This document shows, piece after piece, positions 1 through 64,000 of a stretch of DNA of 64,000 nucleotides. Positions within the stretch are counted from its first letter, which is position 1, and each line of letters opens with the position of its first letter. The stretch spans positions 95,666,001-95,730,000 of the forward strand of contig CM068743.1 of assembly GCA_035084275.1 (NCBI GenBank). Direction: 5' to 3'. This DNA is from Hydrolagus colliei (taxonomy: Eukaryota). The translations under genes were made by a program, and so were the position numbers. The notes beneath the pieces were generated by a model. It saw only the letters and a program-made list of their open reading frames with translations. It ran no database searches and was not told the origin of the DNA.

Positions 1-1607
1 TTTGAGCTTTGAGACATCTGGAAGATGATAAGGCGCTATATCAAATGCATTATTATTAAATATCCCATGGCGCTATTACTGCCAATAGTCAACAATCCCT
101 CTAATAAAATTGGCAAGACATTTCTGTGCATTAAACTCGTTGCTACTTCCCAAAAAACACAGAGCAACAACACTGTATAGTATATCCTTCATTGTATAGC
201 CTTTAAACCTCACTTTTAAACAATAGTTTGCGATACCAAAAGGATTTGAGCTCCAACAATATTTATACAATTTAATAAATGATGTGACATTTCATTTCGT
301 AAAATTCCTGCTCATGGAGACATTCCTTTAACTTTTCTATTCCTAATCCACAAATGGATTCTTCCAATCAATTCTTCCAATTAATCAATAGAAGAATTGA
401 TTGGAAGAATCTTTTTTATGGCCATTTTGTCTTCAGAGATTAATGAATATATTAATGAAATATCCAAGGTCTATGGTAATAACTGATGCTGACTTTGTAC
501 AAAATTATATAGCATTAAATTGCAAGCACTTTGAACATTTTTTATAGGTAACAAGGCATTTCCCAAGAGTATTCACATGTCATCAAAGTGCACTAAACAT
601 ACTGATATGGTGAGAAGCATGCCATTACTACAAGCCACATGTTTCCATTATTAATTGATTTTGTATATAATTGACATAATAATAAATAATCCTTGTTTTT
701 GATTTAACTTCAGATCTTTCAGACGTCCCAAAGCGCTTCACAGAATATACTGTGAAGTGAATTAAATAAATATTTGTGATGAAAATGCCTTGATCACATA
801 TCAATATGAATGGGACAATATAAAAAAAACCGAGCTTAATCCATTCTCAGTTCCTCCATCACCGCCTCCCTTGCCTCCTTCAAGAGCCGTCAATAACCTC
901 CCCTTCAACCATTACATCAACCACTCTCCTACCTCTACACCCTCTGCCCTCCACGCCTCCTAATCCCAACCACTAGATGCATATCCCTGACTATCGAGCA
1001 CCTCGGTACGTCCTCCTGACCTGAAAGGCGCTATACAAATTTAATTTGTTGTTGTCATCAAACATATTAATAATAATCCTTGCATTTGATATAGGGCTTT
1101 TCATGTCTTCTAGGGTTCAGCAGGTCAGGCAGCATCTATTGAAGAAAGGAAAATGGGCCAGCATTTCAAGTCTGTGACCCTTAATCAGAACTGGAGCCCG
1201 GTGGTTGGAACACTCACCTTTAGAAGCATGAGACCTGTGTTCAAATCCAGGCAGGACGAAACCTTGGGCATTTCCTTTACACGCCTAATGATAATCCCTC
1301 CCCAAAAAACTATAATACAGGTAAATTGGTCATTTATGACTGTTTGTGAGACACTTCTGTGCGCAATTGGCTGCCGCAATTTGCCCACAAATATAGGCAA
1401 TTCACTTTACAATATATTCTGTGAAGCGCTTTGAGATGTCTAGAAGACGTGAAAAGTGCTATATCAAATGCAAGGTTTATTATTATTATTAACTGGGGCA
1501 TGTTGGGAGGGAGAGGCTTTTAAGGAACAAAGCAGGAGACAGGGCAAGGAAGACAAAGGAGAAAATGGAGAGGGGACACAAGATGATGGGTTTATGGTGC
1601 AAAACAA

Positions 1608-1632
1608 AGGGGGGGGGGGGGGGGGGGGGGGG
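1608..1632. repeat. Poly-G homopolymer
   Basis: About 25 consecutive G. Confidence 0.9.
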
Positions 1633-3104
1633 TATTGCAACAAAACAGGAGGGAAGTAGTGTTAATAATGCAAAACAAGAGGTGGGAATTGCAGCAGAAC
1701 AGGTAGACCAGAGAGAAAAGGTGTGTCTGGAGCCCCTTATGGTGTGGTAATGGTCATATAAGAGGGGAAGGGAAGGTGAGCTATTATGGAAAGTATTGTA
1801 AAGTGAATTGACTGTATAAAATACAGTACAGTGAATTGACTGTACATTTGTGGGAGAAACACAGCAGTTAATTGGGTGCAGCAGTGTCCCACAAACAGTT
1901 GTTGATTGAAGTGACCAATTGAAATAATGTTGCTAAGAGAACTACAAACTCCTTCCCATTAAAATGTATGTGGGCTGGTGTATGAATGCTAATGAATTTT
2001 ATGGTCAAACATCTGAATTGGATATGAGGTATATGTCAGAATTCACGTTTTTAACTTAAGAAGGAAATTGTTCCATGCAGAAGCACCACTAGATGGAGCT
2101 TGTGAGTGCTGATTCCCACACCAAACTTCACTCCCCCATTACCCCAGTCCTTGCCAGTCTTCACCGGCTCCCCTATCCCAAAGAGGATCGACTTCAAGAT
2201 CCTTTCCATTGTCTTCAAATCCCCCTACTCCTCTGCATCCCCTCTGACCTCCTCTCTCCTCAAACCAGGCCCTGTTGCCTTCGCTCCACTGGGTCTGGCC
2301 TCCTCCATGTCCCCTGAATCCTCCGCTCCATCCTCGGCGGCCGTGCCTTCAGAGCCCCGAGGCTCTGGAATTCCCTTCCTCACTACCTTCGCCTCGCCCC
2401 CTCTTTTCTCAGTTTCAGGTCCAGATGTCTGCTATTTTAGCAATAGTGTATGGGATCCACCCGCAACATTTTTTAATGGAATTCATAATACACTTTACAG
2501 AAAAATACACTTCACAAAAAGACTGGAATTCTATGTTCGTATCAATGTACAGTATTTGGAGCTGCATTGAAGCGCTAGGTGCTCCGAGACACCATCTGAG
2601 ATGAAGGGCGTTTACATGCAAGTTGTTATTTTTCTAATAGCTGACTAATTGCAAAATCAGTCTGACGGCAGCCACTAACGTATATAGGGGATATACTAAC
2701 GTATATCCTGTGAATAGTAGGAATTGTGATGCTTATGTTATCGGTTCTGATCAGATTCAGAACATTAAAACCTGCTCCCATGCCACTGCTCCAGAATTAC
2801 AACTGCGAAACAATAAAATGGATGTGGAATCAATTCAAGACAAACAACAACATGATATTTTAACCTTTGACCAAACAAAAAACAAAAAAACATTAAATGC
2901 CAGGGTATGTAAATGCCTTCAGTATGCAATTTGTTGTCAGGTGAAGAAGCTGACACAATTTTCAGTAATACGGATTAAATCTTGAAGCTGCAGCAGTTTT
3001 AAAGGTCATTGGGGTTAAAGTTATGTGTGCTATGCAATAATAGGGCAAAGAGAATCATGCATGGGAATCATAATTAGTTAGATGAGTGCATGCTTTTTAA
3101 AAAT

Positions 3105-4055
3105 TTATATTAATGATCTGAACTTGGTTACAGGGAGTATCATTTCCAAGTTTGCAGATGACACAAAGTTAGGAAAAATAGTAAATAGTGAGGAGGATAG
3201 TAGCAATCTGCAAGAGATATAGACAGAATGGTAAAATGGGCAGAAAACATTTAATGTGGAGAAATGTGAGGCGATGCATTTTGGGAGGAGGAATGAGGAA
3301 AGGCAATATAGGCTAGATAGTACAATTTTAAGGGGTATGAAGGAACAGAGAGACCTGGGGGTTTGTGTAAGTAATTCTTTGAAAGTGGCAGGACAGGTAG
3401 ATAAAGCTGTTAAAAAAAGCATATGGGATACTAGACTTTATAAATAGGGGCATAGAGAACAAAAGTCAGGAAGTTCTGTAACCTCTATAAAACTTTGGTT
3501 AGGCCTCAGATAGAGTACTTTGTTCACCACACTTTAGGAAGGATGTTAAGGCATTGGAAAGGGTGCACAGGAGATTTATCAGGATGGCACTAGGAATGAG
3601 GAACTTCAATTATGAGGAAAGGCTAGAGAGGCTAGGTTTATTCGCATTGGAGCAAAGAAGGTTAAAAGGAGACTTAATAGAGGTTTTGAAGATCATGAGG
3701 GGATTCGATAAGAGTAAACAGGGAAAAATTGTTTCCACTCGTGGGTGTATCAGTGACCTGAGGTCACAGATTTAAAATAGTTTCTAAAAGAAGCAGAGGG
3801 GAGGTGAGGAGAAATGTTTTCACTCAGTGAATTGCTCGAATCTGGAATGCATTGCCTGAAAAGGTGGTGGAGGCCGATTCGATAACAACTTTTAAAAGAG
3901 AATTAGACGTTTATTTGGGGAGGACAAGTTTGCGCAGTTATGGGGAGAGAGCTGAAGAGTGGGATTGAGTTGCTTTTTTCAAAGAGCCGGCACAGACTTG
4001 AAGGGCGCAATGGCCTCCTTTTGTGCCGTAAGATTCTATGATTCAATGATTCTAT
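3105..4055 (+). mobile_element. CR1-type LINE 3' fragment
   Basis: Decayed RT C-terminus (SKFADDTKL, ERVHRRFIRM, LEQRRLKGDLIEV) and attctatg tail repeats. Confidence 0.9.
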
Positions 4056-5479
4056 GATGTACAGTCTAGGATTGCGCAATGTTAGTGTTTGTTTCTGGTA
4101 GGACCACATTTGTGTACTGCAAGTGCAATCAACAGGAAGGCAGCCTCAGAACAACTAGGCAAGAAACATTTTCCAAGCAAGATGAAAAGCGTAGCCAATT
4201 AATTAGAATTGTTAACAAACTGATAACACATTTTCAATTTGCAAGAAAGGAGTAAAAACTGTTTGTGAAACTATATGAGAGAACGGGAGGTAAATGGGAG
4301 GGGACAAAGTGAGTGCCCCCTGGGATTGTAAAATAAATGCAAATAAAAATGTAATTTTGTAGTTGTTGTTGGTTGAATTGGCCAGGTAGAAAGCTTCATG
4401 CATAATTTAGGGATGAAGGAATATATAAATATTTAATAATAATCCTTGCATATGCTACAGTGCTTTTCACATCTTATCGACGTCCCAAAGCGCTTCACAG
4501 AATATATTGAAAAGTGAATTGACTGTATATTTGTGGGCGAATCGCAGCCGCCAATTGCGCACAGCAGTGTCCCACAACAGTCGTGGATTGAAATTACCAA
4601 TTTTATTATTGTGTTTTTTTTGGACGGATTATTATTAGGCATGTGGACTACGGAAACTTGCCCAAGGTTTCACCCTGAACTGCCTGGATTCGAACACAGG
4701 TCTCCCCAACTTGGTCTCCCCAGCTTGCAAGACAAGTGCTTTAACTACTAAGCCACAGGTTAGTAGAGAGAGGAATAGGAGCGGTGGATGCTTGTGTGTT
4801 GGCCAAATGGCCTGTTTCTGTGTTGTTTCACTGTATGTAATCCCTAATGGGTAGAGTACTCCAAATAGAAGAAAAGTACCATAATTACCAGTTCTTTGTA
4901 GAAATCCTTCTACACCCATGGAGAAACCTAGGCTCAAGACCTCATGGAATTGCCAGAAAACGGTTCCTGGTTTTAAGAGAGTGCGCATTTCATCCTTCCT
5001 CATCAGGTCGATCTTCACAAACAAATGTACTCCAAACAAAGTATGTTGAAGGTACCTCTAGTGGCTAGAATTTATGATAATACTGACCGACAAAAATAAC
5101 AATGATGGCAGCAATCAAGATCTGAAACAACATTCTTACCTATATAAAATGCCCTTCATATAGAATATCCTGGAACTCTGCACAAAGAGTTGGATGCTAA
5201 GCAAGGAAGGGAATGGGGCCATAGGAGTGGTTGAGGAGGTAGGATTTTAGGTGGGATTTAATAGAGGTAGAGGGAGGGATTTCCACTCTCATAGAATACC
5301 AATCTCACAGAACCCGAGCAGATCCCAGGAACCTAGGATTGGCTCTGTGTGGTCATACAAGGGAAACTCAGGTTAGGGGGACAGGACAGAGTTAAGAGCA
5401 CCTTTCTGTAATCTCTCCTGTCTTTAGTTTATTTCTCCCATGTAATCAACCAAAATATTTGAGAGATGAAGGCACTGGA

Positions 5480-5890
5480 CTAAGAGAAGTGGTTAGATAA
5501 ACTGGGCATGTTCACACTGAAGGGAAGGTTGAGGGGCAACATGATTATGGCCTTTAGGATTCTGAGGAGAATAGATAACATAGACCATAAGCTTTTTTTG
5601 GTCTCAATATACTGAACAGTACAACCAGACGACATGGCCTGCGATTGAAGGGGGGTAAATTCAGAACAAATCTGCGGAAACACTACTTCATTGAGTGAGT
5701 AGTAAACTTATAGCTCCCTAGGGATTCAGTGGAAGCAGTTTCCAGAACAAATTAGATAGATTTCTGCTACCAAATAATCTTGGGATACAGTATATAGTTT
5801 GGGACATGCCATGTCAAACGACTGCCAGGATGGTGGAAGGTGAACTAGATGGACCTTGGTTTTCTTTATGTAGCAAATTCTTATGTTCTT
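5480..5890 (+). mobile_element. CR1-type LINE 3' fragment
   Basis: Decayed LGMFTL..RLRG..I motif and CR1-like 3' end. Confidence 0.7.
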
Positions 5891-7226
5891 TTGTTTATAA
5901 TCTGCTGACTAGTCTTATCTGCCTGAATTATGATTTTGTTTGTTGAAGGAAGCTTTGACTGTGATTTATACAATAAAACCCACCTTCTTTAACCCCAGTA
6001 ATGTCACCTCCTAAATCTACCCTTTTCTTGTTTCCAGGGAAAAAATTCAGATTGGCCTTCAACAATACATTACATTTATGCAACGTCTTTCATATCAGGA
6101 GGACTTTCCAAGGTGCTGGACAGTCAGGGGTCCACACCCAAGCTGGTGATTCTTATCAATAGGGGCGGAGGACGTGAGGGTAGGGATAGGAGGGTGACTG
6201 AAGGCACGGTCAAAGTGGAGGGTCTTGGGGTGGGTCTTGAAGGGGGCGAGGGGTTGAGGCTGTGGGATGGAGTTCCAGAGGATGGGACATAGACGCTGAA
6301 GGCCCGTCTGTCAATAGTGGGGTAGGCATGGATGGGATGTGAAGCAGACTGGAGGCCGCTGAGCGGAGGGAGCAGACAAGTTGGTAGGCGGGTTAGGAAG
6401 GCACAGAGGTATGGTGGAGCAAGGCCGTCGAGAGCTTCGAGAGAGAAATAAACATAATTATTCATGAGAGAACTAGACAATTGGCTGCTGTGTCTCTACA
6501 CTTCACAGTATATTTCTGTGAAACGCTTTGAGATGTGTTGAAGATGTGATAAGGCAAAGATTATTATTACTATATTAAATGCAAATATTATTATTAATAC
6601 TTAACAGCAATCTGCTACAGAGTGGAAGGGCAGGTAAATTGGACTGGTATGATTGCTCTTGAGGGAACCAGGATAGACATAATGGGCCAAATGGTCTTCT
6701 TCTGTGCCATAACTTTCTATGGTAGATAAGGTGCTACATTAAATGCAAAGATTATTATGGTTCTATGTCCTATAAAATATTTTAAACAGTTGTGGTACTT
6801 TTCGTAACCACAGTGGAAGCCTGTCATTAGAACGAGAGAAACTAAACCTCCTCTACTCAGTTTCCATTAGCTATCAAGATGGAATTCCAATCATCCCCCC
6901 ATATTGATAGGTAACAGAATTTGACATCCAGTTGTCTCCATGTGTGAAGTTACTGGTTCTTTCGGAACATCATTTATTTGTATCCTTAGAAACGCATGTT
7001 CATGCGCAGAACTTTCACACGTGTAAACAATTGGATTTATTGCTAATAGGTTAGTTTTGTTCAATGAAGTCTTACTCACAAAAAGAGAAAATAGACGTAG
7101 AGAAAGTAACATCGAAAGAATTTAAAAATCTAATTTTACAGATTCTGAGAGAGAAAGAGAGACAGCGGTGATGTCCAGCCTCACAAGTGTTGGGAATCTT
7201 GAATCAAAAACAGTAGAACCAATGTA

Positions 7227-7426
7227 CAGTAAAAGCCTGTATATCCGGCACCCGATCAACCGTAACTTCTGTATAACTGGCATCTCCAAAAAAAATCCGC
7301 ATTCAATTCATCCGGAAAAATGCATTGGAATTTTTTTTTTTTTTTTTTTGCGTTTTCAATATCCGGCAGGCGCTTTAACTGGCATTGGCCAGGTCCCAAG
7401 GGTGCTGGATAAATTAGCTTTTACTG
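7227..7426. mobile_element. Tc1/mariner (Tigger/pogo-like) MITE
   Basis: TIR CAGTAAAAGC...GCTTTTACTG flanked by TA; related copies 52903-53441, ~58354-58725, partial ~63570-63690. Confidence 0.85.
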
Positions 7427-9949
7427 TATTTCACTACACAAGAACAGAGAGCTTTGCTTGAGATACTGAAGCAGAAATGGGAGGAGTGCAGTATAACTTG
7501 AAGTGCTCTGGAACGCTACCCCGCGTGAAGGGCAAGTTGTTGTTGTAACTCGGTATTGTTCACTTGCAACCCTCTCAAAGCAAGCCCAGCAGGTACAGTA
7601 TAACAGAGCATTATATTCTTACATTCAGCTCTTATCTCCTTACCATTTAATTGCTTTCACAACAACTTCCCTCCTCTTATCTTACATTACACAAGCCTAA
7701 ACTTCCCAACGCTTGCGGTTAATCTCTATCTCTCTTTTAGAAAATTTCTCTCTTTCTCTATTACTTTCTCTTAAAACTACTGTCTTTTACTGTGACTAAA
7801 ATCTCAAGGAACAAAGTTAAACCTACATGCCAAAAAATCCAGTTGTTCATATGTGTGAAGGTTTTCCATATCAATGCAAGGTTATGAAGTAAATTGTATT
7901 CTTAATTACCTCGGAATCTCACACAGAGACAACTTCATGTCCAATTCCAATAGCTATCATAATCAGTGCCTTAGGACGTCTTCCTGACGTGAAAGGCGGT
8001 ATACAAATATAATTTTGTTGTTGTTGTAAATGAGGGGAAGAAACTGGCTTCCCTTGCTCTAATAATGTTCGGAAGACATCCAATGGTACTCTGTCATTTC
8101 CTTCAAAAAGATCTTGTCAACATTTGTTAAAAAGCCCAATTTAAACTTTCCAGATAGCTTGATTTCCAGATTGAAGTTGTGTAGTAGATAGCATGTACGC
8201 CTCTCAAGCGAGCGGACCTGGGTTTGATTCCTGAGCGGGGCAAGACTGTATGCAAGTTTCCTTACTCCACATGCCTCTATTTATCTAGCAGTACGTAAAA
8301 ACCTGATTGTTAGTCTGTTGAAGGATTGCTCTCTGGGAGTAATAATCCCTCCAAACTAAATGAATTATTAATTTGTTCACTCAATCCATGACTATTTGTG
8401 GAACACTGCTGTGTGCAATTGGCTGCTGCGTTTCGCCCACAAAATACAGTCAAACCACTCTTTACAGTATATTCTGCAAAGATACTTTGAGATGACAATG
8501 ATGTGAGAAGACACTATCAAATGCAATAAATGAGGATATATTATTGATTTTGATTGCATTAACAAAGAACAAAAACAGAATCAATTGATGGTAAACATCT
8601 GGGTTCAATTCCAGGCAGGGCGAAACCTTGGCCGAGTTTCCTTACTTCACATGTCTGATAATAATCCCTGAAAGAAACAATAATAAATTGGTCATTTCAA
8701 TCTACAACTGTTTGTGGAACACTGCTGTGCACAACTGGCTGCTGTGTTTCGCCCAACAAAAATAATTCAGTCAATTCACTTTGCAGTATATTCTGTGAAG
8801 CGCTTTGAGAAGTCTAGAAGATGTGAAAAGCGCTATATCAGATGCAAGAGTTATTATTATCTGATGTGTCCAATATTGTTACTTATCTATTATTCTTGTT
8901 CTTGGCAGTTTTTGTCAGTCTCAATACTTGGTAATATTCTGAAATGATTAAACAGAGTTACTGGTTTGGTGTTGAGTTAAGCGTGTTTGCCAAAGGACTG
9001 CAGCTATCACTGTTTTCTATAACTCACTTTGCCCTTCGAAACTGGTTACTGGCAGACCTACTGAAAATGGAGTTCTGATATGACACTAACTTGTTTATCA
9101 CCGCACAGGTTTCTTTACACTAATCAAACATTCTAGTTCTATGCATGGTAAGAAATGTGCATTTTCAAGGCTGACCCCATCCTTTAACTGGTGCTGTTAT
9201 TCTCTCAGTGCATCGCCCAAAGTAGCTTGCTTAAGAAACTCTTTTTTCTTAGTGTTATGATGATATTGTAATGTACAGTGCTGCAAGATATCCCGATACA
9301 AGAGGTGAAATCTTGCCTGGAACTATGCAGCTAGTTGGAAGCAGTGCACCCAAAAAACAGCCTGTCACGTGAGGGATAGCTCTGACCGGGTATTTAAGGA
9401 CCACATCAAGGTTCAGTTACCATATAAGGAGGAATAGCTAGCTAATCACCAACTCCACCCAGTAAACAGTACTAAATTTTAATGTGGGCATGAGCTATTA
9501 AGTTTCAGATGTCATGCTAATCCAGCCATTTCTCATTTGGTCTGTGTCACCAAAACCCCGCCTGTTGAGTCATGTATTTCTGTTCAGCCAAGTAACTCTG
9601 AATAGTAAATGTTACTTTTGATAAAATTACCTACAGTTCATGGGGCCAATTTCACTTGTGAGAAATACAAAGAAAAAAAATTAACACATTAAACTGGCAC
9701 TCATAAATATCAGAGCTATCCCTCAGTGTTTTTTTCTTAAAATAAACATTAGGCTTAAAAGATTCTTACAAATTTAATTTTGAGTAAATTAACAGTAAAG
9801 AGTAAATAATACAATTAAAGCAATGGTACCCCACATATTTGCAGGACTACAAAGCATAACTGAGTAATGTTAAACAAATAAATCTACTCCACGTGCTCCA
9901 GGGCACTCCCCAATTAGATGTGTGATATATAAGTGCAAGTTGTTGTTGC

Positions 9950-11070
9950 TCCCACTCAAAACCGCAATCATCACCACCCTCCTAAAAAAAAACTACTCTT
10001 GATCCCTCCAACCTTGGGCACTGCTGCTCTATCTCAAACCTTCCCTTCCTGGCCAAAGCTTTGAAACGCATTGTTGCCAACCAACTTCACCCACATCGCT
10101 TCCTCCACTCCTTACTCAAAACCCTTCAGTCCAGTTTCCGCCCTCCCACAGTAGTTAGTGCTTGCGAAAGTCATAGACGATGTCTTCTCTATCTGTGGAC
10201 CATGGCTCCCTCTGCCTCAACAACCAAATTACAATTATAGAGCACTTTCACGTCGGGAGGACATCCCAAGCCTCCTCATCCTCCCGGACCTTTCCTTTAC
10301 ATTCGACACAGTCGATTACACTATCCTCCTCTACTGCCTCTCCTCCATTATTCACCTCAATGGGACCACACTCACTTGGTTCGAATCCTACCTAACAAAT
10401 CCCCAGCACTACATTTCCATAAGTGTTTTTTTTTCTTGTCCCCATCCAGTCACCTGCAGTGTACCCCAAGGCTCTATCCTTGGCTCACCTATATGCTCCC
10501 TCTTGGTGATGTCATCCTCAGACATGAGGGTAACTTCCATATATATCTGGATGATGCTCAACTCTAATTCAGCTCTAGCTGCGTGTCCTCCTGCGTGTCT
10601 TCATGAAGGCCTGAATGACCGCAAACTTCTTGCAGTTAAACATCAACAAGACTGAAGCCATACTCTTTGGCTCCCATCAACATCTTCAGTCCTGTGGTTC
10701 AGACCTCAACCTACCTGATCTGTCTTTAAAACTCTCTGAACCCATGCACAATTTAGGCGAAAGGTTTGATCTCCAGCTATACTTCCTTCCCCACATCCGG
10801 TCCTTGGCCAGGGCCAATTTCCTCCATCTCTGCCCCTTTTCCGCCTACCCACCTCTCATCTCTCCGCATAGCACTACCCACTGCCTCCATTCTAATAGCT
10901 CCGTTCTCCTCATCCCTCGAATCCTCCGCTCTACCATTGGTGGTGTGCCTTCAGCCACAACACCCCCAAAGCTATGGATCTTCCTCAGTCAATCCCTTTG
11001 CCTCGCACCCACTTTCCCCATTTTCAGGTTACAACTGAAGACCTTCCTCTTTGATTGTGCCTAAGGTCAT
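9950..11070 (+). mobile_element. L2-type LINE RT fragment
   Basis: DLS..FDTVD, VPQGSILG, YLDDAQL, FLQLNINKTEAIL. Confidence 0.88.
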
Positions 11071-11974
11071 CTTCCCCCCACACACCCCGAATTGGCAGCA
11101 AGTTCCGCTAGTCTTGTATCCTTATTTCACAGACACAAATTGTCTCACCTCATTCTCCCCCCCATCCTCTTTGCTCTCCTGAAAGCATTGATTGGAAGCA
11201 TAGTTCCACAGACAGTTGTCGTCCCCCTGTACCCAAAAACATTAGTTATAGTTGAGCACTGACAATGAGCCTAAAAGGCTATGCTACCATGGAAGTCATT
11301 ACAATAGCACAATCAAGCCTGATCCTGTCCTCAGACAATAATTACCTGCACACGCCCTTCAGTCAGTGCTAATGGATAGCAATTAGGATTCGTAATCCTG
11401 CATCAATTTCCCTTCCCTAATTTGGAACTCTTAACAATTTGCTACTTTTGCTAAATTAACATCAGTTAAAAGAAAATTCAAGTAAGCACTAAACATGGGT
11501 ATAAATTAACTACTGTTATTTTCAAGCATCCCTTTTTTTTAATAAAGACACTTCTATTCTGCCTTACCACAAAACATTTATTTGAGTCAGTATTGAGAAA
11601 ATAATCTCTTTCCAGACCCTTTCAATAGGAGTTCATAGTTAATTACAGGGTGATGTGGTGCTGAAACACCTATAAGATGGTTCTCCTCTTTAAAGAAGCA
11701 TCCATATTTTTATTGATATTTTCCACAATGATTCAACTGAGATTCTGAATGTAAGCACATGGGTGTGAGCCTCGAGGAAAGAAAAGAATAATTAATCACA
11801 ATGTTATCTTCACCCAGGTGCTGCATAGCACTTGGTGGGAGAGGAAATGTCACTGTAACAATATAACCTTTGGACATTCTATGACTCAAAACCGCTAATG
11901 GATTGATTACTAAGTTATATGAAAACTTGATAGCCAAACACTAAGAGTTATACATAAGTATGCAAACCTACATA

Positions 11975-12284
11975 CAGTAAAACCTTGATAATCATTCATT
12001 CTGAAAGCCAGCAATTCCCTAAAAGGGGCAAGATTTCAAAAAACATACAGTACTGTATTTGTTTTTTTTCCAATGTCCGGCAAATCTCCCGAAGTTCAGA
12101 ACAGCTGCTTGTAGTTCGCGGCGTTGCCGCTCTGTCATCCAGCGCTGTGGTTGCCGCTCCAGTGATGTTTACTGTGCGGCGGCGCTTCCCCAGCAATTTC
12201 TAGGTAGGTTTTTAAATGATGGCAAACTCCGAAATCCGGGAGGTGCGTGGGTCCAACCATGCCGGATTATCAAGGTTTTAATAT
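11975..12284. mobile_element. Tigger/pogo-like MITE, second family
   Basis: TIR CAGTAAAACCTTGATAAT / ATTATCAAGGTTTTA. Confidence 0.7.
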
Positions 12285-12353
12285 ATAGAAAATCAAGTCT
12301 TTAGAATTAAAGGTGAACTCTCTCCTTAATGATACGCTTATCTAATTAATAAG

Positions 12354-12651
12354 AATAATCCTTGCATTTGATATAGCGCTTTTCACGTCTTCTAGATGTC
12401 TCAAAGTGCTTCACCGAATATACTGTAAAGTGAATTGACTGTAGATTTGTCGGCAAAACATGGCAACCGATTGTGCACAGCAGTATTCCATAAACAGTGG
12501 ATTGATATGACTAATTTATTATTTGTTTTTCAAGGGATTATTATCAGGCATGTGGAGTAAAGAAACTCGCCCAAGATTTCGCCCTGCCTGGAATTGAACC
12601 CGAGTCTCCTTCTTACAAAGCGAGTGCTCTAACCACTGAGCTACAGGACTC
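12354..12651 (-). mobile_element. tRNA-derived SINE with Deu-like core, near full length
   Basis: tRNA-like head (gagtcctgtagctcagtggttagagcac...gggttcaattcc), core ctgctgtgcgcaattggctgcc, tail atcaaatgcaagg(att)n. Confidence 0.88.
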
Positions 12652-13939
12652 AATGTTCTGGATAGTATGAAGTGCAGGTTGGCAAGAGCCGAGGCTTAGG
12701 TACCCCCAAAATGCGCGTTGATTGGAGTCCTGCCGGACTTTAACCAGCTAAAAATCCATACGCTTAAATCCCAGTTATCTGGAGTAATACTTCAAAAATG
12801 CAATTTTAATCGTTTGAATCCTGCAAATAGAAGATAGCAAAGATGTGTAAGGTTTTGTTTCTCTCTAAAACTGAAGCTTAAAAAGTGTCAATTCTTGAGA
12901 GTAGTCACTTGGTCAGTTCGAGTTTCAATAGAAAAATCGTTTAATCATATAACGCAAAACAAAAAAGTTAATTGTGCACCAGTCTGCATTCCAGTGGGCA
13001 AAGGCAACAAACATTGGAGTGAGTACCGTAAATTGGCCTGTGGTTACTGGTTGCCACTGGTCTTGCAATGAGTTTATGTCACATTACAGTGAGCTGATAA
13101 AGTGAGGTTGTTTATACCAGTTTCTCCAGAGTCACAAACTGATGAGCATTTACTATGGTGTTGTAGCTGAGTGACTATGATTGGACAGTAAAATAAACAG
13201 GGGCTATTTATTTGCAAATACAGTAGATATATTATATACTAGATATACTGCACAAAAGGCTAAATTGCTCAGGTATGCAAATTGTTGACAGCTCCTTTGC
13301 TTCTATGATAAAACAGTAATTGTTTTAACTTTAAATGTAATGAATGCTGTATCAATATTAATAGTATTGGTTTATAATCCCACAGTATTTCACATTTTAC
13401 CCTCATAGACGCATTCCTGTAGGAGTCCTGTAGCTCAGCGATTAGAGCACCGAGGTGCACAACTGACTGCCCCATTTTGCCCAAAAATAGTCAATTAATT
13501 TTACGATATACCTTTCATGACTGCTGGAAGTCTCAAAGAGCTTCACGGAATGTACCGTAAAGTGAAATGACTATACTTGTGGGCGAAATCCAGCAGCCAA
13601 TTGCTCACAGCAGTGGCCCACAGCCAGTGGAGGGTCCAAATGACCAATTTATTGTCGTTTTCCTTTCTTGAGGGATTATTATCAGACGTGTGGAGTAACC
13701 TTGGCCAAGGTTTCACCCTCTAACCACAGGACTCCTGTACATTTCGTTGTTGCTGTTGTTATTTACCCTATTCCAGTCGTGAGTGAGTGAGAGCAAGGAA
13801 GTGGCCTTCGAAACACACCATCTTACTCCCAAGGAAAAAATAGACGAGACAGTTCACTATTACCCGTGTCCACACTCTCAACGCCTCTTTACCAAATAAC
13901 CCACGGGTTATTTGAACTTTTTCAAAAATATACGACCTT

Positions 13940-14200
13940 CAGACATGGCGCCGCGACCGTCAGTCACCCCGGAATGTGGCGGCTGATGCGGCGAGCCGTG
14001 TTAAAGATTGACGTGTGGTAAGCGACATGTTTGCATGTTGACTGAGTCGAGGTACAGGCGATGGTGAGGTCGGAGGCTGAGCCGCCGCCGCTTGTTGTTG
14101 TCACCAGGACCTCGGCGTGGAGACGTCGCGTCAGCATCCGGGTGCCTGACCGAGGATATAAAAGGAGGGGATGGGCGGGCGGCTGCTCTTTTCATCCACT
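13940..14200 (+). promoter_or_regulatory. AZIN1: AZIN1 promoter: CpG-rich region, TATAAAA box and pyrimidine-rich initiator
   Basis: CpG-dense stretch in a CpG-poor window; TATAAAA at 14157-14163; CTCTTTTC at 14186-14193 about 30 nt downstream; YY1-like ACATGGCG near 13943 and TGACGT near 14009. Confidence 0.75.
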
Positions 14201-14252
14201 CGCTGCTGATCGAGGAGAGTACAGTGTCAGCACAGGCCGCCGTCGAGCTTTT

Positions 14253-14306
14253 ATGGCAAAAAGCGTTCGTCTTCTTTCTCCTTTGGGCTCCCCCGTTACT
14301 CTTTGA
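14253..14306 (+). CDS. AUG-initiated uORF, 17 aa (MAKSVRLLSPLGSPVTL*)
   Basis: ATG 14253, TGA 14304-14306, ending 2 nt before the AUU of the next uORF. Confidence 0.75.
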   Translation: MAKSVRLLSPLGSPVTL

Positions 14307-14308
14307 AA

Positions 14309-14362
14309 ATTCCGCCGAAAAAGAAAAGACGTTTTACCAAATCTTTTGGGCCGTTATTTCGC
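14309..14362 (+). CDS. AZIN1 uCC (AUU-initiated conserved uORF), part 1: IPPKKKRRFTKSFGPLFR
   Basis: ATT at 14309 with A at -3; 18 codons to a phase-0 GTAAGT donor; resembles the vertebrate AZIN1 uCC N-terminus. Confidence 0.9.
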
Positions 14363-17300
14363 GTAAGTTACACTTATTTATTTTTAATCGCCGTGGATGG
14401 TAGTGGCGAGGATTTGTTTTTGCCAGACTGAAATGCCGTTGAGTACAGATATTGCGTGTACGTGTGTAAGAAGTGTTGTCTAATGTAGGGTGGTATCTTT
14501 TTGGAGATGAATTGCACGGTTTTACATGTTATAATCGGCTTGTGTGTGATGTTAAGATGTCCGTGTTTGAGAGACACAACAGTTAAGAATCCATCCCCAC
14601 CCTCGTTCTCGGCCTTCACTCTGTTTGAAGGAGAGTCCGGAAATCCCAGCTTCCTCGACGGCGGAACCCCCGCCCCCTCGTCGCGTTGATTGGCGGAGCG
14701 GGCGGCCGACCGGCCTTCCTTTGGCTGGGACGCCCGTCAATCGTAGCACGTCACAATAAAACGGAGTTTGGGATTCCATTGAAAGCGTTGTGGGTGACGG
14801 TTAAGAATAACGGATTCGACATCTTAAAACCTTTTTGAAATAGTATAGAAAAAGGAAAGAGACGCGAGTGTCAAAAATACTCAGGTTCGCGGTAGTCTCG
14901 ACGCTGAGACGAGTTAGGTTTGACGGGAAGCGAGGTGGGGGAGAGGTTTAAGATGTCGTTTAACTGCGCATTTAAGATTATTCCTTTTAAAAAAAATATT
15001 GAACATAGAATAAAACGCGAGGATTTCCTCTTCTTAACGAGTCAGTGTAAGACCCGATACCGGGTTCCTAATGTCACCAACAGCCCCAAGCAAAGGAAAC
15101 CCCAGGGTTGCAATGATGGCCGCCGGCCGCCCATGTGGCAGTGGCGGGACAGGACAGGCGAGTACCACACCTGTTCCCGACACTTCCAGTTAAGGGAAGC
15201 AGTGCCATGACTATGGTTGAACCTCTGCTCACAGGTTGTGTTAACCTGAGACACTAGAGTCTGTTTTAGAGACTGACTCGCTTCGTTGTCATCCTCTAAA
15301 CTTAATCCTACTAACGCGCCTCCAAAAGATCCCAACTGACTGAATAACCCGCGATAAGAGCTGGAGGGGAAACCGAACCTCCCAATTTTGCTTTCCTGCT
15401 CGTTGTTTCATTTGTTTCTGCGACATAGACTTTCCAGGGCTGCTGTTTGGGGAAAGGCATAAAAGACACCCTTAATTTCCACCCCCACCCATCAGTTCAT
15501 TGAACTCCCGACATTTTAACTTTCTGTCAGAAGATGCTTAAAACATTTTGTTCAAAACATTTTATACCCGCTCTGCGCCACCAGTCACTCCCCAACACAA
15601 ACACACAAGCCACAGAAAATGTGACACCTTGAAACGCATACAATTAAAAAATGTAAACACAAAGCTACTTTGTGAAACAGAAACACAAATGAATTTCAGG
15701 TTTACTAAAGCTGGAACAATCGAATTTGAGGCGTTATTAATGTGTTTTATTATTCTCTATTCTACCCTCCTCCACCCATCCGTTTCTGATTTTATAAAGG
15801 CGCCCAATATCCCAGCCTGGCGAGCGAAAGCGGCTCTCTTGGGGCCATGTGTTGAGTTTATTTTATTTGGTATAAATTGTGGCTGAAAATATTCCGGTTG
15901 GGACTTGCACTGGTCAGAATGATGCCATTGTTACATGTGAACAATCGTGCCATCCTGCCGGCTGCGGCGAGTGGGGAGACAGCCAGCAGTGAGGGCGGGA
16001 GGGAGGCAAGCACAGCCTGCAGTCCCATGGGGGAATAGGGGGGAAAAGTGCATAGGAAGTTTCTGAACCCTGTGACTTTTCCCCTAAATGTTTAAGAAGG
16101 TGATTTTTTTTTGTTTGCAAATGCTGCAAACTTCTGCTATCTTGGCATGCCGCCACAACTACTTTTTATTCAATTGTTGATTACTGTATTTTCTATATTC
16201 CTATAATATCTTCATTAGATCTTTGTTATATCCTGTCTGAGTTTCGCCCTCAAAATATACAGTCAATTCACTATACCGTATATTCTGTGAAGCGCTAAGC
16301 CTACTCAATGACATGATAAGGTGCTATTATCAAATGCGAAGATTATTATTATCCAAATTGATGTTATCGCTCATCTGTTTCTTAAGGTATTTTGTTTCAT
16401 TCTATGTTGTCGATCATGCACAACAATTTGGAAATGCCCAATAAAACTACTCTGCTGGCTGTAATAAAGACGATTAAATGTTAAAAATAAAGAATTGAAT
16501 TAGATTGATGGTGGCTACACTGAAATGTGGATTTAAACATAATCCAGCCATTTGATATGTTGCCTTCTCACGTCATCGAAGTCTTTGTGCAGTTCATAGG
16601 ATTTTACTGTAAAGTGTTGTAACTATTTATAGGTATACAGCGGCCAATTTGTACACAGCAATATCCCACAAATGGCCTTGGAGTGAATGACAAGTTTTAT
16701 TTGTGGGATTATCACCAGGAAAAAACTTCTTGCCTAAACAGGCAGATGGTTTAATATCTCATCCAAAGGATAGCACTTCCAACTATGCAGATGAATTGAG
16801 TGTCACCTTCGGTGTCATCTTAGAGAGTTAAAAGTTCCAATGTGGGCTTGAACCCATAATGTTCTGACTCGGAGGCAAGAGTGCTACAATTGAATCACAG
16901 TATTTGCAATTGCAAAATGCAAACTCTAATCCTAAATAATATGGTACTCATCACTGCATGCTCAAAATAGACTTGATAACTTGTTAAAATCTGCCAAAAC
17001 ACTAAATTACCTATGGATTGGTCGTGAGAGGCTTTCTGTTCCAAAGATTTTGTTAAAAATTTAAGTGGTGCACATATAGATTACAAGATCCTCAAACGTG
17101 TGTACAAATCACTTCATGGTGTGGCTACCACTCACAACTTGCTTACACCTCACTCCACTGGAGAGAGCAAAGCAAAGGAATTAAGGCAAACATTTCCGTA
17201 CTTTTGAGGTGTAGTGGTTGAAAGCACACACGCACCTTTTGGTATGAAGGAGACCAAAGCCAGTTGAGCTCAGGTGGGTGGGTTGTGGAGTGGGGTGTAA

Positions 17301-20300
17301 ACAAGTTAGAGAGCTAGGGCAGTGCTAGATGTGTTAGTGAAGTATGACCAGGGGAGGCCCTCTTTATATGGGTTCTGTGGGATTCCAAGGTTGCTGCTGC
17401 AGTTAGCAAGAAGCCTGGATGGGATTGCAACAATGTAAATTCAGGGGCAAGCGCGTTTTGGGTTTTACTAATGCAGTATTGTTCTGAAATGTTGGATTGC
17501 TGTGGTTTGGTTATAATAAAGAGTGGCACCTCAGAAGAGATGTAGCATTTTATGTGTAACAACTTAATTTAAGACTTTTAGTGTCATAAAAATAAATGCT
17601 AGTTAATATAAATTAGTTCATATAACCAGAATACCGTTTTTGTCCTCGACTCGAGATGCCCCAACTCTGATCACGGAAGCATTGGGTAGCAAATGGCCAG
17701 TTTCATGACATTTGTTGCCCAATATGGGGCTCGATTAATTAACAATCATACATATTTAAAAAATATTAGCAGTAAAAGCAACAAGTCAAATGTAAAAGTC
17801 CTTTGAAGAATATAATTTTTTTCCTGAAGAGGACTACATTAAAGAGGAAAATGACCAAGATGGTTAAAAGTGTTCTGAGAAAGATTGTGTCCAGGAACGA
17901 GTTAGACAGGTTTGGCAAATTCCAGGAAAGATACAAAGAATGGAATGAAGATTGTTGTTGGGATTAAAATGGGGATTATGATGATGAGTATTATCCGTAT
18001 AGCAAAAAGGACAAAAGAACTAATAATGGTCTGGAATACGTTGATTGTATAGTAAAGGAAAGGGAGAGGCCGAATGGGAGACAGAATCAGTTTTACAAAG
18101 TGAGCACGAACAATATATACAGGGTCACAGGAGAAAGGACAGAATTCCAATGGACAGGAGAAGAGATAAGTCTCATTCAGATAACAAGGAAATGGACACA
18201 GTATGAAAAGTTTGTGCTAGATTATGCTGAAGCTTGTACACAAAATGAAGCAGAGGACACATAAGGCTATGCCCACCTTGAGAGTATGATTGATTTAATG
18301 AGTATATGTCTGTAACTTTGCAGTGTAAAATGCTCTTGACAGGAAGCCTTGTGATGTGCCTTTAAAAACTCTTATGTGTCATTTTGTAATGGTGTAGCAG
18401 TGTTTAATGAGACAATGAAAGTTGGAGCTCCAGGTAGTCAATGGAAAGTAGGAGAAAAAAAGGAGCAAAGGAAAATCAAGAAAGAGGAGTTAGAGCAACA
18501 GGTCAAAGCAACCAAGGACATAAGAGCTGTGGAAAAGGGTAAGAAAACCTAGAGGGACAGACTCATTAGAGACTAGGCACCAGTGCATTCCCTACAAGAG
18601 GCAATGAAGATAAATAATCTGGAATCTGAGGAGAGGAGATTAAAATGGGCAGACCAGGAGAGGGAAACATGGGATGTTAAAACAGAGGAGAAAAAAGGAG
18701 ACTATGTAACCCCCCCCCCCCCCATTTTAACCTAAAACATAAAAGGCAGGGTCCAATTCTTCACTCAGACATTTGGATATCATCTCACTGATGCTCCATG
18801 TAAGGCAGGGTTCAGCCTCATTAATGACTATGGTCCTAGTAGAAGAGATGAGGAAACCGTTTTGAAATATCAGTCAGGAAGCCAAAGGTTGGGAAAACCT
18901 TGGCAGAACCACTGGTGAGAGTAGCCAGATTGTTGTTAACCTGAAACCTGCTGTTATAGAGGAGTTAAATCTTTGATGGGATCAGTGGGAAATGGAAGCC
19001 TGGAAGATTTATTTGCCTTATATCCCTATGGTCGATCAATCGTGAATAACCCAAATAGAAACCACTCAGATGTATTTATGTAGTGTGGTAAACAGAACAG
19101 ATCACAGTCTGATAGACCCCACTTGGGAGCAACCAGTACAGGTACTCAAAGAAAAGTTTGAAAAAGATAAAGGCAGTGAAACATGAAGATGCTGAAATAC
19201 TGGCTAATGCAGTAAAGGGAAATTTCCCAACCACTAAATGGGTAGAAATATTTTTGGACTCTCCCCACTGAGTCAAAAACGTGTGTGCTGTCAGGATACC
19301 AGACCACTGGAGACTCCAGTGACCTGTAGAATTAACAAAAAGGGCAGTCAGACATTTTGACTTAAGAAATCAGACCTGAGTGCTGGAAAACCTTGGGAGA
19401 AACTCACCGATGGGAATTGAGAGCAAACAGGCAGTAAAAAACAAGAACCTCTGGGAATATTTCCCTATTGTAGAAACCAGGGACCAAAAGGAGGAGAATT
19501 GTATGATTCCATGCACTCCACACCCTCACCCTCACAAATGCCCCCAATAAAATATTTCCCGCAAGGAGAAGAGACAATACAAGTCCAGAGATAGGAACTC
19601 AGTGAAATAGTTCACTATCTTCGCCCCAAACCCTTTAAATCTGGTAACTATAAGAAGCCCCAAGGTAAGAAAGTGAACCAGCCTGGTCATCGTATAAGTA
19701 AATGGCTGGTAGCTCTGACCGACCCCATATCAATAACTTGATCAGTGATTAGACAGTGAGGGCTTTGTTAGATACAGGGCCTGGGGCAACCTTAGATTAA
19801 ATAAACTGGTACAGAGTGAGTATACTACTAAAGAATTAACCAAACTACAGGGAATTAATTAAAGCACATATCCCTAATGTAATGTATATTGTAGAGATAG
19901 GACGAGAAGGGGAACAACGACTCAGTGAGCACGTGAGATCCTTGTCCTCACTTTCAAGGCCATTCACGGCCTTGCCCCTGTCTATCTCCGATCTGCTGTC
20001 TTCCTATTCGCCTGCCCGTCCCCTCCATTCAGCAAGCTCTGGCCTGCTCCGTGTCCACCGCCCAAACCACCTGACCATCGGTGGCCAGGCTCTCCGCCTC
20101 TCTGCTCCCACACTGTGGAACTCCATCCCACAGTCCTTCCGCCTTGCTTCCTCCCTTTCCGCCTTCCAAGTCGATCTCAAGATCTTCCTCTGACTGCACC
20201 TTCGGTTCCCCTCCTAACTCTTCCCCTTCCCCTACTCTCCTTCCCCGACCCCCCCCCGCTCAGGTCCCGAACTAACTGTTCAGCACCTTGGGATGTCCTC

Positions 20301-20467
20301 CTGACAAGTCATTTTGTTGTTGTTGACTCACTAAACTGCCCCCTAATTGGAATAAGGTGTTATACTTTGATGGTTCTTGTCACAAAGTGAACAGGGTCAA
20401 ATCAGCAGGAGCAGGGATTGTTTCTTCTTTTGAAACATGCAAGTTATAGTACATTTCACAACATAAG

Positions 20468-20760
20468 AAAGCTTTCAAACATTCACAGTGTAGCAGCATT
20501 TTTGTCGTTGGGGGTCTTTAGGTCACATATCTGGATAAATTGTGGTTTCAAAGCCTACAGATGTTTGATTTGTGATGGGACATTCACTATGAATTGTAGC
20601 CTAAAGTGTCATGTCAACCCATAGTGAAGCACATCTTTTCATGTGTCTGAATTGCCAAAAGGCTTTCAAGACTTCTATGAACAGTTAAAAGCATATGAAA
20701 ATGCATGGGTACAAACTTGCTACAGCAGGTCTTGCTTTGTGATGATGTCTTGGTAGGTCA
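20468..20760 (+). pseudogene. ZNF236-like C2H2 zinc-finger pseudogene fragment, part 1
   Basis: With two frameshifts and a stop: KAFKHSQC/AAFLSLGVFRSHIWINCGFKAYRCLICDGTFTMNCSLKCHVN/HSEAHLFMCLNCQKAFKTSMNS*KHMKMHGYKLA; matches recalled ZNF236 finger triplet. Confidence 0.75.
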
Positions 20761-21068
20761 CAACAACTTGCACGTATATAGCACCAGCCACGCAGGATGG
20801 CGCCTCAGTGCTTAACAGTGGCAGAACCTGACTCTGGGCCGGGGTACGGTGAGGGGGTGGGGAAGCAGGTGACCATAAGCACGGTCAAAAAGGAAGGTTT
20901 TGATAATAATAATCCTTGCATTTGATATAACACTTTTCGCATCTTCTAGATGTCTCAAAGCACTTCACAGAATATACTGTAAAATGAATTCACTGTATAT
21001 TTGTGGGCGAAATGCAGTAATTGGTTACATACAGCAGTGTTCCACAAACCGTCGTGGAATTGAAGTGA

Positions 21069-21590
21069 TCATAGAATTTTATGGCACAAAAGGAGGCCAT
21101 TCAGCTCATCTAGTCTGTGCCGTCTCTTAGAAAAGAACAACTCAATCCCACTGCCCCGCTCTCTCCCCACAACCTAACAGACCTGTTCTCGCTAAATAAA
21201 GATCTAATTCTCTTTTAAAAGCTATCGAATCGGCCTCCACCACCTTTTCAGGCAATGCATTCCAGATTCAAACAACCAGATGAGTGAAAACATTTCTCCT
21301 CAGCTCCCCTCTGCTTCGTTTTGAAACTATTTTAAATCTGCGACCACGAGTCACAGATTCGCCCACCAGTGGAAACAGTTTTTCCTTATTCACCCTGTCG
21401 AATCCCCTCATGATTTTATAAACCTCTATTAGGTCTCCTCTCAACCTTTTCTGTTCCAAAGAGAATAAACCTAGCCTATCTAGCCTTTCCCCATATCTGA
21501 AGTCCCTCAATCCTGGTACCATTCTAGTAAACCTTCTTTGCACCCTTTCCAATGCCTTAACATCCTTTCTATGGTGTGGTGACCAGGATT
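21069..21590 (-). mobile_element. CR1-type LINE 3' fragment
   Basis: ORF 21268-21621: KALERVQRRFTRMVPGL...LEQKRLRGDLIEVYKIM. Confidence 0.9.
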
Positions 21591-22255
21591 GTGTGTGTTG
21601 TGTGCCTGCGTGTGATTGCATCTGTATTTGTCTGAGTGTGTTTTTTGTTCTGTGTGTTTTCCTGTGTGAGTGATTGTCTCTGTCTCTGTGTGTCTGTGTC
21701 TTTATGCTCGCATTAGTTTTCTGTTAGATTTCCTGTGTATGTTTTTCTGTGCCGGCAGCCTGGGAGAGAGAGAGGGAGAGAGGCAGGCAGGCACGCAGGC
21801 AGGGAGGGAGGGAGGGAGGGAGGGAGAGCGGCAGGCAGGCAGCCCGGCAGCCCGGGAGAGAGGCAGGCCGGCAGCCCGGGAGAGAGGCAGGCCGGCAGCC
21901 CGGGAGAGAGGCAGGCCGGCAGCCCGGGAGAGAGAGAGGGAGAGAGGCAGGCCGGCACGCAGGCAGGGAGGGAGGGAGAGAGAGCGGCAGGGAGTGAGAC
22001 AGGCAGAAGGTAAGCACAGCACTGAAGTCCGCTGCTGCTGCCCGGGCGGCCGAGGCCGAAGGCCCGTCACCCGCTCCTCCCAACCCCCGCCGGACACTGA
22101 CCAAACCCCGGCTGACAGCGCGCCGGCCGCCCCTCCTATTTACTGTATCTCCGAGGCTCAAAATCTCTTGTATCTGCGTATAGGGCGCACCCCCTACTTT
22201 CGAGATCTTCCGACCTGAAAAAAAAGTGCGCCTTATACGCGGAGATATACGGTAG
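21590..22255. mobile_element. Truncated Tc2/pogo-like element with a 24-bp GC-rich tandem repeat
   Basis: One TIR-like end GTGCGCCTTATACGCGGAGATATACGG+TA; unit gcaggccggcagcccgggagagag about 4 times at ~21830-21960. Confidence 0.55.
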
Positions 22256-22559
22256 TTACTATTGTTTTGTTTCTTGAGGGATTATAATCAAGTGTGAGAA
22301 AAGTTGCCCAAGGTTTCACTCTACTGGGAATCAGGTCTCTCACCTGAGACGAGACGAGTACTCTAATCACTGAACTAAACAGAACTCCATGTGAGTTTTG
22401 AAGAAGGGGAAAGGGGGGCAAGGTGGAGGGATTGAGAAAGAGTGTTCTACAGTTTTGGGAGGTAGAGGCTGATAGCCTGACCTCCAATGGTGAAGCGGAG
22501 TTTGCGAGGGGCAAGTAGGGAAATCCTGTGTCCCGTCCCGTCTCTCCCCCCCACCCCCC

Positions 22560-23410
22560 CACCCCCCACCCACTTGGGTCCCGACCTGACTGTTCAGCGC
22601 TTTGGGACGTCCTCCCGATGTGAAAGGCACTTTATAATTGCAATTTTGTTGTTGTTGTAGGAGGCTAGCGTAGTTGGGGGCAGATTGGAAAAGAGGAGGT
22701 TGGAGAGATACAGGTGCCAGGGAGTGAATGGATTTGAACACAAGTGTGAGGATCCTGAAGTCTCTAGGTTTGGTAATGACCAGAACTGGTAAGATGGGGA
22801 TAGAGAGTTTGGTCCAGATAAGTATACGGGTGGCAATGTTCTGAAAGAGCTGGATTTTTTGAATAGTGGGGCCGGGGAGACTGGCATTTGAGTAATCCAG
22901 GGCGAAAGTGACAAACAATTGCACAAGCATTTTAGCTGCATTTGGGATAAGATACTGTCGGTGGTGGGCAATGTGGCAGAGATAAAGGAATGCAGTTCTG
23001 GTTAGGGACCGGGTGTGGGGTAGGATGGAAAGCTGGGATGGAACCGAATGCTTAGATTGCACACTGATTCTGTGAGTCTGAGAGAGAGCTGAGGGAGGTT
23101 GGAGAGTGCAGATCTGCAGGAGTGAAGACATTAATGGGAGCCAAGGAGTATGGCTTCTGTCTTATCCGCATTCAACTGCAGAAAATTTGCACTTGTCCTG
23201 GACCTGGAGTCAATGCTAGAGGAGGCAAAGTAGATTTGTGTGTCATCCGCATACATGTTGAAGTTTACCCAGTGTCTGGATGACATTATCAAGAGGGAGC
23301 ATATAGAAAATGAAAAGAAGTGGGCCAAGGATGGAAGGAGTCTTGCAGTAACCTGCAAGTGACCAGGCTGGGGGCAGAAAGCATTTGCTGAAATTAAGTG
23401 GAGGTGGATG
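22560..23410 (-). mobile_element. L2-type LINE fragment
   Basis: YADDTQIY, FLQLNADKTEAIL, LDYSN. Confidence 0.85.
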
Positions 23411-23427
23411 GTTTATACTATGGATCT

Positions 23428-23620
23428 GCATCTGCTAACAACCAAGCACAAACCCAAATTTAGGCAGGTGAGCTGGAGCAGCCAACGACATTCAATGCTG
23501 ACCAGCAATCCATGCATGGACTGAGGCAGGAACTAGCAGTAGCTTCCTTGCAGGGTGGTCTCGACCAGCAGCTTATGGACCAGCAGCTTGTACAAGATGA
23601 AGACACAAAGTGCTGCTGAC
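23428..23620 (+). pseudogene. ZNF236-like pseudogene fragment, part 2
   Basis: QTQI*AGELEQ...GGLDQQLMDQQLVQDED resembles the recalled ZNF236 linker (QVEIESDELPQ...AGLGQQLADQPLEADED) that follows those fingers. Confidence 0.6.
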
Positions 23621-25769
23621 ACAAGGACAGAGTGCCAGGAGTGTCATCTCAGAAGAATTCGAGTGACCTTTTGGAAGTCAGGATGAAAAATATTTTAACA
23701 ACAATTGGACTTTGACATCTTGGATATGGTTGTTGCAATTCACAGTTGTGGTGCCGAAGGTTGCAGATGATGACTATGATAATGGCACTGCTACATGGAA
23801 ATATCTGGCTGATTTGGTATTCTTTTGAATGTTCTTTTTATTGTTGTGTGTGTTGGGTTGTTTGATGTATATTATCCAGATTGTTGCCCGGTAATGCATC
23901 TTCATTCAGTTTTAGCTGCTTTGTTTCTGCCTTGTATGCTGTATGTGAGAGGAAAATATGTCCAGTGCCTTGGGATGTCCGTCTGAAGTGAAAGGCGCTA
24001 TACAAATGTAATGTTGTTTTGTTGTGACACTAAGGGGGGGAAATGTGGAGGTGGTGAATTCATGACCAGGAGGTCGTCTGCCCTTTTAAAGGGGTTCTGA
24101 GGGATGTCAAGTTGCAGAAGCTGCTTGTAGCAATTAGCCAGTTAGCAAGCAGCCTAGATTTGATTGCAACAACGTAGGGATTGGGGCAAGCATGTTAGGG
24201 TTTTAATGCAGTATTCTTCTGAGAGTTGTTATCATAGATATGTTGTTGGATTGCTATGTTTGCTCGAATTGTTGTATGTCTTGAACTTTTATGATCTTAA
24301 GTGCAAGGTGGTCTAGGGTATTGCTAGGTTATAATAGAGTTTCACCTTGGGAGGGGTAAGTGCCAGCATTTCATGTGTTGCAACTCACACTTAATGTAAG
24401 GCTTTGGGATATCGTAAAAATATATACAGTACATATTTGTGCATTTAAATTAGTTAATATAACCAGGAAACCTGTTTCGTCCATCTGACTCGAGAAACCC
24501 CTACTCTGATCTTTGAAGCATTGGTTATCAAATACCAAGCTCTGTGACACAGAGTATGAAATGATTTAGACACTGGTTTAGACAATCTATACTTTCTGTA
24601 ATAGTGTGCCAGTGCAGCCGAACAACTACAACAAAATTACATTCTACAGCACCCTTCGCATCGGGAGGCCATCCTAAGGTGCTGGACAATCTTTTTGGGG
24701 CCAGAGATGTTGATAATAATAATCCTTGCATTTGATATAGCGCTTTTCACATCTTATCGACATCTCAAAGTGCTTCACAAAATATACTGTAAAGTGAATT
24801 GACTGTATATTTGTGGGTGAAATGCGGCAGCCAATTGCACACAGCAGTGTCCCACAAACAGTCGTGGATTGAAATGATCAATTTTATTATTGTGGTTTTT
24901 TTTGGATAGATTATTATTAGGCGTGTGTGGAGTAAGGAAACTTCCCCAATGTTTTGCCCTGATCTGCCTGGATTCAAACACAGTTCTCACGCTCTGTCAA
25001 AGAAATACAATAGAGAGGTGTATGTGATTCATTGAATATTGACAGTGTTATGATATTCAATGAAGACGGTTGTGTGGCAAACAAACTAGTTTTTGACAGG
25101 TCTCTTCAAATATAATATGCGTTTTCAACTCATTGTAAATTCGTACAGTGCTATTCAATGGTGACAATTTCACGAACAGTTAGAATTTGTTCTTTATCAG
25201 CTTCTAACCTCATAATCCTATGTGCAAAATTAGAGCTTCACTGTGTCCCACTAATAGGCTTGAATAATTGTCCTGGTAAATGCAAATTGCAATTATGGAA
25301 GGACAGATAGATATGTCCCACTTTTTGTGGGTGGGAAATGGGTACTTGTCAAGAGAAAGGATGTTAGTATAGTACTACTATCAATGAACAAACATAATTT
25401 CCACTTCTGTTGCCCGGTGTTAGCAGGAAGCACTTCCAGACCAGGAATACCACAGGATACATAAATTTTAAACCTCTTACAAGATCATGTTCTAATTATT
25501 TAAATCTCAGAACATTTCTCTCCTCCTCTTGCCCTGCCTGCCCTTCCCCATAAGAAGCACTTTCCATATTGGACTTAATGTAGTCTTTCTTTCTAATTTA
25601 ATTTGTTACAGTACTGTACTTTATTCATAAACCGAAATTTCATTCTTGATCAGATATTCATCCATCTTAAATTTTAAAGGAGCATTGGCATCAAGAAGGA
25701 ACATGTCATTTTGCCATTGATAGTTGCCCTGAATATAATCCTTGATCTCACCTTGAGCTGAAAAAACCA

Positions 25770-27350
25770 ACAACAACAAAATTACATTTATAGAGCGCCT
25801 TTCACATCGGGAGGACGTCCCAAGGCACTGAACAGTTAGGTCGGGACCCAAGGGGAGGGGAGGAGAGTGAGAGAGGGGGGAAGAGTTAGGAGGGGAGCAG
25901 AAGGCATGGTCGAAGAGGAAGGTCTTGAGACTGGCCTGAAAGAGGAAAGGGAGGAAGCGAGACGAAGGGATTGCGGGATGGAGCAGGCCAGAGCCCGCTG
26001 AATGGAGGGAACGGGCAGGCTATAGGGAGACAGCAGGTCAGAGAGATAGACAGGACAAGGTTGTGAATGGCTTTGAAAGTGAGGATGAGGATCTTGAATT
26101 CAATCCTCTGGGGGATGGGGAATCAGTGGAGACTGGCGAGCGTGGAAGTGATGTGGTCGAGGAGCCTAGTGCGGGAAAGTACACAAGCTGCAGAGTTCTG
26201 AATAATCTGCAGCTTGTGAAGGGGAGAGCTGGGAAGGCTGACGAGGAGGGAGTTCCCGTAGTCGAGCCTAGATGTGCTGAATGCGTGGATGAGTGTTTCG
26301 GCAGCGTGGGGGTTGAGGTAGTGACAGAGTATGGCAAAGTTGCAGAGGTGGTGGAACGCAGTACCAATCATGGCTCGGATTTGGGGGAGGAAGGACAGTT
26401 CAGGGTCGAACAAGATGCCCAGATGCCTGACTGACTTTGAGAAGTGGAGAGTGCAGCCTTGAATGCTGATGTTGCCAGCACCTGAGATGCGGAGGCACTG
26501 ACGCAAGTCAATCAGGGGGGCCTCCATCTTGTTGACGTTTAGTTGGAGGAAGGTGTCCCTCGTCTAGGACTCGATGTCAGATAGACACGCAGTCAGAATG
26601 CCAGTAGTCCTGGAGTCGAAGGTGGAAGCGGAAAGGTAATTTACCCCATGTCTGCGGATAATGTCACCGAGAGGATGGTAACATCCGAGACACTGAGGCC
26701 CCAGGTAATCACTAAGTCAAGCGGGTGGCCATGAACATGGGTGGCAATGTGGAGGGAGAGGTTGAGAGACGAGAGGAGGGAGGAGAATTCTGAGGAGGTG
26801 GAGCAAGAGAGGGTGAAGTGGAGGTTGAAGTCGCCAGGGATGATGAGGAGATCGGAGGAGGCGCAGTCTGAGAAGTCAGAGATGAAGGTTGGGGGGGATT
26901 TTGGGGGACGATAGTGTCCAGCGATATATCGGTTATATCGATATAACTTTTCATATCGATATGCCGATATTGGAATTTAAAATATATTGATATATTGAAA
27001 AATTTGGTATTAAAAATTATATTGGTATATCGTTTCTGGCGATATATCGGTATAATGCAAACTTTTCCAACTTACCTTGTCGCCGGCATTGCAAACCTCC
27101 TTGGCCGAGAGCACGGAAGGCGCACGCATATCGGAATGCGCGCATACATCCGAATACGCGCGCACCTTTTAATGCGCGCGTGCATGTGCAGTATTGAAAA
27201 ACCCGGAAATCTCGATATATCAGTATATATCGATATGAGCCAACCAATATATCGATATCTGAAAATTTCCATATCGACGGACCCTAGGGGACGGTAAACC
27301 AGGAGGATTTTGAGGGAGAGATGGGAGAAGTGGCAGAGGGTGAGGTGTTC
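25770..27350 (-). mobile_element. L2-type LINE (internally deleted), interrupted by a hAT MITE
   Basis: SRLDYGNSLL..LQIIQNSAA; endonuclease-like GDFNLH near 26820; (TTG)n tail at 25770. Confidence 0.85.
26912..27286. mobile_element. hAT-type MITE
   Basis: TIR TAGTGTCC / GGACCCTA, 8-bp TSD GGGGACGA/GGGGACGG, ATATCG subterminal repeats. Confidence 0.85.
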
Positions 27351-27849
27351 AAAAGAGTGTGCTGTACCTGTGACCGGAAATGATGTCACGGGGAGGAATA
27401 CCATGGGAAAATTCAAACCCTAAGATGGCAGCTCCTCCTCTACTGAGCTGGATAATGGCCGCAGGTTGACGCCGACCCGTCCTACGGGTACCGGCCGGTC
27501 CGGGCCTTTAGCTCCAATGGCCCCAAACCTCAACCTCGGCTCTGGCTACTGCCGGACCTAATCCCCAGGATCCCAGCCTCTCCTCTGACCGCTGCCAGCC
27601 CCAGTCCCCAGGACCTCGCCTCTCCTCTGACTACCGCTGGCTCCAATCCCCGGGAGACCAGCCCAATGACTCTCTGCCGCTATTTCTGGCCATCGTCCTT
27701 GAGTCCGCTCCCTGCCTCGGGGTTTAGATACTCACCTGGAAGGTTGCTGACCAAACCTTCACGCCGCTCACAACTGCACTAACTTGGCCTCTACCAAAAG
27801 AGTAGACCACATGGGGAACAAATATAGAAAACTGAATACAATAAAAGGT

Positions 27850-28800
27850 GTCATCCTGGCTCAAGTGTTAGCATTCACCTCCTGAGTCCTTGGAATCGTA
27901 ACGTCTAAGGCGACACTCCAATATAGTGCTGGGTGTGCTGCATTGTCAGAAGTGCCATTTCTCAGATGAAGCAAACCAAGTTCCTATATGCCTGTTAGGT
28001 GGATTTTAAAGTGTCCTGGCCAACAATCCCCCTAATAAAATAGGACGTTGCTGCATGCCAATTGGCTCTCAAATTTCCCCATAAAAGGCACAGTATCACG
28101 TCTCGTTACAATATCCTTTTGAGATGTCTCAATTATGTGATGAGGTGCTGTCAAACACAAGGATGGTAATGATTCTTATTATCAATAATTAACAGAAATA
28201 ATGGGAAGGAATCAAATTTTCTGGGAAAAATCTAAACATAATTACAACTCCCAACCTGATTGTCCTGTCATTTGTGGAAATGAGTAGAATAAGCATGGTC
28301 ACAACTTGCATACTGTAGCAATATTTGCAGTTTGCATTTTCGCCTCGGTGTGAAGGTTATTGGTTTTAAGCTCTATCCAGCTACAGTATAGTTTATTGGT
28401 ATCTCCTTCCTCGCGTGAAAGGCGCTCTACAACTGTAATTTTGTTGCTGTGTAAGTGTGTTTCTAGTGTAGGCTAACACCAAGGCAATGCTGTGAGAGTG
28501 CTGCAATGTAGGAAGATGCCTTTCTTCAAATGAGTTGTTGAACTGAGATTGCATCTGCCTGTTCAGGTAGACGTTAAAGATTGGATGGCATTATTTGAAA
28601 AGAGAAGGGAGTTTCTGCTGGTGTCCTAAGCAAACATCTTCCAAATAAATCTTGTCATTCACTTTATGGCTGTTTGTGAGACATTTCTGTGCTCATATTG
28701 GTTTCCACATGCACCTACAAATACAGCCACTATACTTAATTGTAACTCTGGGTGAATGCCTTGACAGGATAAGGTACAATATCAAATGCAAGGATTATAT
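27850..28800 (+). mobile_element. Two older, diverged DeuSINE-like copies
   Basis: gtgctgcattgtcagaagtgcc...cagatga and gtgtcctggccaaca Deu-like motifs; a related minus-strand copy at ~16545-16900. Confidence 0.6.
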
Positions 28801-29606
28801 GGAGGGCCCAAAATGCGGATTTGAAAGTATGTGCTACTCAGATTCACTTAGAAAGTCCTGCAACAAAATTAATCCACGAAGGAAGTAAGATGAAAGATGC
28901 ATGGGAGGGGAAATCAAACAAGAAAAGGTTTTTCACATGCATCCATCTCACCGTGCCATCATGTTGCTTCATTGTTGTCCATTAAACCTATAAGCCTGGA
29001 AACTATCCTTTACCATAATGTGAATCTAGAACTTTATCAATACTAACTTTAAAACATATCTAACCTGTGTTCTTTACAAATAGAGGGTCTAAATGGTCAT
29101 TTCTGCTGGCATTCCTTAAAAAGGAATCTGATTTGCAAATGATGATTCCTTTCAGTAACTGAGTACATCATGTCTATTTGTAGGAATAACGCTCAGATGC
29201 AATCTGCTTTTGGTGTGGAGTTTTGTCAGGTTGGTGTGACATACTTCCAGTTATGGCAAGGACATTCCAAGTCCTTTTAGGAAACTCCTTTAAAAATCTG
29301 TATTTGAAACACTATATTGTTCTATGATGTGCGGTCGGTATCATTGATAAATTTGATACCACAGTTGTTGCTTTTTCAGATGAAAAGGAGAACAAAAAAT
29401 CCATTTATTGTACATACTTTCTGCCGATTCACTTTAATCAAGACAATGAAAGCTGCATTGCAGCTTCTGCGTAAACAACTTTTCCAGCAAAACCAAGGAG
29501 CTTTTTCACTCTGCATCTGCATAATGCTGTTTCAAATTGACTGGAGATGATTACATTTTCTTTCCTCTAAATCATGGTCTAATTGCATTATATTTTCTCT
29601 TTTTAG

Positions 29607-29714
29607 GGCAGAATTTCTGTTTGGGTGTATAACAGCTATCCAGAAGGTCTGGGTGTAACGCTTTACAGAGAGCAGTTCGACTTCAACGCTGAGCCACCTT
29701 GGGACCCTAGCTGA
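29607..29714 (+). CDS. AZIN1 uCC part 2: GRISVWVYNSYPEGLGVTLYREQFDFNAEPPWDPS*
   Basis: Pyrimidine tract plus AG acceptor at 29605-29606; in frame with part 1; YREQFDFNAEPPW motif, stop TGA 29712-29714 followed by TAG. Confidence 0.92.
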   Translation, partial: GRISVWVYNSYPEGLGVTLYREQFDFNAEPPWDPS

Positions 29715-29747
29715 TAGTGGTGGTTCTCCATCTCCCAACTTGTCCAT
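29607..29747 (+). other. AZIN1: AZIN1 exon 2 (141 nt, 5' leader)
   Basis: ttttctctttttag acceptor; CAT|GTAAGA donor at 29747/29748. Confidence 0.9.
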
Positions 29748-30439
29748 GTAAGATACCTTTATTGTGAATTATTGTCTATGAATATCTAGGTTTTCTGCTC
29801 ACCACCTATTACTATTTTATTTAGCCAGAAGAAATAAATCGGTTACATAAGTCTTTTACCGAATTAGAAAGGAGATGCTAAACCTTTGATAGTTATGGAT
29901 CTATGAGCAAAGTTCCACAGTAACAATCAGGCAACATCTACTACACTGTACCTACTTGTCATGTTATTTAGCATCTCAATAAGCGCACATCTTCATGGTG
30001 ACAAAAATCAACACCAATTACTCGAAGTATTTTAAAATGGGAGGAAAACTCAATACATTCTTCAGTTGGAATTTTTGCAATTCTGGTTCAGGGTTCTGTG
30101 TCAGTTGCTTAGACCAAGCAGTGGACCTTTGTGATTTCTACAGTTAATTATTTCACTGTGCTTCAACTAAGGTAAGAGATGGGGCTCGATACTTCTTCAG
30201 TTGCCACCTGCTATAAATTATTCAATCGTGGAGGAGGATCTCCGAAGAGTAATTTTTCAAGCACTATAATGTGCTACAGTACTAAAGTAGAAAAAGGTCA
30301 CTTTTAAAAAAAAAACACAGATTTCGCCCATAAATATGCAGTCAATTCACTTTACAGTGTATTCTGTGAAACACTTTGAGGCGTCGATAAGATGTGAAAA
30401 ACAGTGTATCAAAATGCAATAATTAGATTCTATCTTATG

Positions 30440-31025
30440 CTATTATAAATAGGGGCATAGAGTACAAAAGTCAGGAAGTTATGATTAACCTGTATAAGAA
30501 GTTGGTTAGGACTCAGTTAAGAGTACTGTCTTCAGTTCTGGGCACCACACTTTAGGAAAGATGTTAAGGCATTGGAAAGGGTGCAGAGGAGATTTACCAG
30601 GAATGAGAGACTTCAGAAATGAGGAAAACTAGAGAAATTAGGATTATTCACATTGGAGCAGGGAAGGTTACGAGGAGATCTAATAGAGGTTTTCAAAATC
30701 ATGAGGGGATTCAATAGGGTAAACAGGAAAAAACTTTCCACTGGTGGGTATGTCAGTGACTCGGGCACAAATTTAAAATAGTTTCTGAAAGAAGCAGAGG
30801 GGTGGTGAGGAGAAATTTGTTTGCGCAAACTGTGGTTCGATTCTGGAATACATTGCCTGAAAGGTTTTGTGGAGGCCGATTCGAAAACAACTTTTAAAAG
30901 AGAGGTGGGTGGTTATTTGGGGAGGATGGGTTTGTGGGGTTATGGGGAGAGAGCTGGGGATTGGGATTGATTGAATAGCTCTTTTCAAAAAGCCAGCACA
31001 GACTGTAAAATTCTATGATTCCATG
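30440..31025 (+). mobile_element. CR1-type LINE 3' fragment
   Basis: Highly similar to 3440-4050. Confidence 0.85.
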
Positions 31026-31267
31026 ACAGCAGACAGAAATATTAATGGGTTTAATTATTTTCTGGAAGATTATTAAGACACCTGTATGCCAGTCTCTTTA
31101 GGACGATATAATGCATGTTGTTACATTTTACAAGAATCCACTGCAATTCAGTATTTAAAACTCTTTTTCTGCAGTTTGTTGCATATTTTAAAACCCCGAT
31201 ATTGAAGGATCTGTGGCAACCTTCATTTGGTGCTTGGTTTGAGTGTTGGCCTTGTGGAGCACTGGAG

Positions 31268-31375
31268 ATGAAGGGATTCGTTGGACTAGAAGAAAGCTAC
31301 CCCTTTGACCTTCTGGATGAAGGAACCAATCTTAGCAATGTTATTGACAACCATATTCATGAGCATACACTTTTG
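31268..31375 (+). CDS. AZIN1: AZIN1 coding exon 1 (exon 3 starts 31175): [36 protein letters not shown]
   Basis: Matches AZIN1 N-terminus MKGF...[12 protein letters not shown]; acceptor tttctgcag at 31174; donor GTAAGT. Confidence 0.95.
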
Positions 31376-32819
31376 GTAAGTGTTTTATTGGTTAATAATT
31401 CTTCTGGATATACACTAGTATAGTATGTACCATATTCCCACTGTGAGACACCTGATTGGTAAACAAATTTCATTGGCAGTTGAATTCTGTTTGCCCCTCA
31501 AAATTATTATCAATATGTATTTTATTATGTTCAGTGAATCAGTTACAGTTATAGTTAGTCAGTTATGGTCAATCAGTCATTCAGTTAGTTATAGTTAGTG
31601 AGTCTCAGTAGGCCAGGGCGATACCGTGGCAAATTTTCCTTACTCCACACTCCTGTTAATAATCCCTCAAAATAAACAATGATAATTTGGTCATTTCAAT
31701 CCACGACTGTTTGTGGGACACCGCTGTGCGCAATTGGCTGCCGCGTTTCGCCCACAAATATCCAGTCAATTCACTTTACAATATATTCTGTGAAGCGCTT
31801 TGAGACGTTGATAAGATATGAAAAGCGCTTTAACAAATGCAAGGAGTATTAGTATTTAATTACACAATACTTGCTATGTGATGCCTAAGAGGCCTTAAAA
31901 ATGATATTGAACAACAAAAAGATAATTCGTACAGGAAATTTGCAGAAACCCATCTTTAAAATTAAGGCTGTATTTAAGAAATTACCAAATTCTGAAAACT
32001 CTAAAATACTCCATAATTGAATACATGTAGACCCACGTCTTCTATTATTAGAGGGGTTTTTTACAAAAATTAAAATCTTGCTGACAATGTAATATGTTAC
32101 CAGGTTTAAATTAAACTGACATTTGCTTTTGTTTTAAATGGTGGCATCTTTTAACCCATAAGTATTCAATAAACAATAATTGTTTTAAAAAAACTGATCT
32201 CATGCTCTCAAACTTGCTCTCAAATGTTACTGCTTGAGAGATAATTTAATGCTAATCTAAACGAAGTGTGGGAAGGGGGCATGAATATAAGATGGCCAAT
32301 AGCAGTTACAAAAAGGAGTTTGGGAGAGACTTTTTAGCCAGAAGTTGGTGAGAATGTGGAACTCTGCTGGAAATTGGTTGAAGGAAAAAGCAGTTATAAG
32401 GAAACAGAATACATATATGGAAGAGAGGATTAGTAGGGGTGGAAGCTTATGTGGAGTATAAACACCAGCACAAACTGCAGGCCAAATGGCTTGTTTCTGT
32501 GCTATATCATTCTATATAATACCAAGAGTCCAGACTAATAATATGCTGTGGGTCATTTGTGGCCCACGTCACCCTCACCTGTCCCTCAGGAGACCTGCTA
32601 TTTTAGTGTTCCTGAGACTCCATTCACAGCTTACCAGGAGAGGTGGAGGTGAAAGATGGGACAGAAATCTAAGAAAAAAGTTAGTATTACACCATTCAGT
32701 ATCTGAGCAGGAGTTCCATATTTATTTCCAGGTATGCAGATCTTAAACCTACTTTATGCATACTTGGAACTGGATCTTTTAATTACCTTTCAATATTATA
32801 GAGGCTGGAGCCAGCCAAA

Positions 32820-34500
32820 GGGAGGTGGCAGGTCATGGAGTGGGGAGAAACAAATTCAGAGAGGTAGTGAGGTGCAAGAAAATGAAAAAAATTATAGAGG
32901 AGTGTGAGGATCTTCACGTTGATCCATTCTGTGATCTGGAGCCTGGAGAGGACTGATGTCTAACAAAGTTCAAAATGGACGAGTGTACAGATGGTGGAGT
33001 TTTGAGTTAGATAGTTAGAACTAGGGAGATCAGTGAGGAAGACATTGGAATAATCAAGGCAGGAGGTGAGAAAATCATGATCGAAGGTTTCTGCTGAATT
33101 GGGTGTGAGGTAAGGTCGGGGGTCGACAATGTGATGGCAATAGAGGAAAGTAGTCGATGAGGTATTGGATGTGGGGTAGGAAACACGACTGGGGATCGAA
33201 CTTGGCACCTCGGTTATGCACAGGTTTGGTAAGTCTTAAGGATAGGCCAAGGAGATTGAAGAGGTTAGAGCTGCAGGAGGGAAGACATTAATGGGAGTCT
33301 TCCATCTTGTCAACATTCCACTGCAGGAAGTATGTTCTCATCCAGGCCTTGATGTCTGACAAGCAAGCTGACAGGACATCAGTGGATCTGGAGTCACAAC
33401 TGGTTGAGGAGAAGTAGATTTGAGTGTCATCCGCATGCATGTGGAAGTTGACCCAGTGTCTGCGAATGCCATAGCCAAGAGGGAGCATGTAAATAAGGAA
33501 AAGAAGGGGGCCAAGGATGGAGCCTTGCGGTACGCTGGAGGTGACCGGGTGCAGTGCGGCAGGAAGGAAAAACATTTGCGGAGATGAAGTGATGTCGGTT
33601 GGTTAAGTAGGACTTGAACCAGGCGAGTGAGGCCCCACTGAGATGGATGAGGGAGGAGAGGTGGAGGAGGAGGATGGAGTGATCGACTGTCAAACGGAGC
33701 GGAGAGGTCCAGGAGCAGAAGGAGGCTAAGGGAGCCCTGGTCAAAGGTGCAAACCGCACTAGTGGAGCTCGAATAGGAAAGGGAGTGGAGGGAGAAGTGT
33801 GAGCAACACTTGATTTGCAACAGTGTGTTTCAGCAAGGAACGGCAAATGCAAAATGGGCTAGTACTTGGTGAAGTTGGAGGGATCGACTCTGGGTTTTTT
33901 GAGCTGGGAAAGTGATAACAGCGGTTTTGAGGGGGCATGTGAACAGAAAGCAGCTTTGGCCTGTGAGTAGGGGAGGCAGTAGATACAAAGATGCCTGGCC
34001 ATATATGCAGTGAATAATAGGCCGGTTTTGTGCCATCTAAGCGCATGCATCCGGGTTTGAGAATTAAGATTTAAGCTATTATATCAAGGGTAGTGAGTGG
34101 GTTTGGGTGATTGTTATACCAGGGAAAGTGGGTGGGTTAGGAGACCATCCTAGATCCCGGAAGGTGGGGCAAGAGAAGTGAAGAGTGACAATCATTTTAG
34201 ACTGTCTTCATAGCTGCAGTTGGAGGCCCGTAGGGAGTGGGTTGGGGAATTTATGTGGAGGGTAAGGTTTAGGGAGAAGGGGAGGACAGTGAAATCAGAA
34301 TAGATGGGGGTAAGCGGTAATAAGGTGAATGTTGAAATTGCCCGTTATGAACAGGGGTTCAGCACAGAAGCAAAGGGAAGAGAGGAGATGTTGAGGAAGG
34401 AATAGGTGGTTGGTGTGGGTGATTGGTAGACTAAGGAATTTGAAGAAGAAGGGTGAGGTACTGATCAGATGGGAAGTTGTCAGAGGATTGAGCAAGAGAG
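32820..34500 (-). mobile_element. L2-type LINE fragment
   Basis: LLLLDLSAPFD, VPQGSILGPLLFLIYMLPLG, HADDTQIY, ITGNFNIH. Confidence 0.9.
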
Positions 34501-35743
34501 GTAATGGGAAATAAAGCTATGTTTGGGAAATCTGCATTGCAGCAATTTCCTCTATGGAGCTGGAAACTTCCTGTTGAACCCATTTAGCAATACGATTACC
34601 AGACAATGGTAATTGAAGCTAGGCTAGGGTGTAATGAAATAAATAAGTGTTATAATAATCGTTGCATTTGGCATTAACGCCTTTCATATCAGGACATTTC
34701 AAAGCGCTTTGTAGGCTACAGTGAAACTCACTTAAGTCGTATAGTTGGGACTATAACATTTAATAAGAATTTAAGTTGCAGGCAAACTGTATCCTCCTGA
34801 CATGAACGGCGCTACAAAAGTGATTGTTTAGTATAAAATCCGATTCAATACATAATCAAGACTATGCATAAGAGATTCAATGCAGCCAGTAAATGCATGC
34901 AGCAACAGGTGAACATTATTTCCTGCGATTCAATGCATCTTCACACGTCACTGTATTGCAGTTTACTGGAAAACTTTGGAATTGCATTGGGTTGTGGGAA
35001 ATTAAGTTCTGGGCATGTGGAGATGGAACAATTTTTCTGTTATTGTGGAGTCCTGCAGGTTAAAGCACTTGCCTTACAAGTGGGACACCTGGGTTCAATT
35101 CCAGGCATAGCAAAACCTTGGGCAAGTTTCCTTACTCCACATGCCTAATAGTAATCCCTCCCAAAAAAACAATAATAAATTAGTCATTTCAATCCACAAC
35201 TGTTTGTGGGACACTGCTGTGCGCAATTGGCTGCTGTGTTTTGCCCACATATATACAGTCAGTTCACTTTACAGTATATCGTGTGAAGCGATTTGAGACG
35301 TCTAGAAGATATGAAAAACTTATCAAATGCAAGGATTATTATTATTCAATGCAGATGATAAGTATGGGAGTAATGGAGAGTAGGAGAGCTGTGTTACATG
35401 TTAGAAGGTGCGAATATGACTAGTGCAAATAAATCTAATTCGTTTTGGAAGGAAACTGAATGGGACTTGGGTGAATGTACGACTTAAGTGACTATAAGAT
35501 GAATAAATATAAGACTTCTGCAAGTTTTATTGTAAATTCCAGTAGTGTGCTGTGATTTGCACACAAATAGCCATGGAGTACGTGACAACTTGGGGGAATT
35601 GTTGGTCAGGGCACTGGGATAGATAAACTCTTTTTAAAAAAAAAACCTTGTCTGTTGGTTTGTTTGCTTTATATTTCAAACAAATATAACTTTTCCTCTT
35701 CTCTGCCTTTTCTCTTTGCTCCCCACCCCTCCCCCCACAGCAG

Positions 35744-35917
35744 TCTGAAAGAAATGCCTTCTTTGTTGCTGATCTTGGCAGTGTTGTGAAGCAGAACATT
35801 CGGTGGCAGAATGTGATGACACAAGTTAAACCATTCTATACTGTTAAGTGCAACACTAGTCGAGCTGTAATTGAAGTCCTTGCAGCACTTGGAACTGGCT
35901 TTGCTTGTGGAAACAAG
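35744..35917 (+). CDS. AZIN1: AZIN1 coding exon 2 (NAGNAG acceptor, alternative start 35741)
   Basis: [12 protein letters not shown]...KPFYTVKCN...[13 protein letters not shown]; YTVKCN and GFAC are AZIN1-type (ODC has YAVKCN, GFDC); donor GTGAGA. Confidence 0.95.
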
Positions 35918-36235
35918 GTGAGAATTGCTTTAGTTAATGGAACTTTGATATAATCTAGTGAATGGGATAACAAAGCATGATAGCTGGTGTGAAGCACATA
36001 TGTGCATATGAGTACATAAATTCCTCTTTTTGGCATGCACAGAAAAAGGAGGAAGTGACTGGCACCAACCTGATAACTCAGTTGCTATTTCAGCATGAAC
36101 GTTAGTTGCCACATGGGGCCGTGTGGGCCAACTGTGTACATGTGCAGTGAATGTGGTCCACACTACACCTATGATTTGCTTATAAAGTAAGGTACTATAC
36201 GAATATAATTTTGTTGTATTTTGTCATTGTGGTTA

Positions 36236-36750
36236 ACAACAACAAAATTACATTTGTGTAGCGTCTTTCACGTCAGGAGGGTGTCCCGAGGCGCTGGACA
36301 GTTATTGTTTCGGACCCATGGTGGTGGTGGTGGGGGGAGCAGTTGCCGATGGATCCATCGAAGAGGAAAGTCTTGAGGCGAGGCGGAGGGACTTCGGGAT
36401 GGAGTTCCAGAGGTTGGGGGCAGAGTGGCTGAAGGCTCGCCTGCCAATAGTTGGGCGGGTGGGTCAGGGGACGTGGAGCAGGCCAGAGTCTGCTTAACGG
36501 AGGGGGCGAGTAGGTTGGTAAGGGGATAGGAGGTCACGGATGTAGGGTGGGAGTCAGGAAATGTTGCGGAGGTGGGGGAAGGCAGAGCGAGTCATTGCTT
36601 GGATGTGAGGGGGGAAAGACAGTTGAGGGTCGAACAAGATACCTCGGTTACTGACTGGCTTGGTGAAGTTGAATATGCAATCATGGAGGTTGATGCAGTC
36701 ATCGCCTGATGCAAGAAGGCGCTGATGCGAGCCAATCAGTAGGGCCTTGG
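36236..36750 (-). mobile_element. L2-type LINE 3' fragment
   Basis: Shares the cctgacgtgaaaggcgctatacaaat...(ttg)n 3' end with many copies (e.g. ~860-1050, 6065-6440, 19930-20325, 41760-42270, 48265-48575, 52350-52670, 57400-57720). Confidence 0.8.
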
Positions 36751-37212
36751 GAATCAGTCATCAGACCTCATTTTCTCATACATATTATTGATCTCCAGGA
36801 TGCTATCCTGTGCGGTTAATGGTTAAGGGCGCTGTGAGACGTTGTTGATCTGGATGCAGGAAATATTATCCCAAGTTTATGTGTAATGGTAAATTAGGAG
36901 CACTTGTTAATAGTGACAAAGAGGGCAGGAAGGTACAAGCAGAATTGGACAGATTAGTGGGGTGGAAAATGTAGAAATATCTGAAGTGATGAGTTTTCGG
37001 AGAAAAAATAAAGAACAGAATTGTACGCTTAGTAGTGGAACTCTTAATGAAGTGAAATAATAATAATCGTTAATATTATTTAGAACATTGGGATTCTGGT
37101 GGTGGAAATGCATAGCTTGGTATAAGTTGTCCTAACCCTAAGGATGCTAGTAGCATGTGCAGAGTTTGAAATAAGATGCTTTCTGACCTATTTGTCTCTT
37201 ACGTTTCCATAG

Positions 37213-37385
37213 AATGAAATCGCTGTTGTGCAAAGCTTGGGTGTAGCTTCTGAAAATATTATCTACGCAAACCCATGCAAGCAAGTTTCCCAAATAAAGT
37301 ATGCTGCAAAAAAAGGAGTAAACATCATGAGTTGCGACAATGACGTTGAACTTCTGAAGATTGCACGCAATCATCCAAGCGCCAA
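37213..37385 (+). CDS. AZIN1: AZIN1 coding exon 3
   Basis: [34 protein letters not shown]...KIARNHPSA; AG/GT boundaries, phase consistent. Confidence 0.96.
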
Positions 37386-40300
37386 GTAAGTGTGTAATAC
37401 AACAAGCAGGGTAGATTGCTTCATCGTTAAACATGCGGCTGCAGTCTACTGTCACATTGTTAATGTAAAAGCTGAAATCTTAGATTGTTACCAAAATTGG
37501 CTAGCATTCGTTTTTAAAATTGATTAGTTAAGTTAACATTAAAGTTAACTTTAATGTTAACATTAAAGTTAACATTTAACATTGATTTCCCCTGAAAGTT
37601 GCATGCATGGACTACCTATCATCCTCAACAAGCAATATCACTTAAGGCTTTTCAGGGGAAAAACAGCTGTTGTTAAGAACCTTTGCATTAGGGTACATTT
37701 GTACCAAATTTGTGAATGTTTTAGCTCTCAGTAGGGCAACACTGAAATTATTTGATTACATTGTACAGTTGTTTGGATAGTTTTTTGGATAAAATCTTTT
37801 ATTCCTTTTTGTCAAATATGAATGTCATTTAAAAGGCAGCTTCACCCAAGTAATTTTATAGAAAGGAACCAAGTGAAGGATGCAGCTGCCATGTTCAGGC
37901 AGTTATATTAAGTCCAGAAACAGAAGTGGAGTCTTGGAGTCAAGTGTTAGTTCCAACTCTAAACCTTAAGAACTCCCCTTTCTCTCATTCCTCCCACCTT
38001 TTTATACCTCCAATGTCCCATGTGTCTTTTTTTACTAGTTTGTTCCACTTTAATTATTTGAAAACGAAAAACTCGTTAACTCGCAGAATTTAACACAAGA
38101 ACCACAAAAAAAAGCACTTAACCAACCTATTACCCCTTAAGAAAGGCCAAATGGATTGATATCTTAACAAATGTAACAGACCATCTAGTTCCAAAGACCT
38201 GGGACACTCTCACCACATGAACCCCTTACTACCTCACATTAGTTCATTGTTGCAGAGAGATGGCAAAAGTTTTTAGCTGCTCTTGAGTCTCTTAGCACAG
38301 TGATTACAAAGCTCACTCACTCAGTCCAGTTTCTAATGCTAATTATGAGTGTTTGTTCTCTACAATTGTGATTTGGCATTTTATTTTGGCTGCTTCTCTG
38401 ATTGGATAGGCAGCATTGGTAACAGTTGGTCAACTGTAATGTTACGATAAACATAGGAATTGTTATTAAGGTTTTGATTTGGGCTGGAAGCTTACAATTC
38501 TGTAGCCCTAGTCTTCCCTGTGGGGGTTGCACTTTTTTCTTTTTTCTCCATCTGTTGAAGTGCAGGCCTTATGGAAAATTTGGGACAAGGTAGAATTTTA
38601 ACTGTCGCCTTAGTACCTACACACATTTGTTAGCACAATCTGTGTTTTTCCTCCAATGGCTTTGACCAGCTTCACAAGCCTCAGCTACAATACTTACCTC
38701 TGAGCCAGTTTTCTGTTCATCCCTATGTCAGAATTTTGCATTTGCAGTTTAGGCTGATACTTGCATTACAATGCTGGAGGAGCTTTGTTTTGCAAGAGGT
38801 GTTTTTCATACAAACTGTTCTTCGCATGAGTCTAAGGCAAGGTCCCAATGTTAGAGTCTTGGTCACAATTCAGAAAGTGAAAACAGTTTCTCCCAGTATC
38901 CTTGCCAATAATCCTCCAGATAACAATTGGTTATTCAGTTCATAGCTGTTTGTGGAATATTGCTCTGCATAAATTGGCAGAGGCATTTGCTCACATATCC
39001 AGAATTGCTAGACTTTACAGAAATGGCTATTTATGGAATTTATAGAAATTCCCTGTGAAACATTTTACATTAAGTGTTTTTTAATCATGCAACAAATTAT
39101 GCATTTTAATTGTTAGACCTCTTTGTGAGTTTTGAACATTAGAATGCTGAAAATGCACATCAGCTGTCTGGGCAGACAGCATTTTTCAAAACATTACACT
39201 TTTTATGCTCTTCATAAATTCTTATAAATAAACAAAAACAACTGTTTAACAGTTTGAACTGAGTAGCAGTGTGGCTGATTATCTCTTTTAATTTCGCTGA
39301 AGCTTCACAATAGTGAATTGTACTAATTGTGTTGGTAGCAGCAAAAAGCTCCAATCTGTAGGCTGTGTAGTCTATTTTGTGAGTAGAATTGCAGGCCAAA
39401 CAGGCTGATCTTTGTTTTCAGTGTTGTAATGAAAATGGGATATTTAGATCAAAATAATCCCAAGTGTTTATGAATCTATTTTTATTTATTTAGAATTGTT
39501 TGAACTTTATATTAAAAAGAATGGGAGTTGCTACCCAGGACATCCTTGTACATAGCATATTATTGTACCACCCAAATCTTAATCAGATTTAATCAGGGAC
39601 CAGCATCCCTGGGGATATTTTATAAAAGGATTGGTGACTACCCATGGTATGCAGAGTGGTTCTTCATTTAAAGGGGAGGGCTTTTTTAGGATAAAGTGAT
39701 TTCCTTTTTTTTTCCTAAACCTAGAACTCATTCCTTTTCACTTTCACTGTTTTTGTTTTTTAAAGTTTTAATTTACCTTTTTGTTGTAACTTCTTCCTTG
39801 AGATACAGTGCAGTTTAAAATGACCATTGTATGTTTGTGGTCAAATCTGGAAAATGTGTCTAGATGCGTTTTGCAATAATGTGGGTCAAAATACAATTCT
39901 CTGGAACTTGGTTTGGTTTTATTTCAACTGGCGTTTCATTTTGTTTTATTTACATTGAGCACTCTGTGACAAATTGAATCTAAAACCTCTACCCAAATTG
40001 CAATTAATCACTTTGCTGCTTATAAAATAGACAAGTAATTTTACCCTCTGTACTTAATTTAAACATATCTAAGTGTAGTATTGAATTGCAACTGAGCATA
40101 TTTTCTCTGTTACCTTGAAAACCTGGTGTATGATGTAATAATGTAAAGTAATTTATAGTCCTGCATAAAACATAATCTTGAATGGGAAGTGATTTGTCAG
40201 TTTGTGCTTAGAAGATGCTTTATTAATAATAAATGCAAAAAACACAGAATTATACTTTACTGTGATATATTTTCTAGAAATATACGAAGCAATGGTTTTA

Positions 40301-40734
40301 TTATATCAAAAAAATTAAGTAACATAATTGAAAGCTAAAATGTGTTTTTGTAGCTTGAAATGTCTTAGATTTTTGTGTTAATTGTTGAATAGAAATTATT
40401 TAAATATGCCACAAACTCATTTTAAATATTAGTTCTTTTGTTACAGCACCCAGCCAATTCTTTAATGAAACAACTGAGTCTTGGCTTGCTGCATTGTTCC
40501 CCCCCCCCCCCCCCCCCACTTCCCCCCCCACCCTCCCCACCCCCATGTCCTTTACAATGTATGTAGCTACACATCTAGGCCCTAATCACCAGTTTTCTCT
40601 CCTGTGCAGGATTTGTTTTTTGTTTAGGTTCACATTCAGAGCTTGGAAGCAGGAGATCCTGGCAACGTATTCTTCAGGCTACACATATGATGATGTAAAC
40701 CAACTGTGCCCCAATCATCTTCCCCTTCTCTTAG

Positions 40735-40869
40735 GCTCTTGTTAGACATTGCAACTACTGATTCAAGCACAGAAAATGAGATGAGCATGAAGTTTGGAGC
40801 TACTCTGAAGAACTGCAGACATCTCTTGGAATCTGCTAAAAAGCTAGGGATTCAAGTGGTTGGTGTCAG
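40735..40869 (+). CDS. AZIN1: AZIN1 coding exon 4
   Basis: LLLDIATTD...MSMKFGATLKNCRHLLESAKKLGIQVVGV; AG/GT boundaries. Confidence 0.96.
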
Positions 40870-41097
40870 GTGAGTAGTATGCTTGTCTTTGTACAATGTG
40901 GAGGGTTGCCTCAAGATGAGCATAATGCAAACAGTCTAATCTTGATTGGATGGACTGAATAACCTTATGCTTAATATGCATCTATAATTTAAAAATTCAA
41001 TCTTAAATTAGAGAACAGAGATAGAAAAGAACAAAGCTATCCTGAGATGCTATCCTGCATGACGGGTGCAATATAAACACAGTTGTTATAACATATG

Positions 41098-41412
41098 GAG
41101 TCCTGTAGTTCAGTGGTTAGAGCCACTGCAATCCTTACAAGTGAGACGTGGGTTCAATTCCCGGCAAGGCAAAACTTTGGGCAAGTTTCCTTACTCCACA
41201 TGTCTAATAATAAACCCTCAAAACATAATAATAATAATTTGGTCACACAATTCACGATTGTTTGTGAGATACTGCTGTGTGCAAAATGGCTGCCATGTTT
41301 CACCCACAAATATACAGTCAATTCACTATACAGTATATTCTGTGAAGCAATATATTCTTTGAGACATCTAGAAAACGTGAAAAGTGCTATATCAAATGCA
41401 AGGATTATTACT
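41098..41412 (+). mobile_element. Same SINE family, near full length (20+ copies in window, e.g. 1195-1490, 4436-4760, 8600-8860, 24712-24990, 31620-31855, 35048-35345, 50100-50343, 54316-54597)
   Basis: Same head, core and tail; mutual similarity visible by eye. Confidence 0.88.
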
Positions 41413-43229
41413 ATTAGTTGGTACAGATTGCACTTCCATATCCATTGTTGTATCCCTGAGATGTAACTTCCTCTTTTACTGCTGGTGGTGACCACCCTGA
41501 CGTGGCATTGTGCTCTGCCACCATCAAGTGTCCTAAGACGCTACCCTAGGTGAGGGGCAAATAAATGTTGTTGTAATCAAACTGCCATATGTTTAACAAC
41601 TTGCATTTATATAATGCATTGTAGAAACTGTTACAGCGATTAATTCAAAATTAAGTGAATTTTATGTAGGTAAACGCGAGAACAAGTTTATATCAGTAAC
41701 AACAGTTTGAAAAAAGTTGGTAGTTTCTCCCAGTGTCCTGGTCAGCAATTACAATATAAAATAACATTTGTTAAAGAGTCTTTCACGTCAAGAGGACATC
41801 CTAAGGCGCTGAACAGTCAAAGATTTGGACCCAAGCTGAGTGGAGGGGTGGGATCAGGGAGGGTGACTGAAGGTGCAGTCGTAGGGGAGGGTCTACAAGG
41901 GAGGGAATGAGGCGAAGGAACGGGTGGAGTTCCAAAGGATGGGGGCAGAGAGACTGAAGACCCAATCGCCGCCTGCTGAGCGGATGGAGTGGACAGGTTG
42001 CTATGGATTACAGTGGATAGGTTACTATGCAGATTGCAGAGGTAGGAAAAAAAAGCAAGCTGGGGAAGGCTTTGAAGGTGAGGACGAGGATTTGAAAACT
42101 ATCCTCTGGGAGATGAGGAGTTAGTGGAGTTGAGCGTGGGTGAGGGTGATAGGGTTACGGAGCCTGGTGCGGGAGAGGACACGAGCTGCAGAGTTCTGAA
42201 TGATCTGCAACTTGTGGAAGGAAAGCTGACAAGCAGGGAGTTGGCATATCAAGCCTAGATGTGATAAATTATTAGTAATCTTATGACTGTTTATGGAACT
42301 TTGCTATGCAAATTAGCTACCTTATTTGCCTCCAAATAACATAAATTTTCAGTAAATTCTGTGAAGCATTTGAGACATTTTGTCTCTTCAAAGGAGGATC
42401 AGATAGGCTGAAACCCCAACCAGTGATGGTGTTTTAGTACTAACCCAAACTTTGTTCATCAAAAGTTATAAGCACTATATCACGCTGCAGCAGCTTTTCT
42501 CACTACCTTTCTCACCGCATTTCTCTGCCTATCTGAGTTGTGTGTACTACTGCAGTTAATATATTAAATGATATATGTCTAGCACACTAGAAATATAATT
42601 AGGAGATAGTTTCAGTCAATTGTTCCAGTAAATTACTCAATTAATTATATTAATAATTATGTGTACATGAAAGGCACAAGGCATGCTACCTATTGATTTT
42701 AATGCTGATTGAAATTGTTATTTAAAGTGTTCTGAATTAAATTGTAGACCACAGAAATTCTGCTAGTAACTTGCAGAATGTGTGGCTGACTTGCAGGATC
42801 CCCATTACAAAGCGCTGGCAGTAAGTTGCAGGGTCCCACAGGTTGATTGTCATATATTAATTTCTCCAATTAATTGTGACTAATTTGCTATTGGTGATTT
42901 ACTATTGCAAACCACTGCTTCCCCCTCTTTGTCTAGTGTAGTGGACACTATTGTACTGAAATGATTTAAAATGTAAAAACATGCTGGAAATTAATAGCAG
43001 TTCAATGAAAAGCGGAGAAAAAATAGGTCAACGTTTCAGGGTCATGCCTCTCTACAGGTTCATGTATTGAGTATCTTGCAGTCAATTTCCAGTGTTTGAG
43101 ATGAATTTTCTACTGATGATTTTGCAGTTCCCATGTTGTTATTTTAATCACTTATATATTACAATATATCGATTTGTGAAAGGTGATCATAAAATCTACT
43201 TTTTTCGCCCCAAAAAATCTCTTTACCAG

Positions 43230-43311
43230 GTTTCATGTTTCTACCTTGGCTGGCAGTAGAGAGGCATATTTACATGGCTTGGCGGATGCTCGATGTGTCT
43301 TTGATATGGCT
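43230..43311 (+). CDS. AZIN1: AZIN1 coding exon 5
   Basis: FHVSTLAGSREAYLHGLADARCVFDMA; AG/GT boundaries, 82 nt restores phase 0. Confidence 0.95.
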
Positions 43312-44693
43312 GTGAGTATTCTATTGGTTTCATCAAATCACAGTTACTTTCACAACATCTAGTTAAGAAATAATTATAGGACCACATTATGGTCTTACAA
43401 TAAATCAATTTCTTTAGTTTGCTTGGAAAGCCTGTTTCAGAATTGAATCTTCATATCAGATAAGCTTTACATCAGAGGTTGCTCGCTTCTCGGTATCAAA
43501 ACATACCTCAAAAATCAGACTGCAAATTTTAAATGCTATATTTTCAGAAGATGAATAGACAAGAGTGCCATCTGCTGGTAGGGGTACATGTTTATCATAT
43601 TCAGTTCACTAAAAATATGGATATTTTGCTAAAGGAGGAAAGATAGCTAGTGTTAGAAATCATCACATATGAGCTCCATTAACTCCTTACTTTTGAATTA
43701 TTTTTGGAGACAAAATACCAGGGACCTCATTGTCTGCAGCAATCAAGCACATGTACTGCCTAAGTAGTACAAACATATTTTTTAAAGATTTGTTTTTGAG
43801 GTTTTCTCTTAATTTGAAATGATTTTGTTTTTAATATATTGTTTAATTCTATATTAAGATGAAAAAAGTCACTCAGATAGTTACTGTGCACCCAGCTGTT
43901 GCTTCTGAACTCCTGCCCATTGACCGATCATCCTCAGCTTCTGCCATAATTCCTCACTATTTCAAATCTGTCGTAATTACATCCCCTCCTCAAAAAAAAA
44001 CGACACCAGACTCCCCCAAATTCTCCAGTTACTTCCCCACCTCCAACCTTCCCTACCAATGCAAAGTCCTGGATTCCCAGCTTCACTCTTTCCTCTCCCA
44101 CCAGACCGAGCATGAGTGCAGTCTGTGCAATCTGGGGTTCCACTTTGTCTGCTGCATTCAGACAGCCCTGGTCAAAAAGGTCCCATAAATGATATTATTG
44201 TCTGCCTCTGACCAATTACTCTGCCATCTTAACACTGTTGACCACTCCATCCTTCTTCATTGTTTTTCTCTTGAGGATAAGGAGGCATAGATAATGAGTT
44301 CTGTACAAGCATGAACTGTATAGAACTGTGTTCAGTATTCAGTTAGTTGGTATCTGTGGAACCATACCCAAGTATTTCTGATGCATGCTTTGAGGAGATG
44401 AGGAGAATTCGACAAGGAAAGGGGAATTATATGCACCTAGAGAAAATATAGTACGAACCAGACCATAAAAGTTGAATAAGGAGTCAAAAATATGTGAAGG
44501 CTAATCAGATGCATTATCTGAAAAGATGGACTGAACAGTGGTGCTCTTTCAAATACCACCGTTCAGTTTTTTTCAATGTGTTAAACATAATAATTAATTT
44601 AAGTTGTAGCACCGCTTTTATAAATTAACTATTTAAAACTGGAATTGTGTATAATGCATTCCCAAATCCTGTAGTAATGTCTGTATCTTACAG

Positions 44694-44774
44694 GAAGAGT
44701 TTGGTTTCAACATGAACTTTCTGGACATTGGAGGTGGTTTTTCTGGGACAGATTGTGAATTACAACTTGAAAAG
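44694..44774 (+). CDS. AZIN1: AZIN1 coding exon 6
   Basis: EEFGFNMNFLDIGGGFSGTDCELQLEK containing the LDIGGGF PLP-phosphate loop; donor AAG|GTAGGA. Confidence 0.95.
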
Positions 44775-44793
44775 GTAGGAGAGAGCCCTTATA

Positions 44794-45618
44794 CAGGTAG
44801 ACCCCGCTTACCAAACTCCCGGTTACCGAAACTTCACTATAACGAGGGTTTCTATTTGTATCACTTCTCCGCTTAACAAAGGCTGCTTTCGCTATAACAA
44901 AGTTTACACACACTTTAAATCTCGTGGGCTTCTCGTGCGCAGCTTCTCATGTGCAGCTTGCCTCAGCAACGCACACTCAGTCTTTAGCGTCCCTCAGTTA
45001 AGCTGTGCAGTGCAGCCCCTCCCATATGGGAGGAGCTTAAGCGGCAGGATGCTTTGTGGCTTCAATAATAGTAAGTCGAGATGGGGTGGGGGGAATAGAG
45101 AGATGGGAGGGAATAGAGAGATGGGAGGGAATAGAGAGATGGGAGGGAGGATAGAGAGGGGGGTGGGATAGAGAGGGAGGGGAGGGGGATAGAAAGGGAG
45201 GGGATGGGGGATAGAGAGGAGGGGGTTGGATAGAGATAGAGAGGAGAGCGGGATAGAGAGGAAGGGGAGGGTGGGATAGGGAGGTGTGGGGGGGAAGAAA
45301 GAAGCGCATCACGTGCCTGGAAATGCCAATATTTCAGTGCAGTGACTGTGCAGACTTGGCCTGGAGCAAGTAGGATTGGCTTTTTTATTCCTGCAATTTT
45401 TGTCACATTCCGGATTCAGGAACTCCGGACTTTTGGCTGCTCTGAAAATGTTAGCGCTAGGAACTGCTAGGAACTAAACTGATTTTAGTGGGGAGGGTCG
45501 GGGCGACGTTTTGGCTGCGGCCAAATGCAGTAATACAGTTAAACTCTCGCTTAACTAAATTTTCTCTTAACGAGGGATTTTAAAGTCTCGAACCCCATTG
45601 TTAAGCGGGGTCTACCTG
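44794..45618. mobile_element. Tigger/pogo-like non-autonomous DNA transposon with internal GA-rich repeat
   Basis: Perfect 17-bp TIR CAGGTAGACCCCGCTTA / TAAGCGGGGTCTACCTG, TA on both sides. Confidence 0.88.
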
Positions 45619-46201
45619 TACTTCCAATATTTAAGTAAATACGTTCTTCGGGTGGGAGTATGGATTCTTATGAATGTTTCTCCCTCTGCCCTCCACCCCC
45701 AGCTCGTGTCCAGTATACTGTGTCCAGCAACTTAATTAATTAATAAACAAACAAACAAAATGAATGAATGTTTTTATTTAGCCTGCCACAGAACAATCAG
45801 ATGCTATCAATCTCAATTGTGGTGTCATGGTCAAATAAGCAAACAATAAATGTCTTTACGGGTGTGGTGTGGGGGAAAATGGACTACTTTAGTGCAGTTG
45901 ATGGTAATAGCACAGGCCTGAGCGTGTTATGAGTGCGCAGAATGGGAAAGAACAATGGAGCATTTTTTTAGATATGAAAAATAAATGTTATTATATGAAA
46001 AATCACTTAAATTATTTGCATATAAACCAAATGTTTATTTTTAAAACGTGTCACTGTTTTCCTTTGTAAGTGGTAACTGATTTTAAAAAATTTAATTAAT
46101 GACAGGTGGTTTTATTTTAAATTCTATATAATACACGTGTGTGCCTATGATCAATACGGTTTGATGCTGAATTCAGTTGTTATTTTTGTCTCCAATTCTA
46201 G

Positions 46202-46367
46202 GTTTATGATGCCATCAGTCCACTCCTTGATATTTACTTTCCTCCTGAAAGTGGTATTAAAATCATTGCTGAGCCTGGGAGCTACTATGTGAATTCTGCC
46301 TTCACTCTGGCAGTAAACATTGTAGCCAAGAAGGTTGTTGCAAGAGACTCTCAAGATCAGTCTGGAG
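46202..46367 (+). CDS. AZIN1: AZIN1 coding exon 7
   Basis: [44 protein letters not shown]; EPGS is AZIN1-type (ODC EPGR). Confidence 0.96.
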
Positions 46368-47972
46368 GTAATCCCATGTGTTTCAGTTATATTATCTTGA
46401 ATTCATTAATGTTAATGAATTAACTTGTTGTTCTAACGCTGTTCTCTATTTAATACCATAACAATTAAATTTAATCACCGATTGCAGTGAATCTGGTGTT
46501 TTTAAGGCTTTTTAAAGTTCTGTCTGAAGGTTATTCAAATTTATGGAAAGGGTGCAATATAGAGGTTCATGAATCTGATACTGAAAATAAAAGAATACAG
46601 CCATGAGGAGCAGCTGGTAGGGGAGTGTGGGAGGGGTGGGTTAGGCCTCTTTCCATTGAACCAGAGAAGATTGATAGGTGTTTATAAGTTAAAGAAACTG
46701 TCAGAGAATTAATTCTTTACACTGTAAGGGAATTTGAGAACAAGAGGCCATAAAATCAAGACTGTAACAAAGGGACTAACATGAGAGCTTGTCGCAGAGG
46801 ATTATCGGAATATGGAATGCTTTGCAGGAGCTGACTATCAAATCAGTTAATTGGAGGCATTTAATAAAGATTTGGACAAGCACATGCTGTGAAAGAGAAT
46901 TAGATAAAGCAGGGAATTGGGATTAGTGTGGAGTGGTAGATTGAGTGGAAATTAAAGCACATTTTTGGAGCCTCTGACAAAATAAAGTTAGTGATGTGCC
47001 TCAGAGATTGAAGGGAGAAATAGCTATTGATATTAAATGTGCTGGACACAGGATTAAATAAAATAATATCCAAATGTTTGGATTGCTAACTCCCAACTCA
47101 TGCACGCCATGTGGAACCTTGAAGATTTTGCTCAAATCTTCGACTGTGGTTTGATGTTGATCCACAGGCTCTCAACAAGTCTGTCAAACCCTACCACCTC
47201 CAATCCTCTAGCCCCATATCTCCCTCCCATTTTGGATGCCCACTAAGTCTTTGTAAATGGTTTTGAGACGTTTATTCCCATGTGAAAGGCAGTATAGAAG
47301 TGTAGATTGCTGTTAAATTAGAAGGTGTTAACAATTACATGATGTGACAAAGAATATAGGATAATAGACATTAACACTTTTAATTAAATTAGTTGGTGAT
47401 TCCAACACAAAAAGTTAAAAGATTTGAATAATTTAAGATTGCAACTAAGGAATTTGGGATTTTTTTCTTTCCAAGGGTAATCAGTCATAGAATCATCGCC
47501 GGGTGGTTTTGGAAGCAAAGGACGGGTGTTGATCTGGGAATTGGAATTAGAGTGGTTGGCTTCATTTGTGGAATTGAACTCTAATGGTTTAATGGCCTCC
47601 AGCTGTGCTGTACATTTGTATGGTTGTGCAGTGCCTCAGCAATGTATCGTTACAAACTACTTGCTGCATCAGTTTCCTCACCTGTTTCCTTCCATCCTGG
47701 TAGCTTCCATGAGTGAAATTGACAGGTTGTCGATAGGTTTATGCAGTTGCTTCAACCAACAAACAACTGGAGTGGGACTGATGGAAAAACCTTTTAATCC
47801 TTAAGGCTGTCAAAAAGAGACAAGTCCATCATTTGGATTTGAATCCAGCTGCCAATCACCTGGCCACCCAGTTCTCCAATAATTTGCTTTCTGTTATAAT
47901 ATTGATTAGAAAGTGATGAATAAAGTTCTGAAAATAATCCAGGCCAAATGTGATGTCCTTGATCTTTTACAG

Positions 47973-48091
47973 TGGTTGAGTCCACCATGAACGATGAACC
48001 ATTCTTCATCTATTACATAAGTGATGGTGTTTATGGGTCTTTTGCGAACAATTTGTATGGAACTATGAGTGCCATTCCAATTCTTCACAAG
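47973..48091 (+). CDS. AZIN1: AZIN1 coding exon 8
   Basis: NDEPFFIYYISDGVYGSFANNLYG...LHK; AG/GT boundaries. Confidence 0.95.
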
Positions 48092-48909
48092 GTGAGATTG
48101 CTACAGTGGAAAGAGCAATAATGTAGAGTCATGTAGCGTATTGGTTAAAGAATGCTCCTTGCAAATGAGAGGACATAGGTTTGTGAGACACTGTTATGCG
48201 CAATTGGCAATTGACAATTCACCTTGTGCATTGAGAAGTCTTGAAGACATGATGAGGTGCTACAACAAAAACAAATTACATTTATAGAGCGCCTTTTACA
48301 TCAGGAGGACATCCCAAGGCACTGAAGAGTCAGGTCAGGACCCAAGCAAGGGAGAGAGGCAGGGTAGAGGAGTGGGGCGGAGAGAGTTGGGAGGGCAGCA
48401 GAAGGCACGGTCGAAGAGGAGGGTCTTGACACCGGCCTTGAAAGAGTTGAGAGAGGGAGCGAAGCGAAGGGACTGTGGGATGGAGTTCCAGAGTGTGGGG
48501 GCAGGGAGGCTGAAAGCCCGGCTGCCGATGGTAGGGCGGGGGACATGGAGCAGGCCAGAGCCTGCTGAACGGAGGTCTACATCAAATGCAAGGATTATTA
48601 TTATGATATGAACTTCATTAAGCTGTCTGAAGTCACCAAATAAAATTGAGTTTTATACAAAGGATTAATTATAATTTTGTAAATCTGAACTGGTGTTGGA
48701 CTGACTGTTTATAGCAAAGGTAATTCGAGATTAAAAATGTCAAGCTCATCAGTTTGGTGAGTGGATGATACGTGTTGCTTTAGGAAGAGAAAATAAATAA
48801 TCCAATCTCAACTCATTTAGATTTGAAATCTGGAGTGCAATTACAGATCGTGGCTCTTCGTGAATTAATTATAATTGTCGTGAGCAAACAGCCACATTCA
48901 CCTATGAAG

Positions 48910-49652
48910 TAGGGTCCGGCGATATATCGGTTATATCCGATATAATTTTCATATCGATAATCCGATATAGGCATTTTCAAAATATCGATATATCGGAAAA
49001 AGTCGATATCCAAAAATCGGAATGTGCGCACACTCGACTACAAGACCCAGAATGCTCATCTCTATACACAATGCACAGACCAAGGTGCAAGCCGCCATAT
49101 TGTATTCATAGTCCTCGAATACAATATACAGGTATACAAGGGGGGGGGGGGGGGGGAGAGAGGGACGGAGGGGTGGGGGGAGAGAGGGACGGAGGGGTAG
49201 GGGGAGAGAGGGACGGAGGGGTGGGGGGGAGAGACGGGGGGCAGAGAGGGACGGCGAGGGGGTAGGGGGAGAGAGGGACGGCGGTGGGGAGGGGGAGGGA
49301 CGGCGGCGGGGGATGTGGGGGGAGAGAAGGACGGCGGGGGGTGGGGGGAGAGAAGGACGGCGGGGGGGTACGGACGGGTGGGGGAAGATGGGGTGGATGT
49401 GATAATATACAGACAGACAGACAGACAGAGAGATGGGGGGATGTGAGAGAGGAGAGAGACACAGACAGAAAAACACAGAGATGGAGAGAATGAGTGTGAG
49501 AGACACACAGAGAGAGAGATATTTACCTCCTGAGGAGATAGGCCCCGAATGCGCGTGCATGCGCAGTACGAAAACCCCGAAAATATCAGTATATCTCGAT
49601 ATGAGCCCATCAATGTATCTAAATCGGAAAATTTCCATATCGACGGACCCTA
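48910..49652. mobile_element. hAT-type MITE, same ends as 26912-27286, different G-rich interior
   Basis: TIR TAGGGTCCG / CGGACCCTA, 8-bp TSD CTATGAAG/CTACGAAG. Confidence 0.88.
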
Positions 49653-49875
49653 CTACGAAGTACACAGACTCATCACGTAACAGTAAATCCAGTGAAGCGG
49701 TTTTAAGACATCGTCCTGACATAATAGGGGCGAGATCAAATGCAAGGAGTATTTGAGATATTCTGTGATACAAATTTAACAGCAGTGAACATCTGTTGTC
49801 TTTATCTCTTAAATAAAATGTGAGATGCTGCAGCAGAATTATCCTTCCTGATCATCTTGTTTTCGTCTTGTTTAG

Positions 49876-50087
49876 AACCCTAACTCAGAGGGACCTGTAT
49901 TTGGCAGCAGCCTGTGGGGCCCCTCCTTTGATGGACTTGATCAAGTTGTAGAGCACTGTCTCCTGCCCGAACTAAGTGTTGGTGATTGGGTCATCTTTGA
50001 AAACATGGGAGCATACACCTTAGAGCAGTCTGCGTTCAGCGAGTTCCAGAGTCCCCCAGTGTATTGTGTGATGTCGATCAATGATTG
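49876..50087 (+). CDS. AZIN1: AZIN1 coding exon 9
   Basis: [38 protein letters not shown]...; donor TG|GTAAGT. Confidence 0.96.
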
Positions 50088-50796
50088 GTAAGTGATGAGT
50101 TCCCGGCAGGGTGAAACCTTGGGCAAGTTTCCTTAGTCCACACGGCTAATAATAATCCCTCCCAAAAAATAGCAATAATAATTTGGTCGCTCACTTCACA
50201 ACTGTTGGTGGAACACAGCTATGTACAAATGGCTGCCGCTTTTCGCCGACAAATATACTCACTTTACAGTATACTCTGAAGTGCTTTGAGACATCTAGAA
50301 GAAGTGAAAAGCACTATATCAAATGCACAGATTATTATTATTATCTGCTTCCCATGTGCCAGCTGACTTTCACTTTATTGGATTGTTACTGATGTCACTT
50401 CGTTGCTGTATATACACAAAGCAGGAAATTATGCTTTGAGTGACCAAACACGTCAGAAGTTGGCCATTTTAGCTTCAGCGTTTAAACTACCAACTTCGAG
50501 ATCACCAGGTTTCCCATAACATCAATTTCTACTTTGTTCAAATGCACCAAACAGGAAGGGATATTGGTGGTGACCTAATGATCCTGAAATCTCTCATTTT
50601 TCTTTTGACCTCACATTTCCCAGAAAAACAATACAGGCCTGAATCAGCCTGACTGTGCGCAATGAAACTAGCTGTTGTTTGTATCTGTTATATCAGTAGA
50701 ATTTTATGGATAATGAGGTTCCACTGTATCACAAAACTAAGCAGAAAATCTACATTTATTCATTCTGTTTAATGGACTTTTGTTTTTTTGTCTCAG

Positions 50797-50926
50797 GTTT
50801 TCAATGCAGGAAGTTGGATTAACCTTGGACACATCTGTGAAGAATTTCTCTTGTGTGCCTTCTTGCTTCCAGCTGAGACAGGAACAAAATTTTTCTGCTG
50901 CTGGTTTGTCTGGCATCAGTGCTTAA
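50797..50926 (+). CDS. AZIN1: AZIN1 last coding exon
   Basis: FSMQEVGLTLDTSVKNFSCVPSCFQLRQEQNFSAAGLSGISA*; resembles AZIN1 C-terminus (KNFFFVPSCIQL); TAA 50924-50926; joined CDS 1380 nt. Confidence 0.92.
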
Positions 50927-51198
50927 ATTATTGCAGTTCTGTTCAATCGCATGTCTGGTTGAGATTCCAAAGTGGAATCGAACCAGTGGAACAATCCTGT
51001 TTGTTTAACTTTTTGCTGTTAAAATTTAACTCAAACACTTGAAATTGATGATTGGGACCAGGCAAAAATCAGCTGGAATAATTGCAAGTGGTCATGTGGA
51101 AAAAAATTAACATTTTTAACCATCTGAAATGAAACCTGCAAGTTGATGTTGTAACTTTTCTCTTTTTCTCTCTCCTCCCCCTTCCCCCACATACCAAC

Positions 51199-51485
51199 AA
51201 TAAAATATGCAACAAAATGGATGACTTGGAAGAGGTGGAAACCTATCAATAGGTTCCCTACTTAAACAGTTTACATGTTCACAATTTTTATACAAATATT
51301 CTTGTTATAGATGTCTTGAGTTCTTTATTTTGCCCATGTAACAGAATAACCAGAGTAATTTGACTTAAAAATATGTAAAATGTTTAGGATGTGTAAAATT
51401 TGTGATTTGTTCTGTAGTTTAATAAATGTAAAATTGCAGCAAAGTTTGTATGATCTAATGTTGTCCCTGTTTGACTTCCAATAAA
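51199..51485 (+). terminator. Candidate AZIN1 polyadenylation signals
   Basis: AATAAA at 51199, 51421 and 51480 in an AU-rich 3' region. Confidence 0.55.
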
Positions 51486-53100
51486 ATTGTCAAGCTTCTG
51501 TGGACTTTATATTAATTGAATATTGAACTAGAGCAAAACAAACATTTCAATTTCAACAAAGTACAGTATGTTGCATATTTTCAAAGATTCTATGGCATTC
51601 ACAAAATAATGTAGTTGAGCGCCACATCATTTTATGTTTGTTTAATTTTCAATTAGGCATTTTCAATGTTACTTACCTTTAATTTCTTCTGGCCAATTTT
51701 TTAAACTCCTAATAATTTAGAGACAAACCTAATAGAATGAAAATGCACAGCTTACACAAAAGAATACATGTCTGCAAAAAGCCTCTTGGCTCTATGTTTT
51801 CTAAGTGCAGGACAAATTTTTAATTTTAAAGTTGGTATTTGAGGAACGTGCTGAGAAGCGCGCATCAACAAGCAGCACATTGTGAAATGTGTATAGTGGG
51901 AAGCTATCTTTTCTATGAAAACAGGACTATTTTGTGACAACTTTAATTATTCCCTTCACTTACAAGTATCCAACTGAGAAATTAACAAGCAACAAAGTTC
52001 ATTTAAAGCTTTACATCTTGTCACTATAGTGTTTCCTGAAGAGAAATATTGAACTCACAGAGTTGCTTTCCAGTTTATCATGCACCAGCAGTGTCTGTTA
52101 TCTTTCTCATGGGTTGAGAAAGACGAAAGGCAGATTTGTCAGAATGTGTGCCCTCCAGAAGGTTGTAACTTGCTGGGCTAAATTTCCATGGTTAGCCTCC
52201 AGAATGTCATTTTTCACCAGTGACCCAAACACAATTTTCTTCAGGACTCAAAAGGAGGCAAATGGGCTGCAGTTTGCCTATAAATAAATCTTATTAAACA
52301 TTTTGAAGCATTTGACATGATATAATAATCCTTGCATTTGGTGTAGCACCTCCTATCCCTTTACCTGCCTGCCCGCCCCCTCCGCTCTGGCCTACTCCAC
52401 ATACACTGACCCACCCGCCCAACCATTGGTGGTTGAGCCTTCGGCAACTCTACCCCCAACCTCTGGAACTCCATCCCGCAGTCTCTCCACCAACCCCTCC
52501 CTGGCTTCCTTCAAGTCTCGTCTCAAGACTTCGGTGGACCCATCAACAACTCCTTATCCCCCCGCTTCCCTTGCATCCCTGTCCTCAGCTCGGGTCTTAA
52601 GCAGTAACTGTCCAGTGCCTTGGGACATTCTCCTGACGTGAAAGGCGCTATACAAATGTTATTTTGTTATATCTTTAAGACATCTCAAAGGTACTATATC
52701 AATTATTTGTAGTATTGGCCACTTGTGATTCAAGTGTTCCTCTTGTAGCTTTGTAAAGCACTTCATGCCGTGTCAAGCCTGGTTTGAGGAGCAAAATGAA
52801 TTGGTGTAGCTTTTTAAAAACCACTGTTGAAACCTAGATTATGGCTAATGACATAATACCTTTTGGGAACTCACCTGTTTTCGGTATACTAGGAGTTGAA
52901 TACAGTAAAAGCCCGTTTATCCGCTACCCAATCAACCGTAACTTACGTATAACCGATTTCGCAAAAAAAAGGTCCACATTCGATTAACCGGAATTTATCA
53001 GGAAAAATGCATTAAGTTTCTTTTTTAAAAATTGGCGTTTTCAGCTGAATATCCGGCATGCGCTTTAACCGGCATTGGCCAGGTACTGAGGGTGCTGGAT

Positions 53101-53420
53101 ATAATAATCCTTGCATTTGATATAGCACTTTCCACATTTTATCAACGTCCCAAAGTGCTTCACAGAATATACTGTAAAGTGAATTGACTGTATATTTGTG
53201 GGCGAATCGCGGCAGCGAATTGCGCACAGCAGTGTCCCACAAACAGTCATGGATTGAAATGACCAATTATTGCGGGTTTTTTTGGATGGATTATTATTAG
53301 GCGTGTGGAGTAAGGAAACTTGCCCAAGGTTTCGCCCTGACCTGCCTGGATTCGAACACATGTCTCCCCAGCTTGCAAGACAAGTGCTCTAACCACTAAG
53401 CCACAAGAGCTCCATAAACA
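53101..53420 (-). mobile_element. SINE inserted inside a Tigger-like MITE
   Basis: Full SINE flanked by a TGGATA duplication; uninterrupted MITE copy at 7227-7426. Confidence 0.85.
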
Positions 53421-54879
53421 TGGATAAATGGGCTTTTACTGTACACTGATGCAGGATGAAAATAGGCCTATCAGCCTAACTCATTGATGATGCTGTTTAT
53501 ACACTATGCTGGCCTTCACCTCCACTTAATCCTTGCAAAATCATTCTATTTTCTCCTCCCTCAAATAAGTATCAAGGGAATTGGGTGAAGTTAACATTTG
53601 TGGTGGTATCCCAACAATGTCGGCTCCAGCTTTTGTTTTAGGTGTTTATTGTATCCGACATTTGTGTAGGAGGAACCATTTGGGAAGCTGGTTCAGTTTG
53701 TTCAATGAGATAAAGTTCCTGTTGCTTCTCCAGCTAGGATCGCTCTACCCGTCTGGGTCAACACGAGTGGGAAGAATTTGTGCTCCTGGTGTCTTGTCTA
53801 TTCCTCCAAATCCTGTCAATAAAACAGATAATGGCTGGTCTGTTATCAGCAGTTACCTGAAGTACTTTAAAGCGGCATTGGTCATTAGAAATACTATGTC
53901 CCTGTCTAGCTCAGTAAGTTGTCTGATAGTACTTTGGTTTAATCTGTAAGGATACAGCATATTTTTATTGGGAGTGTCAGCCCTGATTGCAAGATCAAAG
54001 TCCTTCTTTCGACCCACAAATTTCTGACCAAGATGTGAGAGTGCTAACACCACACAAGGGAGACCATTGGGTTCAGCTGGTGTCCCTATCATAGAGCGGA
54101 GATCAGAGTCAATTAAAAACCTGTTGATTTCTTCCTGAATCAGTCTGGTCAAGTGTAGAACTCTGCACTTGGGTTGATGATGGGTTTCACAGCGAACGGG
54201 TTACACAACTGATGAAAGGGTAAAAACAGGTCGGGACATGTTCAGTGAACATCAGTCAACTCCACTCCCTTTTCAATGGTAAGCCAGAAATTTAGCTTTT
54301 CAAGGATTTGTTTGTGGAGTTCTGCAGCTCAGTGGGTTAGAGCACTCGCCTTGCGAGCAAGAGACCTGGGTTCGATGTCCTACAGGCCGAAGCATTGGGC
54401 AAGTTTTCTTCCTCGCGCCTGATAGTAATCCCCGAAGAAAAATAATAAAATGGGTTACTTCAATCGGGACACTGCTGTGAGCAATCGGCTGCTGCGTTTC
54501 TCCCACAAATATCCAGTCAATTCACTTTACATTGTGAAGCGCTTTGAGGCGTCTGGATGACGTGAAAAGCGCCAGATCAAATGCACGGATTATTATTTGA
54601 TTTGATTATTTGTTTCCTTGCAATAGCTTTGCGTCGCTAGAAATTCCAGAGTTTTTAAACAGTGCGCGCGATGGATAACTCGGGCGACAGCCCTCGGTTC
54701 CGATCCTCGAGTTTGTCCCTCAGAATACACGGGCAAAAGTCACTGCCCTTCAGAGAAATACCCCGTGAAGCGCTTGTGAGACAACCGGGGAGGCTCTGTA
54801 TCAAATGCAAGGATCGGTATTAAATTATTATGGGACAGTATTGAGATCCACGGTGCCTCCTCCCTCTCTCTGCCTCCCC

Positions 54880-55110
54880 CGAGTTTTGAACGCACCGAGT
54901 CACGCAGCCCGAGTGAGGGTGAGTCAGGGGCAGGGGATTTTGCTCACAGAGCACAAGCCTCGGGTGTGTGTACCACGTCCGCATCCACGGCAGGATCATG
55001 CCAGCGCCCAGGCGCTGATCACGCAGCCCCCACCTCCCCATTGGCCGGGGACGGACACACCTCGCACCGCTATTGGCGGCGCCGGGAGCCGGCGCTCGGG
55101 CTGAATGGAG
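54880..55110 (+). promoter_or_regulatory. KLF10: KLF10 CpG-island promoter with two inverted CCAAT boxes
   Basis: GC/CpG-rich; ATTGG at ~55040 and ~55072; lies upstream of a strong donor at 55252. Confidence 0.6.
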
Positions 55111-55252
55111 CCCGAGCTGTTTGATGAGCTGCTGCCGCCCACAGCTGCCGAGCGGCTGCGTTGGGAGCCAGGCGAGCGCTCGCTTCCTTTGTGTCTCCCC
55201 CCCCCCCGCTCCCCCCCCCCCCGCTCCCCTCCCGCCGCTGGACTTACTCACG
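55105..55252 (+). other. KLF10: Probable KLF10 exon 1 (start and coding status uncertain)
   Basis: ACG|GTGAGT donor; ATG at 55124 is in phase 0 with exon 2 but reads through poly-C runs that may carry indel errors. Confidence 0.5.
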
Positions 55253-55604
55253 GTGAGTATGTTACACCGTCAGCACTTTTTTTTAAAAAAAACACACCCC
55301 AGAAATGTGTGTTTTTGGTGTATAGAAAACAAACTCAATGTCACCGCCTGTAGTAGTAATAATAACAATAATCATTGTTGCGTTCGATACCGCGCCTTTT
55401 CTTGTCTCAAAGCAGTTTGCAGAGTGTGCTGTAAAGTGGATTGACTGTATATTTGTGGGCGAAACACGGCCTGGGTCAACTCAGGGGGTGGGGTTGGGGT
55501 TGGGGTCTACGTTAGGGGGGAAAAGGGTATTTTTATGTGAGATTCTCCAGCGCCTTGGGACGTCCCACCGACTGTCCAACTGTAACTTGTTGTTGAAGAT
55601 CCTC

Positions 55605-56080
55605 CTCTGCCCCTCCCCTCCCTCCCCCCCCCCACCTCTCCCCCCCCCACCTCTCCCCCCCCACCTCTCCCTCCCCACCTCTCCCCCCCCCCCCCACCAC
55701 CTCTCCCTCCCCCCCCCCACCACCTCTCCCTCCCCTCCCTCCCCCCCCCCCACCTCTCCCCTCCCCTCCCTCCCCCCCCCACCTCTCCCTCCCCCCCCCC
55801 ACCTCTCCCTCCACCCCCCCCCCCCCCCCACCTCTCCCTCCCCCCCCACCACCTCTCCCTCCCCCCCCCCCCACCTCTCCCTCCCCCCCCCCCCCCCCCA
55901 CCTCTCCCTCCCCTCCCTCCCCCCCCCCCCCCCCCACCTCTCCCTCCCCTCCCTCCCCCCCCCCCCCACCTCTCCCCTCCCTCCCCCCCACCCCCCCCCC
56001 CTCTCCCCCCCCCTCTCCCCCCCCCCCCCACCTCCCCCCACCCTCTCCCTCCCCCCCCCCCCCCACCTCTCCCTCCCCCC
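55605..56080. repeat. C-rich low-complexity repeat ((C)n-ACCTCT units)
   Basis: About 470 bp almost purely C/T with a recurring CCACCTCTCCC. Confidence 0.95.
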
Positions 56081-59000
56081 AACGCCCATCCTTCGCCTTT
56101 TCCTTTCCCAACAACACTTTCGCTGTTTTTGTCATTTTCACATGTTTGTCCCATCACTTTGTGAAGTTTTCACTGTCGCTGCTTGTAATGCGAATATGTG
56201 CAAATAGTGTACGATATTGTATTCTAAAGGTACAGGTTGTTTATACTGCGTGAAGCGCTCTGGGGCGCTATCCTGCGTGAGGGCGCGATCTAAATGCAAG
56301 TTGCTGTATTTGTTTTAAGAAGTCTGAACCGTCTGTTGGGTGAACGGTCGCACCTCTCCCCCTTTCTCCCATTCTGGCAGAATTGTTCGAAATGCAAATC
56401 AAAACAATGTTAGAATCATTGCAGTTCATTTCGCGCGTTGTCACACTTTTGAGACACTTCACAGCGCTTCACGGAATATATGGCAAAGTGAATTGACTGT
56501 ACGTTTTGTGGACGAAACGGTGGCAGTAGTATTAATGCGTACAAAATACTAATGCAACTGATTTAAATTGAATTGTGAAGTTTCCTGGGTCTGCATAGTT
56601 GTGCTGCCTTTTCTATTAGTATTAGTGTAGGTGGTGGTGCTGGGTGTTGTTCTCCTGAACTTGTGCGTTGCCCCTGTGTCTGGGGATCTCTTGTTTGTAA
56701 GTAGGTAAGAGGTCGCTGTGGTGACTGGTTCACTCATGTTTGTGTAATGCTGACAAGCAGCGGGGAAGCACGTAGCGTTCACATGAAACCACTCACAGTG
56801 TGTGCCAGAAATTAAATTTTGCTTGTAGCCCAAAGTCCACCAAACACTAACCCAAAAGTAGCCCAATATAATGCGTTGCCTTTAAGGGTAGCGAAGTGGC
56901 CGGCTTAGGTTTTGAAAATGTGTAAGGAAAGGTCTTCAAAGGAACAAATGTAATTTTTACAGGTTTTAATTGTTTTTCAAGTTAGTCATTCCTTCAATTG
57001 GAGTTATTGGCATTATTTATTGCCTTGTGGGCTGGGCTTAGCGAACCCTGGCTGTGCAATTGGGCCTGTGAGTGGGTGTGAGTGGGTGTGTTGGTGGGTG
57101 TGAGTGGGTGAGGAGTGGCAGTGTCTGCAGATTATGTATGTGGGGGTGGGGGGGACTATCTGGAGATTGGGCAGGTGATAGGGGATGCCCACTTTATGTG
57201 AGTTGCTTCTTGTCTAAACTGATCGGTGCGGCTCACGAATCATTAGGATTTCTAGCTATGTCTACCATTAATTTTCTCATTCATTTATAAAGTATTGAGC
57301 GAAAACATAACCCAAAAGCTAGAATTTTACGTGGCCATTACAAGTATATTCAATTTGTTGTTTGTGTTCTTCACTTTGAATTGGAAGTTATTATATTTCA
57401 GGTCCGGAGGACGTCCCAAGGCACTGTTTCAGACCCGAGCTGGGGAAAGGAGGGGATTTGGGGTGACTGATGGGACCGTCGAAGAGGAGGGTGTTGAGGC
57501 AGGACTTGAAGGAGGCTGGGGAGGGGGCGGAGAGGAGGAACAGCGGGATGGAATTCCAGAGGTTATAGGCAGAGTGGGTGAAAGCTCACCCGTTGGTGGG
57601 GCGGTGGGACATGGAGCAGGGCGGAGCCTGCTAAGCAGAGGGGACGGGCAGGGTGGTAGGGGTTTAGGAGGTCACAGAGGTAGGGTAGGGTGAGGCCATG
57701 GAGAGCTTTGAAGGTGAGGATGGGAGGGCTTGAGAATTGAAGGGAAGAATCATTGATGGGATACTATCTAATGCCTGTTTGTTAATTGGGGCAACCAGGG
57801 AGGACATTTAATGAGAAAAATAACTTCTGACATAAATGTGCTCTTAATAGCAATAAATAACATAGTACTGTAATTTGCTAATGCTCTATATTAAAATTAG
57901 GTATCAAAACTCGGTATGTGCATTTTTTCACATATGATTAGCTTAATGGATTCTTCATTTTTGCCCAATATATAAGGGATTTATTCTTGATCATCCCCAT
58001 GTTTAGTTGTAAAGGGTGTGGTAGTAATCAACAGTGCTTCTGGCAATGTCGTCACAATATTTTAATATTGATATTTTAAGCATTTTGCGAACCTTCTGAA
58101 TTTGGTGCTTGAATTTAGGAATGTTTTCCTATTAGATTGTTTCTTTCAAATGAAATAGATTCAACAGAAACTGCAGAACACACAAGTGTCACCTGAGAGC
58201 TGGCTGGTGTTTTAAGAGGCCTATATTTTATATATATATATTACATGCAAATATTTTTATAAACCAAGCATTATTTGCAAGTATCAATGCAAGTATTATT
58301 AATGAATTAGGAAAAAACAGAGCTCCATATATATATGTATATGTGTATGTGTAGAGTAAAAGCTTGGTTATCCGGCAACCAAACAACCGGCACGCTCAAC
58401 CAACGGTATCTCCCAATACAAATAAAATTTGAGTATACGTGGTTTTCCCCGTGCGTATGCTCACTTTGCACATGCGTGTGCATGCGCACTTATTAAACTT
58501 ACCAAACGCGATTTTACCAAGTGCGCTGTTTTCTAGGAACGTAACCCCCGCGTTCAGCAAGGGTTGACTGTACCATTTATGTATATTTTATTGGTAAGTT
58601 TCCATAAAGTATTCTGTTATTATTTACTCTATTATTTTCGGCAACTTGCCACTTGAATATCCGGCATATTCGATTAAACGGCACCGGTCAGGTCCCGAGA
58701 GTGCCAGGTAACAAAGCTTTTACTGTAGTAAAATATATATACTCTGGGCTCTGTTTCATTAGATTACTAACCACCAGTGACACTGGAAAATAGTTGGCTA
58801 GCCCTGCCTTGAAACCTTCCTGAAGATGTTGCACGTTTATTATAAAGTTGTTGGGGAGACGGAAAGAAGTGAAAGCCTGCAGTGAAATTAGATTCCTTGC
58901 CAGTATCCATTTGTGATGAGGAAATTGCTGATGACTGTAAACTTGCTGCCAGGAGAAACTCTGCAATTGCGTTTGGTGTGGAGTGGAATGTTGAAGGGCT

Positions 59001-59395
59001 CTCACTATACCAGACGCATCAGATACCAAATTAGAGTAGTTCAGCCTATTGATCGCTCCTTACACAGCGGGTGCTGTAATTTAAAGTTTTGTGTATTCTT
59101 TCAGGTTGCATTTTTCAGAAGAGAGAAAAGGAGAATGAAGCTTTGAGTAAATTGGGCAGTGCGTTCCCTTCTTGGTAATCTGCAAAACAGTAATAATAAT
59201 CCTTGTATTCTTATAGCAGCTTTTACGTTGGGACTGTTTTCTGGGCGAAAAGAACAGTTGAAAATGTCAGCAGGGTTTGGAAGTCCATTTTTAAAAGAAC
59301 AAAAGCATTACCACTCAAAATATTACTCCCGGGAGGCCTGTGGTCGCTGTTAAACTGCATATAATAACTAATCAATTTCCTTTCCCCTCCTGCAG

Positions 59396-59623
59396 GACAA
59401 ATCAATGGAAATGGATTACAAAAAGTACAGTGAGTGTTTTTGGACCAGAGGTACAGAGAAAGACATCGAAGCAGTTGAAGCACTCATGTCAATGAGCTGC
59501 AGTTGGAAATCAAATGTAAAAAGCTACACTGATCTCAGACCATTGACCCCTGTGTCTGATGGGTCGGAGGAAACTGAAGATGTTGTGCCCAGTTCCCCTG
59601 ACTTCCATACTTTACCACAGTTT
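59396..59623 (+). CDS. KLF10: KLF10 exon 2 (Sin3-interaction domain R1); first in-exon ATG 59405
   Basis: DIEAVEALMSMSCSWKS...RPLTPVSD...PDFHTLPQF; strong acceptor and GTAAGT donor. Confidence 0.93.
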
Positions 59624-60455
59624 GTAAGTACTGTAGCTATTAATTGAGCAATACAGTTAGAAGAAATGTATGTCAACTTAATACTACTAATCCTTGATTT
59701 GAAAAAGTACTTTATCACGTTTTTGAGACGTCTCAAAGCACTTTGGAAAATATACTGCTAAGTGAACTGACTGTAGGTGAAACACGGCAGCAAATGCACA
59801 AAGTAGTGTTGCATAAATAAACATGGATTGAGTGACCAAATCATTAAAATAATTAATTATTCTTTTTAAAAAAATTCAGGGGATTATTATTAGTGATCCG
59901 CCAATTGGGTTCCTATGTATGGCTGGGTGAAGTAAGAAAATTTGCCCAATGTTTCACCCTGACTGGAATTGAACCCAGGTCTTCTCGCTTGTGAGGCAAG
60001 TGCTCTGATCTGATCATTAAGTTACAGGACTCCTTATTCTTGACTGTGACTACAAAGAGCGGTGCTGAACCAGCGGACCCACAGATCACTTAAAGTTATC
60101 CTGCTTTATGTTGAGTCAGCCGATTACGAATTGACCTCAACACTTCAGAGCTCGGGAGGGGAAAATCAGTGGAGGTTGAAGAAGACTTGAACGATATTGG
60201 ATGAGGGGAGTCATCAGTCAGTCATGATGTTCCCCTCCCCATCCTAAAGCATGCTTATGTACAGTCACTAGTCTGTGGAACTGTATTGAAGCATTGGTGG
60301 CTGCTTTGAATAGGGGATGTAAAAACTGGAAGAAGAGGAAGGGATAAGAAAGGCAGTTAAGAATACAAATACCTGACAATGTTAGCAATGTTTTCAAAGT
60401 GCTAAATTATTAATTGAGAGTCTGGTTCTAACTTTTATTTTTTTCTTATCTGTAG

Positions 60456-61461
60456 TGTCTGACGCCACCGTACAGCCCTCCAAACTTTGAGGTGTCTCAA
60501 GTGGTGCATCCTGTGATGAGAGCCCTGGTGCCCCAGACTTCAATGTCTAAAGTGGAACTTCATTCAACCAAACAGGCCAACAAGGTCCCAGGTGTATGGC
60601 CAGTATCCAAAGAGGTCAGTCCACTGCAGAACGTGAAGGCAGGAACCAGCGGAGCAAGACAAAGATCCCAAGCCACAAGCGTGATTCGCCACACAGCAGA
60701 CGCACTACCATACACGGGTGGCTCCTGCCCAGTTAATATGACCACTACATCCACTGAGCAGGAGACGCCCAGGTCTTGCCCAGGTAACACGGGCACTACA
60801 TCCACTGAGCAGGAGATGACGTACATGACCAATCCAGAGAATAGGAATGAACAGAAAAGCAGAGAGACCGTGAGCAGCAAAGTGAACTCTCTATCAAGTG
60901 AGGTGTTTTTTCCAGTCAGTTTGGCCGAAACTAAAGTATCGAAAGCAGACAAACCCAGTCAGTGCCCGGTAACAGCTGTTCATTCTGTGCCGTTCTTCCA
61001 ACAATCTACTTTACCAAATTGCCGGCTTTCTGCAGCTGCTTCAGTGTCAGTGCCGTCTCAGAGAGTCTCGTGTCTCGCTGTTCCACCAGCGTCTATCATG
61101 TGCCAAGTGTTACCAGTTGCCACAAACGGCTCTCTTGTGACTGCTGTGGTTCCTCACGTTGCATCCAGGAAACAGTCAGCCCTGAGCCCGCCTGTCGTGT
61201 TCATGGGGACTCCACTTTCAAAGACTGCGGTGATGTTTGTGGTGCCTCAGCCCACTTCCCAGAACACAAAACCACAGCTCACCAGCCCGAGTGGTACCCG
61301 TCTCTCTCTTATTGCTCCTGCCCCTGGCTTCTTGCCAGCGGTCCAGCTCATTCCCCAAACTGACGCATCTCGAGACCGCAGCCATGTATGTGACCACACA
61401 GGTTGTGGGAAGACATACTTTAAAAGCTCTCACCTGAAGGCCCATAAGAGGACACACACAG
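60456..61461 (+). CDS. KLF10: KLF10 exon 3 (R2/R3 repression domains and zinc finger 1)
   Basis: [65 protein letters not shown]. Confidence 0.96.
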
Positions 61462-61700
61462 GTAAAGTACCTTTCTTTTCTCCCCTTCTATAACCAAACT
61501 GAGGCCTCATTTAGCATCTCAGTGCTGTTCATGCTGAGATCAGCTAACAAGACATTTGAACCGTGAAAACTCAGGCTTTCTGGGGGAACTTGAATTACTT
61601 TATTTTTTGAAGTGACCCTTCAAAGCTTAGTGCTGGAGATTTGCTGAATTGTATGGTGGGATTGTGGTGGTAACGATGAATGTTATTGTTGATTTTGTAG

Positions 61701-61954
61701 GTGAGAAACCCTTCAGTTGCAGTTGGGAAAGTTGTGATCGAAGGTTTGCACGTTCTGATGAATTGTCCCGACACCGCAGGACCCACACAGGAGAAAAGAA
61801 ATTTGTCTGTCCGATGTGCGAGCGGCGGTTCATGAGGAGCGACCATCTCTCTAAACATGCGCGTCGCCACCTGTCCTCTAAGAGATTCCCGAATTGGAAG
61901 CTGGAAGTGCGGAAGCTCAATAATGCCATCATTTCGCCAGCACCTGCTCCGTAA
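61701..61954 (+). CDS. KLF10: KLF10 exon 4 (zinc fingers 2-3)
   Basis: [65 protein letters not shown]; AZIN1 linkage and ALMSMS favour KLF10 over KLF11. Confidence 0.96.
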
Positions 61955-62702
61955 ACCTCTGACTCTTCAAGCACTTCTGTCTGTGTACGAGGACTATTCG
62001 ATTCTGAACCACTGAGCTACCTAGGGAGTGCAGAAACAAGATGTTTTTATACATTGTATGAACGAAAATTTGGAATGCACAAAGTGAGGTGAACGTGGAG
62101 TAACAATGATTTTTGCACTTCAAACAATCACGATGGATTGTTAGCCAATGAATTATACAGAAATATTGGGATGTAAATAATGCTACATTTTATAAGTTTA
62201 TAAATGTCACCGGTGTATACGTGGAAAGAGTTTGTAATTATTGGTAGGGTATTTATTAGTTTCATACAATCACTGCGAATTGTTTAAAATATACTTTTTG
62301 TATTGAATTTATTGCTTATTGCTGAAGCTGTTTCTTTTTTAGCATGTTTTTTTTGTCACAACCACTTTGCTGGTTATCATGGCAAATCTGCACAGTTGTA
62401 GCATTTATCCCTTTATTACATACAGTTTAGTCCTGGCTTCATTGTGCATCATTATCTTAGTTCATCATAGCAGTATTTGGCATAGAAAGTAGATTAACCT
62501 TTAAATTACAGTTTAATGCTTTTGCTGCATTGCCAACCAAACATTTCCTTTCAACAAGCAGGGTGAGTATGAGCAAATGATTGCCCATTACTTTTACAAG
62601 TCTTAGATTAATGGAGTATCATTATGTGATTCAGCAACTTGCTTGGATTTTGCACAATATTTTGTTATTGATGAACTTTGTTTACATGTTCAATGTTGAG
62701 AC

Positions 62703-62708
62703 AATAAA
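62703..62708 (+). terminator. Candidate KLF10 polyA signal
   Basis: AATAAA at the end of a ~750 nt U-rich 3' region. Confidence 0.55.
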
Positions 62709-64000
62709 TTGTCTATTGCACAAATAATACAATTGTCTAATTTATTATAAAGTGATGTAAACGTTGGAGCAGAGGGCATAAGCTTGCTTGATCTTTATTT
62801 TTCTGTGGGAGTAGAACATGTAAAATCAGGGTTTTGCAGTTTCCCTGGCTTTTGGGGTTTTGGAGGTGTCAGAAAAGTTACCAGAGAAAAACACCTTGAG
62901 ATGGCCAAACCAAAAGTCAAAACCGTAAGTGTCATAACCAAGTGACATTGAAACTGTGATGCCACTGAGGGTTTAAGTTAATAAGATTAACATATTAAAT
63001 AGTGCGCTTTATTTCAATTATAGGGTTAATAGAGACTAATAGTTGAATAGCTCCTGGATAGTACTGATATGACTGGGTGTAACCTGCAAGCAGAAGTGAG
63101 TAACAGCAGAGCTGAGTGCAAGGATCCAATCAGGCCACGATCACGTGCCCAAATACTGAAGGTTCACGTGAACATCATGTGAATGCTGTCGGACTTATAG
63201 TTAGCTCCGGTCAGGCACCAATTGAAACAATCTATCCACAACACAGACATGGTCAGCAACCTTGAGCAAAAGGGAGAGAAACAACTTATCTGCACTATAG
63301 CTACGCCCTTTTTTTTCCTTTGTTAGTTCAGAATCACTTAGTGCAACGCAAAGAAACTGCTTTGAAACTTTTTTGCCTATACTTTTGAACACGTGCTGAA
63401 TAAACTTTGAAAAACCACTTCTTGGACTTCAATCTTTATTGAAGAAATACATGATCTAACAATATATGATATATTATTGTAGCAACTAATACTGCAGCCA
63501 ATATTAGAACTCGCAGAACTCTGATCGCAGCAATTATAGTTACATGAGATAACAACATACATTTATATATAGTAGAAGCCCGTTTATCCGTGACCCGATC
63601 AACCGTAACTTCCGTATAACCGGCACCGCAAAAAAAAATCTCCATTCGATAAACTGGAATTTATCCAGAAAAATGCATTTTTGGGGTGTTTTCTATTGCG
63701 TCAGTATTTTGGAATGCTGCTACTAGGTGCCTGATGGTGGCGGTAGCTCAGAACGCTGCCGGTACTGTAAAGCAATGCACTCTCTGGAGTCTACTCTTTG
63801 AGAGGCAGAGCAGGGTGAGTTGATTAATTTAGCTACAAAACAGCAAAACACACACCCACTCAGAGCAAAGCTTGCAGATCAATTCATTGGCTTTTATTTT
63901 AATAAAAAAAAGACTCATCCTGTAATGCTAGTTTTACAGAGTGCAGTGTTTCAAATTAGTGCACGCACACACACACAGGCATCGCAAGGCTTTTTGGAAA

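Follow-up and report, generated by a model that had tools for sequence, protein, structure and literature searches.

Whether the polyamine-responsive upstream frame (uCC) known from mammalian AZIN1 mRNA also stands, in working order, before the AZIN1 gene of a chimaera is the question raised by this locus, a 64,000-nt stretch of Hydrolagus colliei DNA (hereafter the window). The mammalian uCC was reportedly described by Ivanov et al. in 2008 and 2018. In the published excerpts on which we draw throughout, it starts at an AUU and represses the main ORF more strongly with spermidine, and AZI1 is given as present in all vertebrates with an absolutely conserved AUU (PMC2811004). High polyamine levels hamper eIF5A; ribosomes then stall at a Pro-Pro-Trp (PPW) motif, and the resulting queue raises initiation at the AUU (PMC11058473, PMC8705083, PMC9082881); the same mechanism appears in the excerpts of PMC7530721, PMC4383229 and PMC8162569. 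Our literature search found no report on a shark AZIN1 uORF or a fish ODC uCC, and the alignments of the primary papers may already list cartilaginous fish.

A preliminary description of this stretch had placed the frame in the leader of AZIN1, and the host gene is indeed AZIN1. Its main ORF (31268..50926, + strand) comprises ten coding exons, all GT-AG-bounded, and encodes 460 aa with no internal stop, 451 of which are identical to Callorhinchus milii antizyme inhibitor 1 (P0002). PDB searches with two of the exons ranked antizyme inhibitor 1 first. Downstream, roughly 10 kb beyond the stop codon of AZIN1, lie exons of KLF10 (60456-62000, + strand; exon 60480-61469 is 76% identical to the C. 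milii protein), a gene that presumably adjoins AZIN1 in other vertebrates. The interval between the two genes holds a long C-rich low-complexity tract at 55481-56253 (GC 0.66, skew -0.50). In a profile search with PF02784, the two loci found among the 10 candidates scored were the AZIN1 gene described here and a locus on contig C3, where the exon tested matched ornithine decarboxylase at an E value of 3e-30 versus 4e-16 for antizyme inhibitor. Judged by its sequence, this ODC1 gene is a locus separate from AZIN1 in the same genome.

At residue 365 of AZIN1 (49876-50087) we observed a Phe, where C. milii AZIN1, the five shark/ray-like proteins checked and the PDB chains of AZIN1 and ODC shown all carry Cys; the Cys is likewise missing in 3 of the 5 bony-fish proteins that showed the motif. 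We take this to be the position of the catalytic Cys of ODC. Phe365 may represent an allelic variant or a mistake in the assembly.

In the leader, the first piece of the frame reads exactly as had been claimed. An ATT at 14309-14311, flanked by A at -3 and by C rather than G at +4, opens 18 codons (54 nt; 14309..14362, + strand) that include Gly-Pro at positions 14-15 and run up to a phase-0 donor, GTAAGT, at 14363. Following a GT-AG intron of 15,244 nt (14363..29606), exon 2 continues in frame for 35 codons and a stop (29607..29714), and translation of the spliced frame reproduces the 53 residues, PPW included, that the preliminary description had proposed. The PPW codons are numbers 48-50 of the uCC (29694..29702) and begin, in the spliced mRNA, 141 nt downstream of the AUU; they are the predicted site of an eIF5A-dependent stall, a role taken from the excerpts of PMC11058473 and PMC8705083. 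The frame closes with Pro-Ser and two consecutive stops, the first ending at 29714 and the second at 29715-29717, and animal uCCs of ODC homologues also end in Pro-Ser before the stop (PMC2811004). No in-frame AUG is listed in the uCC, whose AUU stands in a Kozak-like context. From its splice signals and the matching layout of the ODC1 paralogue, exon 2 is predicted to be 141 nt long (29607..29747), with a donor at 29748. Exon 3 (31175..31375, + strand) contributes 93 nt of leader before the main AUG at 31268, which is in the same frame as the uCC and 126 nt downstream of its stop.

We also considered the 41-codon open frame that connects the double stop with the main AUG (29715-29747 plus 31175-31270) and discarded it, as chance would give an open frame of this kind with a probability of about 0.15. 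Two codons before the main AUG it contains a CTG in good context.

The features shared with the mammalian AZIN1 uCC are the orthologous gene, the AUU with a purine at -3, the accompanying AUG uORF, Gly-Pro at 14-15, PPW near the end and the final Pro-Ser-stop. An open frame of about 50 codons characterizes the vertebrate AZIN1 uCC, and the one found here has 53. The PPW falls one codon later than in mouse, where it occupies codons 47-49 (PMC7397865); an AUU-to-PPW distance of about 30 codons is given in the excerpt of PMC9082881, which disagrees with these mouse positions. The AZIN1 frame adds a further lineage to the vertebrate AZIN1 uCC already published.

A shift of the acceptor by 1 or 2 nt breaks this frame. 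A pyrimidine tract and an AG stand directly before 29607. Between 14363 and 31267 there are 1253 AG dinucleotides, only 4 of which give an in-frame PPW, all four by leading into uCC exon 2. A pyrimidine tract of at least 15 in 20 accompanies 24 of the 1253, and among the four PPW-reaching AGs it is found only at 29607. The pattern PPW-x-x-S-stop occurs a single time across the six frames of the window.

The preliminary description had named the junction 14362>29607 as a check at the RNA level. We mapped 4 of the 14 listed runs (X1, X6, X7 and X12) on positions 13900-29663 with a tool whose filter drops some records, and the junction was seen in one contig of one of these four runs, X6, which comes from a relative (organism A) and whose RNA status is guessed, no holder among the listed runs being recorded as RNA. 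This contig (depth 598) covers 14233-14360, and with it the exon-1 part of the uCC, skips intron 1 and, two letters after 14360, resumes at 29607; apart from a single substitution this is the predicted junction, and the short side of the joint spans 30 letters. Compared with the uCC of H. colliei, it changes codon 18 from Arg to His and codon 3 synonymously, and leaves the AUU unchanged. Read depth in X6 was 146.5 and 36.7 in the bins of exons 1 and 2 versus 0.3-6 in those intron bins that are free of repeat pile-ups. Both exons are also covered in X12 (raw RNA, organism C), where most first mates map to the minus strand, the pattern expected of sense transcripts in most stranded libraries. 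Among the joints listed, with 1131 further joints beyond those, 14362>29607 was absent for X1, X7 and X12, and X1 and X7 had zero depth on either exon under the record-dropping filter.

Two observations concern the intron itself. Several high-copy repeats with very deep read pile-ups occupy intron 1 (16000-28600), the strongest at 24420-24945. Near the start of the intron, at 14426-14951, X12 has a low depth of 1.39 (against 0), all of its first mates there lying on the plus strand; library strandedness is not on record, and the signal may reflect transcription in the antisense direction out of the CpG-rich beginning of intron 1.

A TATA box at 14157..14163 (+ strand), with a counterpart at a like place in the ODC1 paralogue, lies upstream of the leader, and transcription of AZIN1 probably starts near 14185-14190. 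If the start is set at 14190, the predicted leader is 407 nt long and contains one AUG upstream of the main AUG; a further ATG at 14171 precedes the putative start. This single AUG opens a 17-codon uORF (14253..14306, + strand) that had been overlooked in the preliminary description. Vertebrate AZIN1 leaders carry two to three conventional AUG uORFs, at conserved places, according to the excerpt of PMC2811004, versus the one counted here on the predicted start and exon 2-3 junction. The context of the uORF is weak (T at -3, G at +4). Just 2 nt separate its stop from the AUU, and the A at -3 of the AUU is the final letter of that stop. Both differences found in this uORF in relatives change the amino acid, a number too small to weigh much.

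The ODC1 leader (L010:7720-9630; G000:C3, about 25,078,700-25,080,600) has the same layout as that of AZIN1, with a TATA box, a short exon 1, a phase-0 intron and an exon 2 with 35 uCC codons plus stop, and the first 13 nt of exon 3 are identical in the two genes. Its uCC (L010:7857-7868 and 9237-9344) shares with that of AZIN1 a PPW three codons before the last Ser, followed by the stop. It differs in being only 39 codons long, in an intron of 1.4 kb, in an Arg before the last Ser where AZIN1 has Pro, and in starting at a weak AUG, which has T at both -3 and +4 and directly follows a TAA. A 9-codon AUG uORF, out of frame, overlaps the start of the ODC1 uCC. AUG-started uCCs are described for the ODC orthologues of vertebrates outside mammals and birds (PMC2811004). 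Both loci, AZIN1 and ODC1, fit the description in the excerpt of that paper.

Aligned without gaps, the exon-2 uCC peptides of AZIN1 and ODC1 are identical at 14 of 35 residues, a value that 0 of 100,000 shuffles reached, and when the last seven residues are left out 9 of 28 are still identical (4 of 100,000 shuffles). Different codons encode 8 of the 14 identical residues. Matches at codon positions 1, 2 and 3 number 20, 22 and 15 of 36, so that the third position is the most changed, and the other two frames of the exon-2 part match at 9 and 11 of 35 with stops inside. Because conservation thus follows the peptide, in the codon changes, in the third positions and in the stop-broken alternative frames, it favours selection at the peptide level on the exon-2 part of the uCC. 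This conservation evidence comes from the ODC1 paralogue, and the comparison of orthologous uCCs covers exon 1 of two relatives. A conserved element in intron 1 of the two paralogues was sought and rejected, its best local score of 29 being matched by 78 of 200 shuffles. An identical 11-mer stands beside CCAAT-type boxes in both introns 1, at 14730-14740 and at L010:8594-8604.

We consider it very probable that the chimaera AZIN1 uCC works as a polyamine-sensing translation brake as it does in mammals. What this analysis shows is the AZIN1 gene, the uCC frame with its motifs, the splice junction as found in a relative, and conservation with the ODC1 paralogue at the protein level; AUU initiation, the PPW stall, the part of eIF5A and queuing are taken from the mammalian papers, and we infer that these steps also run in this species. 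The earlier statement that the full mechanism is intact is in the same way drawn from the conserved determinants. At low polyamine levels neither the weak AUG uORF nor the AUU would capture most scanning subunits, which would go on to the main AUG beyond the uCC stop. At high levels eIF5A would be impaired and ribosomes would stall at PPW, and the queue forming behind it would raise initiation at the AUU and repress the AZIN1 main ORF.

Other readings of the locus can be weighed against this one. If the uCC is translated and repressive, control might nevertheless be exerted mainly through the abutting AUG uORF or through pausing at Gly-Pro 14-15, PPW then playing a lesser part; the 2-nt spacing of the uORF stop and the AUU would suit such a scheme, as would the disome profile of mouse liver, which peaks at Gly-Pro 14-15 and not at PPW (PMC7397865), the dipeptide being kept here. 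However, the PPW codons are identical in the AZIN1 and ODC1 paralogues, the few differences in the uORF of relatives speak slightly against a constrained uORF, and in mammals repression by polyamines is lost when the last 10 codons are frameshifted (PMC2811004). We regard such a scheme as improbable.

It is considerably less probable that the frame has lost its polyamine sensing and survives as a relic or for RNA-level reasons such as splicing or structure. The paralogues do have exon ends in common at the DNA level too, as the start of exon 3 illustrates, but conservation in exon 2 tracks the peptide, and folding offers this reading little: a hairpin was sought behind the AUU and no unusual structure was found there (z -0.74 versus shuffles), and the fold of exon 1 is less stable than that of shuffles (z +2.43). 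There is a negligible probability that the junction exists only on paper and that PPW closes the frame by chance, for the 15-kb gap between the two pieces, the sole point in favour of such a view, is outweighed by the junction contig, the unique motif and acceptor, and a paralogue of matching layout, which together refute it.

A more far-reaching proposal, which we put forward tentatively and think rather unlikely to hold as a whole, is that this genome keeps both daughters of an ancestral switch, in which short uORFs would gate initiation at the uCC and a weak AUG and an AUU would be interchangeable queue-sensitive starts. In both AZIN1 and ODC1 an AUG uORF lies out of frame at the start of the uCC, and if such short uORFs do gate uCC initiation, the two-tier polyamine switch would predate the split of ODC1 and AZIN1. 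The division between an AUU start in AZI1 and an AUG start in ODC is itself already in the excerpt of PMC2811004. The importance of the present finding is modest, in that it extends a published and mechanistically solved uORF to a holocephalan. It would allow annotators to mark a coding element that gene callers based on start codons likely miss, and the AZIN1/ODC1 pair offers, within one genome, a convenient natural comparison between an AUU and a weak-AUG start.

Follow-up and report, generated by a model that had tools for sequence, protein, structure and literature searches.

Highly conserved AS-NMD elements are present in the genes of SR proteins and other splicing factors, and polyamines favour the productive form of SAT1/SSAT, the opposite sign to AZIN1. 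The closest described system is that of mouse Azin1, for which a splice variant attributed to Murakami et al. in 2014, 'Azin1-X', is said to contain a 5'-extended exon 7 with a PTC, to be a target of NMD and, reportedly, to be regulated by polyamines. The available part of PMC3446288, which also mentions autoregulation by AS-NMD, places mouse Azin1 among the genes with PTC+ junctions that are up in both Upf2-null tissues, at the level of the gene and without coordinates. SAT1/SSAT is, like AZIN1, a polyamine-pathway gene tuned by unproductive splicing and NMD (Hyvonen et al. 2006, as cited in PMC7846877, in its accessible text), but it encodes a catabolic enzyme and is controlled through a cassette exon rather than through competing 3' splice sites. 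Detained introns, as presented in the accessible part of PMC4281565, resemble the case described here in that an intron both exceeds its neighbour in abundance in RNA and is better conserved, and two are listed in mouse Azin1; they are, however, nuclear and are not NMD substrates. Polyamines themselves act on splicing via the U2 SF3 complex, the reader of branch points (PMC12999471, in the portions available), and AZIN1 is absent from the main text and the examined supplements of that paper.

There was no AZIN1 row in the available supplement text of PMC8233366, PMC8361881 and PMC10123112, the AZIN1 row in the accessible supplement of PMC7470949 concerns a different junction, and the available portions of PMC10762828, PMC13420535, PMC11202255 and bioRxiv 10.1101/2023.11.09.566426 contain nothing on the exon 3-4 junction. 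The human variant SV2 was considered as a counterpart and set aside; the accessible parts of reviews link it to a SNP in exon 12. The reviews searched, in their available parts, offered no explanation of how polyamines steer Azin1 splicing, and a literature search that left out most subscription papers returned no report of conservation of the intron 3 element.

Here, we describe the end of coding intron 3 of AZIN1 in a chimaera. This type of event is already known in mouse, and the gain lies in depth and anatomy rather than in a new class. The gene is the same as that of the mouse PTC variant, and the predicted chimaera products of 152-197 aa fit the second-hand description of that variant in the accessible part of PMC4458265; the length given there fits the exon 3 junction, the best fit being a 40678-type or a retained form (coordinates below). 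By contrast, what shark-type contigs display is an extended piece of the intron. Judged by this analogy, the chimaera element probably belongs to the mouse Azin1 PTC event, its exon extension being a putative homologue of the mouse extension, and would be the cartilaginous-fish counterpart of the known feedback. As in the AS-NMD elements of splicing-factor genes, the intron exceeds the neighbouring coding exons in conservation, the reading frame is lost and stops are present in several frames. However, AZIN1 is a metabolic regulator that does not bind RNA and cannot autoregulate via its own RNA, and its blocks, ~95% conserved, are missing from the teleost loci examined.

The AZIN1 gene and its 5' uORF

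The window, a stretch of 64,000 nt of genomic DNA, carries AZIN1 on the plus strand as ten coding exons, from 31268 to 50926, with GT-AG at every border. The resulting model of 460 aa is 98.0% identical to antizyme inhibitor 1 of Callorhinchus milii, and identities of 83% with shark AZIN1, 64% with primate AZIN1, 49-52% with ODC1 and 46% with an AZIN2-like protein were obtained. Orthology with AZIN1, as opposed to ODC1 or AZIN2, is indicated by these identities, by a search of solved structures (PDB) with exon 3, in which the best matches were AZIN1, and by a uORF containing PPW. By its sequence, the source of the window is a holocephalan, kin of C. milii but distinct from that species. Residue 365 (~49924, coding exon 9), which we take to correspond to the catalytic cysteine of ODC, is Phe in the window (WGPSFDG) and Cys in C. 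milii (WGPSCDG); the same site is occupied by Leu in the teleost locus L002 and by Ser in the coelacanth protein P0013, indicating drift in several AZIN1 lineages. The acceptor of coding exon 2 is a tandem CAGCAG (35738-35743), with which Gln36 is included or omitted.

The AUU-initiated uORF is intact over its 53 codons and is split by a 15-kb intron into a first part at 14309-14362 (plus strand), ending at a GTAAGT donor, and a second part at 29607-29714 (plus strand), ending in ...PPWDPS-stop. In AZIN1, polyamines are known to be sensed at translation by an AUU-initiated uORF of ~50 codons (PMC4458265, in the part available), and its presence in two 5' exons therefore indicates that the first, translational, layer of feedback exists in chimaera AZIN1.

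Anatomy and strength of the acceptors at the end of intron 3

Four public runs (X1, X11, X16 and X20) were compared with positions 37235-40984 of the window at 80% likeness. Among the runs that the run search returned, none is recorded as RNA and 14 are RNA by guess. Coding exon 3 (37213-37385; this and all the features described below are on the plus strand) ends at the donor AA/GTAAGT, and its canonical joint with coding exon 4 (40735-40869), 37385-40735, was found as a contig joint in X1 and in 19 raw-read joints of X20. Beyond the donor, the codons read AAG-TAA, with an in-frame TAA at 37387-37389, and retention of intron 3 would yield a product of 152-153 aa. The last ~300 nt of the intron may constitute a conserved non-coding splicing switch and can be divided into conserved blocks and spacers. 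Block 0 (40435-40463) contains candidate acceptors with exon starts at 40447 and 40454, the first of which is in frame, meets a stop at 40463 and lies upstream of a poly-C run. This run forms a spacer (40499-40545), a repeat that was skipped in read mapping. Block 1 (40547-40618) carries GCTACACAT at 40566, CCTAAT at 40581-40586, a pyrimidine tract and an AG at 40608-40609; the tract, TTTTCTCTCCTGTGCAG, ends at 40609 and is followed by the start at 40610, with the branch A (40585) at -25. A variable spacer (40619-40670), replaced by 69 non-aligning letters in a shark-type organism (organism B, below), carries the weak 40628 acceptor. Block 2 (40671-40727) carries the AG at 40676-40677 (start 40678), a second GCTACACAT, TGA-TGA at 40688-40693 and a TAA at 40696, and also contains the tract of the productive acceptor and its non-consensus branch motif CCCCAAT (40709-40715).

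The 9-mer GCTACACAT is thus present in one copy per conserved block (40566-40574 and 40678-40686), the two copies being 112 nt apart, and the pair is a candidate protein-binding site or a candidate remnant of an old acceptor duplication. A tandem duplication of the acceptor obtained a score of 25, against 12-18.5 at the other eight acceptors, a score that comes mostly from the one 9-mer and makes duplication suggestive only.

Joining at 40610 or 40628 would add extensions of 125 or 107 nt, respectively, shift the frame and lead to the out-of-frame TAG at 40743-40745, 124 nt ahead of the junction at 40869, whereas the 57-nt extension starting at 40678 is in frame and meets TGA-TGA at 40688, 179 nt ahead of the same junction. 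The truncated products from 40610, 40628 and 40678 would be 196, 190 and 155 aa long without Gln36 and 197, 191 and 156 aa long with this residue. The initial annotation had described this stretch as an extension of exon 4 with three upstream acceptors, all giving premature stops. Its coordinates are all right (CCTAAT at 40581, starts at 40610, 40628 and 40678, canonical acceptor at 40735, donor at 37385), as are its stops, namely TAG 40743 at 124 nt before the junction and TGA-TGA at 40688 with a product of ~155 aa, and the sequence that it called unique (40575-40745) is indeed single-copy within the window. Of the 14 AGs in the interval 40440-40734 it named three, and it missed block 0, with its candidate acceptor at 40447. 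The premature stops, although correctly identified, are uninformative, because a stop or a frameshift followed all 84 of the 84 AGs in the 200 nt that precede each of the nine coding acceptors, with early stops for all 31 in-frame cases. Likewise, the position of the stops more than 50 nt before a later junction (124 and 179 nt) is a property of nearly any upstream AG.

Acceptor strength was estimated with a rough score, the weights of which are approximate and taken from general knowledge, against a background of the 1,318 intronic AGs of AZIN1. Only four of these AGs, itself included, equalled or exceeded the score of 40610 (top 0.3%), which was the only one of the four with a CTRAY branch motif (-15 to -45) and scored above six of the nine true AZIN1 coding acceptors. 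The sites at 40447, 40678 and 40628 ranked 13th, 31st and 82nd, respectively, among the 1,318 AGs, and chance accounts for the ranks of the last two. The productive acceptor at 40735 has a strong tract and no CTRAY, the nearest motif being CCCCAAT at 40709; CTRAY was found at just two of the nine true acceptors, so its absence at 40735 is not unusual on its own. In terms of sequence, the anatomy is that of one strong site (40610), one moderate site (40678) and one weak, unremarkable site (40628), and the notion of three equivalent acceptors was not supported, 40628 being weak and located in a part of the intron for which organism B gave no alignment. The block 1 acceptor (start 40610) is the main candidate for a competing acceptor.

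Constraint in cartilaginous fishes and fate of the intron

Run X1 (organism A) is of chimaera type, with exons 95-98% identical to those of the window, and run X11 (organism B) is of shark type, judging by letters of exons 4 and 5 that resemble shark proteins. The chimaera-shark split dates from about 400 million years ago. The contig of organism A differed from 40547-40764, a piece including 30 exon bases, at 2 of 218 positions, without gaps, versus 142 of 1,328 positions (10.7%), plus gaps, for five other intron pieces (Fisher p 5e-8) and 11 of 286 for two exons (p 0.05), counts that refer to the listed pieces only and ignore gaps. In organism B, there were three differences in each block (3/72 at 40547-40618, 3/57 at 40671-40727 and 3/29 at 40435-40463), against 27 of 152 in exon 3 and 12 of 101 in exon 4. 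Blocks 1 and 2 together (6/129, 95% identical) were more conserved than the exons (39/253, 85% identical; p 0.001), with the reservation that the blocks were picked by alignment, which inflates their identity, and that 209 difference rows are not itemized, so that the counts do not speak to the invariance of the AGs themselves. In the rest of the 3,349-nt intron, only block 0 and a 38-nt repeat match aligned in organism B. Conservation of the intronic element above both the intron background and the coding exons was found in both organisms.

The conserved letters correspond to splice signals (branch motif, tract and AGs) and not to a reading frame. The 52 nt between blocks 1 and 2 are replaced by 69 in organism B, so that the 40610 extension measures 139 nt instead of 125 and lies in another frame; the 40678 extension remains in frame, at 54 nt. 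The 44-aa frameshifted tail gave no word match and three weak HMMER matches (E 3e-5 to 3e-4), each consisting of 5-6 matched stretches, and the one examined, P0153, was a repetitive ORF; a conserved tail peptide was rejected, given that the tail had no AZIN1-type homologue. The change of frame and the tail without a homologue together imply that the constraint is not protein-coding. The comparison argues for a genuine non-coding element of splice control, ancient and concentrated on the splice signals; the end of intron 3 is probably an old switch by which some transcripts are diverted into dead-end forms, as reported for mouse. A search of Rfam with the element gave no matches at the gathering score and none at E values up to 1, and the folding of 40547-40760 was no more stable than that of shuffled sequences (z = +1.65). 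An intronic snoRNA, suggested by a RUGAUGA-like motif at 40687, was rejected, with no support from Rfam.

No joint to 40610, 40628, 40678 or 40447 was found in the four runs. All 19 joints listed for X20 (unassembled reads from a closely related organism; ~27% of the run, 404 reads) were 37385-40735, with a listing threshold of three reads and two joints dropped at the poly-C repeat, giving a 95% upper bound of 15-27% on the use of alternative joints, a weak negative. Depth in X20 was 0.94 over 40610-40734, within the range of the other intron bins, and 30.7 in the exon. Coverage holes in this region mean nothing, because the DNA run X16 had no depth at 40360-40734 even though the index credits it with 0.61 of the words. 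In X1, the contig covering the element had a depth of 12.6, as against 693 for exon 4 (1.8%) and 5-9 for the other intron contigs (a ratio of 1.4-2.5), and may be mostly precursor or DNA. Overall, intron 3 stood at ~1-3% of exon depth in X1 and X20. A high-copy repeat fragment in intron 3 (38860-38984) attracted most of the mapped records.

Run X11 contained an abundant intron contig of 1,233 nt with a depth of 118, the exon contigs having depths of 407 and 568 (21-29%); X1 and X11 are RNA by guess, expression is poorly reflected by contig depth, and assembly drops rare junctions. This contig is unbroken across 40610, 40628 and 40678 and reaches 925 nt past block 0, which fits retention, or an acceptor farther upstream, better than use of the proximal sites. 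The contig of exon 3 stops a single base beyond the donor, that of exon 4 begins right at the acceptor, and the latter exon continues into exon 5 without a break. From these contig ends, we infer a second abundant path confined to intron 3.

We favour, as rather probable, a switch operating by competition from an upstream site, yielding both extended-exon and intron-containing RNAs and tuned by polyamines as in mouse. The upstream 3' splice site (branch 40585, tract and AG 40609) would rival the productive site at 40735, with the weaker 40678 between the two and a non-consensus branch motif at the productive site. Spliceosomes pulled upstream would join exon 3 to 40610 or 40678, giving a 5'-extended exon 4, or would remove the intron with delay; RNAs of this kind, in which the stop always precedes a later junction by more than 50 nt, would be subject to NMD or nuclear holding, and less full-length AZIN1 would result. 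High polyamine levels would, by analogy with mouse, favour the dead-end forms, as a negative feedback on top of the uORF. It is also possible, though doubtful, that the element enforces the retention (detention) of intron 3 or directs splicing to an acceptor lying over 1.2 kb upstream, with the nearby AGs serving as decoys that bind U2AF/U2 and are never joined; the output would again be unproductive, owing to the TAA at the donor, and control would be exerted by nuclear holding. The depth and continuity of the X11 contig over the three starts are as expected from retention, X20 is without an alternative joint, and the end of the X11 exon 3 contig appears to fit a continuation with GT or GA and not with a 40678-type GCT alone. 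Two detained introns, at most candidate counterparts of intron 3, are listed for mouse Azin1 in the accessible part of PMC4281565, but the detained intron of human AZIN1 probably maps to another intron. Furthermore, contigs lose rare paths and NMD substrates are scarce at steady state, the RNA status of X11 is a guess, and the low intron depth in X1 and X20 argues against heavy retention as a general feature. Competition from an upstream site and retention or a distant acceptor, taken together, make a role in unproductive splicing highly likely.

Explanations unrelated to unproductive splicing fared less well. Cartilaginous fishes evolve slowly and have retained many conserved non-coding elements, the constraint covers more bases than the core splice signals require, and no upstream junction was seen, all of which would suit a DNA-level element (an enhancer) or a site bound by protein for purposes other than selecting a splice site. 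We nevertheless consider this improbable, as the blocks, read on the sense strand, fall on a branch motif, a tract and an AG and adjoin a real acceptor, the alternative RNA paths of X11 are located at exactly intron 3, and a PTC splice variant of mouse is reported at a compatible position (PMC4458265, in the part available). Retention of the extension to encode a functional truncated AZIN1, of 156 or 197 aa, is very improbable: the 40610 frame is not conserved and its 44-aa tail has no homologue, the stops lie 124-179 nt before the junction, past the 50-nt rule, and most of the conserved letters are outside any open frame, although the 40678 extension, which keeps its frame in organism B (54 nt), could specify a conserved product of ~155 aa, a 156-aa truncation exists among database proteins (P0123, below), and a truncated human variant, SV2, is described second-hand, in the text available, as polyamine-independent. 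The least probable reading is that the AGs are cryptic and arose by chance in an intron that evolves slowly; for blocks 1 and 2 this is already largely refuted by a block identity exceeding that of the coding exons in both comparisons, with the rest of the intron ~89% identical where aligned (organism A) or not aligning (organism B); the stop rule satisfied by 84 of 84 AGs, the unremarkable 40628 and the lack of an upstream junction are what chance would predict.

With the blocks conserved over the chimaera-shark split, the control sequence is likely to be confined to ~130-160 nt in which the two branch points differ in a defined way, making the mechanism testable by minigene. If the competition switch is real, AZIN1 had both translational and splicing feedback early in vertebrate history.

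Counterparts in other vertebrates

A locus scan of metagenome contigs yielded four loci, three of which were teleost azin1 (L001-L003), the fourth being a spurious GC-rich locus. The orthologous teleost introns are short and AT-rich (~200 nt in L001, ~360 nt in L003 and, for L002, the last 204 nt), and the element matched those of L001, L002 and L003 no better than shuffled sequences (137, 62 and 150 of 300, respectively). Scans of viral contigs and prokaryote genomes gave no AZIN1 loci, and none of the three scans yielded a tetrapod intron. The early jawed-vertebrate origin put forward in the initial annotation went beyond these data, with conservation found within cartilaginous fishes only and the blocks lacking from all three teleost azin1 loci; sequence comparison establishes the age of the element for cartilaginous fishes only. 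Its interpretation of the stretch as a poison extension is partly supported. It is rather unlikely that the twin blocks are the cis-element of a polyamine-sensitive choice of 3' splice site that was already present in the ancestor of jawed vertebrates, survives in cartilaginous fishes and tetrapods and disappeared from teleosts, with the branch-point contrast being read by polyamine-dependent U2 SF3; were this the case, AZIN1 would be a dedicated, ancient read-out of the polyamine-dependent SF3 mechanism.

A protein search for short isoforms gave 36 matches, mostly fragments, genomic single-exon calls or ODC/AZIN2. One of these, P0123, is 156 aa long and 82% identical to frog AZIN1; it is spliced through exon 3 and ends in a non-canonical tail of 6 aa, which hints at an alternative continuation at the exon 3 junction in amphibians, although the tail may be a contig-end artefact. 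Another, P0125, jumps to the last exon. In the window, in L001 (~900) and in L003 (~2047), exon 3 ends at the donor AA/GTAAGT, with an in-frame TAA directly after a Lys codon, so retention would truncate the protein at the same residue in all three. Coding exons 4 and 5 are fused in the teleost azin1a-type loci L001 and L002, whereas L003 and the window have the intron.
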